This document shows positions 1-64,000 of a stretch of DNA of 64,000 nt, in pieces. The position numbers and the translations under genes were made by a program. Below the pieces are notes generated by a model. The model worked only from the letters and a program-made list of their open reading frames with translations. It did no database searches and was not told the DNA's origin. Location of the stretch: assembly GCA_934167495.1 (NCBI GenBank), contig CAKPKP010000001.1, positions 48,904-112,903 of the forward strand, written 5' to 3'. This DNA comes from an uncultured Clostridia bacterium (GTDB lineage Bacteria > Bacillota > Clostridia > TANB77 > CAG-508). Each line of letters begins with the position of its first letter. Within the stretch, counting starts at the first letter, position 1.

Positions 1-584
1 AATAATAAGAAGTGCATTTCATCAGGATTTATTATTATTTCTTTAAAAGCAGTGTTTCCAGAGTCTAATGATTTTTTTCCAGCTGATTTAATTGTTTCAA
101 TGTTTTTATAGTTCATAAATTCTTGTGTATTGTTAAAGTCTATAAACAATAAATTTTTATTGTCTATATTAGATGCATCTTTTAATATATCTTGAAGATT
201 TTTATTATCTCCTAATATAGCAGAGACTTCAGCAATATTTAGAAAATTAATTATATCATTTGAATGTAATTCTTTATCTATTGGTACAACAATTCCAATA
301 ATTGATGCAGCCATATAAGATATAGACCAGTTATAACTATTTTTTCCTATTACAGCAATTTTTTTACCTAAAAAGCCCATGTTTATAAGTTCAGTACCAA
401 GAGAAATAACATCTTCAACATATTCTAAATAAGTAACTTTTTTAATACTTCCATTTGAATCTTTTAACTCAAATGCAATATTAGAAGGGTATTTACTCAT
501 TGCATTAAATAGCATATCTTTTAAATTGGTAAAGTTATCTCTTGGAAAATATTTTTTTTCTAATTCTTCAGTTATTTTAGACAT
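1..584 (-). CDS. AMP-dependent synthetase/ligase (long-chain acyl-CoA synthetase-like), 5' part; continues beyond window start
   Basis: Minus-strand ORF not in the track. RBS GGAGG then ATG at 584. The translation starts MSKITEELEKKYF and runs through YLEYVEDVISLGTELINMGF to NPDEMHFLL, which is typical of the N-terminal region of AMP-binding acyl-CoA ligases just before the TSGTTG motif. Confidence 0.55.
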   Translation of the reverse strand, partial: MSKITEELEKKYFPRDNFTNLKDMLFNAMSKYPSNIAFELKDSNGSIKKVTYLEYVEDVISLGTELINMGFLGKKIAVIGKNSYNWSISYMAASIIGIVVPIDKELHSNDIINFLNIAEVSAILGDNKNLQDILKDASNIDNKNLLFIDFNNTQEFMNYKNIETIKSAGKKSLDSGNTAFKEIIINPDEMHFLL

Positions 585-599
585 ATAAAACCTCCATAT

Positions 600-1385
600 C
601 TATATTTTTTCAAGAACGAAATTTGTATTTTGAGTTTCAGTTATACTTCCATCATAAATAGAAGAAGTATTATTTTTTAAATTTATAGGAATGATTATGT
701 TAGTTGTAAAGGTTTCGTTAAGGTTATTTACAACATTTACATTAAAACTAATATTTGCAGAGATTGAATTTAGTGGAATATTAGCTCTTTTTAACAAAGT
801 TCCATTGTATGTAATTGAGTTTTCATTATCTAATAGTAAAAAATTTGTTACTATATTATTATTTACGTAAGTTAAAGTTATAGGGTTTGAACAATCTGTG
901 TAAAAGGCAGGGGAGTCATAATTGTTTTCACCATTAGAATAAATTTGAAACTCAACATCATTATTTATAATGTTTTCTTTTGAAAATTTATCTAATCCAA
1001 AATCTGAATATTTTTTATAATAAATTGATGGTGTACCATTTTGTGGAATTTGAGTAAAATTTATATTATCAATAAAAAGTGTTTTTACAGTGTTTTCTTG
1101 TGAAAGTTCATTACTTGAAACTTTATTATTTAAATATATTGCTATATCTGTAAATTGATAAATATCTAAATCCCAGTATGCTTTTTGGTATGTGTTATTA
1201 TTTTTTATTGCTGATGCACTACTATATAAAACGATTTTATCTATTGAAAATATAGTTTTGGATTGAATGTTTTTTTCTGCATTTGATTTTTTTATTAATT
1301 TTACTGCTAAAAATATAATTGTTAATGAGATTATTAAAATTGCAGTAATTAGCAATAATTTAAAGGTTTTTGTTTTATGAAACAT
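600..1385 (-). CDS. hypothetical membrane-anchored protein (N-terminal TM, Asn/Ser/Thr-rich ectodomain)
   Basis: ORF track 600..1445. Start refined to the ATG at 1385 (MFHKTK), which is preceded by GGAGGA. One N-terminal TM helix. Likely co-transcribed with the downstream ligase gene. Confidence 0.45.
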   Translation of the reverse strand: MFHKTKTFKLLLITAILIISLTIIFLAVKLIKKSNAEKNIQSKTIFSIDKIVLYSSASAIKNNNTYQKAYWDLDIYQFTDIAIYLNNKVSSNELSQENTVKTLFIDNINFTQIPQNGTPSIYYKKYSDFGLDKFSKENIINNDVEFQIYSNGENNYDSPAFYTDCSNPITLTYVNNNIVTNFLLLDNENSITYNGTLLKRANIPLNSISANISFNVNVVNNLNETFTTNIIIPINLKNNTSSIYDGSITETQNTNFVLEKI

Positions 1386-1522
1386 AAATCCTCCATAATA
1401 AATATTATAATATATAAATATATTACAATATTTGCCTGAAAGCAATATAAAAATTAAAAAAAGTTTCGTTTAAAATTGACAAAAAATCGTATTAATATTA
1501 AAATATAATTAGGTGATTACGA

Positions 1523-2521
1523 ATGAGAACTTTTGTTGATGATATAAAAACTCAAAATGGAGTGGTATTATCTGTAGTTATGATATCAATTTGCATTATG
1601 TGTTTAATTTTTATGCTTATTTTTTCAAATACAACTTTTGCTGCAAACAATAAAAATGAAGTAAGCAATATGAATATAGAATTTAAAGAAAATAGTAATA
1701 TATTTAATATTGAAGAGATTTTAAATAGCAATAAATTAAATGTAAAAAGAGAAGAGTATTATATAGAAGAAAAAGAGATGGAATATATTACTTTATATGA
1801 AAAAACAGATACACTTCCTAAGGATGAGATTCAAATATATAAAGAAGGACAACTTGGTGTTCAAGAGAATATATATCTAAAAAAATATGAGCAAAATGAA
1901 CTTGTAAGTGAAGAACTTATAGCAAAAGGTGTAAAAAAAGCTCCTACTAGTAAAATTGTGTATGTAGGAACATATGTAGAGCCAGTAGTTGAAGAAGAAC
2001 CCGCAGAAACTCCTGTTGCTACAAGCTCAGATATAACTTTTGAAATGGATTTGAATAAACCTAGTGGATTAACATTAGAACAATTTAAGAAGGTTTTGTC
2101 AAACATTGAAAACGATACAAATAATATTTTTGAAGATAATGCAGAGTATTTTTATTATGTAGAGAAACAATATAATATAAATGGAATATTCTTAGCTGCT
2201 TTAGGAATACACGAGAGTGGATGGGGAAAATCACAAATATCATTAAATAAGAAGAATTTATTTGGATATGGTGCAAATGATAGTAATCCATATAATAATG
2301 CTTATGAATTTGACGAATATGAAGAAGGAATTGATTTAATTGCAAGAGTATTGGTAAAATACTATATTAATGAACCAGGTACTCCTATATATGAAGGAAA
2401 TGCAGTTGGTACATATTATAATGGTTCAAATTTGGAGGGAATAAATGTAAGATATTCAAGTGATGATAATTGGGGTAATGCAGTTTTCAAATGGATGGAT
2501 TATTTATACGGAAGGTTGTAG
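1523..2521 (+). CDS. peptidoglycan hydrolase with G5-like region and mannosyl-glycoprotein endo-beta-N-acetylglucosaminidase domain
   Basis: N-terminal TM/signal. KIVYVGTY resembles a G5 domain. The C-terminus GIFLAALGIHESGWGKS...NLFGYGA...YEEGIDLIARVL matches the glucosaminidase (FlgJ/autolysin) domain. Confidence 0.7.
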   Translation: MRTFVDDIKTQNGVVLSVVMISICIMCLIFMLIFSNTTFAANNKNEVSNMNIEFKENSNIFNIEEILNSNKLNVKREEYYIEEKEMEYITLYEKTDTLPKDEIQIYKEGQLGVQENIYLKKYEQNELVSEELIAKGVKKAPTSKIVYVGTYVEPVVEEEPAETPVATSSDITFEMDLNKPSGLTLEQFKKVLSNIENDTNNIFEDNAEYFYYVEKQYNINGIFLAALGIHESGWGKSQISLNKKNLFGYGANDSNPYNNAYEFDEYEEGIDLIARVLVKYYINEPGTPIYEGNAVGTYYNGSNLEGINVRYSSDDNWGNAVFKWMDYLYGRL

Positions 2522-2631
2522 ATTTTTAAATAATTTATAAATTTATGTTGATATTTTTTAAATATTATTGTATTATATTATAGTACTATAATTGGTAAAA
2601 TAATGGAAAAATGAAGGAGGCTAGAACGATA

Positions 2632-3060
2632 ATGAAAAAAGTACTAATAGCCATTTTATGTATATCAGTATTAATATTTGTACCAACAGTAGCTTTAGCT
2701 CAAAATACTAATACGAATACAAATACAGAAAATATAAAATTATCAAACACTACTCCAGAAGGGGAATTAGTTGAAATACAAGAAAAATCAAGAAGCAAAA
2801 TAGCAGAATACGAAGAATTGTATGGTTCTAAATCATATGGAGTAACAGCGTACATATTAAATGGAATAAGAATATATAGCATACCACTTTGCTTTATAGG
2901 TATAGCTGTTGGAGCAATATATCAATATGTTTTAGGTATAAGAAAATTAGATGTTAGAGACAAAGGATTAAATTTAATAGTAACTTTTGTAACAATACTT
3001 GTAATATGTCAAGTTTTACCACTTGTATTTACGGTTGTAGTTAAAAGTTGGAGGGGGTAA
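2632..3060 (+). CDS. hypothetical secreted/membrane protein (signal peptide plus C-terminal TM)
   Basis: ORF track 2611..3060. AAGGAGG RBS before the ATG at 2632 (MKKVLIAILCISVL...). Translationally coupled to the next gene (stop at 3060, next ATG at 3064). Confidence 0.45.
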   Translation: MKKVLIAILCISVLIFVPTVALAQNTNTNTNTENIKLSNTTPEGELVEIQEKSRSKIAEYEELYGSKSYGVTAYILNGIRIYSIPLCFIGIAVGAIYQYVLGIRKLDVRDKGLNLIVTFVTILVICQVLPLVFTVVVKSWRG

Positions 3061-3063
3061 CTA

Positions 3064-5712
3064 ATGAAAGTTTTGTTTGCGGTAAGTGACGAGAAAATAT
3101 CAGATGCAATCATAAAACAATATCAAAAAGAATATAGAGAGATAATATCATATAAGAATGTATATTATTTTAATGCAATATTAAAGGAGTTACAAAAGGA
3201 TAAAACTTATGACAGAATAGTTATAAGCGAGGATTTGGAACCTTTTGCAAACAATAATTATGATTCTATAGATAAATTTATTTTTGAGAAATTAGATAGT
3301 ATCAGTGATGAGGCTTTAGATAGTAATGGACAAGATACGTCTATTATTTTAATTTGTACAGATAGAAGAACTAAAGCAAGCAATATATTAGTAAAATTAT
3401 TTGGAATAGGTTTATATAATGCAATTATAGGAAAAGATAGAAGCATAGAAGAAGTATGTGCATTAATAAATAGACCAAGAACTAAAAAAGAAGCAAAAGA
3501 GTATTATAAAATTGATGTAGATGATGTTAACTATCAATCAGAAGACAGTAGTGAAGTTAATGAATTAGAATTACAAAATATTTTAGCTCATTATAAAAGA
3601 TTAGGAAAAAATACAGATAGATATACTGATAGTTTTAATAATATAGCATCACAATATAATGATGCACAATTAAGAATAATAATTAATTGTTTACCAATAG
3701 GAGTAAAAGCTGTACTAGAGGCTGAATCTCCAAAGTATCAAGAACTTATGGCTTTTTCTAATAATAATTCTAATACTGGTAAGAAAAAGGCAAAGGTTGA
3801 ACAAAGACAACCTAAGGTTAAGCAAAAAGAACCAGAGTCTATAAAAGTTGATATGCTAGAGAGCAATCAAAGAATGGATAAACCAGTAGTAATACCGGGT
3901 GTTATAAATACGTCTAAGGTAAGAAGCGTAAAGAAAACAGCTAATATAGAGCAAGATGATGAAGAAGATTTCAGACCAATAAAAAATAGCAAGTTAAATA
4001 AAAAAGTAAAATTTGCTGAAATAGATGATGACGATGAAGATGACGAGGATGAAATTCCTCAAAGAAAGGTTAGTAAACCAATTCAAAAAACAAATAAATA
4101 TGAAGAAGAGGATGACGAAGAAGAGATTGATCCTTTTGAAGATTTAGATGATATAGAAGAAATCAAAGAAGAAAAAACAGAACCAGTAAAAAAAGGAAGA
4201 GGAAGACCTAAAAAAGTTGTAGAAACTGTGCAAGAAGAGGTTAAACCTAAAGGAAAAAGAGGAAGACCTAAGAAAAATGCAGAACCAGAAGAAGAGGTTG
4301 CACTTCCTGGATTTGAAGATTATGATGATGATGAAAATGAAGAAGAAGTTTTATTACCAGGAATGGAAGATGATGATGAAGACGACGAATATATAGCTAA
4401 ACCAGCAAAAAAGGTAATTAAATCAAATAAACCTAAATATGATGAGGATGAAGAAGAAGACGATGACGAAGAAGAATCTACATTACCAGGAATGTTTGAT
4501 GACGATGATGATGACGAAGAGGATGAATATGAATTACCTAAAAAGAAACCAGTAAAACCTACTAGAAAAGCTATTGTTGAGGATGACGACGAAGAGGAAG
4601 AAGAAAGTGAAACAATGTTACCTGGAATGGGATTTGAGGATGATGAAGAAGAGAATGACGAAGAAGATGATGAAATATTTAATAAGAGACCTCAAATTAG
4701 AAATTCAAATCCTGTAAAAGCTAAAGGTATAGCAAAAAAATCTTATGATTACGAAGATGAGGAAGAATATGAAGAAGATGACGATGAACCTTCTAATCAA
4801 ATAGAATCAGTAAAACCAAGAGCTGATTATTCAATGTCAAATCTAAATAGTGTACTTACAAAAGATAAGAAAATAGTAGCTTTTGTAGGAACAACTAAGA
4901 ATGGAACATCTTTCTTGGTAAACAATTTAGCTTCATTATTCTCATCAATAGGAGTAAAAACAGCTTTACTAGATATGACAAAAAATAGAAATTCTTATTA
5001 TATATATACAAAAAATGAAGAAAACCTTAGAAAAATAGCTTTTAATTCAATTGAAAAATTGCAGAATGGTTTTGCTGAAGGAATAAAAGCAGAAAAGAAT
5101 TTAACTGTATATACATCTTTACCAAATGATAATAAAGATTATTCAAATGCAGAAGAAATTCTATCTACATTAGCACAAAATTATTCATTAATATTAATTG
5201 ATTGTGATTTTGATACAGATGCAACATACTTTGCAAATTGTCAAGAAATATATTTAGTACAATCAATGGATATATTAACAATTCAACCATTAACAGCATT
5301 TTTAAGAGAATTAAAAACAAAAGGCGTATTAGATGAAGAAAAATTAAAAGTAGTAATTAACAAAGAAATAAGAGTTAGAAGTTTAACTGCTAAAACTATA
5401 ATTGGAGGAATGTCTTTCTATAATGACCCTGCAATGTCATTTATGACAGAGTTATTTAATAAAGACAAAGTAAAATTCTGTTCAATTCCATTTGAAGATG
5501 ATGTGTATTCAAAATATCTTGAAACACTAGTAAATTGTAATATTTCAATAAGTAAATATTCAAAGAACTTCCAAAAGAAATTGAAATTATTAGGCGAAAT
5601 GGTGTATCCATCATTAAACAAAACATATACACCAAGTTCACCAGATTATAGTAGAAGTAGCTTTTCAAAAAACATGAATAACACATTAAACCAAATGAAG
5701 AATAGATATTAA
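3064..5712 (+). CDS. large protein: N-terminal receiver-like domain, ~480-aa poly-acidic linker with LPGM repeats and two GRGRPKK AT-hooks, C-terminal degenerate MinD/ParA-like ATPase fold
   Basis: GGAGGG RBS. N-terminus MKVLFAVSDEK... is CheY-like. The LPG[MF](E/F)DDDxD motif occurs 6 times, with RGRP AT-hooks. The C-terminus KKIVAFVGTTKNGTSF...LLDMTK...LILIDCDFD has a ParA/MinD topology with a non-canonical P-loop. The architecture is reminiscent of TadZ/CpaE, but no tad genes are nearby. Confidence 0.6.
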   Translation: MKVLFAVSDEKISDAIIKQYQKEYREIISYKNVYYFNAILKELQKDKTYDRIVISEDLEPFANNNYDSIDKFIFEKLDSISDEALDSNGQDTSIILICTDRRTKASNILVKLFGIGLYNAIIGKDRSIEEVCALINRPRTKKEAKEYYKIDVDDVNYQSEDSSEVNELELQNILAHYKRLGKNTDRYTDSFNNIASQYNDAQLRIIINCLPIGVKAVLEAESPKYQELMAFSNNNSNTGKKKAKVEQRQPKVKQKEPESIKVDMLESNQRMDKPVVIPGVINTSKVRSVKKTANIEQDDEEDFRPIKNSKLNKKVKFAEIDDDDEDDEDEIPQRKVSKPIQKTNKYEEEDDEEEIDPFEDLDDIEEIKEEKTEPVKKGRGRPKKVVETVQEEVKPKGKRGRPKKNAEPEEEVALPGFEDYDDDENEEEVLLPGMEDDDEDDEYIAKPAKKVIKSNKPKYDEDEEEDDDEEESTLPGMFDDDDDDEEDEYELPKKKPVKPTRKAIVEDDDEEEEESETMLPGMGFEDDEEENDEEDDEIFNKRPQIRNSNPVKAKGIAKKSYDYEDEEEYEEDDDEPSNQIESVKPRADYSMSNLNSVLTKDKKIVAFVGTTKNGTSFLVNNLASLFSSIGVKTALLDMTKNRNSYYIYTKNEENLRKIAFNSIEKLQNGFAEGIKAEKNLTVYTSLPNDNKDYSNAEEILSTLAQNYSLILIDCDFDTDATYFANCQEIYLVQSMDILTIQPLTAFLRELKTKGVLDEEKLKVVINKEIRVRSLTAKTIIGGMSFYNDPAMSFMTELFNKDKVKFCSIPFEDDVYSKYLETLVNCNISISKYSKNFQKKLKLLGEMVYPSLNKTYTPSSPDYSRSSFSKNMNNTLNQMKNRY

Positions 5713-5732
5713 AATTATGATAAAGATAAGAG

Positions 5733-6884
5733 GTGAACATTGTGGTAGCACTAATAATAGCCATTTTAGTAATATCAATCGTAGTATTAGTTGTATATAA
5801 TTTATCAATTTCAAGAAAATTGACATCTTGGAAGAATTTTAAAGATAAACTTGTAAATAATATAGAAGTAGTACAAGACTTCATTACTACGATTGGTGAT
5901 GGAGAGCCAACAGACGAAAAACTTAGAAGAATAAATGAAGTAGTAATAGAAAAATATAATATTAAATATTCTACAATAGTTGTTTTTAATGGTGCTGAAT
6001 ATGTTATTAAGGCTTCCAATGTTGACCGTAAACATTATGATGCATTAACAAATTTACATACAGAAGAGTTATTTCAAGATAGTGTTGCAAGTGCAATACC
6101 TAAGTATGTAACAATAGAAAAAGAAGGAGAAAAACTACCTTATCAAAAAACTGAGTTCGGTAGAGCTAAATCAGCAATGTTTTTCCCTTTATACATTGAT
6201 AATGTTTATATAGGATATTGGATTCTTGAAAGTGGAAAGATGCATGCTTTTGATGATTTAGATACAACTGTTATAGAAGGCATAAAAGATAATATTATTT
6301 CAACATTAAAAGCTATTTCATATCAAGATACAATAGAAAACATAGTAAGAAAAGATTTGTTCACAGGTCTTAATTCAGCCGAATATCTTTATGGACAAGC
6401 TAAAAACATTATAGATTCTCAAACTTCATCTGCTGTATGTATGTTTAGAATTACAAATATTGAGAAAATAAATGAAACAATAAGCAGAAATATGGGAAAT
6501 CAAATAATTATTGAAACAAGTAATGCTGTAAAAGAAAAAATGTATTCAAAATATATTTTTGTTAGATACATGGGACCTAAATTTGCAATTGTATTTACTG
6601 GTGTAGAAGTAAATTCTTTAGATGAGTTTTTAGAAGATTTGAAAGAAGAAATTGAATCAATAGTTCTTGAAGAAGAAATAGAAGAACCAGAAGAAAGCAA
6701 GAAAAAATCATCTAAAGCTACAACAAAGAAGAAAGTAAAGAAGAATACAAGAGTTGCAAGCCCAAAAGTAAATTTTGTTGTAACAACATATTATAAAGGA
6801 ACACCAATAGAAAATGTTACTAAAAAACTAGAAGAATATCTAGATAATGCTCCAAAGAGCGAAAATCAAATAAATTATATTTAA
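5733..6884 (+). CDS. membrane-anchored protein with degenerate GGDEF-like domain and Lys-rich tail
   Basis: N-terminal TM. DLFTGLNS...FRITNIEKIN...GPKFAIVFTG is laid out like a diguanylate cyclase, but the GGDEF motif is replaced. GTG start at 5733 or 5742. Confidence 0.45.
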   Translation: MNIVVALIIAILVISIVVLVVYNLSISRKLTSWKNFKDKLVNNIEVVQDFITTIGDGEPTDEKLRRINEVVIEKYNIKYSTIVVFNGAEYVIKASNVDRKHYDALTNLHTEELFQDSVASAIPKYVTIEKEGEKLPYQKTEFGRAKSAMFFPLYIDNVYIGYWILESGKMHAFDDLDTTVIEGIKDNIISTLKAISYQDTIENIVRKDLFTGLNSAEYLYGQAKNIIDSQTSSAVCMFRITNIEKINETISRNMGNQIIIETSNAVKEKMYSKYIFVRYMGPKFAIVFTGVEVNSLDEFLEDLKEEIESIVLEEEIEEPEESKKKSSKATTKKKVKKNTRVASPKVNFVVTTYYKGTPIENVTKKLEEYLDNAPKSENQINYI

Positions 6885-6896
6885 AAGGAGGTAATT

Positions 6897-7151
6897 ATGG
6901 CTATAGATAAAACAATGAGCTTTAAAGTAGAAAGGGACAAAAACGTAAGGGCAAAGGAAATTTTGAAAGAGGTATATCAAGCTTTAGTAGAAAAGGGATA
7001 TAATCCAATAAATCAAATAGTTGGATATATATTATCAGGAGATCCAACTTATATTACAAGCCATAATGATGCTAGAAATTTAATTAGACTTATAGAAAGA
7101 GATGAGCTTTTAGAAAAAATGGTAAAATATTACATAGGATTGGAAGAGTAA
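6897..7151 (+). CDS. ireB: UPF0297/IreB family protein
   Basis: 84 aa. Conserved position immediately upstream of ruvX. Sequence: [12 protein letters not shown]...[32 protein letters not shown]. Confidence 0.8.
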
Positions 7152-7154
7152 TAA

Positions 7155-7574
7155 ATGAGAACTTTAGGAATTGACTATGGAGATGCAAGAGTTGGAATAG
7201 CAATATCTGATGCTTTAGGAATAACAGCTCAAGGTTTGGAAACAATAAGTTATAATGGAAATGATAAAATTCTTTTAAGGCGCTTAGATGAAATAATAAC
7301 AGAATACAATGTTTCTAAAATAATTGTTGGAATGCCACTTAATATGAATGGAACAAAAACAATAAGAGCAGAAGTTACAGAAAAGTTTATTCACAAACTT
7401 AAATGCAAATACAATAAAATTGAAATTGAAACTGTTGATGAAAGATTAACAACAGTTGAAGCTCACAAAACTATGAATTTTTTAGATATAAATAAAACAA
7501 AGAAAAAAGGTTTAGTAGATACTATATCTGCTGTATATATATTAGAAACCTATTTAAACAAAACAAGTCATTAG
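7155..7574 (+). CDS. ruvX: putative pre-16S rRNA nuclease / Holliday junction resolvase-like RuvX (YqgF)
   Basis: MRTLGIDYGDARVGIAISD... is the canonical YqgF N-terminus. 139 aa. Confidence 0.9.
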   Translation: MRTLGIDYGDARVGIAISDALGITAQGLETISYNGNDKILLRRLDEIITEYNVSKIIVGMPLNMNGTKTIRAEVTEKFIHKLKCKYNKIEIETVDERLTTVEAHKTMNFLDINKTKKKGLVDTISAVYILETYLNKTSH

Positions 7575-7623
7575 TATTGTAGAAATACAATTTTATATAA
7601 ATTTTGAAAGGAGAATATTAAAA

Positions 7624-7950
7624 ATGAACGATGACGAAAATGTAATGAACTCAGGAGAAGAATTAGATAATATAATTATATTAAATGATGAGGATGGAAA
7701 TGAAGTTCAATTCGAATTCTTAGATTTAGTTGAATTAGATTCTGAAGAATATGTTATATTATTACCAGTAGCATCAGAAGACGATGAAGATGCTGATGGA
7801 GAAGTTGTTATATTAAAAGTTGAGGATTCTGAATCAGAAGAAGAAGAATCTTATGTAAGCGTTGATGATGAAGAAGTTTTAAATAAAGTATTTGAAATAT
7901 TCAAAGAAAAATTTAAAGATGAATTCAACTTCGTAGACGGAGAAGAATAA
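7624..7950 (+). CDS. DUF1292 (UPF0473) acidic protein
   Basis: Very acidic 108-aa protein in the conserved ireB-ruvX-DUF1292 context. Confidence 0.75.
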   Translation: MNDDENVMNSGEELDNIIILNDEDGNEVQFEFLDLVELDSEEYVILLPVASEDDEDADGEVVILKVEDSESEEEESYVSVDDEEVLNKVFEIFKEKFKDEFNFVDGEE

Positions 7951-7957
7951 TTTTTTA

Positions 7958-8003
7958 ATAAGGCGTTTTAAATGAAATATCATTAATTGCGCCTTATTTT
8001 TAT
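7958..8003 (+). terminator. hairpin (AATAAGGCG...CGCCTTATT) plus T-run after the DUF1292 gene
   Basis: Inverted repeat followed by TTTTAT. Also forms the left end of a copy of the intergenic repeat family. Confidence 0.45.
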
Positions 8004-8090
8004 ATAATAGGAAATTTCTCTGAATTTCCTATTATATAAATACAGTGTAAATAAAATTTTACAAAAGATTTTTAGAAAGAAGGAGTTAAA

Positions 8091-8561
8091 ATGGCTAGTT
8101 TATTCAGTTATTTACTTACAATATTTGCAGTGTTTTTTTGGATTTTTAGGGTTATTGTATCTCTTGCATATTCATTATCTTGGGACTTTGCATTTCAACC
8201 GATAAATCCACAATTAGAAATAGTAGTGCTATTTGCAACATTGCCATGTTTATTTTTAGTGGTAAAAAGAAATCTAATAGGTGCGACTGTTTATTTAGGA
8301 ATGTATGTAGCATATTTTGGAACAGAATTATTTAATATAATTACTGGAATTATAAATGGTCAAAATGGTATGGGAAGTTTCATGAATGCATTAGTAATTT
8401 TTATAGGTATATTAATTCCACTTTTATTATTTTTTGATATATTATTAAATAAAGATAGAACAGCTGGACGTAAAGATAAAAAAACAGATTGGTTTTATAC
8501 AAATAAAGATTATGATAGAGAATTTGATGAGAGAGCTGATAGAAATCAATATAGAACATAA
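8091..8561 (+). CDS. hypothetical polytopic membrane protein with charged C-terminal tail
   Basis: 4 predicted TM helices. No recognisable motif. Confidence 0.45.
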   Translation: MASLFSYLLTIFAVFFWIFRVIVSLAYSLSWDFAFQPINPQLEIVVLFATLPCLFLVVKRNLIGATVYLGMYVAYFGTELFNIITGIINGQNGMGSFMNALVIFIGILIPLLLFFDILLNKDRTAGRKDKKTDWFYTNKDYDREFDERADRNQYRT

Positions 8562-8844
8562 ATAGAAACAGATGATTATAAATGCATTGGATTTAATTTC
8601 TATTATAGAGAATTTATTGCATTGATAATTATCTGTTTTTACGTTATAATCTATGTAAAAAGGAACAGAAGTGGAAAAATATAATGATAGATAGTAAATT
8701 TAATTAAAATTAATAAAAAAATTAAAAAAAAATGAAACAAAATGGTGTTTTAATTGTATCTATATATAGAGAATATTTTTATATAATATAATTATTTGTC
8801 AAAAAATATTATATAAAAGTATTTAATAGTTTAAGGAGGAGCAA

Positions 8845-11094
8845 ATGAAAAAGGTAAAAATAGTAGCTACAATAATTACAATTTTATTATTAATGAGTTT
8901 GAATACATATGCAGTTGAAACAACAGAAAAAGACAAAGAAGTTGAACTTTCTTATTATACTCATGTTCAAGATATTGGATGGGAGGAGAAGTTTTGTCAT
9001 AAAAATGGAGAAATAGCAGGAACAACAGGAAGAGCTAAAGTTATAGAAGCTATTGTTATAAAGGCTGACAATTTACCAAAAGGTGTAACTTTAAAATATC
9101 AAGCACATGTAAGAGATATAGGTTGGCAAAGTTGGAAAAATAATGGAGAAATGGCAGGAACAACAGGAAGAGCAAAATCAATAGAAGCTATACAAATTAT
9201 GCTTCAAAATACAGAAGAATACACTATACAATATAGAGTGCATGTAAGAGATTTAGGATGGCAAGATTGGGTAAATAATGGAGAACAAGCAGGAACTACT
9301 GGTATAGCCAAACCTATAGAAGCTATACAAATAAAAATTATAAAAAGAGATGGTAAAATTCTTTATAAAGCACATGTGAGTGATATAGGTTGGATGAATT
9401 GGATGTATGATGGAGAACAAGCTGGAACTACAGGAAAAGCAAAGCCAGTTGAAGCTTTATATATTAAATCAGCAGAAAGCGAAAAATTTCAAATTGAATA
9501 TCAAGCACATGTAAGAGATATAGGCTGGATGGATTGGGTAGAAAATGGAGAACAAGCAGGAACTACAGGAAAGGCAAAGCCTATTGAAGCAATAAGAATA
9601 AAATTTAAAGAAGAGAATTCTGAATATAGCATAATGTATAGAGCACACGTAAGAGATATAGGCTGGATGGATTGGGTATATGATGGAGAACAAGCAGGAA
9701 CTACAGGAAGAGCAAAATCAGTAGAAGCAATACAAATTAAAATCGTACCAAAAACAGAAGAAAGAGTTACTTTATATGAAACTGGAACGTATGGTAAAAG
9801 CGGGTTATCATATAAAGGAGATTCTAGAGGAAGAAATTTAGAATATTATAGATTTGGAAATGGACCAAATGTGCTTTTTGCAACATTTGCAGTTCATGGA
9901 TTTGAGGATAAATGGAATAATGATGGTGGAGAACTAGTTACTATTGCTAATAATTTTTATAATCAACTAAAAAGTGGAAAATATGATGATATAGCAGAAA
10001 AGTGGACTGTATATATTTTTCCAGAAGTAAATCCAGATGGAAGGAGATATGGTTATAGTCATAATGGACCAGGAAGAACAACTTTATTTAGTAAAGCAGA
10101 AGGAAACAAAGGAATAGATATAAATAGATGTTGGGAGATTTCTGGAGTTCCATATCAAAGATTTACAGAAAGCAGAAACTACAATGGAACATCAGGATTT
10201 CAAGCTTATGAAGCAGTAGCTTTAAGAGACTTTTTATTAGCAAATCAATCTAAAACAGGACAAACTATATTAGTTGATTTACATGGTTGGACAAATCAAT
10301 TAATAGGTGATGAAGAAATATGTATGAATTATTATTATCCTAGATTTAAAAATTCAGATAGAAGTGCTGTTGGAAGATATGGTACAGGATATTTAATTAA
10401 TTGGGCTAGAAGTACATTGCGTTCAAGTGCAGGAAATGCAAAATCCGTATTAATAGAATTACCATCAAATGGTGTAGATAGTACTCAAGATGTTATAAAA
10501 TACAACTTATCTGGTAGATACATAGAATCAACAATAGAAATGTTAAAAAATATTTATGTTCCTTCAAATGAAATAAGAGTAAAAGCTCAAAGCTTAGTAG
10601 TCGAGGAACAAATAACAGAAGAAGCTCAGTTTAATACAACACTTGCAGGAATAATAAAAGAAAATAAACCAAACGATGATGAAATAGAAGAAATTGTTGC
10701 AAAAGAGAATTTAAAAAATGGTGTATGGATTAGTGAAAGATCAAGAAATGAATTTTTAAAATTAATAAATTCTTACACAAATCAAAAATATGAAATAGAT
10801 GATAATGGTTATTTAAAAATAGCAAAAAAATCAGAAAATAAAAATGATTATGATATAGCTTTAGAAAAGGCAATGAGTTCTAAAAAAGAATATGTAATTG
10901 ATATTTATGGAAGTTATTATTCTATAGATTATGTTACAAAAACAATAGAAAATAATCCTTTTGAGAAAATGGATCCTTATCAAATTTGTGAATATGTAGA
11001 AGCAGAAAATAAAAAAGCAATTATTTTAACAAGTAATTCACAAAATAAATTAGATAAAAAAGAAATAATAGATGTATTAATTGAAATGCTTTAA
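8845..11094 (+). CDS. secreted ChW-repeat protein with M14 zinc carboxypeptidase-like (gamma-D-glutamyl-diamino acid peptidase-like) domain
   Basis: Signal peptide. Seven ~48-aa repeats of the form HV(R/Q)DIGW...GE.AGTTG.AK.IEAI.IK, i.e. the clostridial hydrophobic-W type. These are followed by AVHGFED, NPDGRRYGY and DLHGW, the HxxE/NPDG/H signature of M14 peptidases. Confidence 0.7.
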   Translation: MKKVKIVATIITILLLMSLNTYAVETTEKDKEVELSYYTHVQDIGWEEKFCHKNGEIAGTTGRAKVIEAIVIKADNLPKGVTLKYQAHVRDIGWQSWKNNGEMAGTTGRAKSIEAIQIMLQNTEEYTIQYRVHVRDLGWQDWVNNGEQAGTTGIAKPIEAIQIKIIKRDGKILYKAHVSDIGWMNWMYDGEQAGTTGKAKPVEALYIKSAESEKFQIEYQAHVRDIGWMDWVENGEQAGTTGKAKPIEAIRIKFKEENSEYSIMYRAHVRDIGWMDWVYDGEQAGTTGRAKSVEAIQIKIVPKTEERVTLYETGTYGKSGLSYKGDSRGRNLEYYRFGNGPNVLFATFAVHGFEDKWNNDGGELVTIANNFYNQLKSGKYDDIAEKWTVYIFPEVNPDGRRYGYSHNGPGRTTLFSKAEGNKGIDINRCWEISGVPYQRFTESRNYNGTSGFQAYEAVALRDFLLANQSKTGQTILVDLHGWTNQLIGDEEICMNYYYPRFKNSDRSAVGRYGTGYLINWARSTLRSSAGNAKSVLIELPSNGVDSTQDVIKYNLSGRYIESTIEMLKNIYVPSNEIRVKAQSLVVEEQITEEAQFNTTLAGIIKENKPNDDEIEEIVAKENLKNGVWISERSRNEFLKLINSYTNQKYEIDDNGYLKIAKKSENKNDYDIALEKAMSSKKEYVIDIYGSYYSIDYVTKTIENNPFEKMDPYQICEYVEAENKKAIILTSNSQNKLDKKEIIDVLIEML

Positions 11095-11114
11095 AATGTA
11101 GCAAGGAGAAAGAG

Positions 11115-11744
11115 ATGTCAAATGTAATAAAAATAGGAACAGATGATAATACAAAAAATTTAAAAATAGCAGCAAACATTATAAAAAAAGGTGGAATAGT
11201 AATATTTCCAACAGAAACTGTTTATGGAATAGGAACAAATGGATTAGATGAAGAAGCGGTAAAAAAATTATATGAAGTAAAAGATAGACCTTTAAATAAA
11301 CCAATTAGTTTATTAGTTTCTAATTTTGATATGATAAATCAAGTAGCAAAAGATATTACTGAAATGGAATATAAAATTATGAAAAATTTTTTTCCAGGTC
11401 CATTAACTATAATTTTGAATAAAAAAAGTTGTGTTCCTGATATATTAACAGCTAAAGGAAATACAGTTGGAATAAGAATGCCTGATAATGAGATTGCATT
11501 AAAGCTTATAGAATTATCAGGAGTTCCAATAGCTACTCCAAGTGCTAATATTTCTGGAAGACCAAGTGGTATAGATATAGAAGATATAAAAAAGGATTTT
11601 GAAGGAAAAGTTGATTTATTTATAGACAGTGGAAAAAGTAAAATAGGAAACGGCTCAACAATTGTAAAAGTTGAAGATAATGAGATAAAAATTTTAAGAC
11701 AGGGAATTATTACGAAAGAACAAATAGAAGATATTTGTAAATAA
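11115..11744 (+). CDS. tsaC: L-threonylcarbamoyladenylate synthase (YrdC/TsaC type)
   Basis: GGIVIFPTETVYGIGTNGLDEEAVKKLYEVKDRPLNKPISLLV is the YrdC signature. Confidence 0.85.
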   Translation: MSNVIKIGTDDNTKNLKIAANIIKKGGIVIFPTETVYGIGTNGLDEEAVKKLYEVKDRPLNKPISLLVSNFDMINQVAKDITEMEYKIMKNFFPGPLTIILNKKSCVPDILTAKGNTVGIRMPDNEIALKLIELSGVPIATPSANISGRPSGIDIEDIKKDFEGKVDLFIDSGKSKIGNGSTIVKVEDNEIKILRQGIITKEQIEDICK

Positions 11745-11849
11745 AAATTGTGCAGAAACTTTTAATATTGACATGAATAGAAAGTCTAATATTAAGAGTT
11801 TCTTTTTTTACATTACAGAAAAGTCATTCCAACTTCCTATAATATGTCT

Positions 11850-11888
11850 GTGAGGTATTTCAAATCAAGTAAAAATATGGTATAATAT
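11850..11888 (+). promoter_or_regulatory. candidate sigma-A promoter (TTTCAA-17-TGgTATAAT) upstream of the 11924 gene
   Basis: Extended -10 TGGTATAAT at 11878-11886, with a weak -35 17 bp upstream. Confidence 0.4.
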
Positions 11889-11923
11889 AATTCTATGAGA
11901 TGGGAGTAAAAGAAGGAGAAAAA

Positions 11924-12904
11924 ATGAATATTAAGCATATTTTTAAAACCATAATAAATAAATTTAGAAATAAAAATATAAAAGAATTGCCAATGGAAGA
12001 CAGATATGCAGAAATAGTGGATACAATTGAGGACTTGGATTTAGCAAAACATTTTGAAGAAGATATGCCTAATGAAGTAAGAGATAAAATAAATAAGTAT
12101 GATAAAATTAAAGATTTATATAATTTTCCATTAAATACAAAAATTTCTGTAAATAATTCTACAGAAATAGTAAAAAGCTTTTTTAATGAATTTGATTATG
12201 ATATAGGAAAAAAGATAGGTGAAATTTTTAAAGGAAGCAATGGAAATATTCATATGCAAATAAGAAAGGCTAATGATGAATCAGAAGCTGGAAGTGTTAC
12301 AAATCCTTCAAAATTACCAGTATATGTAGATATTCCTGTTTTTGGGGATTTGAGAGATGCATACACTATGGTTCATGAATTAACACATACATTAGATATA
12401 AAGAATAAAGACTTAGCAACGAGAAGAATATTAGGAGAAGTAGCTCCTCAATGCATGGAAAGAATGTTAGATGATTTTCTAAAAAATATTCCAGATATAG
12501 AAAAGAAAAAATATGGCATATCAGATGATATATTAGAAGAGGATATTGAAACTAGAAGGACAACAACATTTATAACAAGATACAGAAATGTAATGAGTTT
12601 GAATAGGGAACACGGAAATAGAGAAATGGATATTAGATATATGCTAGCACAGATGTATTCTTCAAAATTTATACAACAATATAATAATAGTGAAACTCTT
12701 TTAAAATTTATAAAATATGTAGAAGATGATGACTTTGAAAATGCAAATAAAACGTTTGGAATTAAAATAGATAAAAGATATTCTGTAGATAGAAATTTAC
12801 TAATAAATTCATGTTATAATGATATTATTAGTGAAAAAGAAGATATAAGTAAAGAAGTAGAAAAAGCACATGTGAAAAGTGAGAATAAAGAAATAGAAAG
12901 GTAG
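11924..12904 (+). CDS. hypothetical zincin-like protein (HExxH: YTMVHELTHTLD)
   Basis: ORF track 11900..12904. AAGGAG RBS before the ATG at 11924. HELTH motif. No TM helices. Confidence 0.4.
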   Translation: MNIKHIFKTIINKFRNKNIKELPMEDRYAEIVDTIEDLDLAKHFEEDMPNEVRDKINKYDKIKDLYNFPLNTKISVNNSTEIVKSFFNEFDYDIGKKIGEIFKGSNGNIHMQIRKANDESEAGSVTNPSKLPVYVDIPVFGDLRDAYTMVHELTHTLDIKNKDLATRRILGEVAPQCMERMLDDFLKNIPDIEKKKYGISDDILEEDIETRRTTTFITRYRNVMSLNREHGNREMDIRYMLAQMYSSKFIQQYNNSETLLKFIKYVEDDDFENANKTFGIKIDKRYSVDRNLLINSCYNDIISEKEDISKEVEKAHVKSENKEIER

Positions 12905-12914
12905 TAGTATAGAT

Positions 12915-13742
12915 ATGATAATAAAGGAGATAAAAACTAATGATTATTTAACAAAATCTAATTTACCATCAAGTGACTATGTTATTAATCCATATGTTGG
13001 ATGTACACATGGATGCAAATACTGTTATGCATCATTTATGAAACATTTTACAGGTCATGATGAAAAATGGGGAGAATTTATAGATATAAAATCTTGTAAT
13101 AAAAAGATTGATTTGAAAAAGATATCTGGTAAAAATGTATTTTTATCATCTGTTACAGATTGTTATAATGAATTAGAAGAAAAATATTGTATAACAAGAA
13201 ATATATTAGAACAATTGCAATATTCTGATTGTAATTTATCCATATCAACAAAATCAAAATTAATTTTAAGAGATATAGATATTTTAAAGAAAATTAAAAA
13301 TTTAACTGTTAGTTTATCTATTAATACTTTAGATGAAAAATTTAGAAGTGATATGGATAATGCAAGTTCAATAAATGAAAGATTAGAAACGTTAAGAAAA
13401 TTACATGAAAACGGAATATATACAATATTATTTATGTCTCCAATTTTTCCATACATTACAGAATGGAAGAAAATAATAGAAATATCAAAAGATTTTGTTG
13501 ATGAATATTGGTTTGAAAACCTTAACCTAAGAGGTAGTTACAAAAAAGAAATTTTAGAATATATAAAAACTAATTATAGTAAACTTTATGATAGCTACGT
13601 AGAGATATATGTTAAGAATAAGGATGAATATTGGAGAAATTTAGCTATTGAAATAGAGAAGTTTTGTGATGAAAATAATATTAAATATATAAATTACTTT
13701 TACCATAAAGAGTTGGTAGAGAAAAAGAAGGTTAAAATATAA
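12915..13742 (+). CDS. radical SAM protein of the spore-photoproduct-lyase (SplB/COG1533) family
   Basis: NPYVGCTHGCKYCYASF contains the CxxxCxxC cluster in the SPL-family context. 275 aa. Confidence 0.7.
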   Translation: MIIKEIKTNDYLTKSNLPSSDYVINPYVGCTHGCKYCYASFMKHFTGHDEKWGEFIDIKSCNKKIDLKKISGKNVFLSSVTDCYNELEEKYCITRNILEQLQYSDCNLSISTKSKLILRDIDILKKIKNLTVSLSINTLDEKFRSDMDNASSINERLETLRKLHENGIYTILFMSPIFPYITEWKKIIEISKDFVDEYWFENLNLRGSYKKEILEYIKTNYSKLYDSYVEIYVKNKDEYWRNLAIEIEKFCDENNIKYINYFYHKELVEKKKVKI

Positions 13743-13778
13743 TCGAATTTTGGAGTTGAAATAGAAAGGAGAATAGAA

Positions 13779-14381
13779 ATGAAAGAAGTGTTATTCGCAA
13801 CAGGAAATGAAAGTAAAGTTAAGAGATTTCAAAAAGGGCTTCTAGCTAAAGAAATAAAAATAATTACATTAAATGATATAGATACAAAGAATATCGAAAT
13901 TGTAGAAGATGGAAAAAATGCAATAGAAAATGCATTAATAAAAGCAAGAGCATATGCTAAAATTCAAGATATTCCTGTGTTTGCTATGGATGATAACTTA
14001 TACATTGAGGGAATACCAGAAGATAAACAGCCAGGAATGTATGTAAGAAGAGTTAATGGAAAAAGGTTAAATGATGATGAAATGATAGATTATTATTCAA
14101 ATTTAGCACATACTTATGGAGAAAATGGAAAGTTAACTTGCAGATGGGTTTATGGTATAGCTGTTATAAATAATGGAGTTGAATCAACGTACACTTGGAG
14201 CAAAGATGATTTTTATATAGTTGATAAGCCTTCAAATAAAATTAATCCAGGATATCCTTTAAATACAATATCGATAAATAAAAAACTAAATAAATATTTT
14301 ACAGAAATAACTGAAGACGATAAAAATGAAATTAAAGAAGATGAAAGTGATGTTATAGAATTTCTTTGTAAGAATTTATAA
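13779..14381 (+). CDS. Ham1/RdgB-like non-canonical purine NTP pyrophosphatase family protein
   Basis: LFATGNESKV..., ENALIKARAYAK and FAMDDNLYIEG match ITPase motifs. Confidence 0.55.
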   Translation: MKEVLFATGNESKVKRFQKGLLAKEIKIITLNDIDTKNIEIVEDGKNAIENALIKARAYAKIQDIPVFAMDDNLYIEGIPEDKQPGMYVRRVNGKRLNDDEMIDYYSNLAHTYGENGKLTCRWVYGIAVINNGVESTYTWSKDDFYIVDKPSNKINPGYPLNTISINKKLNKYFTEITEDDKNEIKEDESDVIEFLCKNL

Positions 14382-14424
14382 TGTAAGATTTAATTAAATA
14401 GTAATTTGTGGAGGTATTATAACT

Positions 14425-14721
14425 ATGAGAATAAAACAGCAAAAGCAGATAAAATCATTTTTAATCGAAGAGTTTGGGATAGATAAAGGGAATGCTTTGT
14501 TTGATAAGCAAGAGACAATGCTTAATGAACTTATTAAAAATAGGACTTATAGGAATAGTTGTGGGAACATTATTACTATTGATAAAATAAGTATAAGAGA
14601 TATTAAAATTTTAGCAAGTAAAGAAATTGAGTATGATAAAAAACTAGGTAAAGAAATAATGTATTTAGAATTAATTAAACTCTCTATATATGAATTAAAG
14701 AAAATGCACATGAGAGATTAA
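14425..14721 (+). CDS. hypothetical protein sharing a 20-aa C-terminal segment with the 16571 gene
   Basis: C-terminus SKEIEYDKKLGKEIMYLELIK versus SKEIEYAKKLGKEVMYLEPIK in the 16571 gene. ~85% DNA identity over ~60 bp. The N-terminus is unrelated. Confidence 0.4.
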   Translation: MRIKQQKQIKSFLIEEFGIDKGNALFDKQETMLNELIKNRTYRNSCGNIITIDKISIRDIKILASKEIEYDKKLGKEIMYLELIKLSIYELKKMHMRD

Positions 14722-14737
14722 ATATAAAGGAGAAAAT

Positions 14738-15409
14738 ATGGATAGAAAAATGTTAGAAAATATTTATAATGATTGTTTAGAAATGGCTGATATAATTAAA
14801 AATCCAATATTAAAAGAATGTTGTAAAAAAATATATAGTGATTATAAAGAAAAATTAATAAATAAACCTGCTACACCTGGTTCACATCATTTTTATAAAG
14901 GAGGATTATTATTTCATATATATAGTGTTACAAAAAATGCTATGGCAATTTGTGATTTGTATCCTAACTTAAATGTAGATAAAGATTTAATAATTTTTGG
15001 CTCATTAGTGCATGATATAGGAAAATGTAATGATTTTAATGATTTTTCTGACAGTGAAAATTATAATTCTATAAATGGCAATAGTATGGATTTATTAGGT
15101 CATTCTTATGAAGGAACACATATTGTTGAGAACTATTTAAAAAATTATGATATAGATGAACAATTTAAAAATCAGATTATACATATGATAGGCAGTCACA
15201 TGAATGAATATAGTGAATGGGGAGCTTTAGTTTTACCTAAAATGCTTGAAGTTATAATTATAAATTATGCTGATAGTATGGATGCATATCTTGAACCAGC
15301 ACACAAAATTATTAATAATACAAAAAAAGGTGAAAAATATAAAGTTGCAAATGCACCAAGATATTATTATAAATCATTAAATCCATATTACGAAAATGAT
15401 AATTTGTAA
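14738..15409 (+). CDS. HD domain phosphohydrolase
   Basis: H...HD motif: HIYSVTKNAM...FGSLVHDIGK. Confidence 0.7.
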   Translation: MDRKMLENIYNDCLEMADIIKNPILKECCKKIYSDYKEKLINKPATPGSHHFYKGGLLFHIYSVTKNAMAICDLYPNLNVDKDLIIFGSLVHDIGKCNDFNDFSDSENYNSINGNSMDLLGHSYEGTHIVENYLKNYDIDEQFKNQIIHMIGSHMNEYSEWGALVLPKMLEVIIINYADSMDAYLEPAHKIINNTKKGEKYKVANAPRYYYKSLNPYYENDNL

Positions 15410-15517
15410 TTTAAACCTTTTTACGCAATTATTATAAATAGATAATTTATAAAATTAATATTTGGAAGATGTTTTGAAAAATAAAAGTATTATTTAAGTA
15501 ATAAAGAAAGAGGGAAT

Positions 15518-16447
15518 ATGTTAGAAAAGATAAAAACCTCATGTAATTATGTTGCAAAAAATAGTAAATATGTAGCAATTAATTATGATGTATTAGATGA
15601 ATATATAAAAACTATAGATATGAGAAAAATAAAATTTTGGCTTAGTAGTAATCCATATAATTTATTTGATATGAATATTGATAAAATAATTAACTTTATG
15701 TTGATATTTGAATCAATAGATTATTGCTTTTGGGGACAACCTAAATGGACAATAGAAACAATAGATGGGAAAAAATCTGGTTCAGATGCTTTATTATACG
15801 CATTATTAAGTCATGTAAAGAAAGTAGATAAGATTGATTTTTCAAATATTTCATTTGAAGAATTTTCGGATATATTAAAAGGTAATGTTGATATTCCATT
15901 TTTAAAAGAAAGATATGAGACTGTTGTTTCAATATGTAATGTAGTTAATAAAAAAATGAATGGCAATTTTTATAATTATATTGAGAAAATCAATGAAGAT
16001 ACTGAATTATTTGATATTATTATTAATAATTTTAGTGAGTTTTGCGATGTAAGAGAATACGATAATAAAAAAATATATTTTTATAAATTAGCACAATTGT
16101 TAACTTCTGATATTTTGCATATAAAAGAACTAATTAATGGTACAAAAGTTGATTATAGTCATTTGGTAGGATGTGCTGATTATAAAATACCACAAACTTT
16201 AAGGGCTTTAGGAATAGTAGAGTTTAATTCTGAATTATCTAAGATTGTAGATAATAAGCAGTTAATAGATGAAAATTCAATGTATGAAGTAGAAATAAGA
16301 GCAAATATGATTGCAGTTATTAGTTATATTAACTCAAAATTAAAAGATACTTGTTCTATAGATATAAATGATTATTTATTTTTAGCTTCTAAAAAAATTA
16401 AAGATATAGCCAAACCATATCATATGTGTAAAAACAAAAATTACTAA
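15518..16447 (+). CDS. hypothetical protein, possibly DUF2419/Qng1-like (queuosine salvage family); low confidence
   Basis: 309 aa, soluble. A SIDYCFWG-type motif recalled from this family. The neighbours are nucleoside-hydrolase-like. Confidence 0.3.
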   Translation: MLEKIKTSCNYVAKNSKYVAINYDVLDEYIKTIDMRKIKFWLSSNPYNLFDMNIDKIINFMLIFESIDYCFWGQPKWTIETIDGKKSGSDALLYALLSHVKKVDKIDFSNISFEEFSDILKGNVDIPFLKERYETVVSICNVVNKKMNGNFYNYIEKINEDTELFDIIINNFSEFCDVREYDNKKIYFYKLAQLLTSDILHIKELINGTKVDYSHLVGCADYKIPQTLRALGIVEFNSELSKIVDNKQLIDENSMYEVEIRANMIAVISYINSKLKDTCSIDINDYLFLASKKIKDIAKPYHMCKNKNY

Positions 16448-16570
16448 AAATATTTTATATTATAATTTATATATTTACTAATATATAGGCGAGAAACTAT
16501 TGAAGAAAGAATGAAAAAATGATAAATTAAGTAGTGTACAATAAAGTTATTAATTAAAGGAGAGACTGAG

Positions 16571-16867
16571 ATGAACAAAATTGTTACTATTTGTGGTAGT
16601 ATGAAATTTAAAGATAAAATGATGGAAGTAGCTAAAGAGTTAGAAATAAAAAATAATTATGTTGTTATTCAATGTATTTATAGTAATGATAAATTTAGTG
16701 ATGAAGAACAAAAAAATTTAGCAGATTTACATTATAATAAAATTAAAATTAGTGATGCAATATATGTAATAAATGTTAATGGATATATTGGAAATCAAAC
16801 AAGTAAAGAAATTGAATATGCTAAAAAATTAGGTAAAGAAGTAATGTATTTGGAACCTATAAAATAA
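16571..16867 (+). CDS. nucleoside 2-deoxyribosyltransferase-like (DNPH1/Rcl-like Rossmann) small protein
   Basis: IVTICGSMKF...DAIYVINVNGYIGNQTSKEIEYAKKLGKEV matches the layout of this fold. Confidence 0.5.
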   Translation: MNKIVTICGSMKFKDKMMEVAKELEIKNNYVVIQCIYSNDKFSDEEQKNLADLHYNKIKISDAIYVINVNGYIGNQTSKEIEYAKKLGKEVMYLEPIK

Positions 16868-17157
16868 TAAAAAGAAAGTGAAAAATAGAGCGGAAGTTTA
16901 TGTTAATCATAGTGAATTATTGGAAGAAATCAAAAAAATTGTTAGTGAATGTGGAAAAATATAGCTAGTTGAAAAAAATGAACACTTTACAAATTTGATA
17001 TTTTTCGTAATTTAATAAAAATGTGGAAGATGAAACTATTTGAAAGAAGACTTAATAAAAACAGAATTAATAGATAAATTACCAACAGAAGAAATAAACC
17101 TATATTTAGATATAGATGAAACAAATAGATAGTAATTTAGTGAGATTGGAGGTAAAA

Positions 17158-17603
17158 ATGAATATAAAAAGATTAAAGATAGAAATTCATTGCTAATAAG
17201 CCAATTACTAGAAATATGGGAGGATTCTGTAAAAGCGACACACTCATTTCTATCTAATGATGAAATTAAAGATATAAAAGAATATGTACCACAAGCTATT
17301 TTGGAAGTATCACATTTGATAATTATAGAAAATAAAAATCATTATCCTATTGCTTTTATGGGAATAGAAGATACAAAACTTGAAATGTTATTTATTAAAA
17401 ATAGTGAAATAGGAAAAGGCCTAGGAAAACAATTATTGAACTATGATATAGAAAATTATAACATCAGAGAACTAGCAGTAAACGAACAAAATCCTAATGC
17501 AAAAAGGTTTTATGAACATATGGGATTTAGAACTTATAAAAGAACAGAATTGGACGAGCAAGGAAATCCTTATCCAATTTTATATATGATGTTAGAAAGA
17601 TAA
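17158..17603 (+). pseudogene. GNAT family N-acetyltransferase with apparent -1 frameshift near codon 11
   Basis: GGAGG RBS plus ATG at 17158 gives MNIKRLKIEIHC then a stop. The conserved body (LISQLLEIWEDSVKATH..., and ELAVNEQNPNAKRFYEHMGF with the acetyl-CoA motif) continues in frame 0 from 17190. A one-base loss in CATTGCTA joins the two. Confidence 0.55.
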
Positions 17604-17634
17604 GTTACAATTTATAAAAAAGGAAGCGGAAAAT

Positions 17635-18582
17635 ATGGATATGTATCAAAAAAGAAAAAAGAGAAAAGAAATGAAAAATGATGAAAATAAAAAAGAAATG
17701 CAAAATCAAATGAATATTAACTGGTATCCCGGACATATGGCTAAAACAAAAAGGCAATTGATAGAAGAGTTAAAGTTAATAGATGTAGTAATAGAAATAG
17801 TAGACGCCAGAATTCCTATGTCTAGCAGAAATCCAGATATATTAGAAATTACAAAAAACAAAAAAAGAGTAATTATTTTAAATAAAAGCGATTTAGCAAA
17901 TGAAAACGAAAATATTAAGTGGCAAAAATATTTTAAAATGAATGAAACAAATTGCTGTATAGTTGATTCGAATTCTGGAAAAGGAATTAATAATGTTCTA
18001 ACAGAAGTAGAAAATTTAATGAGTGATGAGTTAAAAAGATATGAGACAAAAGGCAGAATAGGAAAACCTATAAGAGTTGCAATTTTAGGAATACCTAATG
18101 TTGGAAAATCATCATTTATAAATAGAATAGCTAAAAAAAGTACAATGATAGTTGGGAATAAACCAGGTGTAACAAAACAAAATAAATGGTTAAGAATAAA
18201 TTCTAAAATAGAATTATTAGATACCCCAGGTGTATTATGGCCAAAGTTTGAAAATAAAGAAGTAGGTCTTAATTTAGCTTTTACTGGTAGTATAAAAGAT
18301 GATATCTTAGATAAAGTAGAGGTAGCATATTATTTAATTGAAAAATTGTATAGAGATAATAAAGATGCATTAATAACAAGATACAAGCTAGAGGAAAAAG
18401 ATATAGAAAATATGAAAAATGAACCAAATGAAATATATGCTTTATTTGAAGTAATAGCCAAAAAAAGAGGAGCAATATTATCTGGCGGTAGAATTGATGA
18501 AGAAAAAGCAGCATCAATAATTTTAGATGATTTTAGAAGCGGAAAAATAGGAAAAATAACTTTAGAAAGATGTAATAAATAG
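17635..18582 (+). CDS. rbgA: ribosome biogenesis GTPase A (YlqF/RbgA)
   Basis: NWYPGHMAKTKRQ, ILNKSDL and GIPNVGKSSFINR are circularly permuted GTPase motifs. Confidence 0.9.
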   Translation: MDMYQKRKKRKEMKNDENKKEMQNQMNINWYPGHMAKTKRQLIEELKLIDVVIEIVDARIPMSSRNPDILEITKNKKRVIILNKSDLANENENIKWQKYFKMNETNCCIVDSNSGKGINNVLTEVENLMSDELKRYETKGRIGKPIRVAILGIPNVGKSSFINRIAKKSTMIVGNKPGVTKQNKWLRINSKIELLDTPGVLWPKFENKEVGLNLAFTGSIKDDILDKVEVAYYLIEKLYRDNKDALITRYKLEEKDIENMKNEPNEIYALFEVIAKKRGAILSGGRIDEEKAASIILDDFRSGKIGKITLERCNK

Positions 18583-18605
18583 AAAAATATAAGGAGAAGT
18601 TTATA

Positions 18606-18998
18606 GTGGAAATATTTAATCGAAATAAGGAAATTGCAGATGTTAATATGTTATCACCATTAGTTTGGGCATATGTAGGAGATAGTGTATATGAAATGTT
18701 TATAAGGACATATTTAATTAATAATTCAAATGCTAAGCCTCATAAATTGCATATAGAATCAATAAAATATGTTAAAGCTAAAGCTCAAGCAGAAATATTA
18801 ATGAAAATAACAGATAATTTAACAGATTCTGAAAAAGATATTGTAAGAAGAGGCAGAAACGCAGAAAATCATCATTTACCTAAAAACGCAGATCCAGCTG
18901 ATTATATGTATTCTACAGCTTTTGAGGCTTTAATAGGATATTTGTATTTAACAAAACAAGATGAAAGATTGAAAGAAATTTTAAATATGTGTATTTAA
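18606..18998 (+). CDS. mrnC: Mini-ribonuclease 3 (YazC/MrnC)
   Basis: LVWAYVGDSVYEMFIRTYLI and STAFEALIGYLYL match the Mini-III family. Confidence 0.85.
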   Translation: MEIFNRNKEIADVNMLSPLVWAYVGDSVYEMFIRTYLINNSNAKPHKLHIESIKYVKAKAQAEILMKITDNLTDSEKDIVRRGRNAENHHLPKNADPADYMYSTAFEALIGYLYLTKQDERLKEILNMCI

Positions 18999-19050
18999 AA
19001 TATTGACTTAAATAAATTTATGTGTTATAAATAAAGCTAGCTTGAATTTT

Positions 19051-19125
19051 GGCCCGTTGGTCAAGCGGCTAAGACGCCACCCTCTCAAGGTGGAATCATG
19101 GGTTCGATTCCCGTACGGGTCACCA
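19051..19125 (+). tRNA. tRNA-Glu, anticodon CUC
   Basis: GGCCCGTTGGTCAAGCGG...GGTTCGATTCCCGTACGGGTCACCA forms a cloverleaf. Anticodon loop CTCTCAA, stem CCACC/GGTGG. Near-identical to Bacillus tRNA-Glu apart from the anticodon. CCA is encoded. Confidence 0.85.
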
Positions 19126-19416
19126 AAAATTAAAAGTATCAAAGATTTTCTTTGGTACTTTTTTTACATTATAAAGAGTGTTCTTCAAATTTTTTTAATA
19201 TAAATAATTAGTTTAAAGCAAATTTCGTATGTAAGTAAATAAGCGGGATTTAACAAAGTACTAAATAGTAAAAATGTTATTAATATTTGCTTTTATAAAA
19301 AGAATAAAATTTTTTAATTTTAATGCAAACAAATGTATTGACAAAAGAAAAAATGTTTGGTAATATATATTTACTTTAAATGTATTAACTAAATTGATTG
19401 ATGGGGGGAATACAAA

Positions 19417-21043
19417 TTGATAAACACACTACATATAAAAAATATTGGAATAATAGACGATCTAAGTATAAATTTAAATAATGGCTTTAATGTAATAACA
19501 GGAGAAACTGGAGCACGGAAAAACATTAATAATAGATTCACTTCAAATTTTAGCAGGTGGAAGATTCTCAAAAGAAATGATTAGAAATGGAGAAAAGTAT
19601 TCATATGTTGAAATGGCATTATGCTTACCAGAAGATGATGAATACGATGAAAATGTAATAGTTTCTCGAGAAATAAATACTAACGGAAAAAATCTATGTA
19701 AAATAAATGGAAGAATGGTAACTGTAGCAGAATTAAAAGAATTTATGAAAAAAGTAATAGATATACATGGTCAAAACGATAATCAATCAATATTAGATGT
19801 AAATACACACATAAAATTATTAGATGAATTTGCTGGAGAAAAAATAAAAAATATAGCCAATAAATACAACATATATTATAAAAAATATAATGATATTAAG
19901 TTAGAATTAAAAAATAACTATGGTGATGACATTGAAAAACAAAGAAAGTTAGATTTATTAAAATACCAATTAAATGAAATACAAGCAGCAAATCTAAAAG
20001 ATTCAGAAGAGGAGGAATTAGAAAATAAAAGAAAAATAATAGTTAATTCTGAGAAAATATCAGAAAATTTATCAGAGGCAGATTATTGCTTATCTGAAGG
20101 GGGAACGGATAGTATAAATAGTGCTATAAAAGCATTAGAAAAAATAGAAGATTTAGATACGAGATATAGTGATATTTTAAATTCTTTAAAAGGAGTATAT
20201 TATGAGTTTCAAGAAATATCACGAGATGTTTCAGAGTTAAAAGAAGATAATTCTTTTGATGATATAAACAAAAAAGAAATAGAAGAAAGACTAGATTTAA
20301 TATATTCATTAAAAAGAAAATATGGAAATACAATAAAAGATATACTTGATTATGAAGAGAAAATAAAAAATGAGATTTTTAATATAGAGAATTTAGAAGA
20401 GTATACAAATAAATTAAAAAATGAACTAAAAGATATAGAAAATAAAATGCAAGAATTGGCAGTTCAAATGCATGATATAAGAGAAAAAGTAAGTACAGAA
20501 TTAAGTGAAAAAATTAATTCTGAATTAAAAGATTTAGAGATGAAAAATGCATCATTTAGTATAGAAATAAAATTTAATAATGAGAAAAGATTTAATAAAA
20601 ATGGTTTAGATGAAATAGAGTTTTTAATTTCTACAAATATTGGAGAACTACCAAAGCCATTAGTAAAGATAGCTTCAGGTGGAGAAATGTCAAGAATAAT
20701 GTTGGGGATAAAAAATGTACTTGCAAATGTAGATACTGTTCCAGTAATGGTATTTGATGAAATTGATACAGGAATTAGTGGTATAGCTGCAAATATGGTG
20801 GGATTAAAAATGAAAGAAATATCTAAAAATCATCAAGTAATAGCGATAACACATTTAGCTACAATTGCTGCAAAAGGTGATTATAATTATTATATTAGTA
20901 AACAAACAATAGATGCTAGAACCAGAACAAATGTAAAAGTCTTAAACGAAGAAGAAACAATAAGAGAAATTGCAAGAATTGCAAGTGGAGATATAACAGA
21001 AATATCATTAAATCATGCAAGAGAATTAAGACGATGCGTATAA
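19417..21043 (+). pseudogene. recN: DNA repair protein RecN with +1 frameshift inside the Walker A motif
   Basis: GGGGGGA RBS plus TTG at 19417 gives LINTLHIKNIGIIDDLSINLNNGFNVITGETGA. An extra C at 19516 breaks frame, and GKTLIIDSLQILAGGRFSKEMIRNG... continues in the next frame as the track ORF 19577..21043. The rest is a typical RecN SMC-like protein. Confidence 0.75.
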
Positions 21044-21220
21044 AAATAAATTTTTAAGATTCTTTGTTAAAATTTAACATAATAGAAATTTTACGAATAT
21101 TTACTATTATATAAAAAACGAAATAAAATTTACTCTAAAGTATTGAAAAAAATTTTTATATTTAATATACTAGAATTGTTACAAGGTTTCTAGTAACTAA
21201 TATAATTAGGGGGAATAAAA

Positions 21221-21979
21221 ATGGAAGACGAAAAAAATGTAAATGAAGAGAAAAAACTAAATGATAACGTTGAACAAAATGTTACACCAAAAGCTGAAGA
21301 AAATGGTGAAAAAATTCAAGAAAAATCTGCAGAGCCTGAAAAAGTAGAAGAAAACAATGAAGTTAAAGCAGAAAAACAAGCAGAAGATTCAAATGAAGCA
21401 AAAGTAGAAGATACAAAAACAACTTCAGAGGAACAAAAAGCAAAATCATCTGGAATAGTAGAATGGATTAAATCAAATACTAAATTAGTAGCAATAATAG
21501 CAGCAGTAATAGCTATAATAGCAGTTCTTGGAATTGTAATATCAAATGTTACTGGAAGCCCAGAGAAAGCTATAAAAGGATATTTAAGTGCTTTATCAAA
21601 TGGAGATGCCAAAAAGCTTGAAAAAAATATGGATATAAAAGGAGTTTTAGCATATTCAGATTCTTATAGTTATTGGAGTGGAATTGATGCAGATAAATTT
21701 TTAAAAGCTTATGATAAAGTAGAAAAAGATGATATAAAAGATGCAAAAGAGAATTTAGAAGAATTAATAAACCTAATCAGAGAAGACAAAAAAGATTATA
21801 ATGTTAAATTGTTAGAAATAAAAAATCAAGAAGAAGTTAAAGGCATAGATAACATGTATAAAGTTGAAATAAAAGCTAGAATAAAATATAAAGATTCTGA
21901 TGGGGATAAACAAGATAAAACAGATACTTTCAAATTTATAATTTATAAAAATAAAGTAATATATACAACACTTTACTAA
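21221..21979 (+). CDS. hypothetical membrane protein (acidic N-terminus, central TM, C-terminal globular domain)
   Basis: ORF with RBS GGGGGAA. No recognisable motif. Confidence 0.45.
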   Translation: MEDEKNVNEEKKLNDNVEQNVTPKAEENGEKIQEKSAEPEKVEENNEVKAEKQAEDSNEAKVEDTKTTSEEQKAKSSGIVEWIKSNTKLVAIIAAVIAIIAVLGIVISNVTGSPEKAIKGYLSALSNGDAKKLEKNMDIKGVLAYSDSYSYWSGIDADKFLKAYDKVEKDDIKDAKENLEELINLIREDKKDYNVKLLEIKNQEEVKGIDNMYKVEIKARIKYKDSDGDKQDKTDTFKFIIYKNKVIYTTLY

Positions 21980-21985
21980 AATATT

Positions 21986-22023
21986 AAGAGATTCTAATTA
22001 AAAAATTAGAATCTCTTTTATAT
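21986..22023 (+). terminator. rho-independent terminator (AAGAGATTCTAATT/AATTAGAATCTCTT plus T-run)
   Basis: Perfect 14-bp inverted repeat followed by TTTATATT. Confidence 0.6.
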
Positions 22024-22084
22024 TATATAAAATTACATTGCACAGAAAATTTACGGAAAGATTCAATATTTTAAATTTGTTTTA

Positions 22085-22942
22085 CTATATAGGATTTACA
22101 TGAATAATAGCTCTGCTTATTTTATCTATATTACAAATATTTTTCTCTAAATTATCAGCAAGTTTATGACTATCAAAAGTACTCATATTTCCGTCAATAT
22201 GAATTGTAAGAATAACAACATATTGATAACCTGTTGGTATGGTATAAAAATCTGTAATATTTTTTATTTCTTTACATTCATGGGCTAAATCTAAAATAAT
22301 GTTTTTGGTTTTACTATCTATTGAAATATCCATAAGTATGTTATAGCTTTCTATAAGAATTTTTAATCCAGTATAAAAGATCCAAATAGATATACCTAAG
22401 CCAACTACACCGTCAAACCAATAAATATTAAATAGTCCAAGTAAAATTGAAATTAAAGTGAATGTAGTTACTATGCAATCATTTCTATGATCTTTGTAAT
22501 TTGCTTCTAGAAGAATATTGTTATGTTGTTTAAACATTTTCTTAGTATACTTGTATAGAAAAAATTTAACAATTATTGTTATAATACAAACAATTACTAA
22601 AAATGGAGAAAAAGTAAATTCTTCTTTATTTATCAAAGACATAATTGAATTGTAAAAAAGTTTCATTGAAATTATAATCATAGAGAGACTTATTAACAAT
22701 GAAAATATGTATTCAGCTTTACCATGTCCAAAATTATGTGATTCATCTTCTGGTACGCTTGCAATTTTGTTCCCTATAGATGTCATAGCTGAAGCAAATA
22801 TGTCTGATGCACTATTTATACTATCTGCAATCATTGCCTGACTATTACTTAATATTCCAACAATACTCTTTATAATTAATAAAAATATATTACCTAAAAT
22901 TCCCATTAAACTAGCTCTTTTGGTGACTTCAAATCTATCCAT
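22085..22942 (-). CDS. cation diffusion facilitator (CDF) family metal efflux transporter
   Basis: 6 TM helices. HGKAEY motif. C-terminal cation-efflux domain layout. Confidence 0.85.
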   Translation of the reverse strand: MDRFEVTKRASLMGILGNIFLLIIKSIVGILSNSQAMIADSINSASDIFASAMTSIGNKIASVPEDESHNFGHGKAEYIFSLLISLSMIIISMKLFYNSIMSLINKEEFTFSPFLVIVCIITIIVKFFLYKYTKKMFKQHNNILLEANYKDHRNDCIVTTFTLISILLGLFNIYWFDGVVGLGISIWIFYTGLKILIESYNILMDISIDSKTKNIILDLAHECKEIKNITDFYTIPTGYQYVVILTIHIDGNMSTFDSHKLADNLEKNICNIDKISRAIIHVNPI

Positions 22943-23096
22943 GTAAAAATACTCCTTTTGATAAGATAATTTTTTTTATATTATACCACAAAATAAAAGT
23001 AGAATATTGTAAAAAAAAATCACTTATGGTATAATTTATATAGACAGGAAAAATTTAAATATTCTTTTCCTTTTTTAAGTAGTTAAATTGCTAGAT

Positions 23097-23444
23097 GGAG
23101 GCGCTTTTATGGAACCACTAATGATAATAATATTTATATTACTAATGATAGTAATTATGCTTGCTGTTTTAGCAATATTTCAAATAAAAATGGCAGGGAT
23201 GAATGTTAAAGACTTTTGGTCTTTTATTCAAGCAAATGAAATGCTAGATAAATTATATGAATTTTCAAAAAAATACGAAAAAATGGGACCAACAGAACAA
23301 GTTATATTTTTAAGCGAAGCTGAAAAAGTTTTCAATGCGTTTGATAAGGTGCCAAATATGTTATGGGAAGAAGAATATACTAAATATATGGAAGTATTAG
23401 ATAAATATAAAAATATAAAATTATTCAGATGGGAATCTAATTAA
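23097..23444 (+). CDS. hypothetical small membrane protein
   Basis: ORF track 23088..23444. ATG at 23097 is preceded by GGAGG. Confidence 0.4.
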   Translation, partial: GGAFMEPLMIIIFILLMIVIMLAVLAIFQIKMAGMNVKDFWSFIQANEMLDKLYEFSKKYEKMGPTEQVIFLSEAEKVFNAFDKVPNMLWEEEYTKYMEVLDKYKNIKLFRWESN

Positions 23445-23462
23445 AATAGATTCCTTTTTTTT
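23431..23462 (+). terminator. rho-independent terminator (GGAATCTA...TAGATTCC plus T8)
   Basis: Hairpin followed by TTTTTTTT. Confidence 0.6.
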
Positions 23463-23578
23463 GAAACATTTTAATGATTTGGTGAATACTATATTATAAG
23501 AAAATAAGAAATAAATTTTATATCATATGTAAGTTTTAGAAATTTCTTTCTTTAAATATTAATAAAGGAGTAGAGTAA

Positions 23579-24724
23579 ATGAAAATAAGATATTTTGACC
23601 ATGCAGCGACAACTCCAGTGGATAATGAAGTATTAAAAGAAATGATGCCATTTTTTAGTCAGAATTTTGGTAATCCTTCTTCAATTTATAGTATAGGAAA
23701 ATCAAATAAACATGAAGTTCAAATTGCAAGAAATAGAGTAGCAACTGCATTGAATGTAAAACCTCAAGAAATATATTTTACAAGTTGTGGTAGCGAAAGT
23801 GATAATTTAGCAATAAAAGGAATTGCATATGGAAACAGAAAAAAGGGAAATCATATTATTACAACTAGAATTGAGCATCCAGCCGTATTAAAAACTTGTG
23901 AATTTTTAGAAAAGCAAGGATATCACATAACATATTTATCTCCAAATAGTAATGGAATTGTTAGTGTAAAAGAATTGGAAAGATATATTATGCCAAATAC
24001 AATTTTGGTAAGTGTTATGTTTGCAAACAATGAAATAGGAACGATTCAGGATATTAAAGCTATAGGTGAATTATGTAGAAGAAAAAATGTATATTTCCAT
24101 ACAGATTGTGTTCAAGCAATTGGAAATGTAAGAATAGATGCTAAAGAAATGAATATTGATAGTTTATCTTTATCTGCACATAAATTTTATGGACCAAAAG
24201 GAGTAGGTGCTGTATATATAAGAGAAGGTATAAATTTTGTAAGAATTCAAGATGGTGGACATCAGGAAAGAGATAAAAGGGCGGGTACTGAAAATGTAGC
24301 TGGAATAGTAGGGCTTGGAAAAGCAATAGAATTAGCTAACAATAGTTTAGATGAATATAATAATCACCTTACTAGGTTAAGAGATTATTATATTGAAAAT
24401 GTGCAAAAAAGAATACCAAATATTAAAATAAATGGAGACTTAGAAAAAAGATTACCAGGAAATGCTAATATTTCATTTATAGGCGCAGATGGCGAAAAAG
24501 TATTAGAAGAATTAGATAAGATTGGAATATGTGCTTCAAGTGGTTCTGCTTGTAGTGCAGGATTATTAAATCCATCACATGTTTTACTAGCAATAGGAGT
24601 AGCTCCAAATGTTGCATCTACATCTATTAGAATAACTTTTGGAAAAGAAAATACATTAGAAGATGTTGATTATTTGGTTGAAAATTTAACAAATATAATT
24701 GAGAAAATAAGAAATGAAAAATAA
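23579..24724 (+). CDS. nifS: cysteine desulfurase (NifS/IscS class V aminotransferase)
   Basis: SAHKFYGPKGVGAVYIR carries the PLP-lysine motif. 381 aa. Confidence 0.9.
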   Translation: MKIRYFDHAATTPVDNEVLKEMMPFFSQNFGNPSSIYSIGKSNKHEVQIARNRVATALNVKPQEIYFTSCGSESDNLAIKGIAYGNRKKGNHIITTRIEHPAVLKTCEFLEKQGYHITYLSPNSNGIVSVKELERYIMPNTILVSVMFANNEIGTIQDIKAIGELCRRKNVYFHTDCVQAIGNVRIDAKEMNIDSLSLSAHKFYGPKGVGAVYIREGINFVRIQDGGHQERDKRAGTENVAGIVGLGKAIELANNSLDEYNNHLTRLRDYYIENVQKRIPNIKINGDLEKRLPGNANISFIGADGEKVLEELDKIGICASSGSACSAGLLNPSHVLLAIGVAPNVASTSIRITFGKENTLEDVDYLVENLTNIIEKIRNEK

Positions 24725-24752
24725 GAGGATTCAGAATTGAATCCTCTTTATT
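24725..24752 (+). terminator. rho-independent terminator (GAGGATTCAGAATTGAATCCTC plus TTTATT)
   Basis: Perfect hairpin immediately after the nifS stop. Confidence 0.6.
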
Positions 24753-24910
24753 ATATAATAGGAAAGTATAGAATATACAACTACACTGTAGAAAAAAGTT
24801 ACTGAAAAAAATTTTGATTTTTAAATAGTTGAAATTTGTAATTTTATAGAATATAATACAACTGTAAATGAAAAATACCTAAAAAATATGTATGTATAGG
24901 AGGTAGAAAT

Positions 24911-25681
24911 ATGGAATTTGCTGATATTATTCTTGAAGAGAAAGATTTAGTAAAGAAAATAGAAATAATTTCATTTTTAAAGAAGAAGGAAAAGATTTTT
25001 TTCGATACATCTGTTATTCTAAAAGCTGAAATTACAAAACAATTTATGGATATAATGAATATTGATGTAGACAAAAACGAAGTTATTACAGCATGCTTAG
25101 TTTATGGATTTAAAAGAATTAATTCACCTCAAGAAATTCAAAGAATAAAAAAAGAAGGAAAGCTAGATTATGAATATTTAAAATCTCTTGGATTTAATGA
25201 TAAGTTTTGTAAAATTTGTAGTGAATATAATAGGTATAATGAGAAAGAAGGATATGTAAGAGAAAAAGAAGGGGACATACTAGAACTGGTAGATAATTTT
25301 GGAGGTCTTATAATGCACAGACCAGAAAGGCTGGCTTTTCCAATTGAAGATGCTATACAAGTTTTAGAATATAAAAATTTACATCATAAAAATAATAGGT
25401 ATTTAGAAGAGTTTAAAAAGTTTATAAATATTATGGAAGCAATTGAAACTAAAAGAATGGTAGGTTCATATACTAAATTGCAAAATTGCTTTAATATGTT
25501 AAAAAGAGAAGATATTGCAGGTGCTGTAAGAGCAATATATGACCATGAAGATAGAATTGCTATTGCAATAGGATTAGATGTTGATGGAAATTCTCAAACA
25601 AGATTAGAAAATGTAGGAAAATTTTCCGCAAGACTTATGGAATTAAATAAAATTGAAAATGAAGAAAAGAAAGGAAAATAA
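24911..25681 (+). CDS. hypothetical protein, tightly coupled upstream of the endonuclease Q homologue
   Basis: 256 aa. No recognisable motif. The stop is 4 nt before the EndoQ start. Confidence 0.45.
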   Translation: MEFADIILEEKDLVKKIEIISFLKKKEKIFFDTSVILKAEITKQFMDIMNIDVDKNEVITACLVYGFKRINSPQEIQRIKKEGKLDYEYLKSLGFNDKFCKICSEYNRYNEKEGYVREKEGDILELVDNFGGLIMHRPERLAFPIEDAIQVLEYKNLHHKNNRYLEEFKKFINIMEAIETKRMVGSYTKLQNCFNMLKREDIAGAVRAIYDHEDRIAIAIGLDVDGNSQTRLENVGKFSARLMELNKIENEEKKGK

Positions 25682-25685
25682 AACA

Positions 25686-26873
25686 ATGTATGAAATTTTT
25701 GCAGATTTACATGTACATATTGGTAGAAGTGAAAATAATAAACCAATAAAAATAACAGCCGCTAGAAGCTTAAATTTTGCTAATATAGCAAAAGAATGTG
25801 CAGATAGAAAAGGGATAAATGTTGTAGGAATAATAGATTGTGCATCACCATATGTAATTGAAGATATAGAGAATTTTTTGAAAACTGGTGAAGCCTATGA
25901 AATTGCAGATGGAGGAATAATATATAAAGATAAAGTATGTATTATATTAGGTAGTGAAATTGAAACATCTGAAATAAATGAACAAGGAAAAACAGGAAGT
26001 GCACATAATTTATGTTATTTTCCAACATTAAACGATATAAAAGCTTTTTCAAATGAAATGAGTCATCATATAAAAAATATTACATTAAGTTCACAAAGAG
26101 CTGATATATCAGCATATGAACTTATAGATATTGTTGAAAAATATAATGGTATATTAATACCAGCTCATGCATTTACACCACATAAAAGTTTTTATGGAAA
26201 TTGCACAGATAGATTAGAAAAAATATTCAAAGAAAAATATAATAGAATTTTAGCTATAGAGTTAGGATTAAGTTCTGATACTTTTTTAGCAGATAAAATT
26301 TCAGAATTAGAAACAAAAACATTTTTAACAAATTCAGATGCACATTCCCTTCCTAAAATTGCAAGAGAATATAACAAAATTTTAGTAAATGATATAAGCT
26401 TTAAAGAGTTTTTAAAAGCAATAAAGAACGAAGATGGAAGAAAGATAATAGCAAATTATGGATTAGATCCAAAACTTGGAAAATATCATAGAACATTTTG
26501 CGAAAAATGTGGTAAAAATGTTCCAGGTGATGCGCCAGTTACAGTGTGTCATGATTGTGATAGTAAAAACATAACTATGGGAGTTTTTGATAGAATAGAA
26601 ATTATAAAGGACAAGCCAGATACTAAGAGTCCAGAAAATAGACCACCATACATATATCAAATTCCACTTACATTTATTCCAGGAATAGGCAAAAAATCAA
26701 TGGATAAATTATTAGATACATTTCAAAATGAAATGAATATATTACATAAATTATCATTTGATGATATAAATTCTGTCGTTGGTGAAAAGGTTGCAAACAA
26801 TATAATTTCAGCAAGAGAAGGAAAAATTAAAATTGTTGAAGGTGGCGGAGGAGTTTACGGAAAAGTAGAATAA
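25686..26873 (+). CDS. endonuclease Q homologue (PHP-domain DNA repair endonuclease, TIGR00375 family)
   Basis: ADLHVHIGRS, CYFPTLN, IPAHAFTPHKSFYG, ELGLSSDTFLADKI, LTNSDAHSLPKIAREYN, GRKIIANYGLDPKLGKYH, the Cys4 ribbon CEKCG...CHDCD, ENRPPYIYQIPL and IVEGGGGVYGKVE match archaeal EndoQ segment by segment. Start refined from the track's 25653 to the ATG at 25686. Confidence 0.8.
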   Translation: MYEIFADLHVHIGRSENNKPIKITAARSLNFANIAKECADRKGINVVGIIDCASPYVIEDIENFLKTGEAYEIADGGIIYKDKVCIILGSEIETSEINEQGKTGSAHNLCYFPTLNDIKAFSNEMSHHIKNITLSSQRADISAYELIDIVEKYNGILIPAHAFTPHKSFYGNCTDRLEKIFKEKYNRILAIELGLSSDTFLADKISELETKTFLTNSDAHSLPKIAREYNKILVNDISFKEFLKAIKNEDGRKIIANYGLDPKLGKYHRTFCEKCGKNVPGDAPVTVCHDCDSKNITMGVFDRIEIIKDKPDTKSPENRPPYIYQIPLTFIPGIGKKSMDKLLDTFQNEMNILHKLSFDDINSVVGEKVANNIISAREGKIKIVEGGGGVYGKVE

Positions 26874-26965
26874 AGTATAAAAAAACTTATTATTTAAAGT
26901 TCTTTTTTCGAATCTTATAACATACACATTATGTAGTAAAGTAAATAAATGAGGTAAGGTATAAG

Positions 26966-27587
26966 ATGAAAAAAGAAAGCATATTATTTGAGTATATAAA
27001 AAGAAATAAAATGGATTATATTGTAACTATAATAGTATTAATTGTTGGCATTAGTATACGGTATATTATTTATAAATAATGCTGATGGAGAAAAAGCAAT
27101 GAATATTACTTCATCAATTGAAAATATACAATCTTTAATAAAACAAGGGGATTCTATTGATAAAGGAATATTACTAAATAATTGTTTAAAGCAAAATATT
27201 ATAGTTGTAATACTAATTTGGTTTATTGGATGTACAATAATTGGTATACCAATTTTGTTTGGAATAATATTGTATAAAGGCTTCTGCATAGGATATACAA
27301 TTTCAGCAGTAATAGCTACAACTGAGTTTAGAAAAGCAATAAGCTTTATTATTTTATCGTTATTACCGCAAAACATAATAATTATTCCAACAATTTTGCT
27401 TATAACAGTTAGTGGAATAAAATTATATAAATATATAATGAAAGATAAAAACAAAGGTAACATAAAAATAGAGCTGATAAGACATACAATGATATCTTTA
27501 ATAGCTTTAGTTGCTATAATAATAGCATCTTTTATAGAAGTATATATTTCAACAAATTTATTATTATTTTTTAAAGATTTTTTGTAA
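26966..27587 (+). pseudogene. spoIIM: stage II sporulation protein M with apparent frameshift near codon 28
   Basis: ATG at 26966 gives MKKESILFEYIKRNKMDYIVTIIVLIVGISIRYIIYK and stops at 27077. The conserved SpoIIM body (LVYGILFINN...NNCLKQNIIVVILIWFIGCTIIGIPILFGIILYKGFCIGY) lies in the +1 frame from 27042. Both frames match the SpoIIM N-terminal TM1, so a single-base insertion at ~27048-27060 is implied. Confidence 0.65.
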
Positions 27588-27695
27588 AAGTATTTACAAT
27601 TTAAGAATGTTTTGATATAACATATATAGTTTATGTAAATTAATTAGGAGTGCATTTCCATAAAAATGCAAAATCAATGTATAGGGGAGCCAAAA

Positions 27696-28577
27696 ATGGA
27701 AAAACAAATTAATCTTTTTTTAGAATTTCTTGCGAATGACAAAAAATTATCTGCAAATACTTTGCAGTCATATAAAAGAGACATAGTACAATATCAAGAA
27801 TATGTAGAAGAAAATAAAATTAATTATTTAAAAGCAACAAATGAAAATATAAAGGATTACTTTGAATATTTAAAAAAATTAAATAAGAAAACTTCAACAA
27901 TTTCAAGAAGTTTAGCCTCTATTAGATCTTTTTACCAATATTTAATAAGAGTGAAAAAAATAAAAAAAGATCCAACAAATGGCATGCAATCACCAAAGAT
28001 TGAAAAAAAAGCACCAAGCATATTATCTTCAAAAGAAGTAGAATTATTATTAGAGCAACCTAAGAATGTAGACTTAAAAGGAATTAGAGATAAAGCAATG
28101 TTAGAGTTCGCATATGCTACAGGAATGAGAGTTACAGAAATTATATCATTAGATATAGATGATGTTAACATTGAAGAAAAATATGTTACTTGTAGTAATG
28201 GATTCAAAAAAAGAAATATACCACTTGGTACATTATCTTTAAAAGCATTACAAGAATACATAGAAAATGCAAGACCAATATTAATAAAAGATGAAGAAAC
28301 AAAAGCTTTATTCGTAAATATAAATGGAAAAAGACTTACAAGACAAGGATTTTGGAAGATAGTTAAATATTATAAAGAACAAGCTCATATAACAAAAGAC
28401 ATAACACCACATGTTTTAAGACATTCATTTGCAACACATTTGTTACAAAATGGAGCAGATTTAAAAGCAATTCAAACAATGCTAGGACATTCAGACATAT
28501 CATCAACACAAGTTTATATGCAATTTCAAAATGAAAGTTTAAAAAAGGTTTATAATAAAGCTCATCCAAGAGCATAG
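27696..28577 (+). CDS. xerD: tyrosine recombinase XerD
   Basis: MEKQINLFLEFLANDKKLSANTLQSYKRDI is the N-terminal core-binding domain. The C-terminus HVLRHSFATHLLQNGADLKAIQTMLGHSDISSTQVY is the catalytic R-H-R-Y region. Confidence 0.85.
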   Translation: MEKQINLFLEFLANDKKLSANTLQSYKRDIVQYQEYVEENKINYLKATNENIKDYFEYLKKLNKKTSTISRSLASIRSFYQYLIRVKKIKKDPTNGMQSPKIEKKAPSILSSKEVELLLEQPKNVDLKGIRDKAMLEFAYATGMRVTEIISLDIDDVNIEEKYVTCSNGFKKRNIPLGTLSLKALQEYIENARPILIKDEETKALFVNINGKRLTRQGFWKIVKYYKEQAHITKDITPHVLRHSFATHLLQNGADLKAIQTMLGHSDISSTQVYMQFQNESLKKVYNKAHPRA

Positions 28578-28606
28578 TATAATTAGAATTATATAAGGAG
28601 TTTATA

Positions 28607-29467
28607 ATGAAAAAAGTATTATTAATCGGAGCAGATGGAATGCTAGGAGGAGAATTAAAAGAAAGACTTGAAAAAATATATGATGTAGTTCCAACAACAA
28701 TCGAAACACTAGATATTTGTGATGAAAATGCAGTAGTAACAAAAGCTGAAAATGAAAAACCATATTTTATTATAAATTGTGCAGCTTTTACTAATGTAGA
28801 TGGTTGTGAAACAAATTATGAATTAGCAAATAAAGTAAATGGATTAGCTTTAGCCAATATAGCAAAGGCTGCAAAAACAGTTGATGCAACGTTAATTCAT
28901 ATAAGTACAGATTACGTTTTTCCAGGAAACTTAGACGTAGAAAAATGTTATACAGAGGAGATGACTCCAGCACCAGTTACTGCTTATGGGAAGACAAAAT
29001 TACTTGGTGAACAAAATGCTACAAAAGCAGAAAAATATTATATTTTAAGAACAGCATGGTTATACGGATTAGGTGGAAAGAATTTTGTAAAAACTATGTT
29101 AAAATTAGCCAAAGACAGAGATGAAATAAGTGTAGTATGTGATCAACATGGAAGTCCTACATCTACAACAACTCTTTGTAAAATTATAGAACAAATAATG
29201 GAAAAAGAACCAGAATATGGAATATATCATTCTACTAATGAAGGTTTTACAACATGGGCTGATTTTGCTAAAAAGATACTTGAATTAGCAGGAGTAACTA
29301 CTAAAGTAAAACCAATTACTTCTGAAGAATATAAAGCAATGTATCCACAATCTAGTGATAGACCAAAAAATAGTAAATTATCAAAAGAAAAATTACATAA
29401 TATAGGAATATATCCAGAAAATTATGAAGATGCATTAAAAGAATATTTAAAAGAGGAGTTGAAGTAG
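28607..29467 (+). CDS. rfbD: dTDP-4-dehydrorhamnose reductase
   Basis: MKKVLLIGADGMLG plus STDYVF match the RmlD family. Confidence 0.85.
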   Translation: MKKVLLIGADGMLGGELKERLEKIYDVVPTTIETLDICDENAVVTKAENEKPYFIINCAAFTNVDGCETNYELANKVNGLALANIAKAAKTVDATLIHISTDYVFPGNLDVEKCYTEEMTPAPVTAYGKTKLLGEQNATKAEKYYILRTAWLYGLGGKNFVKTMLKLAKDRDEISVVCDQHGSPTSTTTLCKIIEQIMEKEPEYGIYHSTNEGFTTWADFAKKILELAGVTTKVKPITSEEYKAMYPQSSDRPKNSKLSKEKLHNIGIYPENYEDALKEYLKEELK

Positions 29468-29468
29468 T

Positions 29469-30338
29469 ATGAAAGGAATTATATTAGCAGGAGGTAGCGC
29501 AACAAGACTATATCCAATAACACTTGCAGTATCTAAACAAATGTTACCGGTTTATGATAAACCAATGATTTATTATCCATTATCAGCTTTAATGATGGCT
29601 GGAATAAAAGAGGTTCTTATAATCTCTACACCAAAACATTTACCAGCTTTTCAAGATTTATTAGGTGATGGGTCAAGCTTAGGAATGAAATTTGAATATA
29701 AAATTCAAGAAAAACCAGTTGGACTAGCTGATGCATTTATATTAGGAGCAGATTTTATAGGAGATGATACCGTTTCTTTAATATTAGGTGATAATATGAT
29801 ATATGGTTCAAGACTTGAGAGAGTTTTGAAAGAAGCTAGTGAGTTAAAAGAAGGTGGAGTAATTTTCGGATATCAAGTAGCAGATCCAACTTCATATGGT
29901 GTTGTTGAAATGGATGAAAACGGAAATGCAATATCAATAGAAGAAAAACCAAAAGAACCAAAATCAGATTTAGCAGTTCCAGGTATATATTTCTACGATA
30001 ATAAAGTAAAAGAAATAGCAAAACAAATTAAACCATCTGATAGAGGAGAACTTGAAATCACAGATGTAAACAAAGCATATATGGAAATGGGAAATTTAAA
30101 AGTTATACCTTTAGAAAGTGGATATGCTTGGTTTGATACTGGATCAGCTGATAGATTATCAGATGCTTCAGATTTCGTAAAAGCAATAGAATTAAGACAA
30201 GGAGTTCAAATTGCTTGTTTAGAAGAAATAGCATTTAGACAAGGATGGATAGGAGAAGAAATATTACTAGAAAATGCTAAAAAATATGGAAAGACTGAAT
30301 ATGGAAAATATTTAAAGAAAATAGTAAATAAAAAATAA
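29469..30338 (+). CDS. rfbA: glucose-1-phosphate thymidylyltransferase
   Basis: MKGIILAGGSATRLYPIT is the canonical RmlA N-terminus. Confidence 0.9.
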   Translation: MKGIILAGGSATRLYPITLAVSKQMLPVYDKPMIYYPLSALMMAGIKEVLIISTPKHLPAFQDLLGDGSSLGMKFEYKIQEKPVGLADAFILGADFIGDDTVSLILGDNMIYGSRLERVLKEASELKEGGVIFGYQVADPTSYGVVEMDENGNAISIEEKPKEPKSDLAVPGIYFYDNKVKEIAKQIKPSDRGELEITDVNKAYMEMGNLKVIPLESGYAWFDTGSADRLSDASDFVKAIELRQGVQIACLEEIAFRQGWIGEEILLENAKKYGKTEYGKYLKKIVNKK

Positions 30339-30346
30339 TAAATAAT

Positions 30347-30390
30347 AAAGAAAGAGAAGAAAATTTTTATTTTCTTCTCTTTCTTTATAT
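30347..30390 (+). terminator. rho-independent terminator after rfbA
   Basis: AAAGAAAGAGAAGAAAAT / ATTTTCTTCTCTTTCTTT inverted repeat. Confidence 0.6.
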
Positions 30391-30441
30391 AAAAGTTCTA
30401 AATAAAAAAAACTCTAATAAAATTGTTAGGGGGGAATTGTT

Positions 30442-30840
30442 ATGAATGAAAATATAAATACGAGTAATATAAAGAATTCTACTGCTTTTATTATTCTAAA
30501 AGGTTCTGTTTTAGCTATAGTTATTACTTTGGTTTTGTTATTAATTTTGTCTTTAATATTAACTAATACAAATATTTCAGAAGAGGTAATAACTCCGAGT
30601 ATAATAACTATAACAGCGGTAAGTATACTTGCAAGTAGTTCTATTTGTACTTTGAAAATTAGTAAAGGTGGTATTGTAACAGGTGGATTTATAGGTGGAA
30701 TATATATAATATCTATTTATTTAATTTCAAGTATTATTAGTGGAAATTTTGCTATTAATGTGTACTCAATGGTAATGATTTTTTTAGCAGTACTTGCTGG
30801 ATGCATAGGAGGAATAATAGGAGTAAATAGAAATACATAA
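30442..30840 (+). CDS. hypothetical 4-TM membrane protein (Gly-rich)
   Basis: ORF with GGGGGGAA RBS. Polytopic. Confidence 0.45.
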   Translation: MNENINTSNIKNSTAFIILKGSVLAIVITLVLLLILSLILTNTNISEEVITPSIITITAVSILASSSICTLKISKGGIVTGGFIGGIYIISIYLISSIISGNFAINVYSMVMIFLAVLAGCIGGIIGVNRNT

Positions 30841-30890
30841 ATACAAGTATTTAATAAAAAGCTTTTGTTTAGTTGTTAATCTACTAAATA

Positions 30891-31150
30891 AAGGCTTTTT
30901 TATATTATAGGAAAGTTCTCTAAACTTCCTATAATATAAATATATTGCACAGAAATTTGCTTTGCAAATTTCGCACACGAACAAAGACGCGGACTTCAAA
31001 ATGTTTTAATAAGTGCAAAAGTTATTAATGTCCGCTTTTGTTCTCTAATAGGAATTTTCTCTGAAATTTCTATTAGATAAATATTTTGTACAGAAATTTG
31101 CTATATACAAATTTTACACACGAACAATTAAACGCATTCTGAATTGGACA
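30891..31150. repeat. two tandem units of a modular intergenic repeat family (hairpin module, AAATTTGC-N3-GCAAATTT palindrome, GCGGAC...GTCCGC stem)
   Basis: TATATTATAGGAAAGTTCTCTAAACTTCCTATAATATA, then ATATTGCACAGAAATTTGCTTTGCAAATTTCGCACACGAACAAAGACGCGGAC...GTCCGCTTTTGTTCT, then a second degenerate unit. Other copies are at 7961-8070, 22003-22065, 36338-36477, 42821-42910, 46987-47050 and 55071-55245 (inverted), plus a fragment at 11815-11850. Confidence 0.85.
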
Positions 31151-31261
31151 ATTAAAAATATAATTTAAAATTTATAGTTATTAGTCTTGAAATTTTGTTG
31201 ACTTATTTAAAAGAAATTTGTATAATCATTTAAGAAATAGTATATATGGGAGGCATATTTA

Positions 31262-32389
31262 ATGAAGAAAAAAGTTGTTATAATAGGAGCAAATGATTTT
31301 CAAAATCCATTGATTTTGAAAGCAAAAGAATTAGGTTATGAAACTCATGTATTTGCTTGGAAGGATGGGTCAATAGGTGAAAAAACTGCAGACTTTTTTT
31401 ATCCAATTAGTATAGTTGAAAAAGAAGAAATTTTAGAAAAATGTAGAGAAATAAAACCAGATGCTATACTTACTATTGCATCAGATTTAGCAACTATAAC
31501 AGTTAATTATGTAGCAAGTAAATTAGGACTTACATGTAATTCATTAGAATGTACAGAGATTTCTACAAACAAATTTAAAATGAGACAAGCCTTTAAAAAA
31601 GCTAATATTCCAGTACCAAAATTTGAAATAGTGGATGAAAATACTAATTTGGATATTTTAAATGGAATGGAATATCCGCTAATAGTTAAACCAACAGATA
31701 GATCTGGAAGTAGAGCTATAAATAAAATTTTGAAAAAAGAAGAGTTAAGTGATGCAATTAAATTAGCAGTTGAAAATTCATTTGAGAAAAAAGCAATTGT
31801 TGAAGAATATATTGATGGAGATGAATTTAGTGCTGAATCTATATCTTTTCATGGAAAACATAATTTTCTAACAGTAACAAGAAAACAAACAACAGGATAT
31901 CCTCATTTTATAGAAACAGGTCATATAGAACCAGCAGGACTTTCAGAAGAAATTATTGAAAAAATAAAAAGTGCAATATTACCAGCTTTAGATAGTTTAA
32001 AAATAGAAAATGGTGCATCACATGCAGAATTTAAAATAACTCAAAATGGTGATATAAGAATTATAGAAATTGGTGCAAGAATGGGTGGAGATTGCATAGG
32101 TTCAGATTTAGTAAAAATATCTACAGGATATGATTATGTAAAAATGGTTATAGATGTTGCTTTAGGCAAAGAACCTGTATTAGAAAAAGTTTCTGTTCCA
32201 AAAATAGCAGTAATTAAATTTATATTTAATAAAGAAGATTTAGATGAATTAGAAAAGATAAAAAAAGAAAAGCCAGAAAAAATACATTTTGTTAGTGAAA
32301 TTAAAGATTTTGGAGGGCATAAGATTGTTGATAGTTCTTCAAGATATGGATATTATATTTTAGCATTAGATAGTATAGATGAAATTTAA
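31262..32389 (+). CDS. ATP-grasp domain protein (carboxylate-amine ligase-like)
   Basis: EYPLIVKPTDRSGSRAI and EEYIDGDEFSAESI... match ATP-grasp B- and C-subdomain motifs. Confidence 0.65.
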   Translation: MKKKVVIIGANDFQNPLILKAKELGYETHVFAWKDGSIGEKTADFFYPISIVEKEEILEKCREIKPDAILTIASDLATITVNYVASKLGLTCNSLECTEISTNKFKMRQAFKKANIPVPKFEIVDENTNLDILNGMEYPLIVKPTDRSGSRAINKILKKEELSDAIKLAVENSFEKKAIVEEYIDGDEFSAESISFHGKHNFLTVTRKQTTGYPHFIETGHIEPAGLSEEIIEKIKSAILPALDSLKIENGASHAEFKITQNGDIRIIEIGARMGGDCIGSDLVKISTGYDYVKMVIDVALGKEPVLEKVSVPKIAVIKFIFNKEDLDELEKIKKEKPEKIHFVSEIKDFGGHKIVDSSSRYGYYILALDSIDEI

Positions 32390-32412
32390 TAAATGTTAAT
32401 GGAGTTTTAAAC

Positions 32413-32766
32413 ATGGTTGAGAAAAAAGTAAAAATTAAGCAATTAATAATTCTTCAAGCCATAATAATGATATATACATTATCTTCTGTTGTGGCAAAAT
32501 TTGCTTCAGGAGAAGAATTTTTAACTTTTAAATTTATTGTTTTTTATGGATTAGAAATATTAATATTAGGTATTTATGCAATTTTATGGCAACAAATAAT
32601 AAAAAAATTCGATTTGTCAATTGCGTATGCTAATAAAGCAATGTCTTTATTATGGTCTCTTTTATGGGCAATTTTGTTCTTCAAAGAGAGCATAACTGTA
32701 AAAAATGTAATAGGAGTAGTAATTGTTATTATAGGTACAATTATAGTGAATAGTGATGATAAATAA
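32413..32766 (+). CDS. EamA-like 4-TM small membrane protein (ArnE/ArnF-like half-transporter)
   Basis: 117 aa with 4 TM helices and no TM1 glutamate, so not an SMR efflux pump. Overlaps the next paralogue by 14 nt. Confidence 0.5.
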   Translation: MVEKKVKIKQLIILQAIIMIYTLSSVVAKFASGEEFLTFKFIVFYGLEILILGIYAILWQQIIKKFDLSIAYANKAMSLLWSLLWAILFFKESITVKNVIGVVIVIIGTIIVNSDDK

Positions 32767-33094
32767 ATATGTATGTATATTAGTTTTATCTGTTTTAATA
32801 GCTTCTGTTTCTCAAATAATATTGAAAATAGGCTCAGAAAAAAACTATAAAAATTTGATTAGAGAATATTTAAATGTTTATGTTATAGTAGGATATGGAA
32901 TGATGGTTGTTTCAACTATACTTACTATACTGGCTTTTAAAGGATTAGATTATAAAAATGGTCCTATTATTGAATCAGTAGGTTATGTTTTTGTTATGGT
33001 ATTAAGTTCAATAATTTTAAAGGAAAAAATAACAAAAAAGAAAATTGCAGGTAACTTATTAATTTTATTAGGAATACTAGTTTTTTATATATAG
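32753..33094 (+). CDS. EamA-like 4-TM small membrane protein (ArnE/ArnF-like partner)
   Basis: 113 aa. PIIESVGYVFVMVLSSIILKE is an EamA-type motif. Confidence 0.5.
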   Translation: MMINKYVCILVLSVLIASVSQIILKIGSEKNYKNLIREYLNVYVIVGYGMMVVSTILTILAFKGLDYKNGPIIESVGYVFVMVLSSIILKEKITKKKIAGNLLILLGILVFYI

Positions 33095-33126
33095 TAATTT
33101 ATGATTAAAATAAAAGAGGTGATAAT

Positions 33127-33627
33127 ATGAAATTAAATGTTGTATTAGTAGAGCCAGAAATTCCACAAAATACAGGAAATATTGCTAGAACATGTGCTGC
33201 AACTGGAGGAAAACTACATTTGGTATATCCATTAGGATTTAGTATTACAGAAAAAGCTGTTAAAAGAGCTGGATTAGATTATTGGGATAAATTAGAAATA
33301 GAAGAACATTCATCATTTGAAAAATTTTTAGGGAAATATAAACCAGAAGAAAATAATATGTTTTTTGTAACGACAAAAGGAAAACATATATATTCAGAGC
33401 CAAATTATAATTCAATGGATGAAGTTTTTGTTTTATTTGGAAAAGAGACTAAAGGTTTACCAGAAGATATTTTGCAAAAATATATAGACAAGACTATTAG
33501 AATTCCGATGAGACCTACTTTAAGATCACTTAATTTGTCTAATTCTGTTTCAATAGTTGTTTACGATATATTAAGACAGAAAGATTTTGAAAATTTAGAA
33601 ACAATAAGTTCATATTTTGATAAATAG
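33127..33627 (+). CDS. trmL: tRNA (cytidine/uridine-2'-O)-methyltransferase TrmL (SpoU family)
   Basis: VVLVEPEIPQNTGNIARTCAATG plus the C-terminal knot region. Confidence 0.85.
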   Translation: MKLNVVLVEPEIPQNTGNIARTCAATGGKLHLVYPLGFSITEKAVKRAGLDYWDKLEIEEHSSFEKFLGKYKPEENNMFFVTTKGKHIYSEPNYNSMDEVFVLFGKETKGLPEDILQKYIDKTIRIPMRPTLRSLNLSNSVSIVVYDILRQKDFENLETISSYFDK

Positions 33628-33648
33628 AATATTAGGAGAGGAAATTTT

Positions 33649-34467
33649 ATGAAAAAAATGTTAATATGTATATTAAGTTTAATTTTATTATTTGTTTTGT
33701 TATTTGTATTATCAGGATGTTCTTCAAAAACTGAAAAAAATGAAGGGAAAAACACTAATACGGTAAAAACAACAAATACAACTAATACAACTTCTAAAAG
33801 CAATACTACTAAGAAAGAGAATACAACAAATACAGATATCACTGATTTTGAATCTGCTGCTGAAAAACAGATGGCAATGCCAAATGAAGGAGATACAATT
33901 GCAATAATACATGTAAGAAATTTTGGAAATATTACTGTTAAATTCTTTGGTGATATAGCACCAAAAGCTGTTGAAAACTTTGTAAAACATTCAGAAGAAG
34001 GATATTATGATGGAGTGAAATTCCATAGAGTTATTGATGAATTTATGATTCAAGGTGGAGACCCTGAAGGAACTGGCAGAGGTGGAGAAAGTATATGGGG
34101 AAAAGGATTTGAAGAAGAATTATCTTATGACCTAGTACCTTACAGAGGTTCATTATGTATGGCTAGTGCTGGAACCGGAACTTCAAGCTTAGGAAGTCAA
34201 TTTTTTATAACACAAGCAAATTATAATGCAACAATGGAAAGTAGATTAAAAAGTGCTGGATATCCGACAAAATTATTAGAAATGTATAAAAAATATGGTG
34301 GATATTTAAGCTTATATCAATCATATACTGTATTTGGTCAAGTTATTGAAGGAATGGATGTTGTAGATGCAATAGCTAAAGTTGAAACAACAGGAAGCGA
34401 AAATTCTACACCAGTTGAAGATGTAATAATTGATACAATAGAAGTAACAACATACAAAGCAGAATAA
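33649..34467 (+). CDS. lipoprotein peptidyl-prolyl cis-trans isomerase (cyclophilin type)
   Basis: Lipobox LSGCSS. FHRVIDEFMIQGGDP is the cyclophilin motif. Confidence 0.85.
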   Translation: MKKMLICILSLILLFVLLFVLSGCSSKTEKNEGKNTNTVKTTNTTNTTSKSNTTKKENTTNTDITDFESAAEKQMAMPNEGDTIAIIHVRNFGNITVKFFGDIAPKAVENFVKHSEEGYYDGVKFHRVIDEFMIQGGDPEGTGRGGESIWGKGFEEELSYDLVPYRGSLCMASAGTGTSSLGSQFFITQANYNATMESRLKSAGYPTKLLEMYKKYGGYLSLYQSYTVFGQVIEGMDVVDAIAKVETTGSENSTPVEDVIIDTIEVTTYKAE

Positions 34468-34482
34468 TAATGGGAGGAATTT

Positions 34483-35082
34483 ATGTACGCTTATATAAAA
34501 GGAACTTTAGAAGATAAATCTAATACTTATGTAGTAGTAGAATGTATGGGAATTGGATACAAAATATTTATGTCTAATACATCAATTTCAAATTTAGGGG
34601 AATTAGGTGAAAAAGTAAAAATATATACACATTATTATGTAAGAGAAGATAATATTAGTTTATATGGATTTTTAAGTAATGAAGAATTAAGAATGTTTGA
34701 ACTTTTACTAGGTGTAAGTGGGGTAGGAGCCAAGTCTGCAATAGCTATGCTTTCTAATATTACACCATCTAGTTTTGCTTTAGCAGTTATATCAAATGAT
34801 ATAGCAAAACTAACTAAAATTCCAGGAATAGGTGCAAAATCTGCACAGAGAATAGTGCTAGAGCTTAAAGATAAATTAAAAAATGAACAAGCAATAGAAA
34901 AAGCAGAAAGTGTTAAAGAGAAGATAAAAGATGACACTATTTTATCTGAAGCAATAGATGCGCTTCAAATATTAGGATATAATAGAAAAGAAATAGATAA
35001 AGCTATTGAAAAAATCCAAACAGAAAATATGTCTACAGAAGATATAATAAGAAAAGCTTTAGTAGTATTAAGTAGTAAATAA
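34483..35082 (+). CDS. ruvA: Holliday junction branch migration protein RuvA
   Basis: MYAYIKGTL... is the N-terminus. HhH motifs LLGVSGVGAKSA and IPGIGAKSAQRI. No ruvB follows. Confidence 0.85.
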   Translation: MYAYIKGTLEDKSNTYVVVECMGIGYKIFMSNTSISNLGELGEKVKIYTHYYVREDNISLYGFLSNEELRMFELLLGVSGVGAKSAIAMLSNITPSSFALAVISNDIAKLTKIPGIGAKSAQRIVLELKDKLKNEQAIEKAESVKEKIKDDTILSEAIDALQILGYNRKEIDKAIEKIQTENMSTEDIIRKALVVLSSK

Positions 35083-35101
35083 GAATGAAAGGAAAAAATA
35101 A

Positions 35102-36334
35102 ATGGACTTAAATAAACCATTGGCATATAGAGTTAGACCGAAAACTTTAGAGGAGTTCGTAGGACAAGAACATATTTTAGGAAAAGATAAATTATTATAT
35201 AGAACAATTAAAGCAGATAGATTATCTAGCATAATTTTATGGGGACCTCCAGGGTGTGGTAAAACGTCTATAGCTAAAGTAATCAGTGAAACTACTAAAT
35301 ATAAGTTTGTAAAACTAAATGCTGTTACGGCAGGAGTTTCAGATATAAAAAATGCAATATCTGAATCAGAAAATATGTTACTTAATCCATCTGGAAAATG
35401 TATATTATTTATTGATGAGATACATAGATTTAATAAATTACAACAAGATGCTTTATTACCATATGTTGAAGATGGAACTGTAATTTTAATAGGAGCTACA
35501 ACGGAGAATCCTTATTTTGAAGTAAATAAAGCCTTAATTTCAAGGTCAATGGTAATTAAACTTGAAGAATTGAGTGAGGAAAATATATTTGAAATTTTGA
35601 AGAATGCTTTAGTTAACAAAGACGGGTTGGCAAATTATAATATTAAAATTTCAGATGAAACTTTAAGAAATATTGCAAGTGTATCTGGTGGAGATGTAAG
35701 AACTGCTTTGAACGGACTTGAAGTTGCTGTTCTTACTACAAATATGAATAAAGATGGAATAATTGAAATAACTGATGAAATTATAGCTGAAAGTATGAAT
35801 AAAAAGAAAGCTATGTTTGATAAGTCAGGAGATAGTCATTATGATAATATAAGTGCTTTTATAAAATCTATGCGAGGAAGTGATGCTGATGCTGCAATAT
35901 TTTATCTTGCAAGAGCATTAGTAGGAGGGGAAGACCCAATGTTTTTAGCTAGAAGAATTGTTATATGTGCAGCAGAAGATGTTGGAATGGCAAATCCTAA
36001 TGCTTTAGTTTTAGCAAATTCTGCTATGCAAGCTGTTCATATGGTAGGAATGCCAGAAGCAAGAATTATACTATCAGAAGCAGCAACATATGTAGCAACA
36101 TCAAAAAAATCAAATGCTACATATATTGGAATAAATAAAGCTATGGAAGATGTGGAGAATAAAAATACAGGAAGAATACCTATGCATATAAGAAATGCTC
36201 CAGCAAGTGGAATGGAACAGTTTGGATACCATGAAGGATACAAATATCCTCATGATTATCCAGGACATGTTGTAGAACAACAATACTTGCCAGATGAAAT
36301 GATAGGAACAAAGTATTATAATGAAGATTTTTAA
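35102..36334 (+). CDS. rarA: replication-associated recombination protein A (RarA/MgsA AAA+ ATPase)
   Basis: GPPGCGKTSIAKV, LFIDEIHRFNK and IGATTENPYFEVNKALISR are RarA-specific. Confidence 0.85.
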   Translation: MDLNKPLAYRVRPKTLEEFVGQEHILGKDKLLYRTIKADRLSSIILWGPPGCGKTSIAKVISETTKYKFVKLNAVTAGVSDIKNAISESENMLLNPSGKCILFIDEIHRFNKLQQDALLPYVEDGTVILIGATTENPYFEVNKALISRSMVIKLEELSEENIFEILKNALVNKDGLANYNIKISDETLRNIASVSGGDVRTALNGLEVAVLTTNMNKDGIIEITDEIIAESMNKKKAMFDKSGDSHYDNISAFIKSMRGSDADAAIFYLARALVGGEDPMFLARRIVICAAEDVGMANPNALVLANSAMQAVHMVGMPEARIILSEAATYVATSKKSNATYIGINKAMEDVENKNTGRIPMHIRNAPASGMEQFGYHEGYKYPHDYPGHVVEQQYLPDEMIGTKYYNEDF

Positions 36335-36337
36335 AGA

Positions 36338-36477
36338 ATATTTATATTATAGGAAGTTCAGAGAACTTTCATATAATATAAAAAATACGGACTTTTGAGT
36401 CCGCGTTTTTTATCTAATAGCAAATTTCACACACTAACAATTAAATGTGGGCTAAACTTATAAAGTTTAGCCCACTA
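36338..36477. repeat. copy of the intergenic repeat family ending in a perfect palindrome that acts as a bidirectional terminator (GTGGGCTAAACTT...AAGTTTAGCCCAC)
   Basis: TATATTATAGGAAGTTCAGAGAACTTTCATATAATATA, then ACGGAC...GTCCGCG, then the palindrome at 36447-36475. Confidence 0.8.
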
Positions 36478-36486
36478 ATGTTTTCA

Positions 36487-38850
36487 TTATTTATTTGAAG
36501 TTGTATCACTATGTTTATTTGTTCCTAATTTAAATGATATTGCATCTTCATTATCAAAGAAATATTTAGAATCAGTTATGTTAGTTTGAATAGGGTCCAT
36601 ATCATTTGGATTTTCAGGATTATTATTAAAGTTAATGTTTTTTAAATCAAATTTATTTTTAAATAATCTATTTTGTGAAGAATTCATTTTGTCCTCTTCA
36701 GTTTGAATTCCATTTGTAAATTTAGCAAAATTATATGTTTTAATTTTTTGTTTTTCTTTATACTTTGATTCTAGGAAATCAACTTTACCAGCACCAACAA
36801 TGTTTTTACCTTTTAGATCTTTAGTTTTATATATAAGTGCTTTAAATTTCAAACCTTGAATTTTACCAGCTTTATAATTTGCTTTCCATGCCCATTCAAT
36901 ATCTTTATATTTTTGATCATAAGTACCATCTTTAGTATTATAATCATTCTTAAATTTCCATTCTCTTTTTTCACCTAAATCTTTTTCCCACCAAGCATTA
37001 TCTTCAGGAGTGTTATTACCAAATACCATTTTTGTAGAGCAGTTTGCAACTATTGTTTGTCTGTAATTATCACCATCTGCTTTACCAAATTGAGAAAGGT
37101 TTTGAGCAGATATAATTGTTCCAACTCTATATTTTCTATACAATGTGAAGATATCTTCTGTAGCTCTACATACAAATGTAGGGAATTCATCAATATATAA
37201 GAAGTGAGGTATTCTAGTTTTTTCATTGCCTGGTCTTGATAAAACAGAGTGTTGCATTAATAATAAGAAGAATAGACCAAAAGCTTTATTTGTTATGGCA
37301 CCTAAATCACCTCTACGAGTACAAACGAAAACAACTTCACCATTTTTAAGTACTTTATCGTAATCAAGGTTATTATATCTATTACATAATATTGATTTAA
37401 CACCAGGGTATCTTAATAAAGTTTCAAGTTGAGAAGTAGCAGCTTGAATATATTTTTCTGCATTTTCTCTATTAACACCATTTCTATAGAAGTTCTTTTC
37501 ACAATAACCAATTTGAATAGAATATTGTTCAGATAAATATTCATCTTTTTTCATTTCTTCACACATTTTTTCTATTAAACTAAAGTTATTAAATAATTTT
37601 AATAAATCTTCTAAAGTAGGTAGGGCATTATCAGTTCTTCTTAAATAAACTTCTTTTAAAAGTAAACTTAAATTTTCAATTGCTTGAAAAGCAAAGTTTT
37701 GCATAAAAGCTTCTTCAGGAATAACATTTGATGTATCATACATTCTTTTTAGTACTGAAGAAATTGCTATAGAAGTTTTGATTGGATCTTTATATACGAA
37801 AGGATTTAAACCTATTGAATCTGGATTATTTGGATCAATTAAGTGATACTTAACATGATAGTTTTTAGCAACTTTAACCATATGTTCTATAGATTCATAA
37901 TCAGGTGCTACATATGTAATACCTAAATTTTTGTATACCGTATGTTCATCATCATAGTGATATATTAATTTTTTCATATAAGTTTTATATATTTTTTCTT
38001 TATAAGAAATAGGTGTAAGCATATTTAAAGAAAAGTTTTCATTTATATATTCATTTGAATATGGTGTGTTTAATGTAGCAATACCAGTTTTTAAAGCAGT
38101 ATATCCCATTTCTTTAGCAGCTTCTGTAAAGAAACATTTTTTCTCAATATCTCTTGCAATCATTGGCTCAAATACCATTGAAGTTTTACCAGAGCCAGAT
38201 ACACCTACAACTAATGTTGCTTCAAATCTTCTAGCTTCAGGTGTTTTGACTATTTTACCATTATCACTATCTTTACAAAGTGCTATTTCACATGTATATG
38301 GACCCCAACCTTCTTTATTATCTGATAAGTTTATTCCAGTATAATCTGTTATAGAATCTTTAATATCTTTAACATCATCAACTTTAAAATATAAGAATTT
38401 AAATAAAGTAAAAAATGTTACCAAAGGTACATAACATGAAATTGCTGTAAAAGCAGGTTTTATTAAATCTCTAAAATTTAAAACTACTTCAATATAATTA
38501 GGGGCTGAAAGTAATAATAACCATCCAGCTTTATTAAGCCATTGTGTAAGCATTGAAATTCCAACTATATAAAGTGAAATTGCATACAAATAGAAAAATG
38601 TTAATTTTTTCTTTTTGTCACTTGCAAACTTAGAGGATGATGAAAATAAAAATGCAAAAACAGGACATGCAAGTGCAAATGTATATTGGAAAGGTCCCCA
38701 ATATGATACTGAAATTCCAGTGAAGCACATAAATAATATTTCAACTACTCTATCTACACACACATATATAGTGAGCAATGTTAAAATATATGTAAAAAAG
38801 GTATTTCTATCAGTTTTTAGTATTTTTAAAAATTTATCTAAATATTTCAA
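36487..38850 (-). CDS. polytopic membrane P-loop ATPase, TraG/VirD4 (type IV coupling protein)-like; orphan
   Basis: N-terminal ~200 aa with about 4-5 TM helices. Walker A VVGVSGSGKTS. Walker B FLYIDEFP. Then ISAQNLSQFGK, resembling the T4CP Q-motif. No other T4SS genes nearby. Confidence 0.4.
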   Translation of the reverse strand: MKYLDKFLKILKTDRNTFFTYILTLLTIYVCVDRVVEILFMCFTGISVSYWGPFQYTFALACPVFAFLFSSSSKFASDKKKKLTFFYLYAISLYIVGISMLTQWLNKAGWLLLLSAPNYIEVVLNFRDLIKPAFTAISCYVPLVTFFTLFKFLYFKVDDVKDIKDSITDYTGINLSDNKEGWGPYTCEIALCKDSDNGKIVKTPEARRFEATLVVGVSGSGKTSMVFEPMIARDIEKKCFFTEAAKEMGYTALKTGIATLNTPYSNEYINENFSLNMLTPISYKEKIYKTYMKKLIYHYDDEHTVYKNLGITYVAPDYESIEHMVKVAKNYHVKYHLIDPNNPDSIGLNPFVYKDPIKTSIAISSVLKRMYDTSNVIPEEAFMQNFAFQAIENLSLLLKEVYLRRTDNALPTLEDLLKLFNNFSLIEKMCEEMKKDEYLSEQYSIQIGYCEKNFYRNGVNRENAEKYIQAATSQLETLLRYPGVKSILCNRYNNLDYDKVLKNGEVVFVCTRRGDLGAITNKAFGLFFLLLMQHSVLSRPGNEKTRIPHFLYIDEFPTFVCRATEDIFTLYRKYRVGTIISAQNLSQFGKADGDNYRQTIVANCSTKMVFGNNTPEDNAWWEKDLGEKREWKFKNDYNTKDGTYDQKYKDIEWAWKANYKAGKIQGLKFKALIYKTKDLKGKNIVGAGKVDFLESKYKEKQKIKTYNFAKFTNGIQTEEDKMNSSQNRLFKNKFDLKNINFNNNPENPNDMDPIQTNITDSKYFFDNEDAISFKLGTNKHSDTTSNK

Positions 38851-39078
38851 TTATTTCACCACTTTCAAAATTATAATCATACATATATATTATCCTACAA
38901 AAATGCTAAAAAGACAATACATTTTATAAAAATAATTCTAATTTTCATAATAAATAATATCATATATTAAGTAATTTTTTTGTGAAATTACTTGAAAGTT
39001 TATTACAATATAAAATATAATAACAATATTGCATTATATTTTATATAAATGTACTTAAAAGATTGGAGAATATAAAAA

Positions 39079-40710
39079 ATGGAAGAAATAAAAAAAGATT
39101 CTAAAAAAGAAACTTTTATGCAGGGAGTAATGGCATTAATATTTTCTCAAGTTCTAATAAAAATATTAGGGTTAATATACAAAATATATTTGACAAATAG
39201 AGAAAATTTTGGGGATGCTGGTAATGCTATTTATAATAGTGGCTATCAAATATATGCATTACTTCTTACACTATCATCAATAGGAATACCAAATGCAATT
39301 TCAAAATTAGTATCTGAAAAATTGGCTAATGGAGATAGAGCTGGAGCTCATAGAGTTTTTAAAATAGCTTTTATAACATTTGCTATTTTAGGACTTATTG
39401 GAACTTGTGCACTCTTCTTTGGAGCAAATTTTATAGCAAAAGTTTGGCTTGCACAAGATAATGCAGAACTAACTCTTATGGCATTATCACCAGCAATATT
39501 TTTTGTATCAATAGCATCAGTAATAAGAGGATATTATAGCGGAATTTCAAAACTTAAGGTGTCTGCAAATTCTCAAACATACGAACAGTTATCTAAAACA
39601 ATACTAACAGTTATATTAGTAGAAATAGTTGCACATTTTACTGCTTCAAACACAAAATTAATGGCTGCTGGAGCAACGGTAGCAACTTCACTTGCTACAT
39701 TTTTTAGTTTCTTCTATTTATATATGTGTTATAAAATTGAAAAGAAACAGGACAAAAAAATAATTCATGTAAAAGAAAATAATAAAGTAAAAGGAGAAAC
39801 TGTAATATCAGTACTAAAAAAAATATTAGCAGTTTCAATCCCGATTTCTATAACAGCATTATTGTCATCAATAAATAAGAATGTAGATTCATTTACAGTA
39901 GTAAGATTTTTAACTCCAACATTAGGATATGATACTGCAACAAAATTGTATGGAATATTAGGAGGAAAAGTAGATACTTTAACTTCATTACCTTTATCTT
40001 TTAATGTAGCTTTTGCAACAGCATTAGTTCCAGCATTAGCAACTGCTAAAGTAAAAAATGATACTAATACTATTAATAGAAGAATAAGTTTTTCATTAAT
40101 GCTAACTATATTAATAGGATTACCATGCACTATAGGAATGGCTTTATTTGCAAATGAAATATTGCTAATATTATTTCCAGCTACTCCAGAAGGAGGAGTT
40201 TTACTTGCAATTTCTGCTTTTACAATAATATTTACAGTATTGTCTCAAACAATAAATGGTGCTTTACAAGGATTAGGAAAAGTAAAAATTCCAGCTATAG
40301 CACTAGGATGTGGTGTGTTTGCTAAAATTTTATGTAATGTTTTTTTAATTCCAACAGTACTTGGTGCTAACGCTGCAGCACTTGGCTCTGTAATATGTCA
40401 CATAATCGCTTTTACAATCGGATATATAGCTCTTAGAAAAACAGTGAAACTTAATTTTAGTTTAATAAGATTATTAGTAAAACCATGTATAGCAACAGGA
40501 ATAATGGCAATAATATCATATAACTTATATAAAATATTATTAAATGTAGTAAGTGTTAGACTTTCTGCAATTATTGCTATGGTAGTAGCTGTAATTATAT
40601 ATGTTATTTTAATTATTGTATTAAAAGTATTATCAAAAGAAGACATGAAATCATTGCCATTCGGAGATAAAATATGTAGAATTTTAGAAAAATTAAAAAT
40701 TTATAAATAA
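39079..40710 (+). CDS. MOP-superfamily flippase (SpoVB / MurJ-like polysaccharide biosynthesis protein)
   Basis: 543 aa with about 14 TM helices. N-terminus KDSKKETFMQGVMALIFSQVLIKILGLIYKIYLTN is typical of SpoVB/MurJ. Confidence 0.65.
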   Translation: MEEIKKDSKKETFMQGVMALIFSQVLIKILGLIYKIYLTNRENFGDAGNAIYNSGYQIYALLLTLSSIGIPNAISKLVSEKLANGDRAGAHRVFKIAFITFAILGLIGTCALFFGANFIAKVWLAQDNAELTLMALSPAIFFVSIASVIRGYYSGISKLKVSANSQTYEQLSKTILTVILVEIVAHFTASNTKLMAAGATVATSLATFFSFFYLYMCYKIEKKQDKKIIHVKENNKVKGETVISVLKKILAVSIPISITALLSSINKNVDSFTVVRFLTPTLGYDTATKLYGILGGKVDTLTSLPLSFNVAFATALVPALATAKVKNDTNTINRRISFSLMLTILIGLPCTIGMALFANEILLILFPATPEGGVLLAISAFTIIFTVLSQTINGALQGLGKVKIPAIALGCGVFAKILCNVFLIPTVLGANAAALGSVICHIIAFTIGYIALRKTVKLNFSLIRLLVKPCIATGIMAIISYNLYKILLNVVSVRLSAIIAMVVAVIIYVILIIVLKVLSKEDMKSLPFGDKICRILEKLKIYK

Positions 40711-40892
40711 AATTCACTAAACTGAAACCCAGTAAAATAGCGGACTACAGGACTTGAACAAAATGAAACTATTGAAAATACTGATTTTTTTGAAACAAAA
40801 ATAAAAAAAAAGAAGGATTTTAGCTAAGTTTGGCGAATAAGTATAATGTAGATATAAGTTCTACATACTAAAATCTATTAGGAGGTAAAAAA

Positions 40893-41171
40893 ATGAACAA
40901 AGCTGAATTAATCGCAGCAATAGCTGCAAAAACAGGTGAAACAAAAAAGAGTGCTGAAGAAACAATCAATGCATTCGTAGACGTAGTAACAGAATCTTTA
41001 ACAAAAGGAGACAAAGTACAATTAGTTGGATTTGGTTCTTTTGAAGTAAGAAAAAGAGCAGCTAGAAAAGGAAGAAACCCACAAACTAAAGAAGAAATAA
41101 AAATACCTGCATCAAAAGCTCCAGTATTCAAAGCTGGTAAAGCATTAAAAGATTTAGTAAATAAAAAATAA
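40893..41171 (+). CDS. hup: DNA-binding protein HU
   Basis: MNKAELIAAIAAKTG...GFGSFEVRKRAARKGRNPQT is the canonical HU sequence. Confidence 0.9.
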   Translation: MNKAELIAAIAAKTGETKKSAEETINAFVDVVTESLTKGDKVQLVGFGSFEVRKRAARKGRNPQTKEEIKIPASKAPVFKAGKALKDLVNKK

Positions 41172-41204
41172 GAGAATTTAATATATTAATATGAATTCAT
41201 ATTA

Positions 41205-41241
41205 GAAGATGTTAGAAAATGTTTTAACATCTTCTTTTTTG
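41205..41241 (+). terminator. rho-independent terminator after hup
   Basis: GAAGATGTTA...TAACATCTTC plus TTTTTT. Confidence 0.7.
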
Positions 41242-41319
41242 TAAAATTAGTATTGAAAAAATAAAAATATTGTAATATAATAATAAAATCGAATTTAGAA
41301 AGAAAAGGGGAAGTATAAA

Positions 41320-42762
41320 ATGAAAAAAGATTTTAGAAAAACAAAAATTATTTGTACTATAGGACCAGCTAGTGAAAGCAAAGAAATGTTAACAGGCCTT
41401 ATGAAAGCAGGAATGAATGTAACAAGAATTAACTTTTCACATGGTGGATATGAAGAAAATGCTGTTAAAATAGCTACAATAAAAGAAACAAGAGATGAAT
41501 TAGGATTACCAATAGCATTAGTATTAGATACAAAAGGTCCAGAAATAAGAACAGGTAAATTAGAATCAGGAGATGTTAAAGTAAAAATAGAAGAAGGTGC
41601 TACATTTACATTCTTATATGAAGATGTAATAGGAAATGAAACAAAAGCTTCTATTAGTTATAAAGGTTTATCAGAAGATGTAAAACCAGGATCTAGAATA
41701 TTAGTAGATGATGGTGCTATTGAATTCGAAGTACAAGAAATTGTTGGAAAAGATGTTGTTTGCAAAGCTTTAAATACAGGTATGCTTGGAAGTAGAAAAA
41801 CAGTTAATGTTCCAGGATTAAAATTAAACTTACCTGCATTAGCTCAAAAAGATATAGATGATATAACAAATGGTGTAAAAGCTGGATTTGATTATATTGC
41901 AGCTTCATTTGTAAGAAGAGCATCAGATGTACAAGAAATAAGAAACTTATTAGATGCTAATGGTGGACAAAAAGTAAAAATAATTTCAAAAATAGAAAGC
42001 CAAGAAGGTATAGATAATTTTGAAGAAATATTAGCTTTATCAGATGGTATAATGGTAGCTCGTGGAGATATGGCTGTTGAAGTTCCATTTGAACAAGTTC
42101 CAGTTATTCAAAAACATTTTATTAAAAGATGTAATGAAGTTGGAAAACCAGTTGTTACAGCTACACAAATGTTAGAATCTATGACAGCTAACCCAAGAGC
42201 AACAAGAGCTGAAGTAAGTGACGTTGCAAATGCTATATATGATAGAACAGGTGATATAATGTTATCTGGAGAATCTGCAATGGGTAAACACCCAATTACT
42301 TGTGTTGAAACAATGGTTAAAATAGCTAAAGTTGTTGAAAACGACTTAAATTACTGGAAGAGATTTAATAATTCAGATGTAAAAATGGATGAAAAAGATT
42401 TAGAAAGAAACATTTCATATATTACATGTGAAACAGCTAAAAACCTAAAAGCAGATGCAATAATTGCATATACTCATTCTGGAAATTCAGCTAGAAGATT
42501 ATCAGGAATGGGACCAGCTTGCCCAATATTTGCAATAACTGATGATAAGAAAACATTCTATCAATTAGGACTTTCTGCAAATGTTAATCCAATATATATT
42601 GAAGGAAAAGCAAGCATAGATGAAACTATAAATGCTGGTATAGAAAAATTAAAAGCAGATGGAATATTAGAATCAGGTGATGTTGCTATAATATCAGGTG
42701 GAGCTAAAATATTACAAAATAATACAGAAAACAAAATAATAGACGGAATATTAAAGATTTAA
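41320..42762 (+). CDS. pyk: pyruvate kinase
   Basis: RKTKIICTIGPAS, NFSHG and MVARGDMAVE match pyruvate kinase motifs. Confidence 0.9.
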   Translation: MKKDFRKTKIICTIGPASESKEMLTGLMKAGMNVTRINFSHGGYEENAVKIATIKETRDELGLPIALVLDTKGPEIRTGKLESGDVKVKIEEGATFTFLYEDVIGNETKASISYKGLSEDVKPGSRILVDDGAIEFEVQEIVGKDVVCKALNTGMLGSRKTVNVPGLKLNLPALAQKDIDDITNGVKAGFDYIAASFVRRASDVQEIRNLLDANGGQKVKIISKIESQEGIDNFEEILALSDGIMVARGDMAVEVPFEQVPVIQKHFIKRCNEVGKPVVTATQMLESMTANPRATRAEVSDVANAIYDRTGDIMLSGESAMGKHPITCVETMVKIAKVVENDLNYWKRFNNSDVKMDEKDLERNISYITCETAKNLKADAIIAYTHSGNSARRLSGMGPACPIFAITDDKKTFYQLGLSANVNPIYIEGKASIDETINAGIEKLKADGILESGDVAIISGGAKILQNNTENKIIDGILKI

Positions 42763-42820
42763 TTATAGAATATTATATTAGTTACCCAAAAGAATCAATA
42801 TTGTTTAACAGTATTGGTTC

Positions 42821-42910
42821 TTTTTTTATATTATAGGAAAGTTCTCTGAACTTCCTATAATATAAATATATTGCACAGAAATTTGCTTTGCAAATTTCAA
42901 AAGCAAATAA
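42821..42910. repeat. copy of the intergenic repeat family (hairpin plus AAATTTGC-N3-GCAAATTT palindrome)
   Basis: TATATTATAGGAAAGTTCTCTGAACTTCCTATAATATAAATATATTGCACAGAAATTTGCTTTGCAAATTTC. Confidence 0.85.
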
Positions 42911-43011
42911 TTAATAAATATTCAACACAGGTTACATAATATAGACAAAATTTAAAAAATATGGTAAAATATTCTTATTGGAAATATTTTTATAAAGATA
43001 GGAGTAATAAT

Positions 43012-44529
43012 ATGAATTTAAAGAAAAAAATAATTTTTCTAGTTTTTATTATATCGTTCTTTAGTATTGGAAATTTAGCTTATGCTAAAGAAAATGATTA
43101 TACAAATTTACCAACAAAATACATAAATGGAAAAGAAGTAATATACGGAATAGATGGTAAACAAAATACAGTTGGTGAAGTTATAAATAGTAATAATTTT
43201 AATTCTAAATATACTGTAAAAGCATTTAAAAATAATATAGAATTAACAAGTAGTCAACGATTAGGAACTAATACTATATTAAGGATTTATGATAAAAATA
43301 ATATAGTAAAAGAATATAATGTATTATTGTATGGAGATGTAATAGGGGATGGAAACATATCATCAATAGATTCTCTAGCAATAGTAAAAAATAAACTTCA
43401 AAAAATTAAAATTACTGATGAAATTAATTTAGAGGCAGGAAGAATAATGGTAGATGAAAGAGAAAGTAAAAAAATACCAGATTCAATAGATGCATTAGCA
43501 ATTGTAAAATACAAACTAGGAAAATATGAAATAGAACAAGGTAAGAAAATAGATAATAAAGATGACGATAAAAATGATAACAAAGATGATAATAAAAATG
43601 AGAATGAAGATATAACAATAGATACTAATACTCCTGTTGGAAAACATGGAAAATTATCAGTTGTTGGAAAAAATCTTGTAGATAAAAATTTAAATAATTA
43701 TCAATTAAAAGGTGTAAGTACTCATGGAATAGCATGGTTCCCTCAATATGTAAATAAAGATACTTTTAAATACATGAGAGATGAATGGGGAATAAATGTT
43801 GTAAGATTAGCTATGTATAGTGATCCAAATGCAGGATATTCATTGCAACAACATAAAGTTGTAAAAGCAGGAGTACAATATGCTACAGAACTTGGAATGT
43901 ATGTTATAATAGACTGGCATATATTAAGTGACGGAAATCCTAATATATATAAAACTCAAGCTATTAGTTTCTTTACAGAAATGACAAATGAATATAAAAA
44001 TAATGATAATGTAATTTATGAAATATGTAATGAACCAAATGGAGATGTTCAATGGAGTAGAGATATAAAACCATATGCAGAAGAAGTTATAGCAAAAATT
44101 AGAGAAATAGATTCAGATGCAATTATTATATGTGGTACGCCAACATGGTCACAAGATGTAGATATAGTAGCAAATGATCCTATTAAGGGGTATAAGAATA
44201 TAATGTATACTTTACATTTTTATGCTGGAACTCATAAAGAATATTTAAGAAATAAGGCGAAAGTTGCTATAGATGCAGGTTTACCTTTATTTGTAACAGA
44301 ATTTGGTATATCTGATGCATCAGGAAATGGAAAATTAGATGAACAAGAAGGAAATGTATGGATAGACTTTTTAAATAAAAATAATATTAGTTGGGTTTGT
44401 TGGAATTTGTCAAACAAAAATGAAAGTTCATCTTTAATTTCTTCAAGTACAAATAAGATAACGAATTGGAATGATACTGAGCTTTCAGATGAAGGAAGAT
44501 GGTTGATAAATGCTATAAAAAGAAAATAA
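43012..44529 (+). CDS. secreted glycoside hydrolase family 5 endoglucanase with N-terminal dockerin-like repeat pair
   Basis: ORF track 43002..44529 refined to the ATG at 43012 (MNLKKKIIFLVF). GDVIGDGNISSIDSLAIVKNKL is a dockerin-type Ca-binding loop. VSTHGIAWFP, ICNEPNG and VTEFG match GH5 catalytic motifs. Confidence 0.8.
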   Translation: MNLKKKIIFLVFIISFFSIGNLAYAKENDYTNLPTKYINGKEVIYGIDGKQNTVGEVINSNNFNSKYTVKAFKNNIELTSSQRLGTNTILRIYDKNNIVKEYNVLLYGDVIGDGNISSIDSLAIVKNKLQKIKITDEINLEAGRIMVDERESKKIPDSIDALAIVKYKLGKYEIEQGKKIDNKDDDKNDNKDDNKNENEDITIDTNTPVGKHGKLSVVGKNLVDKNLNNYQLKGVSTHGIAWFPQYVNKDTFKYMRDEWGINVVRLAMYSDPNAGYSLQQHKVVKAGVQYATELGMYVIIDWHILSDGNPNIYKTQAISFFTEMTNEYKNNDNVIYEICNEPNGDVQWSRDIKPYAEEVIAKIREIDSDAIIICGTPTWSQDVDIVANDPIKGYKNIMYTLHFYAGTHKEYLRNKAKVAIDAGLPLFVTEFGISDASGNGKLDEQEGNVWIDFLNKNNISWVCWNLSNKNESSSLISSSTNKITNWNDTELSDEGRWLINAIKRK

Positions 44530-44559
44530 CCTCTTAGATATCTACAGATTATGTAGCTA

Positions 44560-44780
44560 TTATAAGTAAAGACGGAGGATATTATCTTATTGATCCAAAT
44601 GATACAAACATAATTAAAACAGGAGATAGAATTATATTTGGAAAAAATATAGTGATGATACATATTACTCTATTAATGAGTACAAGAAAACAATAGAGGA
44701 ACAGATGCAGTACCATCTGCAATAGATGCTTTGATGATTGTAAAACATAAACTAGGTAAATATAGAATTGTTCAATAAAA
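44560..44780 (+). pseudogene. degraded remnant containing a dockerin-like fragment
   Basis: Out-of-frame pieces ...NGTDAVPSAIDALMIVKHKLGKYRIVQ* repeat the IDALAIVKYKLGKYEIEQ segment of the upstream GH5 gene. Confidence 0.4.
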
Positions 44781-44984
44781 ATGGAAAATAAAAAGTTCAC
44801 TTAGTAATAATAAAAATATAATAAGTGAACTTTTTAATATATTATTTGATATATTATAGAAAATTTTTCAAAAATTCAAAATTATTTTTATAAATATGTA
44901 TTGCAAAAAGAAATAATATACTGTAAAATAAAAATGAAGTAAAAAATAAAGGAGATGTAAACAAATGAAAAGCGTTGGCGCTGT

Positions 44985-45006
44985 AGAGAGAGAGAGAGAG
45001 AGAGAG
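44985..45006 (+). repeat. (AG)11 dinucleotide tract between the strong RBS/ATG (44965) and the body of the surface-protein gene
   Basis: AGAGAGAGAGAGAGAGAGAGAG read directly from the sequence. Flanked by GCTGT and CTATAC. Confidence 0.95.
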
Positions 45007-45034
45007 CTATACTTTAAGAAATAGAGAAAAAACA

Positions 45035-46960
45035 ATGTATAACAATGAAGCAAGGGACATTTTTAAAAATGGCTCTATTTTTGGTGTAAAAAAACAAGAG
45101 TCGGCAATAACATTAATAGCATTAGTTTTAACAATCGTGGTATTATTAATATTAGCAGGAATAACGTTAAATGCAGTTATTGGAGAAAATGGAATATTAG
45201 ATAAATCAAAAACAGCAGCGAATGAATATAAAATAGCACAATATAAGGAAAGAATAGAAATAATAACAGCAGGGGAACAATCTAAAAAGATAATTGATAA
45301 TTTACCTAAATCTTTAAAAGATTTAGTAGTAGAAAGATTAGAAAGTGAAGAAAATGCTTATTGGGTAAAAACAGTAAAAACAACTGAAGAAGATCCAGAA
45401 CTAGAAGAAAATCAAATAAAAGTAATAACACAAGATAAATATATAATAGTAGCAGAAATAGAAGACGGAAAAGTAACATTTATAACAATAGAAATAGATA
45501 ATGGAGAGCCTTATCCAAGTCTAGAAGCAGAAGTAATGCCACTAGAAGGACAAGAAGATGAAAATATAAAAATAAAAGTAAACGCAGAGGTAGGAAAAAC
45601 AAGTAAAACTACAAAAATAGATACAATAGAATTAATAAAAGAAGGAACAGTGCTAGAAACAAGAAATTATAATGAATTGCAAGTAAACGACACATTTGAA
45701 GTAGAAGAAAATGGAACATATAGAATAAAAGCAACAACAAATCAAAAAAGAAGTACTAGTAGAAAAGTAGAAGTAAATGTACAATCAATAGAAAGTTCAA
45801 TACAGATAAGTGCAGAACCAACAACAGAAATAGCAAGAAATACAGAGAATCCAGGAACAAAAAATGGAATAGAAACTGGACCAATAACAGTAACAATAAA
45901 GTATGAAGAAATAGGATTACAGAAACAATATAGTATAGATGGAGCGAATTGGATAAATATAGAAGAAACAACTGTAAAGATACCAGTAACAGAAAACATA
46001 AAAATAAAAGCAAGATATACAGATGGAAGTAATTCATACAAATTAACAAAATATGATGTACAAAATGTAGATAATATAGCACCAACATTTACAAAATATG
46101 ATGCAACAGTAAAAGAAACAACAATAACAGCAACAGGTGAAGCAACAGATACAGCAAGTGAGGGAGCAAAAAGCGGAATAGAAGGAATATTAAAATACGA
46201 ATATAGTATAGATGGAGAAAATTATCAAAATGAAAATACATTTACAGTAACAGTATCAGGAAATTATACAATATATATAAAAGCTATAGACAAAGCTGGA
46301 AACGAAACAATAGTAAGTAAAACAGTGGAAGTTGCAATTTATACAATAACTTATGATGCGAACGGTGGAACTGGTGCACCAGAAGCTCAAATAAAAATAG
46401 GAGGACAAGATTTAATATTAAGTTCTACTTATCCAACAAAATCAGGATACGCTTTTGCAGGTTGGGCAGAAAATGATAAAACTATTGCAGAATATACAAC
46501 TGAAAGCGTATATAGTAAAGATAAAGATGCTTATTTTTATGCAGTATGGATTAAATCAAGTATTAATTTTAGTAGTAGTAGTGAAGTTGAAAAAGAATGC
46601 AAATTGGGTGTTAGTCCACTTTTTCCAGTGGGTACTAAAATAACTTATAGTATATCTGCTTATTATGTAGTTACAGGTATGGATAATGGACATTCAATTT
46701 ATCAACAGCAAGGTTTTGACTTAGCAACAACAACACCATCAACAACAGGAGAATATGTAATAGTAGGAAAAACAGGTGGATATGTTCGTATAAATGAAAA
46801 TGTGGTAAGATCATCTGGTAGCTTTGTTACTAATAAAAATGGAGAAACTTTAAGTGTAGCTATCAAGGTACCAGAACATACTTCTAAAGGAACTTCTTCA
46901 GATAGTTATTATTGGACTAGAACTAATACGGTAAATCTTACTATAAAGATTTCTAATTGA
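45035..46960 (+). CDS. large surface protein: signal-anchor, Ig-like/FN3-like repeats, C-terminal Listeria-Bacteroides (InlB B-type) repeat
   Basis: Hydrophobic ITLIALVLTIVVLLILAGITL. YTITYDANGGTGAPE...SGYAFAGWAEND matches the B-repeat. The alternative upstream start at 44965 would be in frame if the AG tract gained one unit. Confidence 0.6.
   Translation: MYNNEARDIFKNGSIFGVKKQESAITLIALVLTIVVLLILAGITLNAVIGENGILDKSKTAANEYKIAQYKERIEIITAGEQSKKIIDNLPKSLKDLVVERLESEENAYWVKTVKTTEEDPELEENQIKVITQDKYIIVAEIEDGKVTFITIEIDNGEPYPSLEAEVMPLEGQEDENIKIKVNAEVGKTSKTTKIDTIELIKEGTVLETRNYNELQVNDTFEVEENGTYRIKATTNQKRSTSRKVEVNVQSIESSIQISAEPTTEIARNTENPGTKNGIETGPITVTIKYEEIGLQKQYSIDGANWINIEETTVKIPVTENIKIKARYTDGSNSYKLTKYDVQNVDNIAPTFTKYDATVKETTITATGEATDTASEGAKSGIEGILKYEYSIDGENYQNENTFTVTVSGNYTIYIKAIDKAGNETIVSKTVEVAIYTITYDANGGTGAPEAQIKIGGQDLILSSTYPTKSGYAFAGWAENDKTIAEYTTESVYSKDKDAYFYAVWIKSSINFSSSSEVEKECKLGVSPLFPVGTKITYSISAYYVVTGMDNGHSIYQQQGFDLATTTPSTTGEYVIVGKTGGYVRINENVVRSSGSFVTNKNGETLSVAIKVPEHTSKGTSSDSYYWTRTNTVNLTIKISN

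Positions 46961-64000: not shown

Follow-up and report, generated by a model that had tools for sequence, protein, structure and literature searches.

The window, by which is meant the whole stretch of DNA analysed (64 kb, from a host genome of 25% GC), contains three consecutive genes on the + strand upstream of ireB. The first (2632–3060) encodes a small membrane protein of 142 aa, and its ATG is preceded by GAAGGAGG; an ATG at 2611 was rejected as the start because it falls within the ribosome-binding site (RBS). The second (3064–5712), which is the centre of the present finding, encodes a multidomain protein of 882 aa, termed here the big protein. Its RBS, GGAGGGGG, is embedded in the final codons of the small gene, and a gap of 3 nt separates the stop of the small gene from the ATG of the big one, which bears out the translational coupling proposed in an earlier note on this DNA. 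The third (5742–6884) encodes a GGDEF-like membrane-anchored protein of 380 aa, with a GTG start at 5742 that is also the start given by gene callers. The ATG of ireB follows at 6897, and ireB, ruvX and a DUF1292 gene (6897–7950, + strand) lie directly downstream in every clade. No terminator-like sites were found on the + strand within 2521–8600, and ireB, ruvX and DUF1292 are probably co-transcribed with the upstream genes. There is no alaS in the 64-kb window, and the genes upstream of the small and big pair vary from clade to clade. Rereading of the ORFs, junctions and domains confirmed that an unusual gene module occupies the position upstream of ireB–ruvX.

At 77 of the 80 species loci, a small-protein orthologue lies directly 5′ of the big gene, the contigs of the other three beginning at the big gene itself; the same holds in the distant clades wherever the contig extends that far, and in all clades the pair lies immediately upstream of ireB–ruvX–DUF1292. 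The GGDEF-like gene occurs at the 81 loci of the window's clade and at loci L088 and L090, but it is missing from L085–L087, L089 and L091, and in three more distant clades the pair abuts ireB without it. Hence, the module is not conserved as a unit of three genes, as had been supposed: the conserved core is two genes, those for the small signal-peptide/TM-hairpin protein and the big protein. It is the window's clade that has added AT-hooks, an array of LPG motifs and the degenerate-GGDEF partner. Identical cell-envelope and ireB neighbours are retained over the 80 species loci, although the synteny with ireB–ruvX may be no more than ancestral gene order and need not mean that the genes work together.

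The small protein has a signal peptide (aa 1–24), a short outside segment and two transmembrane helices (aa 82–102 and 113–137), between which a conserved basic loop, IRKLDVRDKG (aa 103–112), is the sole cytoplasmic part. Relatives of the big protein occur in at least 477 species and form more than 6,284 related 90% clusters, every one of them labelled "hypothetical"; a search of 1.84 billion proteins with a profile of its C-terminal domain matches just 384 representative clusters, which speaks for a coherent family. Against Pfam and NCBIfam, nothing in the big protein other than AT_hook rises above threshold. The family is unnamed, has no entry in Pfam and is limited to uncultured low-GC (gut) Clostridia.

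The big protein begins with a pseudo-receiver domain of the CheY fold (aa 1–136; 3064–3471), in which Glu56 occupies the phospho-acceptor position and the conserved Lys after beta5 is missing; its nearest structural neighbours in Foldseek are the atypical receiver domains of CpaE and TadZ. Then come a conserved linker helix and a helical bundle (aa ~140–234; 3481–3765), consisting of PRxKKEAK and five helices over aa 167–234, which is modelled by AF2 with a pLDDT of ~85 and is kept in all clades. The disordered linker that follows (aa 235–584; 3766–4815) differs strongly in length among species and has a pLDDT of 30–39 over its modelled part (aa 235–290). It had been described as ~480 aa with about 50% Asp/Glu, but it measures ~350 aa, with 35% Asp+Glu overall, 43% over aa 318–575 and a net charge of −71.

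Two AT-hooks lie within this linker, KKGRGRPKK (aa 376–384; 4189–4215) and KGKRGRPKK (aa 396–404; 4249–4275). The first (GRGRPKK; family consensus GRGRPRK) is closely similar to an HMGA1 hook core. With the Pfam AT_hook model the score is 18.0 bits (cut-off 17.4), 20,000 shuffles of the linker never produced two RGRP cores, and there are exactly two such cores in 76 of 81 species copies. The hooks are canonical, and they are conserved in both number and position in the window's clade. Behind them (4294–4653) is an array of acidic short motifs with the family consensus [ED][ED]x[IV]LPG[FL][ED][DE]. Rather than the six repeats previously counted, the window's protein has four exact copies (aa 414, 431, 474 and 519) and two degenerate ones; shuffling gives 0.02 copies expected, and four were reached in none of 20,000 shuffles. 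The motif logo was built from 381 sites, with a median of 4–5 copies per protein across 81 species.

With two canonical and conserved hooks in a genome of 25% GC, it is reasonable to infer that this protein could be tethered to the nucleoid. However, AT-hooks are not found in the deeper clades or in some close relatives, nor LPG repeats in the three more distant clades, so hook-mediated DNA tethering is excluded as the core function that the family had ancestrally. The same observations bear on the idea that the big protein is chiefly a DNA-binding protein, either nucleoid-associated or a transcription factor resembling CarD or NarL, acting via its hooks and a possible HTH-like bundle behind the pseudo-receiver. 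RGRP hooks beside an acidic unfolded segment are indeed a feature of Myxococcus CarD and eukaryotic HMGA, the hooks of the big protein flanking an acidic region as in CarD (PMC4374960), and ~240 columns align in Foldseek with full-length NarL/LuxR-type regulators. Yet CarD carries four hooks together with an N-domain that binds RNAP, as opposed to two hooks in a ParA-fold scaffold; the Foldseek TM scores are low (0.31–0.36); and Pfam detects no HTH family. Moreover, the ParA-fold domain, the membrane partners and the MinD-like tails (see below) are left unexplained, which makes this idea improbable.

The third part of the protein is a ParA/MinD-fold domain (aa 585–860; 4816–5643) with a conserved N-terminal extension, DYSMSxLNSxL. 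TadZ is among its top structural matches, the model itself being moderate (pLDDT 66), and a sequence bridge to the fold is provided by the clade member P0411, which passes Pfam CbiA with 26.9 bits against a cut-off of 25.4. Profile searches with this domain did not reach canonical ParA/MinD, and hhalign gave no match to E. coli MinD. At the P-loop position is GTTKNGTS (aa 609–616; 4888–4911), which in all clades follows the family motif G-x-x-K-x-G-[TV]-[TS] with both Walker lysines missing. All three of the domain calls made earlier were thus upheld, namely the receiver-like domain, the AT-hooks and the C-terminal ParA/MinD fold with a degenerate P-loop. K612 within the motif is nearly invariant, being substituted in a few divergent representatives, and the Walker-B-like strand LILIDCD (aa 709–715; 5188–5208) has D713 and D715 conserved family-wide, while LDxT is retained after beta2. 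Together, K612, the Walker-B Asp and LDxT could make a functioning nucleotide site with real turnover. A near-invariant segment, FYNDPAMSFMTELFNKD (aa 785–801; 5416–5466), is unplaced in the AF2 model (pLDDT < 50) and is a candidate interface.

The tail of the window's protein, FSKNMNNTLNQMKNRY (5662–5709), is amphipathic as a helix, with a hydrophobic moment of 1.34 against 0.63 in shuffles, 1.4% of which attain it. Tails of this type, FSxNMNNTLNxM, end 116 of 120 close relatives. In the P0242 set, by contrast, 114 of 116 proteins terminate in [KR][KR]x..[LIF]F[GK], and those members whose loci were read (L085–L087, n = 3) all lack the degenerate GGDEF (GGDEF*) gene. Tail type and GGDEF* presence therefore co-vary, the basic-hydrophobic tail occurring in clades without the partner, although this may represent only one or two evolutionary events. 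The ending …KRFFG resembles the membrane-targeting sequence of MinD, which in E. coli is …KRLFGG. MinD, like FlhG/FleN, also shares the fold; unlike MinD, the big protein has neither a deviant Walker A nor MinC and MinE partners, and the tail of the window's copy differs and is longer.

One explanation of these features is that the big protein is a working ATPase of the ParA/MinD type, in which K612 stands in for the Walker lysine and ATP-dependent dimers cycle on the membrane or the nucleoid, with hydrolysis stimulated by a partner; it would then be a patterning system of the Min or Par kind, specific to this lineage, that places the division site or the chromosome. The fold, the conserved residues of the nucleotide site and the MinD-like tails of several clades fit this explanation, as does the low ATPase activity that TadZ keeps despite its lost lysines (PMC10482377). 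It is nonetheless rather unlikely, given that the signature lysine, the P-loop lysine and the GG of KGGxxGK[ST] are all missing, that canonical ParA/MinD proteins are out of reach of profile searches and that no MinE-, MinC- or ParB-like gene is in the operon.

In its architecture, the big protein is built like TadZ/CpaE (ErTadZ 3fkq, CpaE 4n0p, CpaE2 4myr), in which an atypical, non-phosphorylatable receiver precedes a ParA/MinD-fold domain without the P-loop lysine; TadZ/CpaE are the best structural match for its N-domain and among the best for its C-domain. They differ in that sequence similarity is undetectable, that ~450 additional residues (the helical bundle and the linker) separate the two domains, and that the big gene lies outside a tad locus, paired with a hairpin membrane protein and ireB–ruvX. 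Could it then be a genuine assembly factor of the TadZ/CpaE type, serving a pilus or a type IV secretion-like machine encoded elsewhere, with the small hairpin protein as its VirB2-type pilin subunit? One distant small-protein orthologue does come close to Pfam T4SS_pilin (25.8 bits against a cut-off of 26.6), these borderline scores occurring in distant orthologues only, but the window's copy has no such match. Genes for TadA/B/C, Flp, VirB4 or VirB6 are missing within 10 kb at every locus with neighbours read, and the 64-kb window has none either, save for a lone TraG-like gene 30 kb away, which agrees with the earlier remark that pilus genes are not present. GxxKxGT[ST] stands where TadZ has K/RGGxGxS/T. 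The identification of the big protein as a TadZ was rejected, there being neither pilus genes close by nor the Walker-like motif of TadZ; with a housekeeping locus syntenic over at least 477 species and constant neighbours, the assembly-factor explanation is highly improbable.

The GGDEF-like protein has an N-terminal transmembrane helix, a middle domain of putative GAF-like appearance and a degenerate GGDEF domain (Pfam GGDEF, 34.1 bits against a cut-off of 23.8). Direct reading of the sequence gives RYMGPKF in place of RxGG[DE]EF (6564–6584), a motif kept by at least 95% of the 81 species copies that were compared, and no RxxD I-site upstream of it. Its degeneracy had been recognised earlier; the Lys-rich "tail" described with it is, however, an insertion (aa 323–340) with 43 residues after it. 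A similar set of parts, split over several proteins, is found in the BcsQ–BcsE–BcsF vestibule of E. coli cellulose secretion, in which BcsE, through its degenerate GGDEF domain, binds BcsQ, a ParA/MinD protein, and the complex is taken to the membrane by BcsF, a small membrane protein, with degenerate receiver and GGDEF domains again combined (PMC7439463). The parts are arranged otherwise in the present case, where there is no cellulose synthase, no I-site and no sequence relationship.

This likeness suggests another possibility: an envelope-synthesis regulator, in which the GGDEF/GAF-like protein senses a nucleotide or small ligand and the big protein relays the signal to peptidoglycan synthesis or turnover, tied to the downstream ireB (ReoM-type) pathway. 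The upstream neighbours, a G5-glucosaminidase or a PBP5-type carboxypeptidase (Peptidase_S11), and ireB downstream would fit it. The function of IreB/ReoM is known from work on Enterococcus and Listeria. Three clades, though, keep the pair without the GGDEF* gene, both the RxxD I-site and the GG[DE]EF motif are missing, the operon has no synthase gene and the link to IreB is one of adjacency only, so such a regulator is unlikely.

The host forms spores (SpoIIIAF and SpoIIIAH lie at 55.3–57.1 kb), and in distant clades Spo0A is found a few kb downstream and a dacB/dacF-type PBP5 upstream. A sporulation-specific organiser, such as a polar chromosome anchor analogous to RacA or a scaffold for morphogenesis that bears an acidic region, might then be considered, and a binder of both DNA and membrane would fit axial-filament anchoring. 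Set against this are an operon that holds the housekeeping genes ireB and ruvX, the lack of any evidence for a sporulation-specific promoter or regulator, and a big protein that resembles no known Spo protein; the module matches no sporulation or flagellar component that has been characterised, and the probability of this role is very low.

We tentatively favour, at somewhat less than even odds, a putative membrane-proximal positional scaffold with low or no turnover that also touches AT-rich DNA; on the sequence evidence, the big protein probably positions something at the membrane. It is the tails and the neighbours, and these only, that point to its attachment there. Such a scaffold would sit at the membrane, on its cytoplasmic face, and would not act as a fast ATPase. 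Its ParA/MinD-fold domain would dimerise with or without nucleotide in the manner of TadZ; according to PMC10482377, which cites Xu 2012, ErTadZ has lost both lysines and still binds ATP and dimerises. In clades without the GGDEF-like partner, the domain would be held at the membrane through the MinD-like basic-hydrophobic tail; in the window's clade, the anchor would be the amphipathic tail, the membrane-anchored degenerate GGDEF protein or both, in the way that BcsQ is held by BcsE-GGDEF*/BcsF. The pseudo-receiver and helical subdomain may be a localisation or partner-binding module, localisation being the role proposed for the atypical receiver domain of TadZ (bioRxiv 10.64898/2026.07.08.737194).

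In the window's clade, the linker would have gained two HMGA-type hooks with which to hold the AT-rich chromosome by its minor groove, and the 4–5 gained copies of acidic [IV]LPG[FL][ED][DE] would recruit a putative client multivalently. A large acidic repeat-bearing cytoplasmic region at the membrane is also characteristic of the polar hubs HubP/FimV, which organise ParA-like ATPases (PMC8789113, PMC12918733); these span the membrane themselves and have LysM and FimV/TPR domains, whereas the big protein contains its ParA-like domain within the acidic protein. The net outcome would be that a site on the membrane is coupled to both the nucleoid and a client machine, and the neighbours, a glucosaminidase or carboxypeptidase upstream and ireB downstream, make cell-envelope growth, division or chromosome placement the most plausible field for this client. 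The big protein is taken here as the founding member of a family that is so far nameless.

Reading of the open frames between 2632 and 6884 gives three tightly packed + strand genes. The first (the small gene), which encodes a 142-aa protein with a signal peptide and a TM hairpin, runs from an ATG at 2632, behind GAAGGAGG, to a TAA at 3058–3060; an upstream ATG at 2611 falls within the GAAGGAGG ribosome-binding site, so the true start is at 2632. The second (the big gene) encodes an 882-aa protein (3064–5712), and the final codons of the small gene already contain its GGAGGGGG site, an overlap that makes translational coupling of the two plausible. The third encodes a 380-aa membrane-anchored protein with a degenerate GGDEF domain (5742–6884) and starts with a GTG six bases past GAGGTG, a start also picked by gene callers on four metagenomic copies. 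Twelve bases separate its stop at 6884 from the ATG of ireB (6897–7151, +), which is followed on the same strand by ruvX (7155–7574) and a DUF1292 gene (7624–7950). Since these genes are closely spaced and a scan found no + strand terminator-like site between 2521 and 8600, all six are probably carried on a single transcript. The best + strand promoter candidates lie at 1476–1504, 5' of a glucosaminidase gene, and at 2548–2576, 5' of the small gene; a consensus scan is uninformative at the GC content of the window (19–33%), with 61 sigma-70-like matches over positions 1–9000 and 69 in shuffled sequence.

Two membrane proteins without a significant Pfam match flank the operon, one of 281 aa (600–1445, −) and one of 156 aa (8091–8561, +). 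The former is kept as a neighbour in 47 of 80 species loci and the latter in 60, where it follows the DUF1292 gene, and both may be part of the operon's functional neighbourhood. Further downstream, a gene at 8845–11094 (+) encodes a secreted protein of 749 aa, in which about seven ChW repeats precede a carboxypeptidase domain (Peptidase_M14); in contrast to the genes upstream, it is not kept beside the module in other species. For three other + strand ORFs, at 19577–21043, 21221–21979 and 24911–25681 (488, 252 and 256 aa), Pfam gives no family at E ≤ 1e-5.

The sequence libraries are nearly silent on the 882-aa protein. In Pfam, AT_hook is the sole match above threshold (18.0 bits against a cut-off of 17.4), with CbiA below threshold; NCBIfam gives no match, and the best phmmer match in the PDB is BceF, at E = 1.3. 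The structures of both conserved ends were therefore predicted from alignments of 79 family members. In the N-terminal AF2 model (pLDDT 74 overall, 85–91 across most of aa 1–230), residues 1–136 form a five-stranded receiver fold, after which come a conserved helix and a five-helix bundle (aa 167–234). Foldseek searches with this model placed CpaE2, CpaE and a Burkholderia pilus-assembly protein at ranks 1, 9 and 45, all three matches being atypical receiver domains of the TadZ/CpaE family. Glu56 occupies the phospho-acceptor position in place of Asp, the acidic pair after β1 is not kept across clades (E10 varies in the distant ones), and no conserved Lys follows β5. For these reasons, the N-domain is a pseudo-receiver and not a phosphorylatable one. 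T99/S after β4 is retained, and Pfam Response_reg has no match in the protein.

The C-terminal model (pLDDT 66, pTM 0.72) has, on structural comparison, the SIMIBI ParA/MinD fold, with GTTKNGTS (aa 609–616) between β1 and α1, which is the P-loop position, and LILIDCD (aa 709–715) as the Walker-B strand. Neither the C-domain alignment with E. coli MinD nor the N-domain alignment with E. coli CheY was significant in hhalign, so that the mapping of motifs relies on secondary-structure positions in the AF2 models. The window copy scores 14.4–17.9 bits against the Pfam CbiA/ParA clan (cut-off 25.4), the 17.9 being on the Walker-B region. On that same stretch, the distant relative P0411 passes with 26.9 bits, while P0405 and P0407 fall just below at 25.2 and 23.4; the basal clade to which these three belong is the only one whose C-domain reaches the CbiA threshold. 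[quoted passage not shown] The deviant Walker A, KGGxxGK[ST], has lost its two lysines family-wide, and every clade has G-x-x-K-x-G-[TV]-[TS] at the P-loop position, where the Lys two residues ahead of the last Gly is nearly invariant. An active ParA/MinD-type ATPase might use this residue (K612), a reading that we consider quite unlikely.

Two other features of the C-terminal end concern possible contacts. Residues 785–801 (5416–5466), FYNDPAMSFMTELFNKD, are almost invariant family-wide with an AF2 pLDDT below 50, and they probably form an interface that becomes ordered only within a complex. The extreme C-terminus comes in types that vary with the presence of the GGDEF partner. In one distant set that lacks the partner, the end is a short basic-hydrophobic [KR][KR]xG[LIF]F[GK] (...KKRGLFG or ...KRFFG) in 114 of 116 proteins, which resembles the membrane-targeting sequence of E. 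coli MinD (...KRLFGG). The window copy has instead the amphipathic FSKNMNNTLNQMKNRY, and 116 of its 120 close relatives end in FSxNMNNTLNxMKKKY. Modelled as a helix, a tail of this type has a hydrophobic moment of 1.34, against 0.63 when shuffled (1.4% of shuffles attain 1.34), and would be amphipathic.

The closest known design is that of TadZ/CpaE, in which an atypical receiver used for localisation is joined to a ParA/MinD domain without the lysines; this lysine-less domain is reported to bind ATP still, to dimerise and to serve as a hub (PMC10482377, citing Xu et al. 2012; bioRxiv 10.64898/2026.07.08.737194). The 882-aa protein likewise has an N-terminal atypical receiver without a functional phospho-acceptor site and ends in a ParA/MinD-fold domain, and the analogy with TadZ drawn in the earlier note was right in this respect. 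That note was also correct in stating that pilus genes are absent: no tad/cpa gene (TadA, TadB/C, Flp pilin) occurs in the 64-kb window or, for the loci with their flanking genes read, within 10 kb; the 80 species loci share one set of neighbours, none of it pilus-related. However, the Walker-A-like consensus of TadZ/CpaE, K/RGGxGxS/T (bioRxiv 10.64898/2026.07.08.737194), is absent, since only the final GxS/T fits GTTKNGTS or its family form GxxKxGT[ST]. A full-length family profile run against the PDB gave low-complexity matches to the acidic linker only and was replaced by domain-only profiles, which matched none of the PDB sequences, 3fkq, 4n0p and 4myr included, at E up to 10. Lacking this motif, a tad locus within the regions covered and detectable similarity to the solved TadZ/CpaE chains, the 882-aa protein is not a TadZ.

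One alternative makes the 882-aa protein a genuine TadZ that serves a machine whose genes lie elsewhere, the small protein being the pilin. The small protein comprises a signal peptide, an outside segment and two TM helices, and its sole cytoplasmic part is a ten-residue conserved basic loop, IRKLDVRDKG. Two distant orthologues score 25.8 and 20.8 bits against T4SS_pilin (PF18895; cut-off 26.6), the window protein and 29 others do not match it, and no T4SS genes are adjacent; the near-threshold scores are best taken as hinting at the kind of fold and do not speak for a secretion system. We hold this alternative to be most improbable. A mobile-element or conjugation origin, prompted by the borderline pilin score and a TraG-like gene at 36.5 kb, was rejected because the locus is syntenic in 80/80 species loci, among housekeeping genes. 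The gene in question (36487–38850, −) encodes a lone TraG/VirD4-type coupling protein, with no further T4SS genes among the window ORFs scanned; this gene, a tyrosine recombinase gene (27666–28577, +) and a large serine recombinase gene (49899–51500, +), spread across 25 kb, may be remnants of integrated conjugative elements. A defence-system or phage origin was also rejected: PADLOC gave 0 matches, and PHROGs only generic GGDEF-type and signal-peptide ones.

Canonical AT-hooks are rare in bacteria. The R-G-R-P core with Lys/Arg flanks occurs twice in the linker of the 882-aa protein, as KKGRGRPKK (aa 376–384) and KGKRGRPKK (aa 396–404); none of 20,000 linker shuffles has two such cores, and the pair is kept in 76 of 81 species. 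The earlier note's account of an acidic linker with two AT-hooks was sound in substance and too generous in its figures. The linker is disordered (AF2 pLDDT 30–39 across the modelled start, aa 235–290) and spans about aa 235–584, not some 480 aa; Asp and Glu make up 35% overall and 43% over aa 318–575 (net charge −71) and not about 50%; and the exact LPG motifs number four, not six. Those four are matched in none of 20,000 shuffles; across the 81 species, the array has the consensus [ED][ED]x[IV]LPG[FL][ED][DE] and a median of 4–5 copies. In P0411 (L091:10001–11839), P0405 and P0407, a Glu/Lys/Val-rich repeat linker (EKIVEVEKPVEIEK...) replaces it. An acidic segment is combined with RGRP hooks in CarD (PMC4374960), which favours a protein that is chiefly a DNA-binding regulator, CarD- or NarL-like; we nevertheless judge this reading very unlikely.

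The third protein has an N-terminal TM helix, a putative GAF-like middle domain and a GGDEF domain (34.1 bits against a Pfam cut-off of 23.8) interrupted by a Lys-rich stretch. Its active site reads RYMGPKF, kept in at least 95% of the 81 species copies; the GG[DE]EF catalytic motif and the RxxD inhibitory site are both absent, with YSKY at the position of the latter. The protein cannot synthesise c-di-GMP, is without the usual site for binding it, and is not a diguanylate cyclase. The E. coli cellulose system offers a second precedent, in which a degenerate GGDEF, a ParA/MinD protein and a small membrane protein act together: BcsE binds the ParA/MinD protein BcsQ through its degenerate GGDEF domain, and BcsF takes the complex to the membrane (PMC7439463). 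The precedent also suggests a ligand-sensing envelope regulator, BcsEQF-like and linked to ireB, which we regard as unlikely.

The related 90% clusters number more than 6,284, all unnamed or "hypothetical", and neither Pfam nor NCBIfam names a family for the 882-aa protein. With one genome per GTDB species scanned, a relative was present in at least 477 species, all of them MAGs of uncultured Clostridia (e.g., Candidatus Merdicola and Scatovivens). Among 1.84 billion representative proteins, the C-domain profile reached just 384 clusters (E ≤ 0.001); the family is thus self-contained, its sequence not reaching ordinary ParA/MinD proteins. The gene order small, big, degenerate GGDEF, ireB, ruvX, DUF1292 is identical in 80/80 species loci, the small gene being seen in 77 and the contig beginning at the big gene in the other three; a G5-glucosaminidase lies upstream in 54.

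More distant clades, at 30–45% identity, lack the AT-hooks and the LPG motifs, and they retain the small and big genes as a pair abutting ireB-ruvX-DUF1292. The degenerate-GGDEF gene is missing from five such loci (L085–L087, L089 and L091), where a PBP5-type carboxypeptidase gene is often upstream, and present in the intermediate loci L088 and L090. Hence, the ancestral unit is the small and big genes ahead of ireB, to which the AT-hooks, the motif array and the degenerate-GGDEF gene came later. At L088:4818–6000, two Pfam-less genes (142 and 239 aa) precede the big gene instead of one, and L085–L087 have spo0A about 5 kb downstream of the module. The anatomy proposed in the earlier note (receiver-like N-domain, AT-hooks, ParA/MinD-fold C-domain, degenerate GGDEF partner) is borne out for the window copy; the three-gene unit and the idea of a nucleoid tether would hold in one clade at most. 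The window also carries, at 55301–57108 (+), SpoIIIAF and SpoIIIAH genes flanking a Pfam-less ORF, which shows that the host is an endospore-former and lends something to a sporulation-specific anchor, a role that we consider highly unlikely.

From the folds, motifs, operon and phyletic pattern observed, we infer the following interactions and cellular role. On the basis of the TadZ/CpaE design and the BcsE-BcsQ-BcsF precedent, the 882-aa protein is tentatively proposed to be a membrane-proximal scaffold, a reading to which we give somewhat less than an even chance. The C-domain would be held at the membrane via its own tail, the loop of the hairpin small protein and, in the window's clade, the degenerate-GGDEF protein; the pseudo-receiver and helical bundle would supply localisation or partner binding; the AT-hooks would hold AT-rich chromosomal DNA; and the acidic LPGF motifs would provide multivalent recruitment of a client, comparable to that by the acidic cytoplasmic regions in HubP/FimV hubs (PMC12918733, PMC8789113). 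By adjacency, the neighbouring genes may point to a role in envelope growth or division. A bolder extension, which we think rather unlikely, is a lineage-wide cell-organising system of uncultured gut Clostridia, not recognised before, in which a ParA/MinD-fold pseudo-ATPase, having ceded DNA binding to AT-hooks of eukaryote type and the recruitment of clients to the acidic LPGF array, would form a static membrane–nucleoid–client bridge, take on part of a Min/Noc/RacA-type role and be genetically wired to the ireB cell-wall checkpoint operon.

Bacteria place things within the cell chiefly by means of ParA/MinD proteins. The component folds and the TadZ-type combination of pseudo-receiver and ParA are already known, and TadZ provides the precedent that a lysine-less version can serve as a hub. 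What is new is a large, coherent, unnamed family with this design outside pilus loci, a syntenic gene in these abundant gut Clostridia, with its fixed position ahead of ireB-ruvX and a distinctive variant of the P-loop; the window's clade has, in addition, acquired AT-hooks of the HMGA type, an array of short motifs and, as membrane partner, a degenerate GGDEF protein. Should the scaffold reading be wrong, this would still be a large, clean, unannotated family meriting a database entry. Should it be true, the family would be a natural case of an ATP-driven positioning module becoming a static adaptor, would have a testable connection with the ireB-ruvX operon and would be a candidate for organising division, the chromosome or the envelope in this lineage.

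Follow-up and report, generated by a model that had tools for sequence, protein, structure and literature searches.

A probable variable cargo site upstream of rbgA holding a Qng1 homolog and mixed nucleotide-enzyme genes in an uncultured Clostridia bacterium

That horizontally transferred genes gather at chromosomal hotspots between core genes is a general concept. Indirect queuine salvage by QueK-QrtT-QueL in C. difficile was reportedly presented by Yuan et al. in PNAS in 2019. This system is described in PMC11570991 and PMC11130926, and another enzyme of queuosine salvage, Qng1/QNG1 (DUF2419, PF10343), is a queuosine-5′-monophosphate N-glycosylase (Hung et al., 2023, PMC9881137; PDB 7UK3, 7U07).

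The locus analysed here lies in a 64,000-nt stretch of an uncultured Clostridia bacterium (the window). It resembles the C. difficile system in that a radical SAM enzyme is found near a predicted queuosine-cleaving hydrolase in a gut Firmicute, and in that one ortholog of this radical SAM enzyme lies inside a queA-tgt operon. It differs in that the window lacks a QueK-type nucleoside hydrolase, that none of its annotated genes is an ECF QueT/QrtT component, that the juxtaposition of radical SAM and Qng1 genes is not conserved, and that "mobile pair protein B" is the curated family closest to the radical SAM enzyme. With transfer hotspots it shares conserved anchors and relics, as well as a cargo that varies and yet differs less from species to species than the core genes do, although a mobility gene or repeat boundary was not identified and the cargo is all co-directional with the flanking operon. 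We consider it probable (about 0.7) that the six open reading frames (ORFs) at 12915-16867 are this species' filling of a hypervariable cargo slot immediately upstream of rbgA. In this lineage the slot would extend from ruvX-DUF1292-156aa to rbgA-mrnC, and related gut Clostridia would fill it with different co-directional accessory gene sets from a shared pool, the genes being gained, lost and eroded singly.

Layout and anchors of the slot

The six consecutive co-directional genes of the original prediction are indeed adjacent plus-strand ORFs, and they sit among the following features.

7155-7574, 7624-7950 and 8091-8561, plus strand: RuvX, DUF1292 and a conserved 156-aa protein, the left anchor of the variable slot
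8845-11094 and 11115-11744, plus strand: ChW-repeat/M14 peptidase and TsaC/Sua5, slot cargo
11859-11886, plus strand: promoter-like site (TTCAAA, 16 nt, TG-n-TATAAT), a consensus match only, in an AT-rich background
11900-12904, plus strand: unk334, 334 aa with an HExxH motif, its stop 10 nt before the radical SAM gene
12915-13742, plus strand: stand-alone radical SAM enzyme, nearest "radical SAM mobile pair protein B"
13779-14381, plus strand: divergent Ham1/RdgB-like protein (PF01725 Ham1p_like, E=9e-18)
14425-14721, plus strand: chimeric relic ORF, not a bona fide gene
14738-15409, plus strand: HD-domain protein (PF01966 HD, E=1e-10; PDB 9h3f, E=1.7e-19)
15518-16447, plus strand: Qng1/DUF2419-family protein (PF10343 Q_salvage)
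16571-16867, plus strand: NDT98, 98 aa, minimal nucleoside 2′-deoxyribosyltransferase/DNPH1 fold (AlphaFold model, Foldseek)
16868-17189, no strand: non-coding gap with ORF scraps only
17190-17603, plus strand: GNAT acetyltransferase, last slot cargo gene
17635-18582 and 18606-18998, plus strand: RbgA/YlqF GTPase and mini-RNase III, the right anchor

The three left-anchor genes also precede the variable region in relatives' loci L004-6, L009-11 and L053-55, and their DUF1292 and ~155-aa part is present in L050-52, with 42-76% identity between relatives and window. On the other side, the variable region is bounded by RbgA in L007, L009-11, L050-55 and L056-57; mini-RNase III comes after it in L009-11 and L050-55. 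The M14 peptidase and TsaC/Sua5 genes occupy this position only in the window's species and are absent there in relatives' slots; unk334, which has no match in Pfam, NCBIfam, PADLOC or PHROGs, is found in conspecific contigs only. The promoter-like site stands ahead of the run unk334-rSAM-Ham1-relic-HD, which is so tightly packed (intergenic gaps of 10-43 nt) that it is probably co-transcribed, a point against the cargo reading, and gaps of 108 and 123 nt set Qng1 and NDT98 off from it. The non-coding gap shows tblastx similarity to L004 14229-14426, upstream of the RhuM gene there.

Family membership of the six ORFs

The family assignments made at the outset were essentially right: HMM, PDB and fold tests upheld them all, the tentative Qng1 and DNPH1-like placements among them. 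Of the six ORFs, five probably encode functional enzymes, each acting alone. The 309-aa protein, tentatively placed in DUF2419/Qng1, falls inside that family by HMM (PF10343, a full-length domain match of 128 bits, E=5e-37, where the cut-off is 25) and matches the StQng1 structures (7UK3) at E=4e-27. Residues K190, D198, D221, Y222, K223, F71, W72 and Y309 correspond to StQng1 K199, D207, D231, Y232, K233, F75, W76 and Y323. The conserved features comprise the catalytic Asp (D221) and Lys (K190) of the HhH type, the phosphate/ribose residues Y222 and K223, as well as F71, W72, the C-terminal Tyr and the PYH motif. It differs from Qng1 in having F288 in place of the near-invariant W302 (W in 114/119 representatives), K292 in place of Q306, N306 where Thr stands in 100/119 representatives, and E65 and D68 at the D69 and N72 network positions, which are variable in this part of the family; in a pairwise alignment, its b2-b3 hairpin is 4 residues shorter than that of StQng1. 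Judged from sequence, the product is probably a queuosine-5′-monophosphate N-glycosylase, which, with its catalytic set intact, would release queuine and ribose-5-phosphate.

The radical SAM assignment is confirmed by PF04055 Radical_SAM (E=3e-18) and by the predicted CxxxCxxC motif (C30-x3-C34-x2-C37). Among NCBIfam models, TIGR04470 ("radical SAM mobile pair protein B") scores best, with the PA0069 and Rv2578c families next; these are counted in the COG1533 group. The TIGR04470 alignment spans almost the full length (residues 3-260), although its 311.7 bits stay below the equivalog cut-off of 410. A place in the SplB clade, together with a 309-aa protein outside DUF2419, had been named as the outcome that would count against the prediction, and no match to the bona fide spore-photoproduct-lyase model was found at E≤0.01. 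Annotated members of TIGR04470 on Bacteroides and Clostridium plasmids are ~48% identical to the window's enzyme, and, as a further likeness, MarR-type regulators sometimes adjoin the relatives. TIGR04470 proteins are normally partnered with pair protein A (TIGR04471), whereas the window, like most of the closer "solo" relatives, is without it; the enzyme would be a solo form of the "mobile pair B" kind.

The Ham1/ITPase-like prediction holds at PF01725 level, although every NCBIfam equivalog model scores under its cut-off; the N-terminal half aligns with RdgB 3tqu. By its sequence this protein is probably a non-canonical NTP pyrophosphatase, which would turn non-canonical (d)NTPs into (d)NMPs. 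The HD phosphohydrolase assignment stands at the domain level: the protein is the counterpart of the catalytic C-terminal domain of the 3′-5′ exoribonuclease YhaM (PDB 9h3f, 9o7t), and may be a YhaM-type HD nuclease or phosphohydrolase domain. The alignment is confined to YhaM residues 124-310 of 321, so the HD protein has no counterpart of the YhaM N-terminal region, presumably an OB fold, and it scores 83 bits against the YhaM family cut-off of 460.

NDT98 has by sequence a sub-threshold DUF4406 match only and no PF05014 match. Its AlphaFold (AF2) model (pLDDT 90) gives Foldseek TM scores of 0.69-0.78 to nucleoside 2′-deoxyribosyltransferases and 0.71 to human DNPH1 (PF05014 clan; PDB 8rpt, 2a0k, 8pqr), which bears out the predicted deoxyribosyltransferase/DNPH1-like last gene. 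TIR structures are among the weaker fold matches. The invariant residues are C8-G9-S10, D62, T77 and E80; T77-x-x-E80 followed by G88-K89 lies where, as we take it, DNPH1/NDT enzymes have their nucleophilic Glu, and the N-terminal C-G-S presumably resembles the phosphate-binding "FCGS" of DNPH1. NDT98 is shorter than these enzymes (98 aa against 135-160 aa) and has Thr at the expected catalytic-site Tyr position. Going by its fold and T-x-x-E motif, this minimal protein probably cleaves the N-glycosidic bond in some (deoxy)nucleotide by hydrolysis.

The remaining ORF (14425-14721) had been read as a small protein whose C-terminus is duplicated from the last gene. The duplication is there (14597-14679 against 16782-16864, 83 nt, 81% identity), but the gene is not: DNA alignment with the conspecific strain L003 reveals a 305-bp deletion with its junction at ~14538/14539. 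The ORF is a chimera that this deletion made from three gene remnants: the 5′ part of a truncated ORF, a C-terminal relic of an EamA transporter that lies out of frame (~14539-14589; PF00892, E=1.2e-5) and the 3′ fragment of an NDT98 paralog (14597-14679).

Cargo in relatives and its probable exchange gene by gene

The same anchors always bound the slot, whatever it contains. In the window and L001-3, it holds M14 peptidase, TsaC, unk334, rSAM, Ham1, relic, HD, Qng1, NDT98 and GNAT. In L004-6 it holds APH, (PRT), Ham1, (a different HD), (an NDT-like protein of 144 aa), a 317-aa protein, 4HBT, rSAM, GNAT_C and more, brackets marking items that not all three loci have. L009-11 carry YfiH, Qng1, HAD-like, RhuM and (KilA-N); L050-52 a 1480-aa AAA protein, a 189-aa protein and NDT98; L053-55 a truncated Ham1, MFS, His_Phos_1 and NDT98; and in L007 the order is Maf, GNAT, Qng1, Bro-N, methyltransferase and LigT-like, then rbgA. 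In L056-59, an HD protein of the same cluster at ≥90% (89% by BLASTP) stands alone between rplS and rbgA, the variable stretch starting after rplS and ending at rbgA in L056-57. The place next to rbgA on its upstream side is filled most regularly by NDT98, which in L050-55 lies directly before rbgA or with only a 71-aa ORF between. Qng1, NDT98, HD and radical SAM are each seen, in the slot or elsewhere, without the others; since relatives carry each gene in this way, the site is a variable cargo site and the six genes are probably not a new queuosine salvage pathway.

Sequence divergence points in the same direction. Between species, the cargo is 82% (rSAM), 77-83% (Qng1), 79-87% (NDT98) and 89% (HD) identical by BLASTP, while the flanking core genes of the same species are 37-80% identical (RbgA 37-63%, GGDEF 54-55%, the 156-aa flank 42-58%), and in L007 Qng1 is 83% but RbgA only 40% identical to the window; this contrast points to separate lateral exchange of the four cargo genes. 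The Ham1-like protein is 56-62% identical to relatives' orthologs, tracking core-gene divergence. Signs of decay in the slot include the 305-bp deletion chimera, the EamA relic and the truncated Ham1 in L053.

Relatives of the radical SAM enzyme were surveyed at 114 loci (34 from genomes, 80 from metagenomes). "Mobile pair protein A" is adjacent in 43 of them, and no neighbour family recurs in more than six of 70 solo loci. Phmmer searches with the window proteins detected no Qng1, HD or Ham1 within ±8 kb at the genome loci, and none of these or NDT98 at the metagenome loci. The genome loci have no NDT98 neighbour either; in L014, one weak NDT-like ORF lies 4 kb from the radical SAM gene. Seven fetched loci with close Qng1 homologs (77-83% identity; three kinds of context) contain no radical SAM, Ham1 or HD neighbour.

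Alternative readings of the cluster

The original prediction suggested a possible variant salvage route for queuosine or another modified nucleoside. Spelled out for queuosine, Qng1 would free queuine from queuosine nucleotides, possibly together with the DNPH1-like protein and in place of the QueK nucleosidase, and the adjacent SPL-like radical SAM enzyme would act as a queuine lyase, yielding preQ1 for canonical TGT. The solid Qng1 membership with intact catalytic residues and the co-directional window genes agree with it, as does an EamA relic two genes upstream of Qng1, EamA being a candidate Q-precursor transporter (PMC11130926, Table 1). It also agrees with L025, where an ortholog (66% identity) lies between queA and tgt, both needed by the indirect route, in the operon ruvB-queA-cutA-spoU-rSAM-tgt-yajC, as expected for a queuine lyase. 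However, L025 is the only locus with TGT and QueA nearby, the other 113 being without a Q gene, and one immediate tgt adjacency in 114 loci has a random chance of ~9% (a rough estimate that counts about 2 adjacent positions among 2,500 genes for every locus). The regular partner of the wider radical SAM family is pair protein A rather than a Q gene, that of bacterial Qng1 is a methyltransferase (as fusions and as neighbour), and the 108- and 123-nt gaps part Qng1 and NDT98 from the upstream run. An IU-nucleoside-hydrolase motif occurs in no radical SAM locus and not in the window, which also lacks a preQ1 riboswitch (no Rfam match even at E≤5), tgt and queA (phmmer and motif scans) and any intact transporter gene, and Pfam annotation of the flanking ~40 kb includes no QueT/QPTR gene. 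With the rSAM-Qng1 neighbourhood conserved in neither the 114 radical SAM nor the seven Qng1 loci, this route was not upheld and we regard it as distinctly unlikely; the comparative loci give no evidence for one-pathway grouping or for queuine processing by the radical SAM enzyme.

It is rather unlikely, too, that the genes form a cooperative sanitation or recycling module, the slot being maintained as a toolbox for the general removal of modified nucleotides. Here the YhaM-like HD nuclease and Ham1 would draw on nucleic acid ends and NTP pools to yield non-canonical (d)NMPs, and Qng1 (substrate from PMC9881137) and the DNPH1-like protein would then cleave modified NMPs to free base and (deoxy)ribose-5-phosphate. 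Four of the five intact genes are predicted to act on nucleotides, the products of one class being plausible substrates of the other; relatives' slots also gather Maf, Ham1, a second HD type, the 144-aa NDT-like protein, YfiH, UDG, PRT, HAD-like and His_Phos_1, and in L004/5, too, an HD protein, a non-orthologous one, comes next after Ham1. Such families could recur because a shared function is selected for and not by chance, but neither a set combination nor a set order is seen again, each gene is found without the others, and the slot also takes unrelated peptidase, GNATs, MFS, thioesterase and cupins as well as phage-associated Bro-N, KilA-N and RhuM. The latter three, the laterally exchanged look of the cargo, and matches of the radical SAM and HD proteins to phage families (phrog_13321, E=8e-62; phrog_5889, E=2e-10) would suit a phage or mobile-element remnant, or an anti-phage or counter-defence island with nucleotide enzymes against modified phage nucleotides; NDT and TIR-like folds are, moreover, common in conflict systems. 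Such an origin is nevertheless highly improbable: PADLOC gives weak generic matches only (radical SAM to PDC-M41B/M30B, E~3e-6; HD to Cas3 HD, E~1e-5), the Pfam calls of slot genes include no integrase or recombinase, repeats in 11000-17700 are short AT-rich matches apart from the 83-nt duplication, slot composition is like the rest of the window, and Ham1 follows vertical divergence.

The "nucleotide housekeeping" theme common to the cluster is real at the family level. A genuine homolog of the queuosine-salvage enzyme Qng1 is present, yet the site that holds it is probably a variable cargo site of mixed nucleotide-enzyme genes.

The six ORFs and their families

Six consecutive ORFs on the + strand occupy 12915-16867, in agreement with the original prediction of six co-directional genes. 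The window has a GC content of ~25%, and the same six-ORF cluster is present in the conspecific metagenome contigs L001-L003.

Features of the cluster (window positions)
12915-13742, + strand: radical SAM protein (rSAM), 275 aa; Pfam Radical_SAM, E=3e-18
13779-14381, + strand: Ham1-like protein, 200 aa; Pfam Ham1p_like, E=9e-18
14425-14721, + strand: third ORF, 98 aa; no Pfam or NCBIfam match
14738-15409, + strand: HD protein, 223 aa; Pfam HD, E=1e-10
15518-16447, + strand: Qng1-like protein, 309 aa; Pfam Q_salvage/DUF2419, E=5e-37
16571-16867, + strand: NDT98, 98 aa; sub-threshold DUF4406 match

All family assignments of the original prediction, including the tentative ones, agree with our Pfam/NCBIfam, PDB and fold searches.

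The 309-aa protein, placed only tentatively in DUF2419/Qng1 before, matches PF10343 as a full domain (profile positions 8-271 of 285; 128.4 bits, gathering cut-off 25), and in the PDB search it matches the structures of Sphaerobacter thermophilus Qng1 (StQng1) at E=4e-27. Using the StQng1 sequence as anchor, we aligned it with 119 full-length representatives obtained by searching 1.84 billion cluster representatives exhaustively, and compared the key residues of Hung et al. (PMC9881137). The catalytic HhH pair is kept, D221 corresponding to the nucleophile D231 and K190 to K199 of StQng1, and these positions are Asp in 115/119 and Lys in 118/119 representatives. Y222 and K223, equivalent to the 5'-phosphate/ribose-contacting Y232 and K233, are conserved, as are D198 (D207 in StQng1), F71, W72 and the PYH motif. 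The C-terminal residue Y309 corresponds to Y323, whose carboxylate completes the active site, and 112 of the 119 representatives end in Tyr. Two other phosphate/ribose contacts are substituted: K76 stands at the R80 position (Lys in 95/119) and K292 at the Q306 position (Gln in 82, Lys in 16). At the base-sandwich position W302, which is Trp in 114/119, the window protein has F288; at the base-recognition position D298 it has N284 (Asn in 70, Asp in 39); and N306 is found where 100/119 have Thr. The "network" positions D69 and N72, occupied here by E65 and D68, are widely variable in this part of the family. Judged by these residues, the protein is probably a divergent, active queuosine-nucleotide N-glycosylase.

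Class-I SAM methyltransferase domains are repeatedly fused N-terminally to bacterial Qng1 (representatives P0422, P0437 and P0482), and methyltransferase genes neighbor Qng1 in two unrelated contexts (L012, 8068-8526; L007, 9439-10212). The known role of Qng1 as a Q-5'-MP hydrolase does not explain this link.

NDT98 belongs to a well conserved family of full-length proteins of ~98 aa (mean column identity 79% over 30 aligned members). At the sequence level it has no PF05014, PF15891 or PF14359 membership in Pfam, and neither phmmer nor profile searches link the family to solved nucleoside 2'-deoxyribosyltransferase (NDT) or DNPH1 structures; DUF4406 matches in 27/30 members are all sub-threshold (best E, 7e-4). 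The DNPH1-like call of the original prediction is upheld at the fold level. The AlphaFold model (pLDDT 90) is predicted to have the NDT/DNPH1 fold, with Foldseek matches to NDTs at TM 0.69-0.78 (probability 1.0) and to human DNPH1 (8rpt) at TM 0.71. E80 is invariant in the 30-member alignment and D52 almost invariant; judged by motif, these residues may correspond to the catalytic Glu and Asp of NDT/DNPH1. By the same motif comparison, T6 presumably stands at the position of the expected active-site Tyr, and a C-G-S motif presumably resembles the DNPH1 phosphate loop.

The HD protein corresponds, as a free-standing protein, to the catalytic HD domain of the 3'-5' exoribonuclease YhaM, aligning to residues 124-310 of 321 (PDB 9h3f, E=1.7e-19). 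Unlike YhaM, it has no counterpart of the N-terminal region, which is an OB fold, and it scores 83 bits against a family cut-off of 460. The Ham1-like protein matches PF01725 at 65 bits (cut-off 22.5), and the N-x-x-K, ENA..KA and DD motifs can be recognised by eye in its alignment with RdgB (3tqu). In comparison with RdgB it keeps the N-terminal phosphate/metal motifs, whereas its C-terminal half has diverged; the majority of the PDB alignments end near residue 105, and eight NCBIfam models all score far below their cut-offs (best, 70.5 versus 234).

For the small third protein, the predicted duplication of its C terminus from the last gene stands, as an 83-nt direct repeat of 81% identity (14597-14679 and 16782-16864), but the ORF is no real gene. 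It is a chimera made by a deletion of 305 bp relative to the conspecific strain L003. Three pieces are fused in it: the beginning of a truncated ORF, the final 33 codons, out of frame, of a gene for an EamA-type transporter (PF00892, E=1.2e-5), and a 3' fragment of an NDT98 paralog.

The rSAM protein contains the predicted CxxxCxxC core as C30-x3-C34-x2-C37 (Radical_SAM, E=3e-18), and the three cysteines are invariant across homologs. Among curated families it scores best against TIGR04470 ("radical SAM mobile pair protein B"; residues 3-260), with 311.7 bits, below the equivalog cut-off of 410; the PA0069 and Rv2578c families are the next-best NCBIfam matches. The protein lacks the equivalog-model match plus SPL-specific fold of a bona fide SplB, the identity that would have counted against the original prediction; no spore-photoproduct-lyase model matches at E≤0.01. 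There is also no QueL model among its NCBIfam matches; the QueL of C. difficile (CD1684) is listed as UniProt Q186P0 with the generic IPR006638 (PMC11130926 supplement). Plasmid genes annotated as pair B in Bacteroides, Parabacteroides and Clostridium are ~48% identical to the window rSAM. In the Bacteroides plasmid inspected the order is MBL hydrolase, pair A, pair B, and a Clostridium estertheticum plasmid carries pair B alone. Some members of the family are phage proteins (phrog_13321, E=8e-62). A search of the window for a pair-A homolog returned the rSAM gene itself as the sole match (E=0.009), and the window rSAM is most likely a solo member, that is, one without pair A, of an uncharacterised family.

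A variable slot upstream of rbgA

The cluster lies in a stretch (8845-17603) bounded on the left by ruvX, a DUF1292 gene and a gene for a 156-aa protein and on the right by rbgA and mrnC. In a locus of a relative whose Qng1 belongs to the 77-83% identity group (L007), the order is Maf, GNAT, two unknowns, Qng1, Bro-N, DUF6870, methyltransferase, LigT-like and rbgA. In L009-L011 it is ruvX, DUF1292, a 158-aa protein, YfiH, Qng1, HAD-like, RhuM and rbgA, and in L012 and L013 FtsX, Qng1, methyltransferase and GH10. None of these contexts, with Qng1 homologs of 77-83% identity, contains rSAM, Ham1 or HD. NDT98 homologs immediately precede rbgA, in the company of very different genes, and an HD protein of the same ≥90% cluster (89% by BLASTP) stands by itself in a variable region following rplS; in L056 and L057 this region ends at rbgA. 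The nearest rSAM homolog (82%) occupies the same slot of another species, beside thioesterase and GNAT_C genes; upstream of it is a Ham1 ortholog (56% identity), and an unrelated HD protein follows in L004 and L005. Because the companions differ in the same position, 8845-17603 is a hypervariable cargo slot. Across related and unrelated genomes each member gene occurs without the others.

Across species, cargo identities are 82% for rSAM, 77-83% for Qng1, 79-87% for NDT98 and 89% for HD; among core genes they are 37-63% for RbgA, 54-55% for GGDEF, 42-58% for the 156-aa flanking protein and 60-80% for mini-RNase III. In L007, Qng1 is 83% identical and RbgA 40%. Ham1, at 56-62%, tracks the core genes. 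These sequence comparisons support the idea that cargo genes have been exchanged laterally and separately.

A conserved Ham1-HD module was considered and rejected, the HD protein after Ham1 in the window being unrelated to that in L004. An equivalence of the family-less 334-aa protein encoded before rSAM (11900-12904) with a 317-aa protein of L004 was likewise rejected on comparison. A search for cassette or attC-like repeats between the genes gave only short AT-rich matches besides the 83-nt duplication, and a promoter/terminator scan was uninformative in this 25% GC DNA, with fewer matches than in shuffled sequence. The 322-nt gap after the last gene (16868-17189) contains only short ORF scraps and has translated similarity to L004 14229-14426, upstream of a RhuM gene; it is either a non-coding element that has been conserved or one more relic. 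In L009-L011 (6158-8467), the Cu-oxidase_4/YfiH-type gene upstream of Qng1 and the HAD-like hydrolase gene downstream (24.7 bits, just below the cut-off) form with it a nucleoside/nucleotide trio different from that of the window.

Other parts of the window were also inspected. Two Mn-catalase (cotJC-like) fragments on the minus strand, 47054-47329 and 52356-52679, flank an insert of ~5 kb and are followed by CotJB and CotJA. The insert carries genes for an MBL/anti-Pycsar Apyc1-like protein (48536-49312), a large serine recombinase (49899-51500) and a ParE-like toxin (52000-52347), and the region 47054-53282 resembles an "intervening element" of sporulation that interrupts cotJC. An apparently frameshifted recN (19417-21043) comprises a 55-aa ORF that stops just past Walker A (GETGARK...) and a 488-aa ORF; as conspecific contigs call the same 488-aa product, the split is probably not an assembly error of the window alone. 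A lone gene for a TraG/VirD4-type T4SS coupling protein (36487-38850, minus strand) has a RuvA/RarA-like pair on one side and a MurJ-like flippase gene on the other and lies on the opposite strand, with no further conjugation genes seen near it.

Genomic contexts of the radical SAM gene

A scan of the genome collection, which relied on exact 8-mers from the query, yielded 34 rSAM loci (31-82% identity) scattered over Clostridia, Erysipelotrichaceae, Spirochaetales, Saccharibacteria, Gastranaerophilales, Bacteroidales, Woesearchaeota and Methanosarcinales. Searched with the window proteins by phmmer, these loci contain no Qng1, HD or Ham1 within ±8 kb of rSAM, and one (L014) has a weak NDT-like ORF 4 kb away; no neighbor family recurs among the 34. 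As this sample was tied to the query 8-mers, a metagenome scan was run with a diverse alignment headed by the family consensus, which gave 80 loci (47-80% identity). Pair A adjoins rSAM in 41 of these (43 of all 114 loci), and TGT, QueA, Qng1, Ham1, HD, NDT98 or an IU-nucleoside-hydrolase signature in 0/80. The IU-nucleoside-hydrolase motif is absent from the window and from all 114 loci, and among the 70 solo loci each neighbor family occurs in at most six.

A single locus of the 114, L025 from a Clostridia MAG, has both TGT and QueA near rSAM. Its order (4755-10510) is ruvB, queA, cutA1, spoU (SpoU methylase), rSAM, tgt and yajC, and its rSAM is 66% identical to that of the window. This is exactly the context expected of a queuine lyase, and we take it seriously. 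By a rough estimate, one such tgt adjacency would arise at random in a 114-locus sample with ~9% chance, and the operon also took in cutA and spoU. Clustering of rSAM with tgt or a queK-type gene is not general (queA/tgt in 1/114 loci, the nucleoside-hydrolase motif in 0/114).

A RarA/MgsA-type recombination ATPase gene adjoins a B-type rSAM gene in a Gammaproteobacteria MAG (L045, 6395-9181), where a small protein, MGMT/ATL-like by eye, comes next, and on the C. estertheticum plasmid (L060, 4995-7260). These neighbors give the family a faint DNA-repair flavor.

Readings of the cluster and their meaning

We favor, with a probability of roughly 0.7, the reading that the slot is a hotspot where accessory genes, several of them nucleotide-acting, are exchanged one by one and erode, and within which Qng1 would probably free queuine from Q-5'-MP on its own. 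The original prediction instead suggested a possible variant salvage route for queuosine or another modified nucleoside, with rSAM and the Qng1-like and DNPH1-like glycosidases. That reading depends on the genes being neighbors in one species, and the comparative data are against it, each cluster gene being found without the others and rSAM lying near queA/tgt in 1/114 loci; it keeps a slim chance because of the L025 ortholog inside a queA-tgt operon. Other queuosine signals were sought. Rfam searches found no preQ1 or other riboswitch at gathering thresholds in the window or at E≤5 in 11000-17700, returning one tRNA only; this downstream tRNA is Glu(CTC), not a queuosine tRNA. No tgt or queA was found in the window, and Pfam calls for the surrounding genes include no QueT or QPTR. 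The EamA relic is the only transporter trace near Qng1, and at a distance of 38 kb from Qng1 there are two neighboring genes of PF06541 (ABC_trans_CmpB; 53530-55046); EamA and ABC_trans_CmpB are both listed as candidate transporters of Q precursors (Quaiyum et al., PMC11130926, Table 1). In E. coli, an Acidobacteriota Qng1 could not take over the part of QueK/QueL in salvaging queuosine (PMC11130926 supplement), which fits the need of Qng1 for a 5'-phosphorylated substrate.

A looser reading of the slot as a nucleotide sanitation toolbox is unlikely in our judgment, and a phage or defence origin is scarcely credible. For defence systems, PADLOC was negative bar generic domain matches. There is a very slim chance that the solo "mobile pair B"-like clade containing the window and L025 proteins consists of queuine lyases, with the window rSAM acting downstream of Qng1 (Q-5'-MP to queuine to preQ1). 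If true, no earlier indirect salvage route in bacteria would have started from queuosine nucleotides instead of the nucleoside; queuine salvage in bacteria would gain an entry point at the nucleotide level, and a large radical SAM family, so far uncharacterised, would receive a function.

The hotspot reading is cautionary in that an attractive thematic run of genes appears to be an assortment peculiar to one species, at a hotspot of gene exchange, and single-genome adjacency should therefore not ground salvage-pathway proposals. Two observations may be useful to queuosine work: one "mobile pair B"-like rSAM gene lies inside a queA-tgt operon, and bacterial Qng1 is repeatedly fused or adjacent to SAM methyltransferases. 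Furthermore, a Qng1 that by its sequence is apparently active is carried and exchanged among gut Clostridia-like bacteria.

Follow-up and report, generated by a model that had tools for sequence, protein, structure and literature searches.

Organization of the locus

The window, i.e., the whole stretch of 64,000 nucleotides that was analysed, stems from an uncultured Clostridia bacterium and carries a two-gene unit. The first gene (24911-25681, + strand) begins with ATG, ends with the stop codon 25679-25681 and encodes a protein of 256 aa, hereafter called the partner. After a gap of 4 nt, the ATG of the second gene follows at 25686, and its product belongs to the endonuclease Q (EndoQ) family. 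The same two genes were obtained in independent gene calls on a second assembly of the same species. The coordinates, gene layout and 4-nt spacing given in an earlier sequence-only reading of this DNA were all correct when the sequence was read again. The features of the unit are collected in Table 1.

Table 1 Features of the partner-EndoQ unit (positions in the window)
Feature	Position	Strand	Basis
Intrinsic terminator closing the cysteine-desulfurase-like gene upstream, taken as the left limit of the unit	24723..24748	+	11-bp stem, 4-nt loop, T-run
Sigma-70-type promoter-like site, TTGAAA-17-TATAAT	24829..24857	+	11/12 consensus match, top score of the region
Shine-Dalgarno AGGAGG of the partner gene	24898..24903	+	7 nt 5' of the ATG, read from the sequence
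Partner residues 1-178, predicted catalytically dead HD-GYP-like HD-superfamily domain	24911..25444	+	
Partner residues 179-256 and stop, fast-evolving helical tail	25445..25681	+	Model and comparison of split and fused loci
AAAGGA, ribosome-binding site of the EndoQ gene	25670..25675	+	Inside the 3' end of the partner gene, with the ATG 10 nt further on
Endonuclease Q family protein, 395 aa	25686..26873	+	phmmer, TIGR00375, residue conservation
C4 zinc finger of EndoQ, C272/C275/C288/C291	26499..26558	+	Alignment with PfuEndoQ C249/C252/C268/C271
Pfam IMS_HHH match in EndoQ, residues 316-345	26631..26720	+	E 5e-6

Terminator-like sites numbered 3 against 0.4 expected. The promoter-like site is a consensus match only, and such sites are not enriched in the AT-rich DNA here. 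The position of AAAGGA inside the partner gene is compatible with translational coupling of the two genes. A TTG codon at 25653 was considered as the EndoQ start and rejected, since homologues begin at the ATG at 25686 with the opening M-x-E-[IV]-F-[AT]-DLHVH. An Rfam search of the region 24400-27700 gave no riboswitch and no RNA of another kind.

The window also contains a Ham1-family gene (13779-14381; Pfam E 9e-18), which the sequence-only reading had combined with EndoQ into a strategy against deaminated bases in an AT-rich genome. The gene is indeed present, but it lies 10.5 kb from the pair, behind many unrelated genes. It was therefore ruled out as part of an EndoQ system, and as an unlinked housekeeping gene it adds nothing to the proposed strategy.

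The second gene encodes a bacterial endonuclease Q

Judged from its sequence, the 395-aa product is a full-length bacterial EndoQ with an intact active site. Residues 25-394 align with residues 17-380 of PfuEndoQ (5ZB8/7K30; phmmer E 7e-47). Comparison with the TIGR00375 HMM, a check suggested by the sequence-only reading, gave a match covering profile positions 25-374 of 374 (E 3e-82), though its 277 bits fall under the curated NCBIfam cut-off of 326.6. As TIGR00375 is a "hypothetical equivalog" model with a strict cut-off, the score indicates divergence, not absent homology. All motifs named earlier were recovered: ADLHVH (residues 6-11), AHAFTP (160-165), NSDAH (216-220), Cys272/275/288/291 and GGGGVYG (386-392).

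Work on PfuEndoQ (PMC5961232) has defined the residues on which metal coordination, recognition of the lesion and the Zn finger depend, and all of them are conserved in the Clostridia protein. The PHP metal ligands are H9 and H11 (in the DLHVH motif), E91, H107, H161, D218 and H220, the counterparts of PfuEndoQ H8, H10, E76, H84, H139, D193 and H195; they are also invariant with respect to a Brevibacillus "endonuclease Q family protein". The lesion pocket is kept as T164, E192-L-G-L195, N216 and D218 (T142, E167-L170, N191 and D193 in PfuEndoQ). PfuEndoQ W144, for which stacking into the duplex has been proposed, is replaced by His166 here and by His in all bacterial sequences aligned, and 8 residues are inserted here between the ligands E91 and H107. 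The C-terminal helical domain and the GGGG-YG end are common to both proteins. In PfuEndoQ, a disordered region past residue 400, removed from the 1-400 crystal construct, holds the PIP motif QRTLLQYI (PMC5961232). Archaeal family 1 EndoQ has a C-terminal PIP/PCNA tail, whereas the Clostridia protein ends 3 residues past GGGGVYG and its alignment stops at PfuEndoQ residue 380. This bears out the earlier description of an EndoQ homologue without the archaeal PCNA tail.

EndoQ itself is already known in bacteria. The enzymes of B. pumilus and B. subtilis were reported to be active (PMC5961232), and the NCBI name for proteins of this kind is "endonuclease Q family protein". The PGAP-annotated Brevibacillus protein of that name is about 43% identical to the one described here and has the same downstream genes, spoIIM and xerD. 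The protein evolves slowly (74-85% identity), and more than 7,900 protein clusters match it at E<=1e-10. Together with the synteny EndoQ-spoIIM-(fur)-xerD, which is common to Bacilli and Clostridia, these numbers make "sporadic in bacteria", as the sequence-only reading put it, an understatement.

The partner is predicted to be a catalytically dead HD-GYP-like protein

The partner had been described as having no recognisable domain. This holds for sequence libraries: Pfam, NCBIfam, PHROGs and PADLOC gave no significant match, nor did the PDB sequences, which were searched both with phmmer and with a profile, and the top PDB profile matches (Cmr5, a c-di-GMP receptor and formin; E 0.08-2) are at chance level. 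It does not hold for the fold. The predicted structure (pLDDT 87.4, pTM 0.83) has the five-helix core of the HD superfamily plus the extra helices of HD-GYP domains, the fold of cyclic-dinucleotide phosphodiesterases. According to this model, the partner is a catalytically dead HD-GYP-like HD domain followed by a helical tail. Two tail helices (186-195 and 202-219) reach a pLDDT of about 96, and the remainder drops to about 50. In most relatives, the tail is a separate ORF of 54-136 aa (mostly 74-127 aa) which overlaps the stop of the core gene (ATGA).

Traces of the fold are visible in the sequences of relatives. P0072 matches Pfam HD (E 6.7e-4) and HD_5 (E 9e-4), and the best relative stays below the Pfam cut-offs, with 20.4 bits for HD (cut-off 22) and 19.4 bits for HD_5 (27.2). 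HDOD (PF08668) did not match the partner, and neither HDOD nor HD-GYP passed the threshold. An hhalign comparison of the partner profile with the window's own canonical HD protein (probability 1.2%) serves as a pointer to the HD position only.

Active HD-GYP domains require five His plus Asp ligands (PMC4159591). In 27 diverse members of the partner family, no His is invariant or even 90% conserved. The HD dyad is Y65-G66 in the partner and Y-[GDSAT] family-wide, and the equivalent of HHE is Y-N-R. The metal ligands of PmGH are E185, H189, H221-D222, H250, H276-H277 and D305 (PMC4159591); only the acidic equivalent of D305 (D/E128) is kept. The GYP position, spaced from the HHE equivalent as expected, reads G114-Y115-V116; the motif is not conserved and is deleted in 179-aa forms. 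Given the absence of a conserved His and the Y65-G66 pair, the partner appears to be a pseudo-enzyme, and an active HD hydrolase was rejected as a candidate because the His ligands are absent.

A number of Arg, Lys and acidic positions have nonetheless stayed invariant in the family. The acidic residues D32, E120, D122 and E125 are conserved, and the invariant R137 and R140 match R314 and K317, the residues for cyclic-dinucleotide binding in PmGH, in their spacing from D128 and D305, respectively, a similarity of spacing only. The family signature comprises FFD-x5-K, T-x-C-L-x-Y, GF-x3-FC-x-IC, R-x8-R, E-x-D-x2-E-L and R-P-E-R. This signature and the helical tail distinguish the family from known inactive HD-GYP and HDOD proteins (Bd1817; HDOD 3HC1, SadB 9QZK). 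Bd1817 (PDB 3TM8), for instance, retains the HD dyad along with a di-iron site; in the partner family, every His ligand is gone. Inactive HD-GYP domains act via ligand binding or protein contacts (PMC4159591). Our library searches returned no description of a link between inactive HD-GYP or HDOD domains and a DNA-repair nuclease.

Distribution of the partner and its linkage to EndoQ

The partner family is small and previously unclassified. It occurs in at least 517 species-level genomes and is recognised by none of the libraries used. All 80 genomes listed by name with a partner homologue are uncultured gut Clostridia. Among them, 11 carry N-extended forms without EndoQ and 69 carry short forms. 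EndoQ lies directly downstream in 64 to 67 of the 69 short-form loci (3 end at a contig end, 2 are without EndoQ), and spoIIM-xerD usually come next. Viewed from the nuclease, the partner is upstream in 44 of the 52 assessable EndoQ loci of the clade in metagenomes. The upstream gene is thus conserved beside EndoQ in many other genomes, a check proposed in the sequence-only reading. The link is not obligate, and each gene also occurs without the other: EndoQ lacks the partner in 8 clade loci, two loci (L019 and L021) lack EndoQ, with the core and tail genes intact and immediately 5' of spoIIM, and the N-extended paralogues, which measure 318 and about 415 aa, are located elsewhere and never adjoin EndoQ.

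Some of this adjacency may go back to an inherited order of genes, since the pair sits in a larger conserved block. Partner-EndoQ-spoIIM-xerD was found in 62 loci, 57 of them among the 80 genome loci. In a rough rate covariation test (pairwise Kimura distances, 64 loci, partial correlations), the partial r was 0.18 for the partner core and EndoQ, less than the 0.54 for the core and spoIIM, i.e., no signal specific to partner and EndoQ appeared. We consider it possible, if rather doubtful, that the partner works independently of EndoQ, e.g., as a signaling or sporulation-related protein, and that its co-transcription reflects no more than where it happens to lie, at the 5' border of an ancient EndoQ-spoIIM-xerD block. 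The shared block, the separate occurrences, the paralogues and the covariation result all fit such an independent gene, as do partner-free EndoQ-spoIIM-fur-xerD blocks in Brevibacillus and at further Bacilli-like loci. The tightness of the arrangement argues against it: EndoQ follows after 3-18 nt where core and tail are fused, and a separate tail ORF typically lies 24-110 nt from it. Moreover, the pair persists next to different upstream neighbors, and it is kept in a second, unrelated flanking context (gpsA-dtd...pair; L001, L008, L028 and L051). On this sequence evidence, a functional partnership is plausible; the shared syntenic block, the separate occurrences and the unspecific covariation keep us from a stronger statement.

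A NUDIX hydrolase takes the same position in Bacilli-like genomes

In Bacilli-like genomes, the same EndoQ with the same downstream spoIIM and xerD is found in the order NUDIX-EndoQ-spoIIM-fur-xerD. A NUDIX hydrolase occupies the partner's slot at 24 of 24 of these loci, and no locus carries both a NUDIX gene and the partner upstream of EndoQ. No NudF-like gene was found in the window or the clade loci. The NUDIX gene is tightly coupled as well (37-nt overlap to 74-nt gap, typically 4-nt overlap to 3-nt gap). It encodes an apparently active enzyme with an intact NUDIX box, in contrast to the unrelated dead HD-GYP-like protein with its tail in Clostridia, and the two proteins are alike in having a nucleotide-hydrolase fold. 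In Firmicutes, a tightly coupled gene of this kind precedes EndoQ in nearly all cases. If the partner were independent of EndoQ, the filling of the slot by such folds (NUDIX at 24 of 24 loci, the partner at 44 of 52) would be an odd coincidence.

The shared slot could also mean that the partner is itself an active nucleotide phosphohydrolase which replaces the Bacilli NUDIX enzyme and cleans the dUTP/dITP pool or processes the nicked product. The HD-superfamily fold and the conserved acidic residues would suit such an enzyme. We consider it quite improbable, however, as no His is conserved, the HD dyad and HHE are changed, the Pfam HD scores are under the cut-offs, and Ala at the equivalent ligands abolishes PmGH activity (PMC4159591).

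Partner-like domains in defence-type proteins

Domains related to the partner are also found in other proteins. P0298 and P0317 each join a metallophosphoesterase to a partner-homologous domain at the C-terminus (E 2e-25 and 3e-21). The nuclease part matches PADLOC PDLC00736 "Effector/Endonuclease" (E 4e-44), and the fused nuclease domains also match the NCBIfam DS8/DS9 anti-phage phosphoesterases. A further partner-like domain lies inside a STAND NTPase. Like the partner beside EndoQ, the domain in the fusions is paired with a metal-dependent phosphoesterase, and this pairing thus recurs. The fusions differ in being one chain with a calcineurin-like nuclease on apparent mobile elements, where their genes adjoin serine recombinases, whereas the Clostridia pair consists of a separate EndoQ with a PHP nuclease.

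These relatives raise the idea that the pair itself is a defence-like module, in which the dead HD-GYP domain senses a nucleotide or phage product and licenses EndoQ on foreign (e.g., uracil-containing) DNA. The fusions and their mobile setting point this way, but we deem the idea scarcely probable. Neither protein of the pair matches PADLOC, the locus is a stable housekeeping site of the chromosome in the species genomes examined, and EndoQ evolves slowly. A scan of viral contigs and tblastn against plasmids found no relatives of the partner. Furthermore, the fused domains lack R108, R117, R137 and R140, which are invariant in the EndoQ-linked forms.

Proposed role of the pair

Our preferred reading, held with moderate confidence, is that the unit consists of a functional bacterial EndoQ and a non-catalytic partner that would serve as its regulatory or adaptor subunit. 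Both genes would be expressed in one transcription unit, possibly continuing into spoIIM. EndoQ, as a PHP-fold, Zn-dependent nuclease, would flip dU, dI, dX or an AP site into the pocket beside the metal site and nick immediately 5' of the lesion, opening an alternative excision-repair route. The partner, made together with EndoQ, would tune or target the nuclease and could bind EndoQ itself, a phosphate-bearing ligand (a nucleotide or DNA) or both. Coupling is favored by the 4-nt spacer, the ribosome-binding site within the first gene and the preservation of the pair in a second flanking context. A role as a sensor or regulator is favored by the related domains in effector nucleases and the STAND NTPase and by the precedents among inactive HD-GYP proteins. 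Gene structure, EndoQ homology with an intact active site, the partner fold, its loss of catalytic residues and the conserved adjacency in one clade are seen directly in the sequences and the model; a physical or functional coupling of the partner to EndoQ, like any ligand, is inferred from them.

Several observations weaken the subunit reading. B. pumilus EndoQ was reported to be active on its own, L019 and L021 do without EndoQ and 8 loci without the partner, and paralogues exist elsewhere. The pair also lies inside the spoIIM-xerD block, and the core covaries less with EndoQ than with spoIIM.

c-di-AMP is a DNA-integrity signal of spore-forming Firmicutes. A more specific proposal, which we regard as unlikely, is that a nucleotide second messenger (c-di-AMP or another cyclic (di)nucleotide) is received by the dead HD-GYP domain, which would thereby gate EndoQ. 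Were it correct, nucleotide signaling would be linked directly to base-damage incision, and defence-type nuclease effectors and the STAND NTPase would reuse the same receptor module in cis.

Significance

EndoQ is a biochemical tool and a well-studied archaeal repair enzyme. To our knowledge, its biology in bacteria has barely been explored, and we know of no bacterial counterpart of the PCNA interaction. While the nuclease described here is ordinary, its conserved partner is a modestly new and testable lead. The lead is the coupled nucleotide-hydrolase-fold gene that nearly always precedes EndoQ in Firmicutes, a NUDIX gene in Bacilli-like genomes and, in one gut Clostridia clade, a gene for a dead HD-GYP-like protein instead. 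If the partner is not a ligand sensor, it would simply be an annotated conserved hypothetical protein beside a known repair gene. If it is one, it would represent a new class of receptors and a new family of ligand-sensing domains derived from HD-GYP.

Endonuclease Q of the window

The identification of the downstream product as an endonuclease Q (EndoQ), made in the sequence-only reading, was confirmed. The protein matches the archaeal PfuEndoQ of known structure (5ZB8, 7K30) over nearly its entire length (E 7e-47) and TIGR00375 with E 3e-82, at 277 bits, under the strict curated cut-off of 326.6. The window-Pfu alignment was projected onto the residues deemed important in the PfuEndoQ structure paper (PMC5961232). 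All metal ligands (Pfu H8, H10, E76, H84, H139, D193, H195; window H9, H11, E91, H107, H161, D218, H220), pocket residues (Pfu T142, E167-L170, N191; window T164, E192-L195, N216) and zinc-finger cysteines (Pfu C249, C252, C268, C271; window C272, C275, C288, C291) are kept, whereas W144 of PfuEndoQ is replaced by His in the window and the other aligned bacterial sequences. The protein ends three residues past GGGGVYG and therefore has no archaeal tail with the PCNA-binding motif (PIP). PMC5961232 also reports activity for the EndoQs of B. pumilus and B. subtilis. The NCBI name of a tblastn match in Brevibacillus laterosporus (43% identity) is "endonuclease Q family protein", and relatives fill more than 7,900 protein clusters at E<=1e-10. 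The nuclease is therefore a new member of an already annotated, known family. In several clade loci (L033, L036, L037, L043, L044, L046, L053, L059), the best EndoQ tblastn segment does not begin until query residue 48-178; the N-terminal part there may be disrupted by a frameshift, inserted sequence or a break in the assembly.

A catalytically dead partner

The two adjoining ORFs with 4-nt spacing lie where they had been reported, in a window of about 26% G+C. By sequence reading, the spacer runs from the TAA stop of the partner to the EndoQ ATG, and AAAGGA lies within the final partner codons, ahead of that ATG. The same genes are called on an independent metagenome assembly of the species.

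Features of the window and of two related loci
Feature	Position	Strand	Remark
Radical SAM protein	12915-13742
Ham1/ITPase	13779-14381
Canonical HD-domain protein	14738-15409
Queuosine-salvage protein	15518-16447
RecN/SMC-like ORF	19577-21043		488 aa
Terminator	24723-24748		clear; closes preceding aminotransferase class V gene
TTGAAA-17-TATAAT site	24829-24857
AGGAGG	7 nt before partner ORF	+	read from sequence
Partner ORF	24911-25681	+	256 aa
EndoQ ORF	25686-26873	+	395 aa counted from ATG
spoIIM	26967-27587
P0298 gene	L090 1044-2606		adjoins large serine recombinase and smpB
P0328 gene	L091 347-2869		adjoins large serine recombinase

The partner was recognised by none of the sequence libraries Pfam, NCBIfam, PHROGs, PADLOC and PDB sequences. 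A word-indexed search yielded 146 clusters of relatives, and HMMER, run exhaustively against 1.84 billion proteins, yielded 186 representatives at 50% identity. Homologues occur in at least 517 species-level genomes; the 80 listed ones all belong to uncultured gut "Clostridia", among them Clostridium sp. CAG:508, CAG:567 and Candidatus Scatovivens. In a 27-member alignment, the core of about 178 residues has K16, G94, F95, C103, R108, R117, E125, R137, R140 and N162 invariant and no conserved histidine. A weak profile alignment places Y65-G66 opposite the H-D dyad of the window's own canonical HD protein. Compared with the ligand list of PmGH, an active HD-GYP phosphodiesterase (PMC4159591), the spacing of motifs suggests that Y106-N-R108 would replace HHE, G114-Y-V GYP, and D128 D305, and that R137 and R140 may correspond to the substrate-binding R314 and K317. 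Since PmGH is inactive once its His ligands are mutated (PMC4159591) and the partner family has none of them, the partner is a pseudo-enzyme. Its tail (residues 179-256) is helical and poorly conserved, and in the predicted structure the first two tail helices pack against the core with high confidence. The partner, which had been described as having no recognisable domain, is not featureless: it resembles HD-GYP proteins but is catalytically dead, and it carries a helical tail. Its evolutionary pace is ordinary (median Kimura distance 0.44; EndoQ 0.28, xerD 0.29, spoIIM 0.71).

Related domains in larger proteins

The exhaustive search also found partner-like domains inside larger proteins. 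In P0298 and P0317 (520 aa), the domain is C-terminal to a calcineurin-like phosphoesterase matching PADLOC "Effector/Endonuclease" (E 4e-44 and 4e-33) and NCBIfam anti-phage phosphoesterases; in P0328 (840 aa), it follows a STAND-type (STAND/AAA_16) NTPase. The P0298 and P0328 genes lie next to large serine recombinases, the P0298 gene also beside smpB, which suggests mobile elements, and both are candidate defence genes on such elements. In fusion architectures of this kind, sensing or regulation usually falls to the non-catalytic domain. The fused domains keep the fold signature, not R108, R117, R137 and R140. Inactive HD-GYP domains can work through ligand binding or protein contacts (PMC4159591). 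Defence libraries gave no match for the partner or the window EndoQ, and no partner relatives were found in the viral contigs or plasmids scanned.

Gene neighbourhood

Of the 80 species genomes retrieved by searching with the partner profile, 69 carry short forms, with EndoQ directly downstream in 64, cut off by a contig end in three and absent in two. N-terminally extended forms without a nearby EndoQ occur in the other 11. The commonest order is a core gene (179-181 aa), a small ORF, EndoQ, spoIIM and xerD. The small tail ORF (54-136 aa, mostly 74-127 aa) overlaps the stop of the core gene by ATGA and shows only loose homology to the tail in the window; about 11 loci resemble the window in having core and tail fused. 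An acidic stretch with a final Arg (…DER, …EER, …ELDR, …FDR) terminates most separate tail proteins and the long paralogues (tail ORFs of L022-L089; C-termini of P0010, P0014, P0023, P0024 and P0058), whereas the window's tail ends …EEKKGK.

Downstream spoIIM and xerD are common to 62 loci (57 of the 80 genome loci), and the adjacency is therefore in part inherited synteny. The main rival reading, which we consider rather unlikely, goes further: gene order was inherited and the partner has no functional tie to EndoQ. It accords with L019 (5992-7572) and L021 (about 5992-7503), where intact core and tail ORFs lead straight into spoIIM-xerD, so that the partner is kept without adjacent EndoQ, and with the paralogues (318 and ~415 aa) that are lengthened at the N-terminus by a helical segment of about 135 residues and are never beside EndoQ. 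A rough rate-covariation test over 64 loci also gave a lower partial r for core-EndoQ (0.18) than for core-spoIIM (0.54). The upstream neighbour of the pair, on the other hand, varies between loci, and a second context (gpsA, zinc-ribbon protein, dtd, pair) retains the pair without spoIIM.

The reverse survey, a metagenome scan with an EndoQ alignment headed by a Brevibacillus sequence, found the partner upstream of 44 of 52 EndoQs at least 73% identical to the window's, which together with the 64 of 69 short-form loci bears out the suggested conserved neighbour. The other eight have tmcAL or coaE there, neither partner nor NUDIX. Where the EndoQ is 42-52% identical to that of the window, the gene immediately upstream encodes a NUDIX hydrolase in 24/24 assessable loci, and none of the assessed metagenome loci has both together. 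The annotated Brevibacillus order is NUDIX (2-nt spacer), endonuclease Q family protein, spoIIM, fur, DUF4227 and xerD; EndoQ-spoIIM-xerD is therefore an old Firmicute arrangement. In Bacilli-like genomes (L093 5420-7167 and 24 metagenome loci, L094-L115, L119, L134, L161), the gene immediately before EndoQ always encodes a NUDIX hydrolase whose NUDIX box is intact, and the two genes often overlap by 4 nt. No discussion of this conserved pairing was found in the literature examined.

Other genes of the window

A nucleic-acid-related gene run (12915-16447) lies upstream of the pair. Its Ham1/ITPase gene, earlier placed in a common repair strategy with EndoQ, is real but unlinked to the pair. 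The RecN/SMC-like ORF aligns with the SMC_N profile from position 78 onwards only and is preceded by a stretch of ~580 nt without a long ORF (region 18999-21043); it may represent a recN that is truncated or frameshifted. The spoIIM gene also looks frameshifted: one frame holds the first 37 codons (MKKESILFEYIKRNKMDYIVTIIVLIVGISI...), with a stop at about 27078, and the remainder (…GILFINNADGEK…) is in another from about 27042, whereas the ORF is uninterrupted (204-218 aa) in relatives. Two further assemblies of the species (L174, L175) carry the identical sequence, so this is no local assembly error, and the gene may have become a pseudogene as the lineage loses sporulation.

Role of the partner

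The most likely role of the partner, in which we place about even confidence, is that of a non-catalytic regulatory or adaptor subunit of EndoQ. Directly before EndoQ, one lineage has a NUDIX enzyme and another a dead HD-GYP-like protein; the partner is specific to a clade of gut Clostridia, where it occupies the place of the NUDIX hydrolase of Bacilli.

Follow-up and report, generated by a model that had tools for sequence, protein, structure and literature searches.

What are the repeats that fill intergenic gaps around positions 30891-31150 of the window, the whole 64-kb stretch of DNA analysed here, and how did they come to lie where they do? The original prediction listed such repeats at several intergenic places, and they proved real and far beyond chance: the 28-nt core of their first hairpin (H1) occurs three times in the window at ≤3 mismatches, against 0.00 occurrences expected, and direct-repeat families D4-D7 of a repeat scan of the window link the sites. 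Scoring with covariance model (CM) R1, built from relatives, and with blastn for the weaker fragments, resolved one intact 143-nt unit, six or more clear copies that are partial or decayed, and a number of weaker fragments, a density of roughly one copy per 6 kb.

The intact unit (30901-31043, plus strand; CM R1 154.8 bits, model positions 1-143) serves as the reference copy. Units of the family measure ~130-176 nt and are without coding capacity. H1 (30901-30938, plus strand) is a 38-nt hairpin, TATATTATAGGAAAGTTC-TCT/A-GAACTTCCTATAATATA, with one bulged A in its 5′ arm; its upper stem is nearly invariant across taxa with genomes of 25-50% GC, and its lower stem covaries. At its 3′ foot stands an A-tract, AAA (30939-30941, plus strand), which closes H1, opens the linker and varies little or not at all in A1; it complements the final Ts of the host T-tract and is proposed as the target-pairing segment. 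H2 (30952-30972, plus strand; inverted repeat I7), GAAATTTGC-TTT-GCAAATTTC, is extended on both sides by TTGCAC / GCACAC-type pairing. An 8+3+8 palindrome, AAATTTGC-N3-GCAAATTT, had been read here as the operator of a dimeric protein; it is instead a covarying hairpin, whose half-sites differ among copies (AAATTTGC, AAAATTGC, AAAAATTG, AAATTTTA, AAAATTCT) with pairing kept, and whose spacer runs from ~2 to 7 nt. In Lachnospiraceae a longer G+C-rich hairpin takes the place of this module. H3 (30979-31043, plus strand; helices 3 and 4) forms the terminator-like 3′ end: the GCGGAC…GTCCGC stem of the original prediction is present (30989-30994 with 31030-31035, enclosing a ~35-nt A+T-rich loop), but the hairpin is longer than described, standing on a lower stem in which GAACAAAG (30979-30986) pairs with CTTTTGTTC (31035-31043) to form the end of the unit.

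The unit is defined by structure, three hairpins backed by compensatory changes. Across 31 full-length copies from different genomes, aligned over 143 positions, 95.6% of cells were paired, against 84.9% in shuffles and 37-49% with the partners slid; 12 of the 36 pairs changed on both sides, and the covariation score was 0.251 versus 0.070. Double changes affected four of the 16 pairs of H1 (helix 1; 96.4% paired), five of the nine pairs of H2 (helix 2) and three of the five upper pairs of H3. The RNA folding check proposed for these repeats returned the three hairpins at -41.2 kcal/mol (z = -7.4), folding of the intact unit as DNA gave z = -8.0, and six divergent variants folded with z of -6.4 to -9.7, the three-hairpin plan being common to all. 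The shape of the 3′ hairpin is kept between lineages despite different sequence; in G+C-richer relatives it has the canonical shape of a terminator (for example GAGTTCGC-TTGC-GCGAACTC-TTTGTTC), and the window's own H3, with its ~35-nt loop, was not called by the terminator scan. Stem mismatches comprise 21 G:T and 28 A:C, and because the two kinds are equally frequent they do not identify the folded strand as RNA or DNA.

Within the window, the reference copy follows at once upon its target structure, the intrinsic terminator of the DUF3792 gene (30856-30900, plus strand; inverted repeat I1, a AAAAAGCTTTTGTTTAGT/ACTAAATAAAGGCTTTTT stem plus T-tract). Its first module, said usually to begin right after a stop codon, begins at 30901, at the end of a terminator T-tract. 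As predicted, 30891-31150 holds two tandem units: the second (31044-31139, plus strand; CM 47.7 bits; blastn 79.8% over 94 nt), with a decayed H3, abuts the first head-to-tail (…CTTTTGTTC joined to TCTAATAGG…) at ~80% identity. The pair had been thought to belong to repeats flanking an ATPase gene; it lies upstream of the ATP-grasp gene at 31262-32389 and does not flank it, the next copy coming after the MgsA ATPase gene. A 3′-truncated copy of H1 and H2 only (42827-42904, plus strand; CM 81.5 bits; blastn 98.7% over 77 nt to the reference) begins after the T-tract of the pyruvate kinase terminator. The inverted copy foreseen near 55071-55245 is a minus-strand CM match at 55103-55236 (107.1 bits; blastn 96.6% over 119 nt) that lacks the 5′ arm of H1 and lies between the terminator of gene 54225-55046 and a gene that is, as named, spoIIIAF (starting at 55301; Pfam PF09581).

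The predicted list of at least eight copies or fragments held for the main sites, which the covariance model recovered; its entries at 11807-11848, 22021-22051 and 47001-47031 are only weak fragments, and it missed a copy that the model also recovered. That copy (49752-49864, minus strand; CM 47.9 bits) is 5′-truncated, retains H2 and a type-C H3, and is found within the intervening element of cotJC, on the upstream side of the serine recombinase gene. A supposed single copy at 36338-36477 resolves into three parts. On the minus strand, a hairpin and ATTTTT precede an H1-only copy (36343-36380; CM 43.7 bits, model positions 1-38; blastn 95.8%). Next to it, a bidirectional terminator-like hairpin read from the sequence, ACGGAC-TTTTGA-GTCCGC (36387-36411), is bordered by an A-tract at one end and a T-tract at the other, with an element copy abutting either side. 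The third part is a decayed, internally deleted plus-strand unit (36412-36483; ATCTAATAG joined to CAAATTTCACACACTAACAATTAAAT, plus a GTGGGC…GCCCAC hairpin), recognised by comparison with the second tandem unit and by a CM hit at 36343-36483 (39.9 bits), whose H3 also serves as the terminator of a convergent TraG-like gene. An H1 copy with a short decayed tail (7999-8058, plus strand; CM 8001-8105, 49.7 bits; blastn 88% to the reference, E 8e-12) directly follows the terminator at 7961-7995, as does an old decayed copy (19160-19294, plus strand; blastn 67% over 146 nt, E 4e-10; CM 3′ part 19236-19295, E 0.028) the terminator of tRNA-Glu (19051-19125). The weaker fragments are a degenerate H1 after a terminator T-tract (11807-11848, plus strand; blastn 81% over 42 nt, E 9e-6), an H1 remnant after a terminator with the start of the H1-H2 linker (ATTGCACAGAAAATTT; 22003-22065, plus strand; blastn 22021-22051, E 0.009; no CM match), a 3′-end fragment (…ATGTCCGCTTTTGTTTT; 47001-47033, plus strand; blastn E 0.009) and an H1-like palindrome of uncertain membership (21073-21115; 74%; blastn E 1.7e-4; CM E 1.4).

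Whether these are local duplications or a wider family was settled decisively for the family by searches of other genomes and metagenomes, which bear out the original idea of a dispersed, modular intergenic family of the REP/BOX kind. Over 100 loci, spread across no fewer than 46 further species-representative genomes of Clostridia (25-50% GC; among them Lachnospiraceae, Butyrivibrio and Blautia, as well as small genomes of 1.5-1.7 Mb), contain the H1 core, as do ~105 metagenome contigs, many labelled human gut; the neighbouring genes are unrelated housekeeping genes. Carriers with complete genomes include OV788638.1, OZ006978.1, Butyrivibrio sp. JL13D10 (NZ_CP172573.1) and Konateibacter massiliensis. 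H1-only copies are frequent, mini versions retain H1 and the 3′ end (L010), and a true flipped-H1 subfamily exists at at least three loci (L007, L143, L150, L174); a seemingly flipped H1 at 36343 in the window was, on closer look, the ordinary minus-strand H1-only copy. An Rfam search at gathering thresholds of the window and 18 loci matched only tRNA and tmRNA, and an E-value search of 30800-31300 gave chance-level matches only. No description of the family appeared in the literature searched in full text, exact sequence strings included, or in the first 200 of the 408 supplement files of a human-microbiome structured-RNA catalogue, where an unnamed bulk entry is possible. Neither the unit nor the H1 pattern had a match in plasmids, phages or IMG/VR, leaving a phage or plasmid vehicle unsupported.

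The defining property of the family is that its copies start at the end of an intrinsic-terminator T-tract. A strong hairpin (MFE ≤ -8) lies in the 51 nt just upstream of 87% of 103 non-redundant H1 copies, compared with 24% of control windows 200 nt further up (p = 7e-23). T reaches a frequency of 75-93% at positions -15 to -10 of the left flank, and the junction falls 0-9 nt past the stem in 93 of the 98 copies having an upstream hairpin. As a target, the copies have a hairpin followed by a T-tract that ends in A/C, and the host terminators concerned all differ in sequence; examples follow tRNA-Glu and tmRNA. Co-orientation with the upstream ORF was seen for 79 of 100 copies, and divergent intergenic regions account for only 2 of the 80 classifiable copies. 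The positive-GC-skew strand carries 76% of copies, a figure confounded with gene orientation, with few lagging-strand cases. In 93-96% of 114 copies A occupies positions 5-7 after CCTAT, with T opposite in 80-93%, and pairing of A-tract with T-tract extends over a median of 8 contiguous pairs beyond the core versus 1.9 with permuted partners. On the right flank a single T is enriched (83% of 47 junctions), followed by background. Tandem arrays hold 2-3 units, and head-to-tail junctions (…CTTTTGTTC joined to TATTATAGG…) recur in the window and in L011, L013, L054 and L076.

Near-identical copies occupy unrelated loci of one genome (30901, 42827 and 55103 in the window; L017 = L035), and young copies (96-99% identity) stand beside decayed, 5′-truncated, 3′-truncated and internally deleted ones. 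Between related species copy positions are non-orthologous: L058, from a related species whose genes are 74% identical in DNA, carries a 97% identical copy at a different site, and the HU terminator, empty in the window, is occupied in L043. Among strains of this species, occupancy was identical in ~10 contigs over 20 kb around HU, save for a one-unit allele in L129, and in two distinct contigs over 20 kb around 14738-15409. Insertion is accordingly inferred rather than seen, since the strain and metagenome contigs compared contained no clean filled/empty allele pair.

We favour, with a probability of about 0.6, the reading that these copies form a non-autonomous, structure-defined family of mobile repeats that homes to terminators and has spread within and between Clostridia genomes, best read as combining a REP/BOX-like lifestyle with an IS200/IS605-like end architecture. 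The element would insert where the T-tract of an intrinsic terminator ends on its 3′ side, moving as a single strand or, at the least, being recognised while folded. Pairing of the AAA just below H1, on its 3′ side, with the exposed T-tract of the target would align the T-tract end with the 5′ end of the element; the right end may be presented likewise, its T-rich strand forming part of a helix at a hairpin foot. Such presentation of both ends would follow the logic of guide/cleavage-site pairing in the 'peel-and-paste' elements of IS200/IS605. The enzyme would act in trans from elsewhere in the genome; Y1/HUH transposases are frequent in Clostridia, though none could be tied to the element here. 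The terminator-like 3′ end would supply a spare terminator, making insertion behind a terminator nearly harmless, which would account for a density of about one copy per 6 kb in the window. Several observations fit the mobile-repeat reading less well. H1 is unlike H3, in contrast to the paired ends of IS608-type elements, and the flipped-H1 subfamily is awkward if the enzyme reads the orientation of bulge and loop. Many lineages retain a canonical terminator as the 3′ end, for which selection at the RNA level is equally possible; the polymorphisms found are unit-number changes, deletions or tandem-unit recombination; and replication-strand and gene-strand orientation are inseparable.

The lifestyle has its closest parallels among short chromosomal repeats. 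REP/BIME sequences and REPINs are extragenic palindromes moved in trans by an HUH enzyme, the Y1 protein RAYT (TnpA-REP), which the chromosome encodes in single copy (PMC3333891). Like these repeats of Proteobacteria, the family is short, abundant, extragenic and non-coding, lies at 3′ ends of transcription units, forms modular arrays and points to hairpin recognition; its 38-nt H1 palindrome, the frequency of H1-only copies and the 87% that follow a terminator hairpin are REP-type features. REPs differ in measuring ~20-40 nt, in bearing a 5′ GTAG-type tetranucleotide and in forming inverted pairs, whereas the present unit is 143 nt long, has three different hairpins, a fixed polarity and an exact T-tract site, and resides in Clostridia; GTAG-like tetranucleotides and inverted doublets are absent from its copies, which are directional and arranged head-to-tail. 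Pneumococcal BOX (boxA-boxB-boxC), RUP and SPRITE are modular, structured intergenic repeats of Gram-positives with variable module content. We know of no mobilising enzyme for BOX and of no homing of BOX to terminator T-tracts; the likeness is one of lifestyle only, with different taxa and no known sequence relationship.

The original prediction suggested looking for a cognate transposase or binding protein, and no gene for one adjoins the copies. No transposase, RAYT-like gene or reverse transcriptase (RT) was associated with any of ~220 loci. When ORFs within 1.5-2.5 kb of H1 were clustered, over 108 genome loci and then with 118 metagenome loci, the recurrent clusters were ABC transporters or housekeeping genes (Pfam), or a single locus recovered from many metagenomes. 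A crude motif scan of 1563 ORFs for HUH+KYR and for RT, in 8-kb pieces around copies, found none. All-vs-all blastn up- and downstream of H1 yielded no recurrent cargo, 112 + 118 loci held no parent IS or recurrent sequence or ORF downstream of H1, and the available loci contained no autonomous, tnpA/tnpB-encoding relatives with the same ends. A bolder form of the mobile-repeat reading, which we offer tentatively and regard as rather doubtful, would make the family a new class of structure-guided mobile element, the Gram-positive counterpart of REPIN-RAYT. Its A-tract would read an extruded terminator hairpin together with the single-stranded T-tract, its 3′ terminator mimic would neutralise the insertion and make the next landing site, and a conserved chromosomal enzyme common to Lachnospiraceae and other gut Clostridia would act in trans.

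The same covariation and very stable folds would suit a structured RNA selected by the host, either an sRNA gene or a 3′-UTR or backup-terminator module for transcript insulation, stability or regulation, copies being numerous because the function is needed after many operons. This explanation, which we judge unlikely, draws further on the 3′ hairpin, a textbook intrinsic terminator in G+C-richer hosts whose shape is kept though its sequence differs, and on a site just past a possibly leaky terminator, where read-through transcripts would include the copy. Against it, the element strand has no sigma-70-like promoter within the unit or ahead of it, and the only good promoter (31198-31226) lies downstream, serving the ATP-grasp gene; G:U is no commoner than A:C in the stems (21 vs 28), and no Rfam family matches. 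The non-orthologous positions in related species, the many truncated, internally deleted or decayed copies and the arrays of 2-3 tandem units also argue against it. A selfish repeat fits these observations better than a host RNA, and some copies may be co-opted as terminators.

Small size, high copy number, intergenic position and A+T-richness, together with internally deleted mini versions that keep both ends, had also suggested a classical MITE, that is, an internally deleted derivative of a DDE-type IS moved by cut-and-paste through its terminal inverted repeats (TIRs). Inspection of the ends makes this very improbable. A scan of 30850-31150 gave the host terminator and internal hairpins but no TIRs; the 5′ end (TATATTATAGG…) is not complementary to the 3′ end (…CTTTTGTTC), and H1 (GGAAAGTTC-TCT-GAACTTCC) is unrelated to H3 (GCGGAC…GTCCGC, GGCAT…ATGCC or GTGGGC…GCCCAC), leaving ends that are not inverted repeats of each other and only three internal hairpins. 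No target-site duplication (TSD) appears in flank logos drawn from 114 left junctions and 47 right ones, no parent IS with these ends occurs among ~220 loci, and strict terminator targeting is atypical of DDE elements. Elements that do have such ends include RUP, with TIRs and an IS630-type TA target, and the Correia elements of Neisseria and bcr1 of Bacillus cereus, which are ~100-160 nt long, abundant, form stable structures in transcripts and can give neighbouring genes promoter or terminator activity; both carry TIRs and target duplications (TA; TTTAT) and are not known to home to terminators.

Perfect or near-perfect palindromes, an H1 top almost invariant in genomes of 25-50% GC and tolerance of a flipped H1, to which a symmetric dimer would be indifferent, would all agree with binding sites in double-stranded DNA, occupied by a dimeric protein at H1 and/or AAATTTGC-N3-GCAAATTT as an operator or an array of nucleoid-protein sites. 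We give this very little credence. The H2 half-sites vary yet stay complementary across a spacer of ~2 to 7 nt, the lower stem of H1 covaries, and the conserved one-base bulge in H1 breaks dyad spacing; copies lie after terminators, not at promoters, and no regulator gene is linked to them.

Two known classes of element share the niche or the ends of the family, and its copies might be their remnants, either of a terminator-homing retroelement (a group IIC intron) or of IS200/IS605 ends (PATE). Group IIC introns typically lie just downstream of an inverted repeat and Ts, the stem-loop being implicated in 5′ exon recognition (PMC1702495), and this site just past a terminator stem-loop is the same genomic niche. 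Such introns differ in being several hundred nt or longer, ribozymes and usually RT-encoding; the unit of 143 nt has no ribozyme domains, no Rfam intron match (e.g. group II domain V) or other Rfam model emerged for the window and 18 loci, and no RT-like ORF is present. The substrate of the IS200/IS605 Y1 transposases is single-stranded DNA, in which subterminal hairpins are recognised (PMC5027513; PMC6006769), and subclass 1.1 is strongly represented in Clostridia (PMC6006769). The family shares with these elements and PATEs the lack of TIRs and TSDs and, like them, has a left end that differs from the right, both bearing a subterminal hairpin (PMC5027513). IS200/IS605 elements insert immediately 3′ of a short target, their cleavage and target sites being read by internal bases beside the hairpin foot (PMC5027513, PMC6006769). 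That target is fixed at 4-5 nt, with a strand bias to the lagging-strand template. The target of the present family includes the host hairpin, and no tnpA/tnpB was found in the available loci. IS608-type elements have two hairpins alike and a guide 5′ of the hairpin; in the family H1 and H3 differ, the proposed guide AAA lies 3′ of H1, and the right end is a full 8-bp helix. With no RT, TnpA or TnpB ORF near copies and with H1 and H3 unalike, descent from either class seems highly unlikely. Local duplication of one terminator with no wider family, to which the tandem pair at 30901-31139 and nothing beyond would point, has a negligible chance, given the same architecture at >100 loci across 46 or more further species-representative genomes and in ~105 metagenome contigs, behind host terminators that all differ in sequence.

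Several other identities were tried and set aside. The H1 arm ACTTCCTATAATATA has what we take to be a resemblance to B. subtilis dif; the H1 arms face the wrong way for a Xer/dif site, and the 'ATAA' positions covary. The spacer, at only 3 nt, is too short for an FRT-like recombinase core. For sigma-54 and sigma-H promoters the spacing is wrong and the motifs are unconserved from one subfamily to another. Half-sites of parS or DnaA boxes in the H1-H2 linker are likewise unconserved, as is the ssoA CS-6 sequence (TAGCGA in some H3 loops), and attC R′/R″ boxes are absent. In a TnpB omega-RNA, the boundary terminator would cut off any guide.

Should the mobile-repeat reading hold, one uncatalogued family has shaped much of the intergenic DNA of many abundant gut Clostridia. 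To our knowledge, the only other elements described as homing strictly to terminator T-tracts are group IIC introns, which are much larger. As a conserved hairpin, H1 would offer a handle for finding the responsible enzyme, which could become a new hairpin-specific, site-directed DNA tool. In annotation, copies are liable to be taken for sRNAs, terminators or operators, and they break short-read assemblies; in expression, each operon with a copy behind it gains hairpins and, in many cases, a spare terminator. Copies in tandem or inverted arrangement also serve as substrates for recombination: the metagenome polymorphisms are unit-number changes or a 270-nt deletion, and strain L129 carries a one-unit recombinant of the tandem units 30901-31043 and 31044-31139.

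The intergenic repeats listed in the original prediction form a real family, joined by the direct-repeat families D4-D7 in the window. A 28-nt core of the first hairpin, H1 (≤3 mismatches), occurs three times in the window and never in dinucleotide shuffles. Searching the window by blastn with a 160-nt region returned significant matches at 7997-8058, 11804-11845, 19160-19294, 30891-31050, 31034-31127, 36338-36385 (minus strand), 42822-42898 and 55102-55220 (minus strand), along with weaker ones at 21060-21118, 22021-22051 and 47001-47031. A covariance model of the unit (R1), trained only on copies from other genomes and the reference copy and run with filters off, recovered the full unit at 30901-31043 (154.8 bits), copies at 55103-55236 (minus strand; 107.1 bits), 42827-42904 (81.5 bits), 8001-8105 and 36343-36380 (minus strand), the second tandem unit at 31044-31139, and a previously unlisted copy at 49752-49864 (minus strand). 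The listed site at 36338-36477 does contain the repeat, as two copies on opposite strands, one to either side of a bidirectional hairpin, rather than as a single copy. Two more weak blastn matches to the unit, at 24746-24826 (E 1.7e-4) and 44845-44914 (E 4.6e-4), neither matched by the covariance model, may be very old, decayed copies.

The unit comprises three hairpins and is too short to hold a gene. H1 (30901-30938) is TATATTATAGGAAAGTTC-TCT-GAACTTCCTATAATATA with one extra A in its 5′ arm, followed by AAA and a linker ending in TTGCACA; H2 (30952-30972) is GAAATTTGC-TTT-GCAAATTTC; and H3 (30979-31043), reached through the linker GCACAC, is GAACAAAG-AC-GCGGAC, a ~35-nt A+T loop, and GTCCGC-TTTTGTTC. 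To the originally described GCGGAC/GTCCGC stem of H3 belongs also a lower stem, GAACAAAG/CTTTTGTTC. Across 31 distinct full-length copies, standard pairs made up 95.6% of pair cells, compared with 84.9% for shuffled columns and 37-49% for slid partners; both-side changes affected 12 of 36 pairs (100 cells versus 31 in shuffles), with a covariation score of 0.251 versus 0.070. The H3 stem exists in at least three types (GCGGAC/GTCCGC, GGCAT/ATGCC and GTGGGC/GCCCAC), and the seventh pair of its lower stem alternates among A-T, C-G and T-A. Folding energies lie 6-10 SD below shuffles for the window copy, whether folded as RNA or DNA, and for five divergent relatives. G:T and A:C stem mismatches are equally common (21 and 28), so the data do not indicate which strand folds, or whether it does so as RNA.

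The decisive feature of the family is its position relative to terminators: the element begins after a terminator T-tract, and not, as originally proposed, right after a stop codon. Among the matches listed, a strong hairpin is present within the 51 nt just before 87% of 103 non-redundant H1 copies, compared with 24% for control windows 200 nt further upstream (Mann-Whitney p = 7e-23). With positions counted from the core, T occupies -15 to -10 in 75-93% of copies, and in 93 of 98 cases the T-tract meets the element 0-9 nt past the predicted stem. Because the upstream hairpins differ in sequence at every copy, they are host terminators and not parts of the element. Orientation matches that of the upstream ORF in 79 of 100 copies, divergent-gene intervals hold just 2 of 80, and copies also follow tRNA-Glu in the window and tmRNA in another genome (locus L017). 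Since 76% of copies lie on the positive-GC-skew strand, orientation tracks gene direction and GC skew alike, with lagging-strand cases too few to part them. Immediately 3′ of H1, each of three bases is A in 93-96% of copies; they lie opposite the final T residues of the host's T-tract, so that the H1 helix extends into the target, by a median of 8 additional contiguous pairs versus 1.9 with permuted partners. The 3′ end of the unit (hairpin plus TTTTGTTC) is similar to that target (hairpin plus TTTTTTA), and unit-unit junctions are exact, with CTTTTGTTC abutting TATTATAGG, in the window (31043/31044) and at loci L011, L013, L054 (an array of three units) and L076.

Several comparisons provide evidence that the family is selfish, and mobile or formerly mobile, as opposed to a collection of genes each specific to its locus. 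The window copies at 30901, 42827 and 55103 are 96-99% identical at unrelated loci, the others being ~70-80% identical or reduced to fragments, and one MAG carries identical copies at different loci (L017 and L035). In a complete 1.55-Mb MAG (L058) whose ATP-grasp region is 74% identical to the window in DNA, a copy 97% identical to 30901-31043 is yet sited behind EamA genes, and a 34-nt gap precedes the ATP-grasp gene where the window has two units. An HU terminator is occupied at L043 and empty in the window. Truncation at either the 5′ or the 3′ end and internal deletion are common, and a mini version (L010) retains H1 and the 3′ end. A subfamily with H1 reversed relative to H2 and H3 occurs at no fewer than three different loci (L007/L174, L143-type and L150), still directly after terminator T-tracts; whatever factor reads H1 can thus do so with loop and bulge reversed, and the palindrome can invert with the variant still spreading or persisting. 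At L038 (6760-7046), two convergent copies are fused head to head through one common H3 hairpin, with another, partial copy after them, showing that inverted copies recombine or that one inserts into the 3′ hairpin of the other.

Copies in the window's species look fixed. Occupancy is identical in ~10 strain contigs (~20 kb) and two distinct contigs (a further 20 kb), bar one (L129) lacking 141 nt at 30901-31043 through a crossover of the two tandem units within their common ACAGAAATTTGC. Other species show one-unit versus two-unit alleles (L138-type versus L165-type) and a 270-nt deletion that reduces a longer copy to H1 alone (L178 versus L237); no clean filled/empty pair was found among the strain contigs and other-species alleles compared. 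With the alleles seen consisting of unit-number changes and a deletion, present variation arises by recombination and deletion.

Housekeeping genes of unrelated kinds lie beside copies, and no gene resembling a transposase recurs among the loci examined. The genes near the window copies are ordinary, encoding a DUF3792 protein (30442-30840), an ATP-grasp enzyme (31262-32389), MgsA (35102-36334), pyruvate kinase (41320-42762) and SpoIIIAF (55301-55867); copies lie only upstream of the ATP-grasp gene, which had been thought to be flanked. A lone 787-aa TraG/VirD4-type coupling-protein homologue (36487-38850, minus strand) is surrounded by housekeeping genes, has no further conjugation genes in its vicinity and is kept in all sampled strains.

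The taxonomic spread of the family in gut Clostridia is wide. Scanning a species-representative genome collection with GAAANTTCTCTRAANTTCCTAT gave at least 108 loci, and all listed matches have the same architecture except two obvious chance matches (L014 and L109). The carriers, at least ~46 assemblies of 23-50% G+C, are labelled Clostridia, Clostridium, Eubacteriales, Lachnospiraceae, Lachnospira, Butyrivibrio, Blautia, Anaerostipes, Eubacterium and Konateibacter; a metagenome scan added 118 further contigs (~105 genuine), many labelled human gut. The window itself (26.2% G+C) is matched at 100% identity over 20 kb by a human-gut metagenome scaffold (ERZ28613859 scaffold_296, L123), and its species is represented in numerous gut samples as well as in GCA_977038395.1. 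In hosts richer in G+C, H1 keeps its top unaltered, its lower stem covaries (TATTCTATAG/CTATAGAATA, TATGATATAG/CTATATCATA), the middle hairpin is longer and G+C-rich, and the 3′ hairpin is a textbook intrinsic terminator still ending in TTTGTTC. Rfam 15, PLSDB plasmids, GenBank phages and IMG/VR gave no match, full-text literature searches that included exact sequence strings found no description, and the H1 string is absent from 200 searched supplement files of a bulk human-microbiome structured-RNA catalogue.

At a probability of roughly 0.6, we favor a non-autonomous element whose homing targets are intrinsic terminators. The main rival is that units, or some of them, are retained for RNA-level work, either terminating transcription as a backup or providing structured 3′ ends, and H3 is indeed shaped as a canonical terminator in many lineages; as the primary explanation this is improbable, given that the units lack a promoter, occupy non-orthologous positions, form arrays and are in many cases decayed. 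The selfish and RNA-level readings are compatible, because a selfish element does no harm at its landing site if it supplies a terminator of its own. H1 may alternatively be the site of a duplex-binding protein; the proposal that the H2 palindrome is an operator for a dimeric protein is not supported.

How a terminator-homing element might move can be sketched tentatively from its anatomy, the guide/cleavage-site pairing of IS200/IS605 elements (PMC5027513, PMC6006769) and the precedent of terminator homing by group IIC introns (PMC1702495), in a model that as a whole we consider doubtful. The element would be recognized when folded, probably as a single strand; AAA at the foot of H1 would pair with the exposed terminator T-tract and fix the joining point; the right end would be offered likewise, as a T-rich strand in the helix beneath a hairpin; and an enzyme working in trans would cut and join.

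We rate the repeat as belonging to a known class of structured non-autonomous intergenic repeats, nearest to REP/BIME-REPIN and pneumococcal BOX in lifestyle, to IS200/IS605 derivatives in end architecture and to group IIC introns in target choice. That it both homes to terminators and mimics one is unusual and apparently undescribed. A PATE is not demonstrable, the end hairpins being unlike each other and tnpA/tnpB absent from the loci examined, and the available evidence speaks against a REPIN, since neither GTAG nor inverted doublets nor a RAYT gene were found. The repeat is not a classical MITE, as it lacks terminal inverted repeats at unit ends and target duplication flanking copies, and not an intron, as it lacks ribozyme domains.

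Elsewhere in the window, cotJC (Mn-catalase family; minus strand, 47054-52679), preceded by cotJA (52944-53282) and cotJB (52681-52944), is split into an N-terminal part (52356-52679) and a C-terminal part (47054-47329) by ~5 kb (~47330-52355) that resembles a sporulation intervening element of the skin type. The insert carries a large serine recombinase gene (49899-51500), small ORFs and an MBL-fold gene (48536-49312) with an Anti-Pycsar Apyc1 Pfam match, and a CATGG(A/T)(G/T)GGG-like core lies at both junctions. Six ~135-nt tandem coding repeats (8950-9755) fall within a 749-aa ORF (8845-11094) with precomputed Pfam matches to ChW repeats and Peptidase_M14, and an Asp/Glu-rich, highly acidic repetitive stretch (GATGA/GAAGA repeats; 4011-4781) within an 882-aa ORF (3064-5712) with no Pfam match on record. 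Two 98-aa ORFs (14425-14721 and 16571-16867) form a paralogous pair of small genes with no assigned function, having in common an 83-nt segment (14597-14679 and 16782-16864) that is 81% identical. The interval between a GH5 cellulase gene and a Flg_new surface-protein ORF (44529-45035; L124-L132) is strain-variable, other strains having one or two additional genes there, some with faint dockerin matches, and the neighborhood beside the Flg_new gene differs in several strains (L125-L130). Just upstream of this Flg_new ORF (45035-46960), an (AG)11 microsatellite within a short ORF that has a strong RBS (44965-45035) varies by +2 to +16 nt across nine same-species strains, which looks like slipped-strand phase variation.

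Follow-up and report, generated by a model that had tools for sequence, protein, structure and literature searches.

The 64,000-nucleotide stretch of DNA analyzed here (hereafter the window), from an uncultured Clostridia bacterium, very probably contains a contingency locus, to judge from its sequence: an (AG)n tract that would act as a frame switch on the gene for a surface protein. This reading, put forward in an original prediction for this DNA, is supported by the geometry of the locus, a hypervariable tract between near-invariant flanks, alleles that occur in both an ON and an OFF version, and a conserved upstream start.

Layout of the leader and the surface-protein gene

All window features described below lie on the forward strand. 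A putative sigma-70-like promoter (TTGCAA, a 17-nt spacer and TAAAAT; positions 44,901–44,929), called by consensus scan only, is located 5' of the tract, which would place the tract within the transcript and outside the promoter spacer. It is followed by a Shine–Dalgarno (SD) sequence, AAAGGAG (44,948–44,954), and by the leader start codon ATG (44,965–44,967), whose SD/anti-SD duplex of −9.1 kcal/mol is among the strongest 3% for window ATGs. Direct reading and TRF confirmed that the frame opened by this ATG enters a perfect (AG)11 tract (44,985–45,006). The leader ORF in its present OFF frame (44,965–45,024) reads MKSVGAVERERERELYFKK and then ends at a TAG (45,022–45,024) that begins 16 nt 3' of the tract. 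The surface-protein reading frame (44,987–46,960) is open back through the tract as far as a TAG at the tract's 5' edge (44,984–44,986), which overlaps the first AG. Both stops are located as the original prediction had described.

In OFF alleles, the ORF is called from an internal ATG (45,035–45,037), a possible leaky or re-initiation start that yields a protein of 641 aa; the fused protein at n = 12 has 665 aa. The duplex at the internal ATG was −5.0 kcal/mol (top 19% of window ATGs), and its ribosome-binding site (RBS), claimed to be weak, is indeed weak, though present. The two ATGs are 70 nt apart, which is 1 mod 3, so the two frames join if the tract gains 2 nt (n = 12) or loses 4 nt (n = 9), and an allele is ON if n mod 3 = 0. 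For n mod 3 = 1, the leader frame ends at a TAA (45,015–45,017) 11 nt past the tract, and when n mod 3 = 2, the current state, it ends at the TAG at 45,022, according to direct reading and a frame table. The window allele, with n = 11, is therefore OFF. The locus thus has a perfect repeat whose unit length is not divisible by 3, placed in the translated 5' end of a gene, with one repeat-number class giving a full-length product and the other two an early stop.

The (AG)11 tract is the only AG run of six or more units in the window, and such runs had zero matches in 100 dinucleotide-preserving shuffles. A role for the tract as a promoter spacer was also considered, as the scan flagged TAGAGA, 18 nt and TATACT spanning the tract, and the conserved motif CTAYAMTTTA resembles a −10 box. 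We rejected this model because the −35 element would be the AG repeat itself and because tracts of 18–52 nt are unfit to serve as a spacer of 16–18 nt.

The encoded protein had been described as surface-exposed, with Ig-like repeats and a Listeria-Bacteroides repeat, and both features were recovered. The Listeria-Bacteroides repeat (Flg_new, the TIGR02543 type) occupies residues 436–504 (46,340–46,546; Pfam E = 1.4e-11). An AlphaFold model (pLDDT 75.8) placed an N-terminal membrane helix ahead of a string of tandem beta-sandwich domains lying outside the membrane anchor, and the best Foldseek matches of this model in the PDB were the giant adhesins SiiE and GhpA (E of about 1e-7). The membrane anchor, AITLIALVLTIVVLLILAGITL (45,104–45,169; residues 27–49 in the modeled helix), is the hallmark of the family and consists of invariant alignment columns. 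It reads S-AITLIALV (G-ITLIALV in relatives), with Ala where a class III signal peptide, the substrate of prepilin peptidase with Gly at −1, has Glu+5. N_methyl had no Pfam match in the window protein, and the sole NCBIfam prepilin match was to P0031, below threshold (E = 0.04); membership in the type IV prepilins is thus unsupported by either database. A phage origin for the window gene was likewise set aside: P0001 had no PHROG match, and the neighboring genes encode a pyruvate kinase and a GH5 cellulase.

Tract length and allele frame across metagenomes

The original prediction had called for the tract to be compared between related genomes. Across 23 copies of the locus from metagenomes, the tract ranged from 11 to 24 AG units while the flanks were nearly invariant; the values included 11, 11, 12, 13, 15, 16, 17 (six copies), 18, 19 (four copies), 20, at least 20, 22 and 24, all taken from short-read assemblies, in which long dinucleotide runs may be mis-sized by a unit. 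Repeat number was polymorphic even among very close relatives. Copies L003 and L004, for example, differed in n (16 and 15) with 0 mismatches over 5.2 kb, and L002, L003 and L004 (n = 17, 16 and 15) had 0 mismatches over 4.8 kb downstream. The leader start and its first seven codons were conserved in all copies, and the TAG at the 5' edge of the tract was arranged in L027 as it is in the window. The leader SD was polymorphic, reading AAAGAAG in L010, L012 and L018.

We consider it extremely unlikely that these length differences are assembly or sequencing artifacts of a dinucleotide run. Illumina and PCR stutter are known for such runs, and nine contigs were broken at or beside the tract (L008, L014, L015, L020, L027, L052, L088, L099 and L151). 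However, the range of 11–24 units was seen over independent studies and assemblers, identical values recurred (17 six times and 19 four times), and an equal spread was present in many unrelated leader variants. One-unit stutter cannot yield such a spread, and true within-sample heterogeneity would break contigs too; the breaks may at most hint at such heterogeneity in tract length.

Natural alleles occupied both states. Metagenome gene calls included fused proteins of the form MKSVGAV(ER)nESYTLRNREKT-MYNN... at n = 12, 15 and 18, which, together with the frame arithmetic, bears out the claim that one extra AG would fuse the leader start to the ORF. The ON proteins were P0002 and P0136 (n = 12), P0122 and P0133 (n = 15), and P0127 (n = 18, eight contigs). 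Three OFF/ON pairs (P0001/P0122, P0126/P0127 and P0125/P0136) were each identical residue for residue outside the extension. ON alleles accounted for about 18% (14/78) of the allele-carrying contigs among the cluster members listed, a low share that could reflect selection for OFF or an ON state that is unneeded for function.

A possible, if rather doubtful, alternative is that translation always starts at ATG 45,035, through its own weak SD or by re-initiation once the short leader ORF has been translated, and that an in-frame tract adds a stronger second route, so that the tract would control volume instead of switching the gene on and off. The duplex strength at this ATG is non-trivial, most natural alleles are in the OFF frame, and the OFF-frame stops lie 10 and 17 nt before it, a stop-to-start distance compatible with termination and re-initiation in bacterial translational coupling. 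The internal start is not conserved, however. Its position is occupied by TTG in L168 and by AAA, a Lys codon, in L138, and no start codon precedes the membrane anchor in L062 (a fused homologue), L073 or L161; in L027, the corresponding AUG lies within a −26 kcal/mol hairpin. L019, a divergent lineage whose tract has decayed, reads GTAAAGAGAGCGAGC, which is in frame with the upstream ATG and gives MKSVGAVKRASYTLRNREKAMYNN. This tract-less in-frame allele and the fused homologues without an internal start indicate, at the level of sequence, that the upstream ATG at 44,965 is the conserved start. The geometry and the alleles thus fit the predicted on/off switch, with the reservation that the stops lie 10–17 nt before an ATG whose SD is weak but non-zero, so re-initiation is possible and the OFF state may be leaky, 'low' and not 'zero'.

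N-terminally truncated homologues of 441–474 aa were considered as silent cassettes. P0005, from the one lineage examined, instead represented the same locus with a mid-gene frameshift, which suggests that the gene is dispensable in some hosts.

Related leaders and known switches

A pattern search showed that the leader is not confined to the window. About 100 of 122 matches contained the same leader, in 65 unique variants, mostly on human-gut contigs, with a common signature of an RBS, an ATG, about 7–15 codons, (AG)n and CTAYACTTTA. The original prediction had not expected this geometry routinely in Clostridia; on the contrary, the window holds one of about 60 variants of a widespread gut-Clostridia leader cassette. 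Tract length again differed inside variant groups with identical flanks, and this spread recurred in many unrelated leader variants. In the frame table, nearly every variant had one long frame and two short ones.

These data bear on whether the tract could be neutral, a microsatellite of the 5' untranslated region whose length has no consequence, with the gene starting at 45,035, which is where gene callers annotate the start in most assemblies. This seems very improbable: the SD, the ATG and a leader of about 7–15 codons before the tract are conserved in 65 variants, one long frame persists in nearly every variant, the tract-less allele stays in frame, and a perfect AG run of 22–48 nt is not expected by drift in a genome of 26% G+C.

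Three arrangements were distinguished. Most variants keep a separate leader ORF (for example, L023, L032, L033, L042, L060 and L064), some have the leader joined to the gene as in the window, and in a third group, the leader is translationally coupled to phage tail-fibre genes; the INPHARED collection yielded no named phage relative of this tail-fibre cassette. In terminator-bearing variants, the stop of the long frame fell within the hairpin in 31 of 34 cases and no more than 8 nt past it in two more. The hairpin was reached by exactly one frame in 28 of 29 variants, against a chance value of 0.29 after shuffling, and the hairpins of these relatives were strong, with z-scores of −4.5 to −8.2.

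The window leader is homologous to these attenuator-type leaders, which raises the question of whether it too acts by transcription attenuation, like the separate-leader loci and Streptococcus gallolyticus pil1, instead of by translational fusion. A weak AU-rich pairing of 45,016–45,026 with 45,073–45,084, followed by a U-run, would be in keeping with this. Yet a terminator scan of 44,700–45,300 found none, the fold of 45,007–45,110 was no better than that of shuffled sequences (z = −0.87), and the long frame of the window never stops but runs on into the structural gene. We therefore regard attenuation at the window locus as highly unlikely. Rfam matched only a tRNA in the window, and no Rfam family was found in the leader region of nine related loci (E up to 1).

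Translational fusion as proposed for the window resembles known switches in Helicobacter and Neisseria. In the Helicobacter pylori outer-membrane protein genes sabA, sabB, hopZ and oipA, the 5' end that encodes the signal peptide contains CT/AG dinucleotide repeats; the Neisseria opa genes carry a CTCTT repeat. As in the window, a repeat with a unit length not divisible by 3 is found in a dispensable N-terminal leader region of a surface protein, gain or loss of a unit toggles between full length and an early stop, and alleles vary in repeat number. By contrast, the window host is a Gram-positive, spore-forming gut anaerobe, its repeat lies in an added leader 5' of a pilin-like anchor and not in a Sec signal peptide, and this leader appears to be a transferable cassette common to dozens of unrelated genes, including in non-fused designs. 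For the separate-leader relatives, a parallel is Escherichia coli pyrBI-type attenuation, where the leader ORF runs on past the attenuator; there, a ribosome translating through the terminator region physically blocks the hairpin, as would happen in these relatives. The pyrBI system, however, relies on nucleotide-dependent coupling of RNA polymerase and ribosome with no heritable change of frame, and it is inapplicable to the fused copy in the window.

The layout of the separate-leader relatives matches that of S. gallolyticus pil1 exactly. In pil1 and pil3, a simple sequence repeat (SSR) in a short leader ORF has been experimentally proven to cause phase variation with attenuation (Danne et al. 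2014, PMC3894217). Its repeated unit is the pentanucleotide GCAGA, and a long leader frame takes the ribosome into or through a premature terminator, turning the operon ON (PMC3894217). As in the Clostridial loci, the structures under control are those that a gut Firmicute bears on its surface or uses for adhesion. In the Clostridial family, on the other hand, the repeat is the dinucleotide AG (or AC), the leader sequence is conserved and present in many genomic copies, and a third design couples the leader translationally to phage genes; the window itself differs from pil1 in being without a terminator and in having the leader fused to the gene, with no separate leader ORF. No sequence homology between the streptococcal and Clostridial leaders was apparent in an informal comparison. 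The Type III mod gene of Mycoplasma mycoides is reported to have an (AG)12 tract in its coding region (PMC3498834). It shares with the switch proposed for the window an AG tract of similar length, frameshift on/off control and a low-G+C, Firmicute-related genome; unlike in the window, the tract described there is inside a methyltransferase gene, has no leader cassette and targets a phasevarion regulator (PMC3498834).

In papers readable without subscription, full-text searches for the anchor motif, and for SSRs, leaders or attenuation in Clostridia, found only the S. gallolyticus study. The mechanism is already known; what appears to be new is the cassette family, together with its dinucleotide form and three output designs. 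We lean toward the view that the window leader is a copy of an '(AG)n/(AC)n leader cassette' that is so far undescribed, has been shuffled horizontally and is shared by human-gut Clostridia and their phages. Such a cassette would be a portable stochastic switch with three interchangeable outputs (N-terminal fusion, ribosome-mediated antitermination, and SD unmasking with ATGA coupling), controlling many pilin-anchored adhesin-like proteins and phage tail fibres.

Proposed switch and its significance

In the proposed mechanism, transcription would begin 5' of the tract, and ribosomes would load at the strong SD and ATG 44,965 and translate into (AG)n. Slipped-strand mispairing during replication would probably alter n by one AG unit (2 nt) per step, a change that should be reversible within a clone. 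Whenever n is divisible by 3, the leader frame would pass through (Glu-Arg)n-SYTLRNREKT into the surface-protein frame, and the full-length product would carry a long, charge-balanced N-terminal extension ahead of its pilin-like membrane anchor. This extension may lie in a cytoplasmic or cleavable region, leaving its length free to vary. With other values of n, the ribosome would halt at TAA 45,015 or at TAG 45,022, as predicted for the window at n = 11, and the adhesin-like protein would be made only at the low level permitted by ATG 45,035. The selective agent may be host IgA, phage or niche.

In these terms, the (AG)n leader cassette would be modular, and the window would hold its 'fused' form. 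The 'separate' forms could put the choice of frame to use in two ways. As in S. gallolyticus pil1, the ribosome may melt a terminator further downstream; alternatively, it may open a hairpin that hides an SD and terminate where an ATGA overlap joins the leader to a phage tail-fibre gene.

Repeat-driven switching has been seen as typical of host-adapted pathogens, Neisseria, Haemophilus, Helicobacter and Campylobacter among them. Phase variation in the gut microbiome has been charted chiefly as DNA inversions, in Bacteroidales and in Clostridioides difficile, and for gut commensals our literature search found only work on such inversions. The present locus suggests that classic contingency loci governing adhesin-like surface proteins occur in very AT-rich uncultured gut Clostridia and that both ON and OFF alleles exist naturally in human populations, Hadza samples included. 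For annotation, it serves as a warning that ORF starts and 'pseudogenes' at these loci vary with tract length and that assemblies tend to break there. The cassette might also give synthetic biologists who work with Gram-positive anaerobes a stochastic switch that is compact and tunable. Its family would provide many natural replicates of a leader/terminator logic proven so far in one streptococcus only, and its searchable signature could be used to list, from Firmicute metagenomes, surface genes and phage receptor-binding genes that are phase-variable. If this reading is true, SSR phase variation, beyond invertons alone, would be a major source of surface heterogeneity in gut Firmicutes.

Reading frames at the AG tract

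The original prediction placed a well-initiated upstream frame in front of the surface-protein gene. Direct reading of the + strand located its ribosome-binding site, the Shine-Dalgarno (SD) sequence AAAGGAG, at 44948-54, its ATG at 44965 and, entered by that frame after six codons, a perfect (AG)11 tract at 44985-45006, all as predicted. Translation of this leader gives MKSVGAVERERERELYFKK and stops early, also as claimed, at a TAG at 45022-24. The 641-codon surface-protein ORF (45035-46960, + strand) was indeed open back through the tract, to a TAG at 44984-86. The two frames are one base apart, so the predicted effect of gaining one AG unit holds: where n is the number of units, n = 12 is a fusion, and proteins with n = 12 were found. 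Leader and ORF frames are fused whenever n is divisible by 3 (9, 12, 15 and so on); the leader frame ends at the TAG at 45022-24 when n mod 3 = 2, the state of the window, and at a TAA at 45015 when n mod 3 = 1. Anti-SD pairing bore out the weak ribosome-binding site ascribed to ATG 45035, at -5.0 kcal/mol (top 19% of window ATGs) versus -9.1 kcal/mol for ATG 44965 (top 3%).

The tract was the only AG run of at least six units in the 64-kb window, and none appeared in 100 shuffles of the window; genome G+C is 26%. A promoter-like site (TTGCAA, 17 nt, TAAAAT) at 44901-29 on the + strand places the tract within the transcript. A role for the tract as a promoter spacer was ruled out by geometry.

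We consider it very probable that slippage sets the leader frame. Slipped-strand changes in n would reset the frame of the well-initiated leader: at n mod 3 = 0 the leader would be fused to the adhesin-like protein (ON), and at other values translation would end at 45015 or 45022, leaving expression OFF or low. By its predicted frames, the window carries a natural allele that is clearly OFF.

Tract length and start codons across locus copies

Used as a protein query, the hypothetical n = 12 fusion recovered P0001, which is the protein of the window itself, and close relatives from human-gut metagenomes. The predicted extension, MKSVGAVERERERESYTLRNREKT-MYNN..., starts proteins P0002 and P0136 (n = 12); it is longer by two ER in P0122 and P0133 (n = 15) and by four ER in P0127 (n = 18; 8 contigs). 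The extension was the sole difference between P0122 and P0001, between P0127 and P0126, and between P0136 and P0125.

Comparison of the tract in related genomes, proposed as a check, showed that n differs while the flanks stay almost invariant. Counted in the DNA of 23 locus copies, all assembled sequence, n was 11, 11, 12, 13, 15, 16, 17 (six copies), 18 and 19 (four copies), with the longest tracts at 20, at least 20, 22 and 24; the 80 nt 5' and 28 nt 3' of the tract were almost invariant. Loci L003 and L004 had 0 mismatches over 400 + 4800 flanking bases and n = 16 versus 15, and L002, L003 and L004 shared the same 4.8 kb downstream with n = 17, 16 and 15, respectively. Thus, no other site of the locus changes nearly as fast as the tract. 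An assembly artefact is a most improbable source of the differences in n. The ON frame was present in 14 of the 78 contigs behind the listed cluster members.

Many contigs (L008, L014, L015, L020, L027, L052, L088, L099 and L151) start or end in or within a few dozen bases of the tract, which would fit assembly-graph breaks from within-sample length heterogeneity, a pattern that is suggestive only. The L013 tract carries one A-to-T change (GTAGAGTGAGAG...) producing an in-frame TGA; it is either a sequencing error or a change that would turn the gene OFF without slippage. The lineage of P0005 (L168, 2950-2965; also P0006, P0017, P0021 and P0022), present in several samples, combines the leader and a long tract of 24 or 22 units with a mid-gene frameshift that leaves ORFs of 184 aa and 474 aa. 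In some hosts, therefore, the gene is a pseudogene or can be dispensed with.

In L019 (P0003), from a more divergent lineage, the tract is decayed and interrupted (GTAAAGAGAGCGAGC) and in frame with the upstream ATG, giving MKSVGAVKRASYTLRNREKAMYNN. The position of ATG 45035 reads TTG in lineage L168, and L138 has a Lys codon there in its homologous fused gene; the fused relatives L062, L073 and L161 have no start codon between tract and membrane anchor, and in L027 the internal AUG equivalent to 45035 is hidden in a -26 kcal/mol hairpin. Taken together, the in-frame L019 tract and these non-conserved or buried internal starts mark the upstream ATG as the conserved start; ATG 45035 would be a leaky or re-initiation start at best. 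Because ATG 45035 lies only 10-17 nt past the OFF-frame stops, some residual OFF-state expression is possible. Volume control through this codon, which we regard as a tentative alternative, is compatible with frame setting by slippage and differs only in the tightness of OFF. The leader SD itself varies at the equivalent of window position 44951, reading AAAGGAG or AAAGAAG (L010, L012, L018), and carriers of the weaker AAAGAAG include the ON allele L018; this polymorphism could tune expression at a second, slower level.

A leader cassette with three output designs

Distant homologues in other gut Clostridia MAGs also had dinucleotide tracts 5' of the gene: (AG)10 in L023, (AG)20 in L027, (AG)11 in L033, (AC)10 in L032 and (AC)15 in L042. 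In L023, L032, L033 and L042 the tract lies in a short ORF that is separate from the gene and has an SD and ATG of its own; a long hairpin (z-scores -4.5 to -8.2) with a T-run comes next, then the gene, which has its own strong SD. The (AC)10 and (AC)15 leader ORFs, at 2829-2848 in L032 and 2298-2327 in L042, come with terminators. These AC tracts occupy the place of the AG tract, and homopolymers do so too: an A7 run at ~2900-2950 in L039 puts the gene out of frame, which A8 would restore, and L027 and the tract-less L026 differ by A6/A7.

A pattern scan that required at least seven AG units and then CTAYNNTTTA matched at least 120 metagenome stretches and 2 viral contigs. Among the matches listed, about 100 carried the same leader element, consisting of an SD, an ATG, ~6-15 codons ending ...[KRE][ST][VLI][EDGA][AT][VL], (AG)n and CTAYACTTTA; conservation of CTAYNNTTTA is not an independent result, as the scan demanded it. 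The matches listed held 65 unique leader variants, which are phylogenetically related, so that counts are not independent events. Among these same listed matches, n varied widely within same-flank groups (for example, 9-24, 9-18 and 10-13), nearly every variant had two post-tract frames that stop within 6-37 nt and a third that is long, and 39 of 106 elements, about one third, were in the long-frame state. We judged it highly unlikely that the tract is a neutral 5'-UTR microsatellite. In L077, L066 and L068, an identical upstream half (GTGAAAGCTAAAAGCGTTGATACTGTA) leads through the AG tract into a different downstream half at each locus, which suggests that the tract may be a recombination junction shuffling leaders and output modules.

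In the first design, strict hairpin and T-run variants among the matches listed had the long-frame stop inside the hairpin in 31 of 34 cases; in the other three it lay no more than 8 nt after the hairpin (two) or 2 nt before it (one). Exactly one frame reached the hairpin in 28 of 29 variants among the matches listed, and the mean chance of any frame reaching it in a spacer-shuffled control was 0.29. The layout of these terminator-bearing variants is that of Streptococcus gallolyticus pil1/pil3, where experiments showed that destabilisation of a premature terminator by the ribosome depends on GCAGA repeats within a leader ORF (PMC3894217). Attenuation of this kind acting in the window copy is very improbable, given that no terminator was found in the window's leader region.

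In the fused design, the long frame has no stop and forms the N-terminus of the anchor protein (window, L027, L062, L073, L089, L117, L135, L138 and L161). The translated N-terminal extensions of fused variants are a recurrent place of G+C-rich, hairpin-forming repeats in AT-rich DNA (after the tract in L073, L117, L089 and L138; also the upstream region of L022); such repeats are TGTAGGGGCAAACGCCTCTGTCCGC and GTAGGGGTCGGCGTCCCCGACGACCCGCAG, encoding ...VGANASV... and ...NAVGVGVPDDP.... In the coupling design (L049, L069, L079, L100, L136, L153, L160, L166 and L167), the long frame ends 40-45 nt past the tract in an ATGA overlap with a small ORF, whose SD GAGGTG is paired with ACCTCT. For these small ORFs the matching PHROGs are those of phage tails and tail fibres, with values as low as 4e-26, and two loci come from IMG/VR viral contigs.

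Surface proteins are classical targets of SSR frameshift switching, and one precedent is proven for the version with leader and terminator. We found no description, in Rfam or the searchable literature, of a conserved dinucleotide leader cassette, of its abundance among uncultured gut Clostridia, of the three output designs or of a use on phage tail-fibre genes.

Genomic neighbourhood and the surface protein

Between a GH5 cellulase gene and the leader, the window holds a dockerin-like gene remnant (44530-44778; ...TDAVPSAIDALMIVKHKLGKYRIVQ*) where L002, L005 and other strains have two whole genes of 339 aa (dockerin) and 346 aa, relative to which the window carries deletions. On the - strand, cotJC, a spore-coat gene of the Mn-catalase family, lies in two pieces 5.0 kb apart, encoding residues 97-202 (47057-47374) and 1-104 (52368-52679). 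The 5-kb insertion (47375-52367) has genes for a large serine recombinase (49899-51500) and for an Apyc1-like MBL-fold protein (48536-49312), and it resembles a skin-type element that interrupts a sporulation gene. Past the second piece, cotJB (52684-52944) and cotJA (52947-53282) are both intact. In L019, L168 and L170, cotJC is whole. A TraG/VirD4-type coupling protein (36487-38850, - strand; Pfam TraG-D_C and T4SS-DNA_transf) suggests a conjugative-element remnant ~6 kb upstream of the locus. A 749-aa ORF (8845-11094) with a 135-nt (45-codon) tandem repeat at 9095-9743 (4.8 copies, 73% identity) may be another repeat-bearing surface protein.

A Pfam match (E=1.4e-11) upheld the Listeria-Bacteroides repeat predicted for the surface protein. 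Its AlphaFold model (pLDDT 75.8) combines a membrane helix and another long helix with beta-sandwich domains linked in a chain, and the best Foldseek matches in the PDB were the giant adhesins GhpA and SiiE. Alignment showed that the N-terminal anchor, [GA]ITLIALVxTIVVLLILAG, is invariant across the family and in most members follows a short basic leader; the anchor is prepilin-signal-like without Glu+5, and N_methyl models did not recognise it in a profile search. The position of the anchor would put the variable (Glu-Arg)n in a cytoplasmic or removed N-terminal region, where length changes should be tolerated.

A conserved stalk of ~450 residues follows the anchor and leads to highly variable C-termini, with PT-HINT or other payload domains in some homologues. 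The C-terminal ~180 residues (window ~46400-46960), modelled with low AlphaFold confidence, occur as at least two unrelated modules, ...SSINFSSSSEVEKECKLG... or ...SATYSVSASSGQDEQSISIEVP.... Alleles near-identical over the N-terminal 450 residues differ in this module, and the mosaic combinations suggest cassette exchange of a binding tip.
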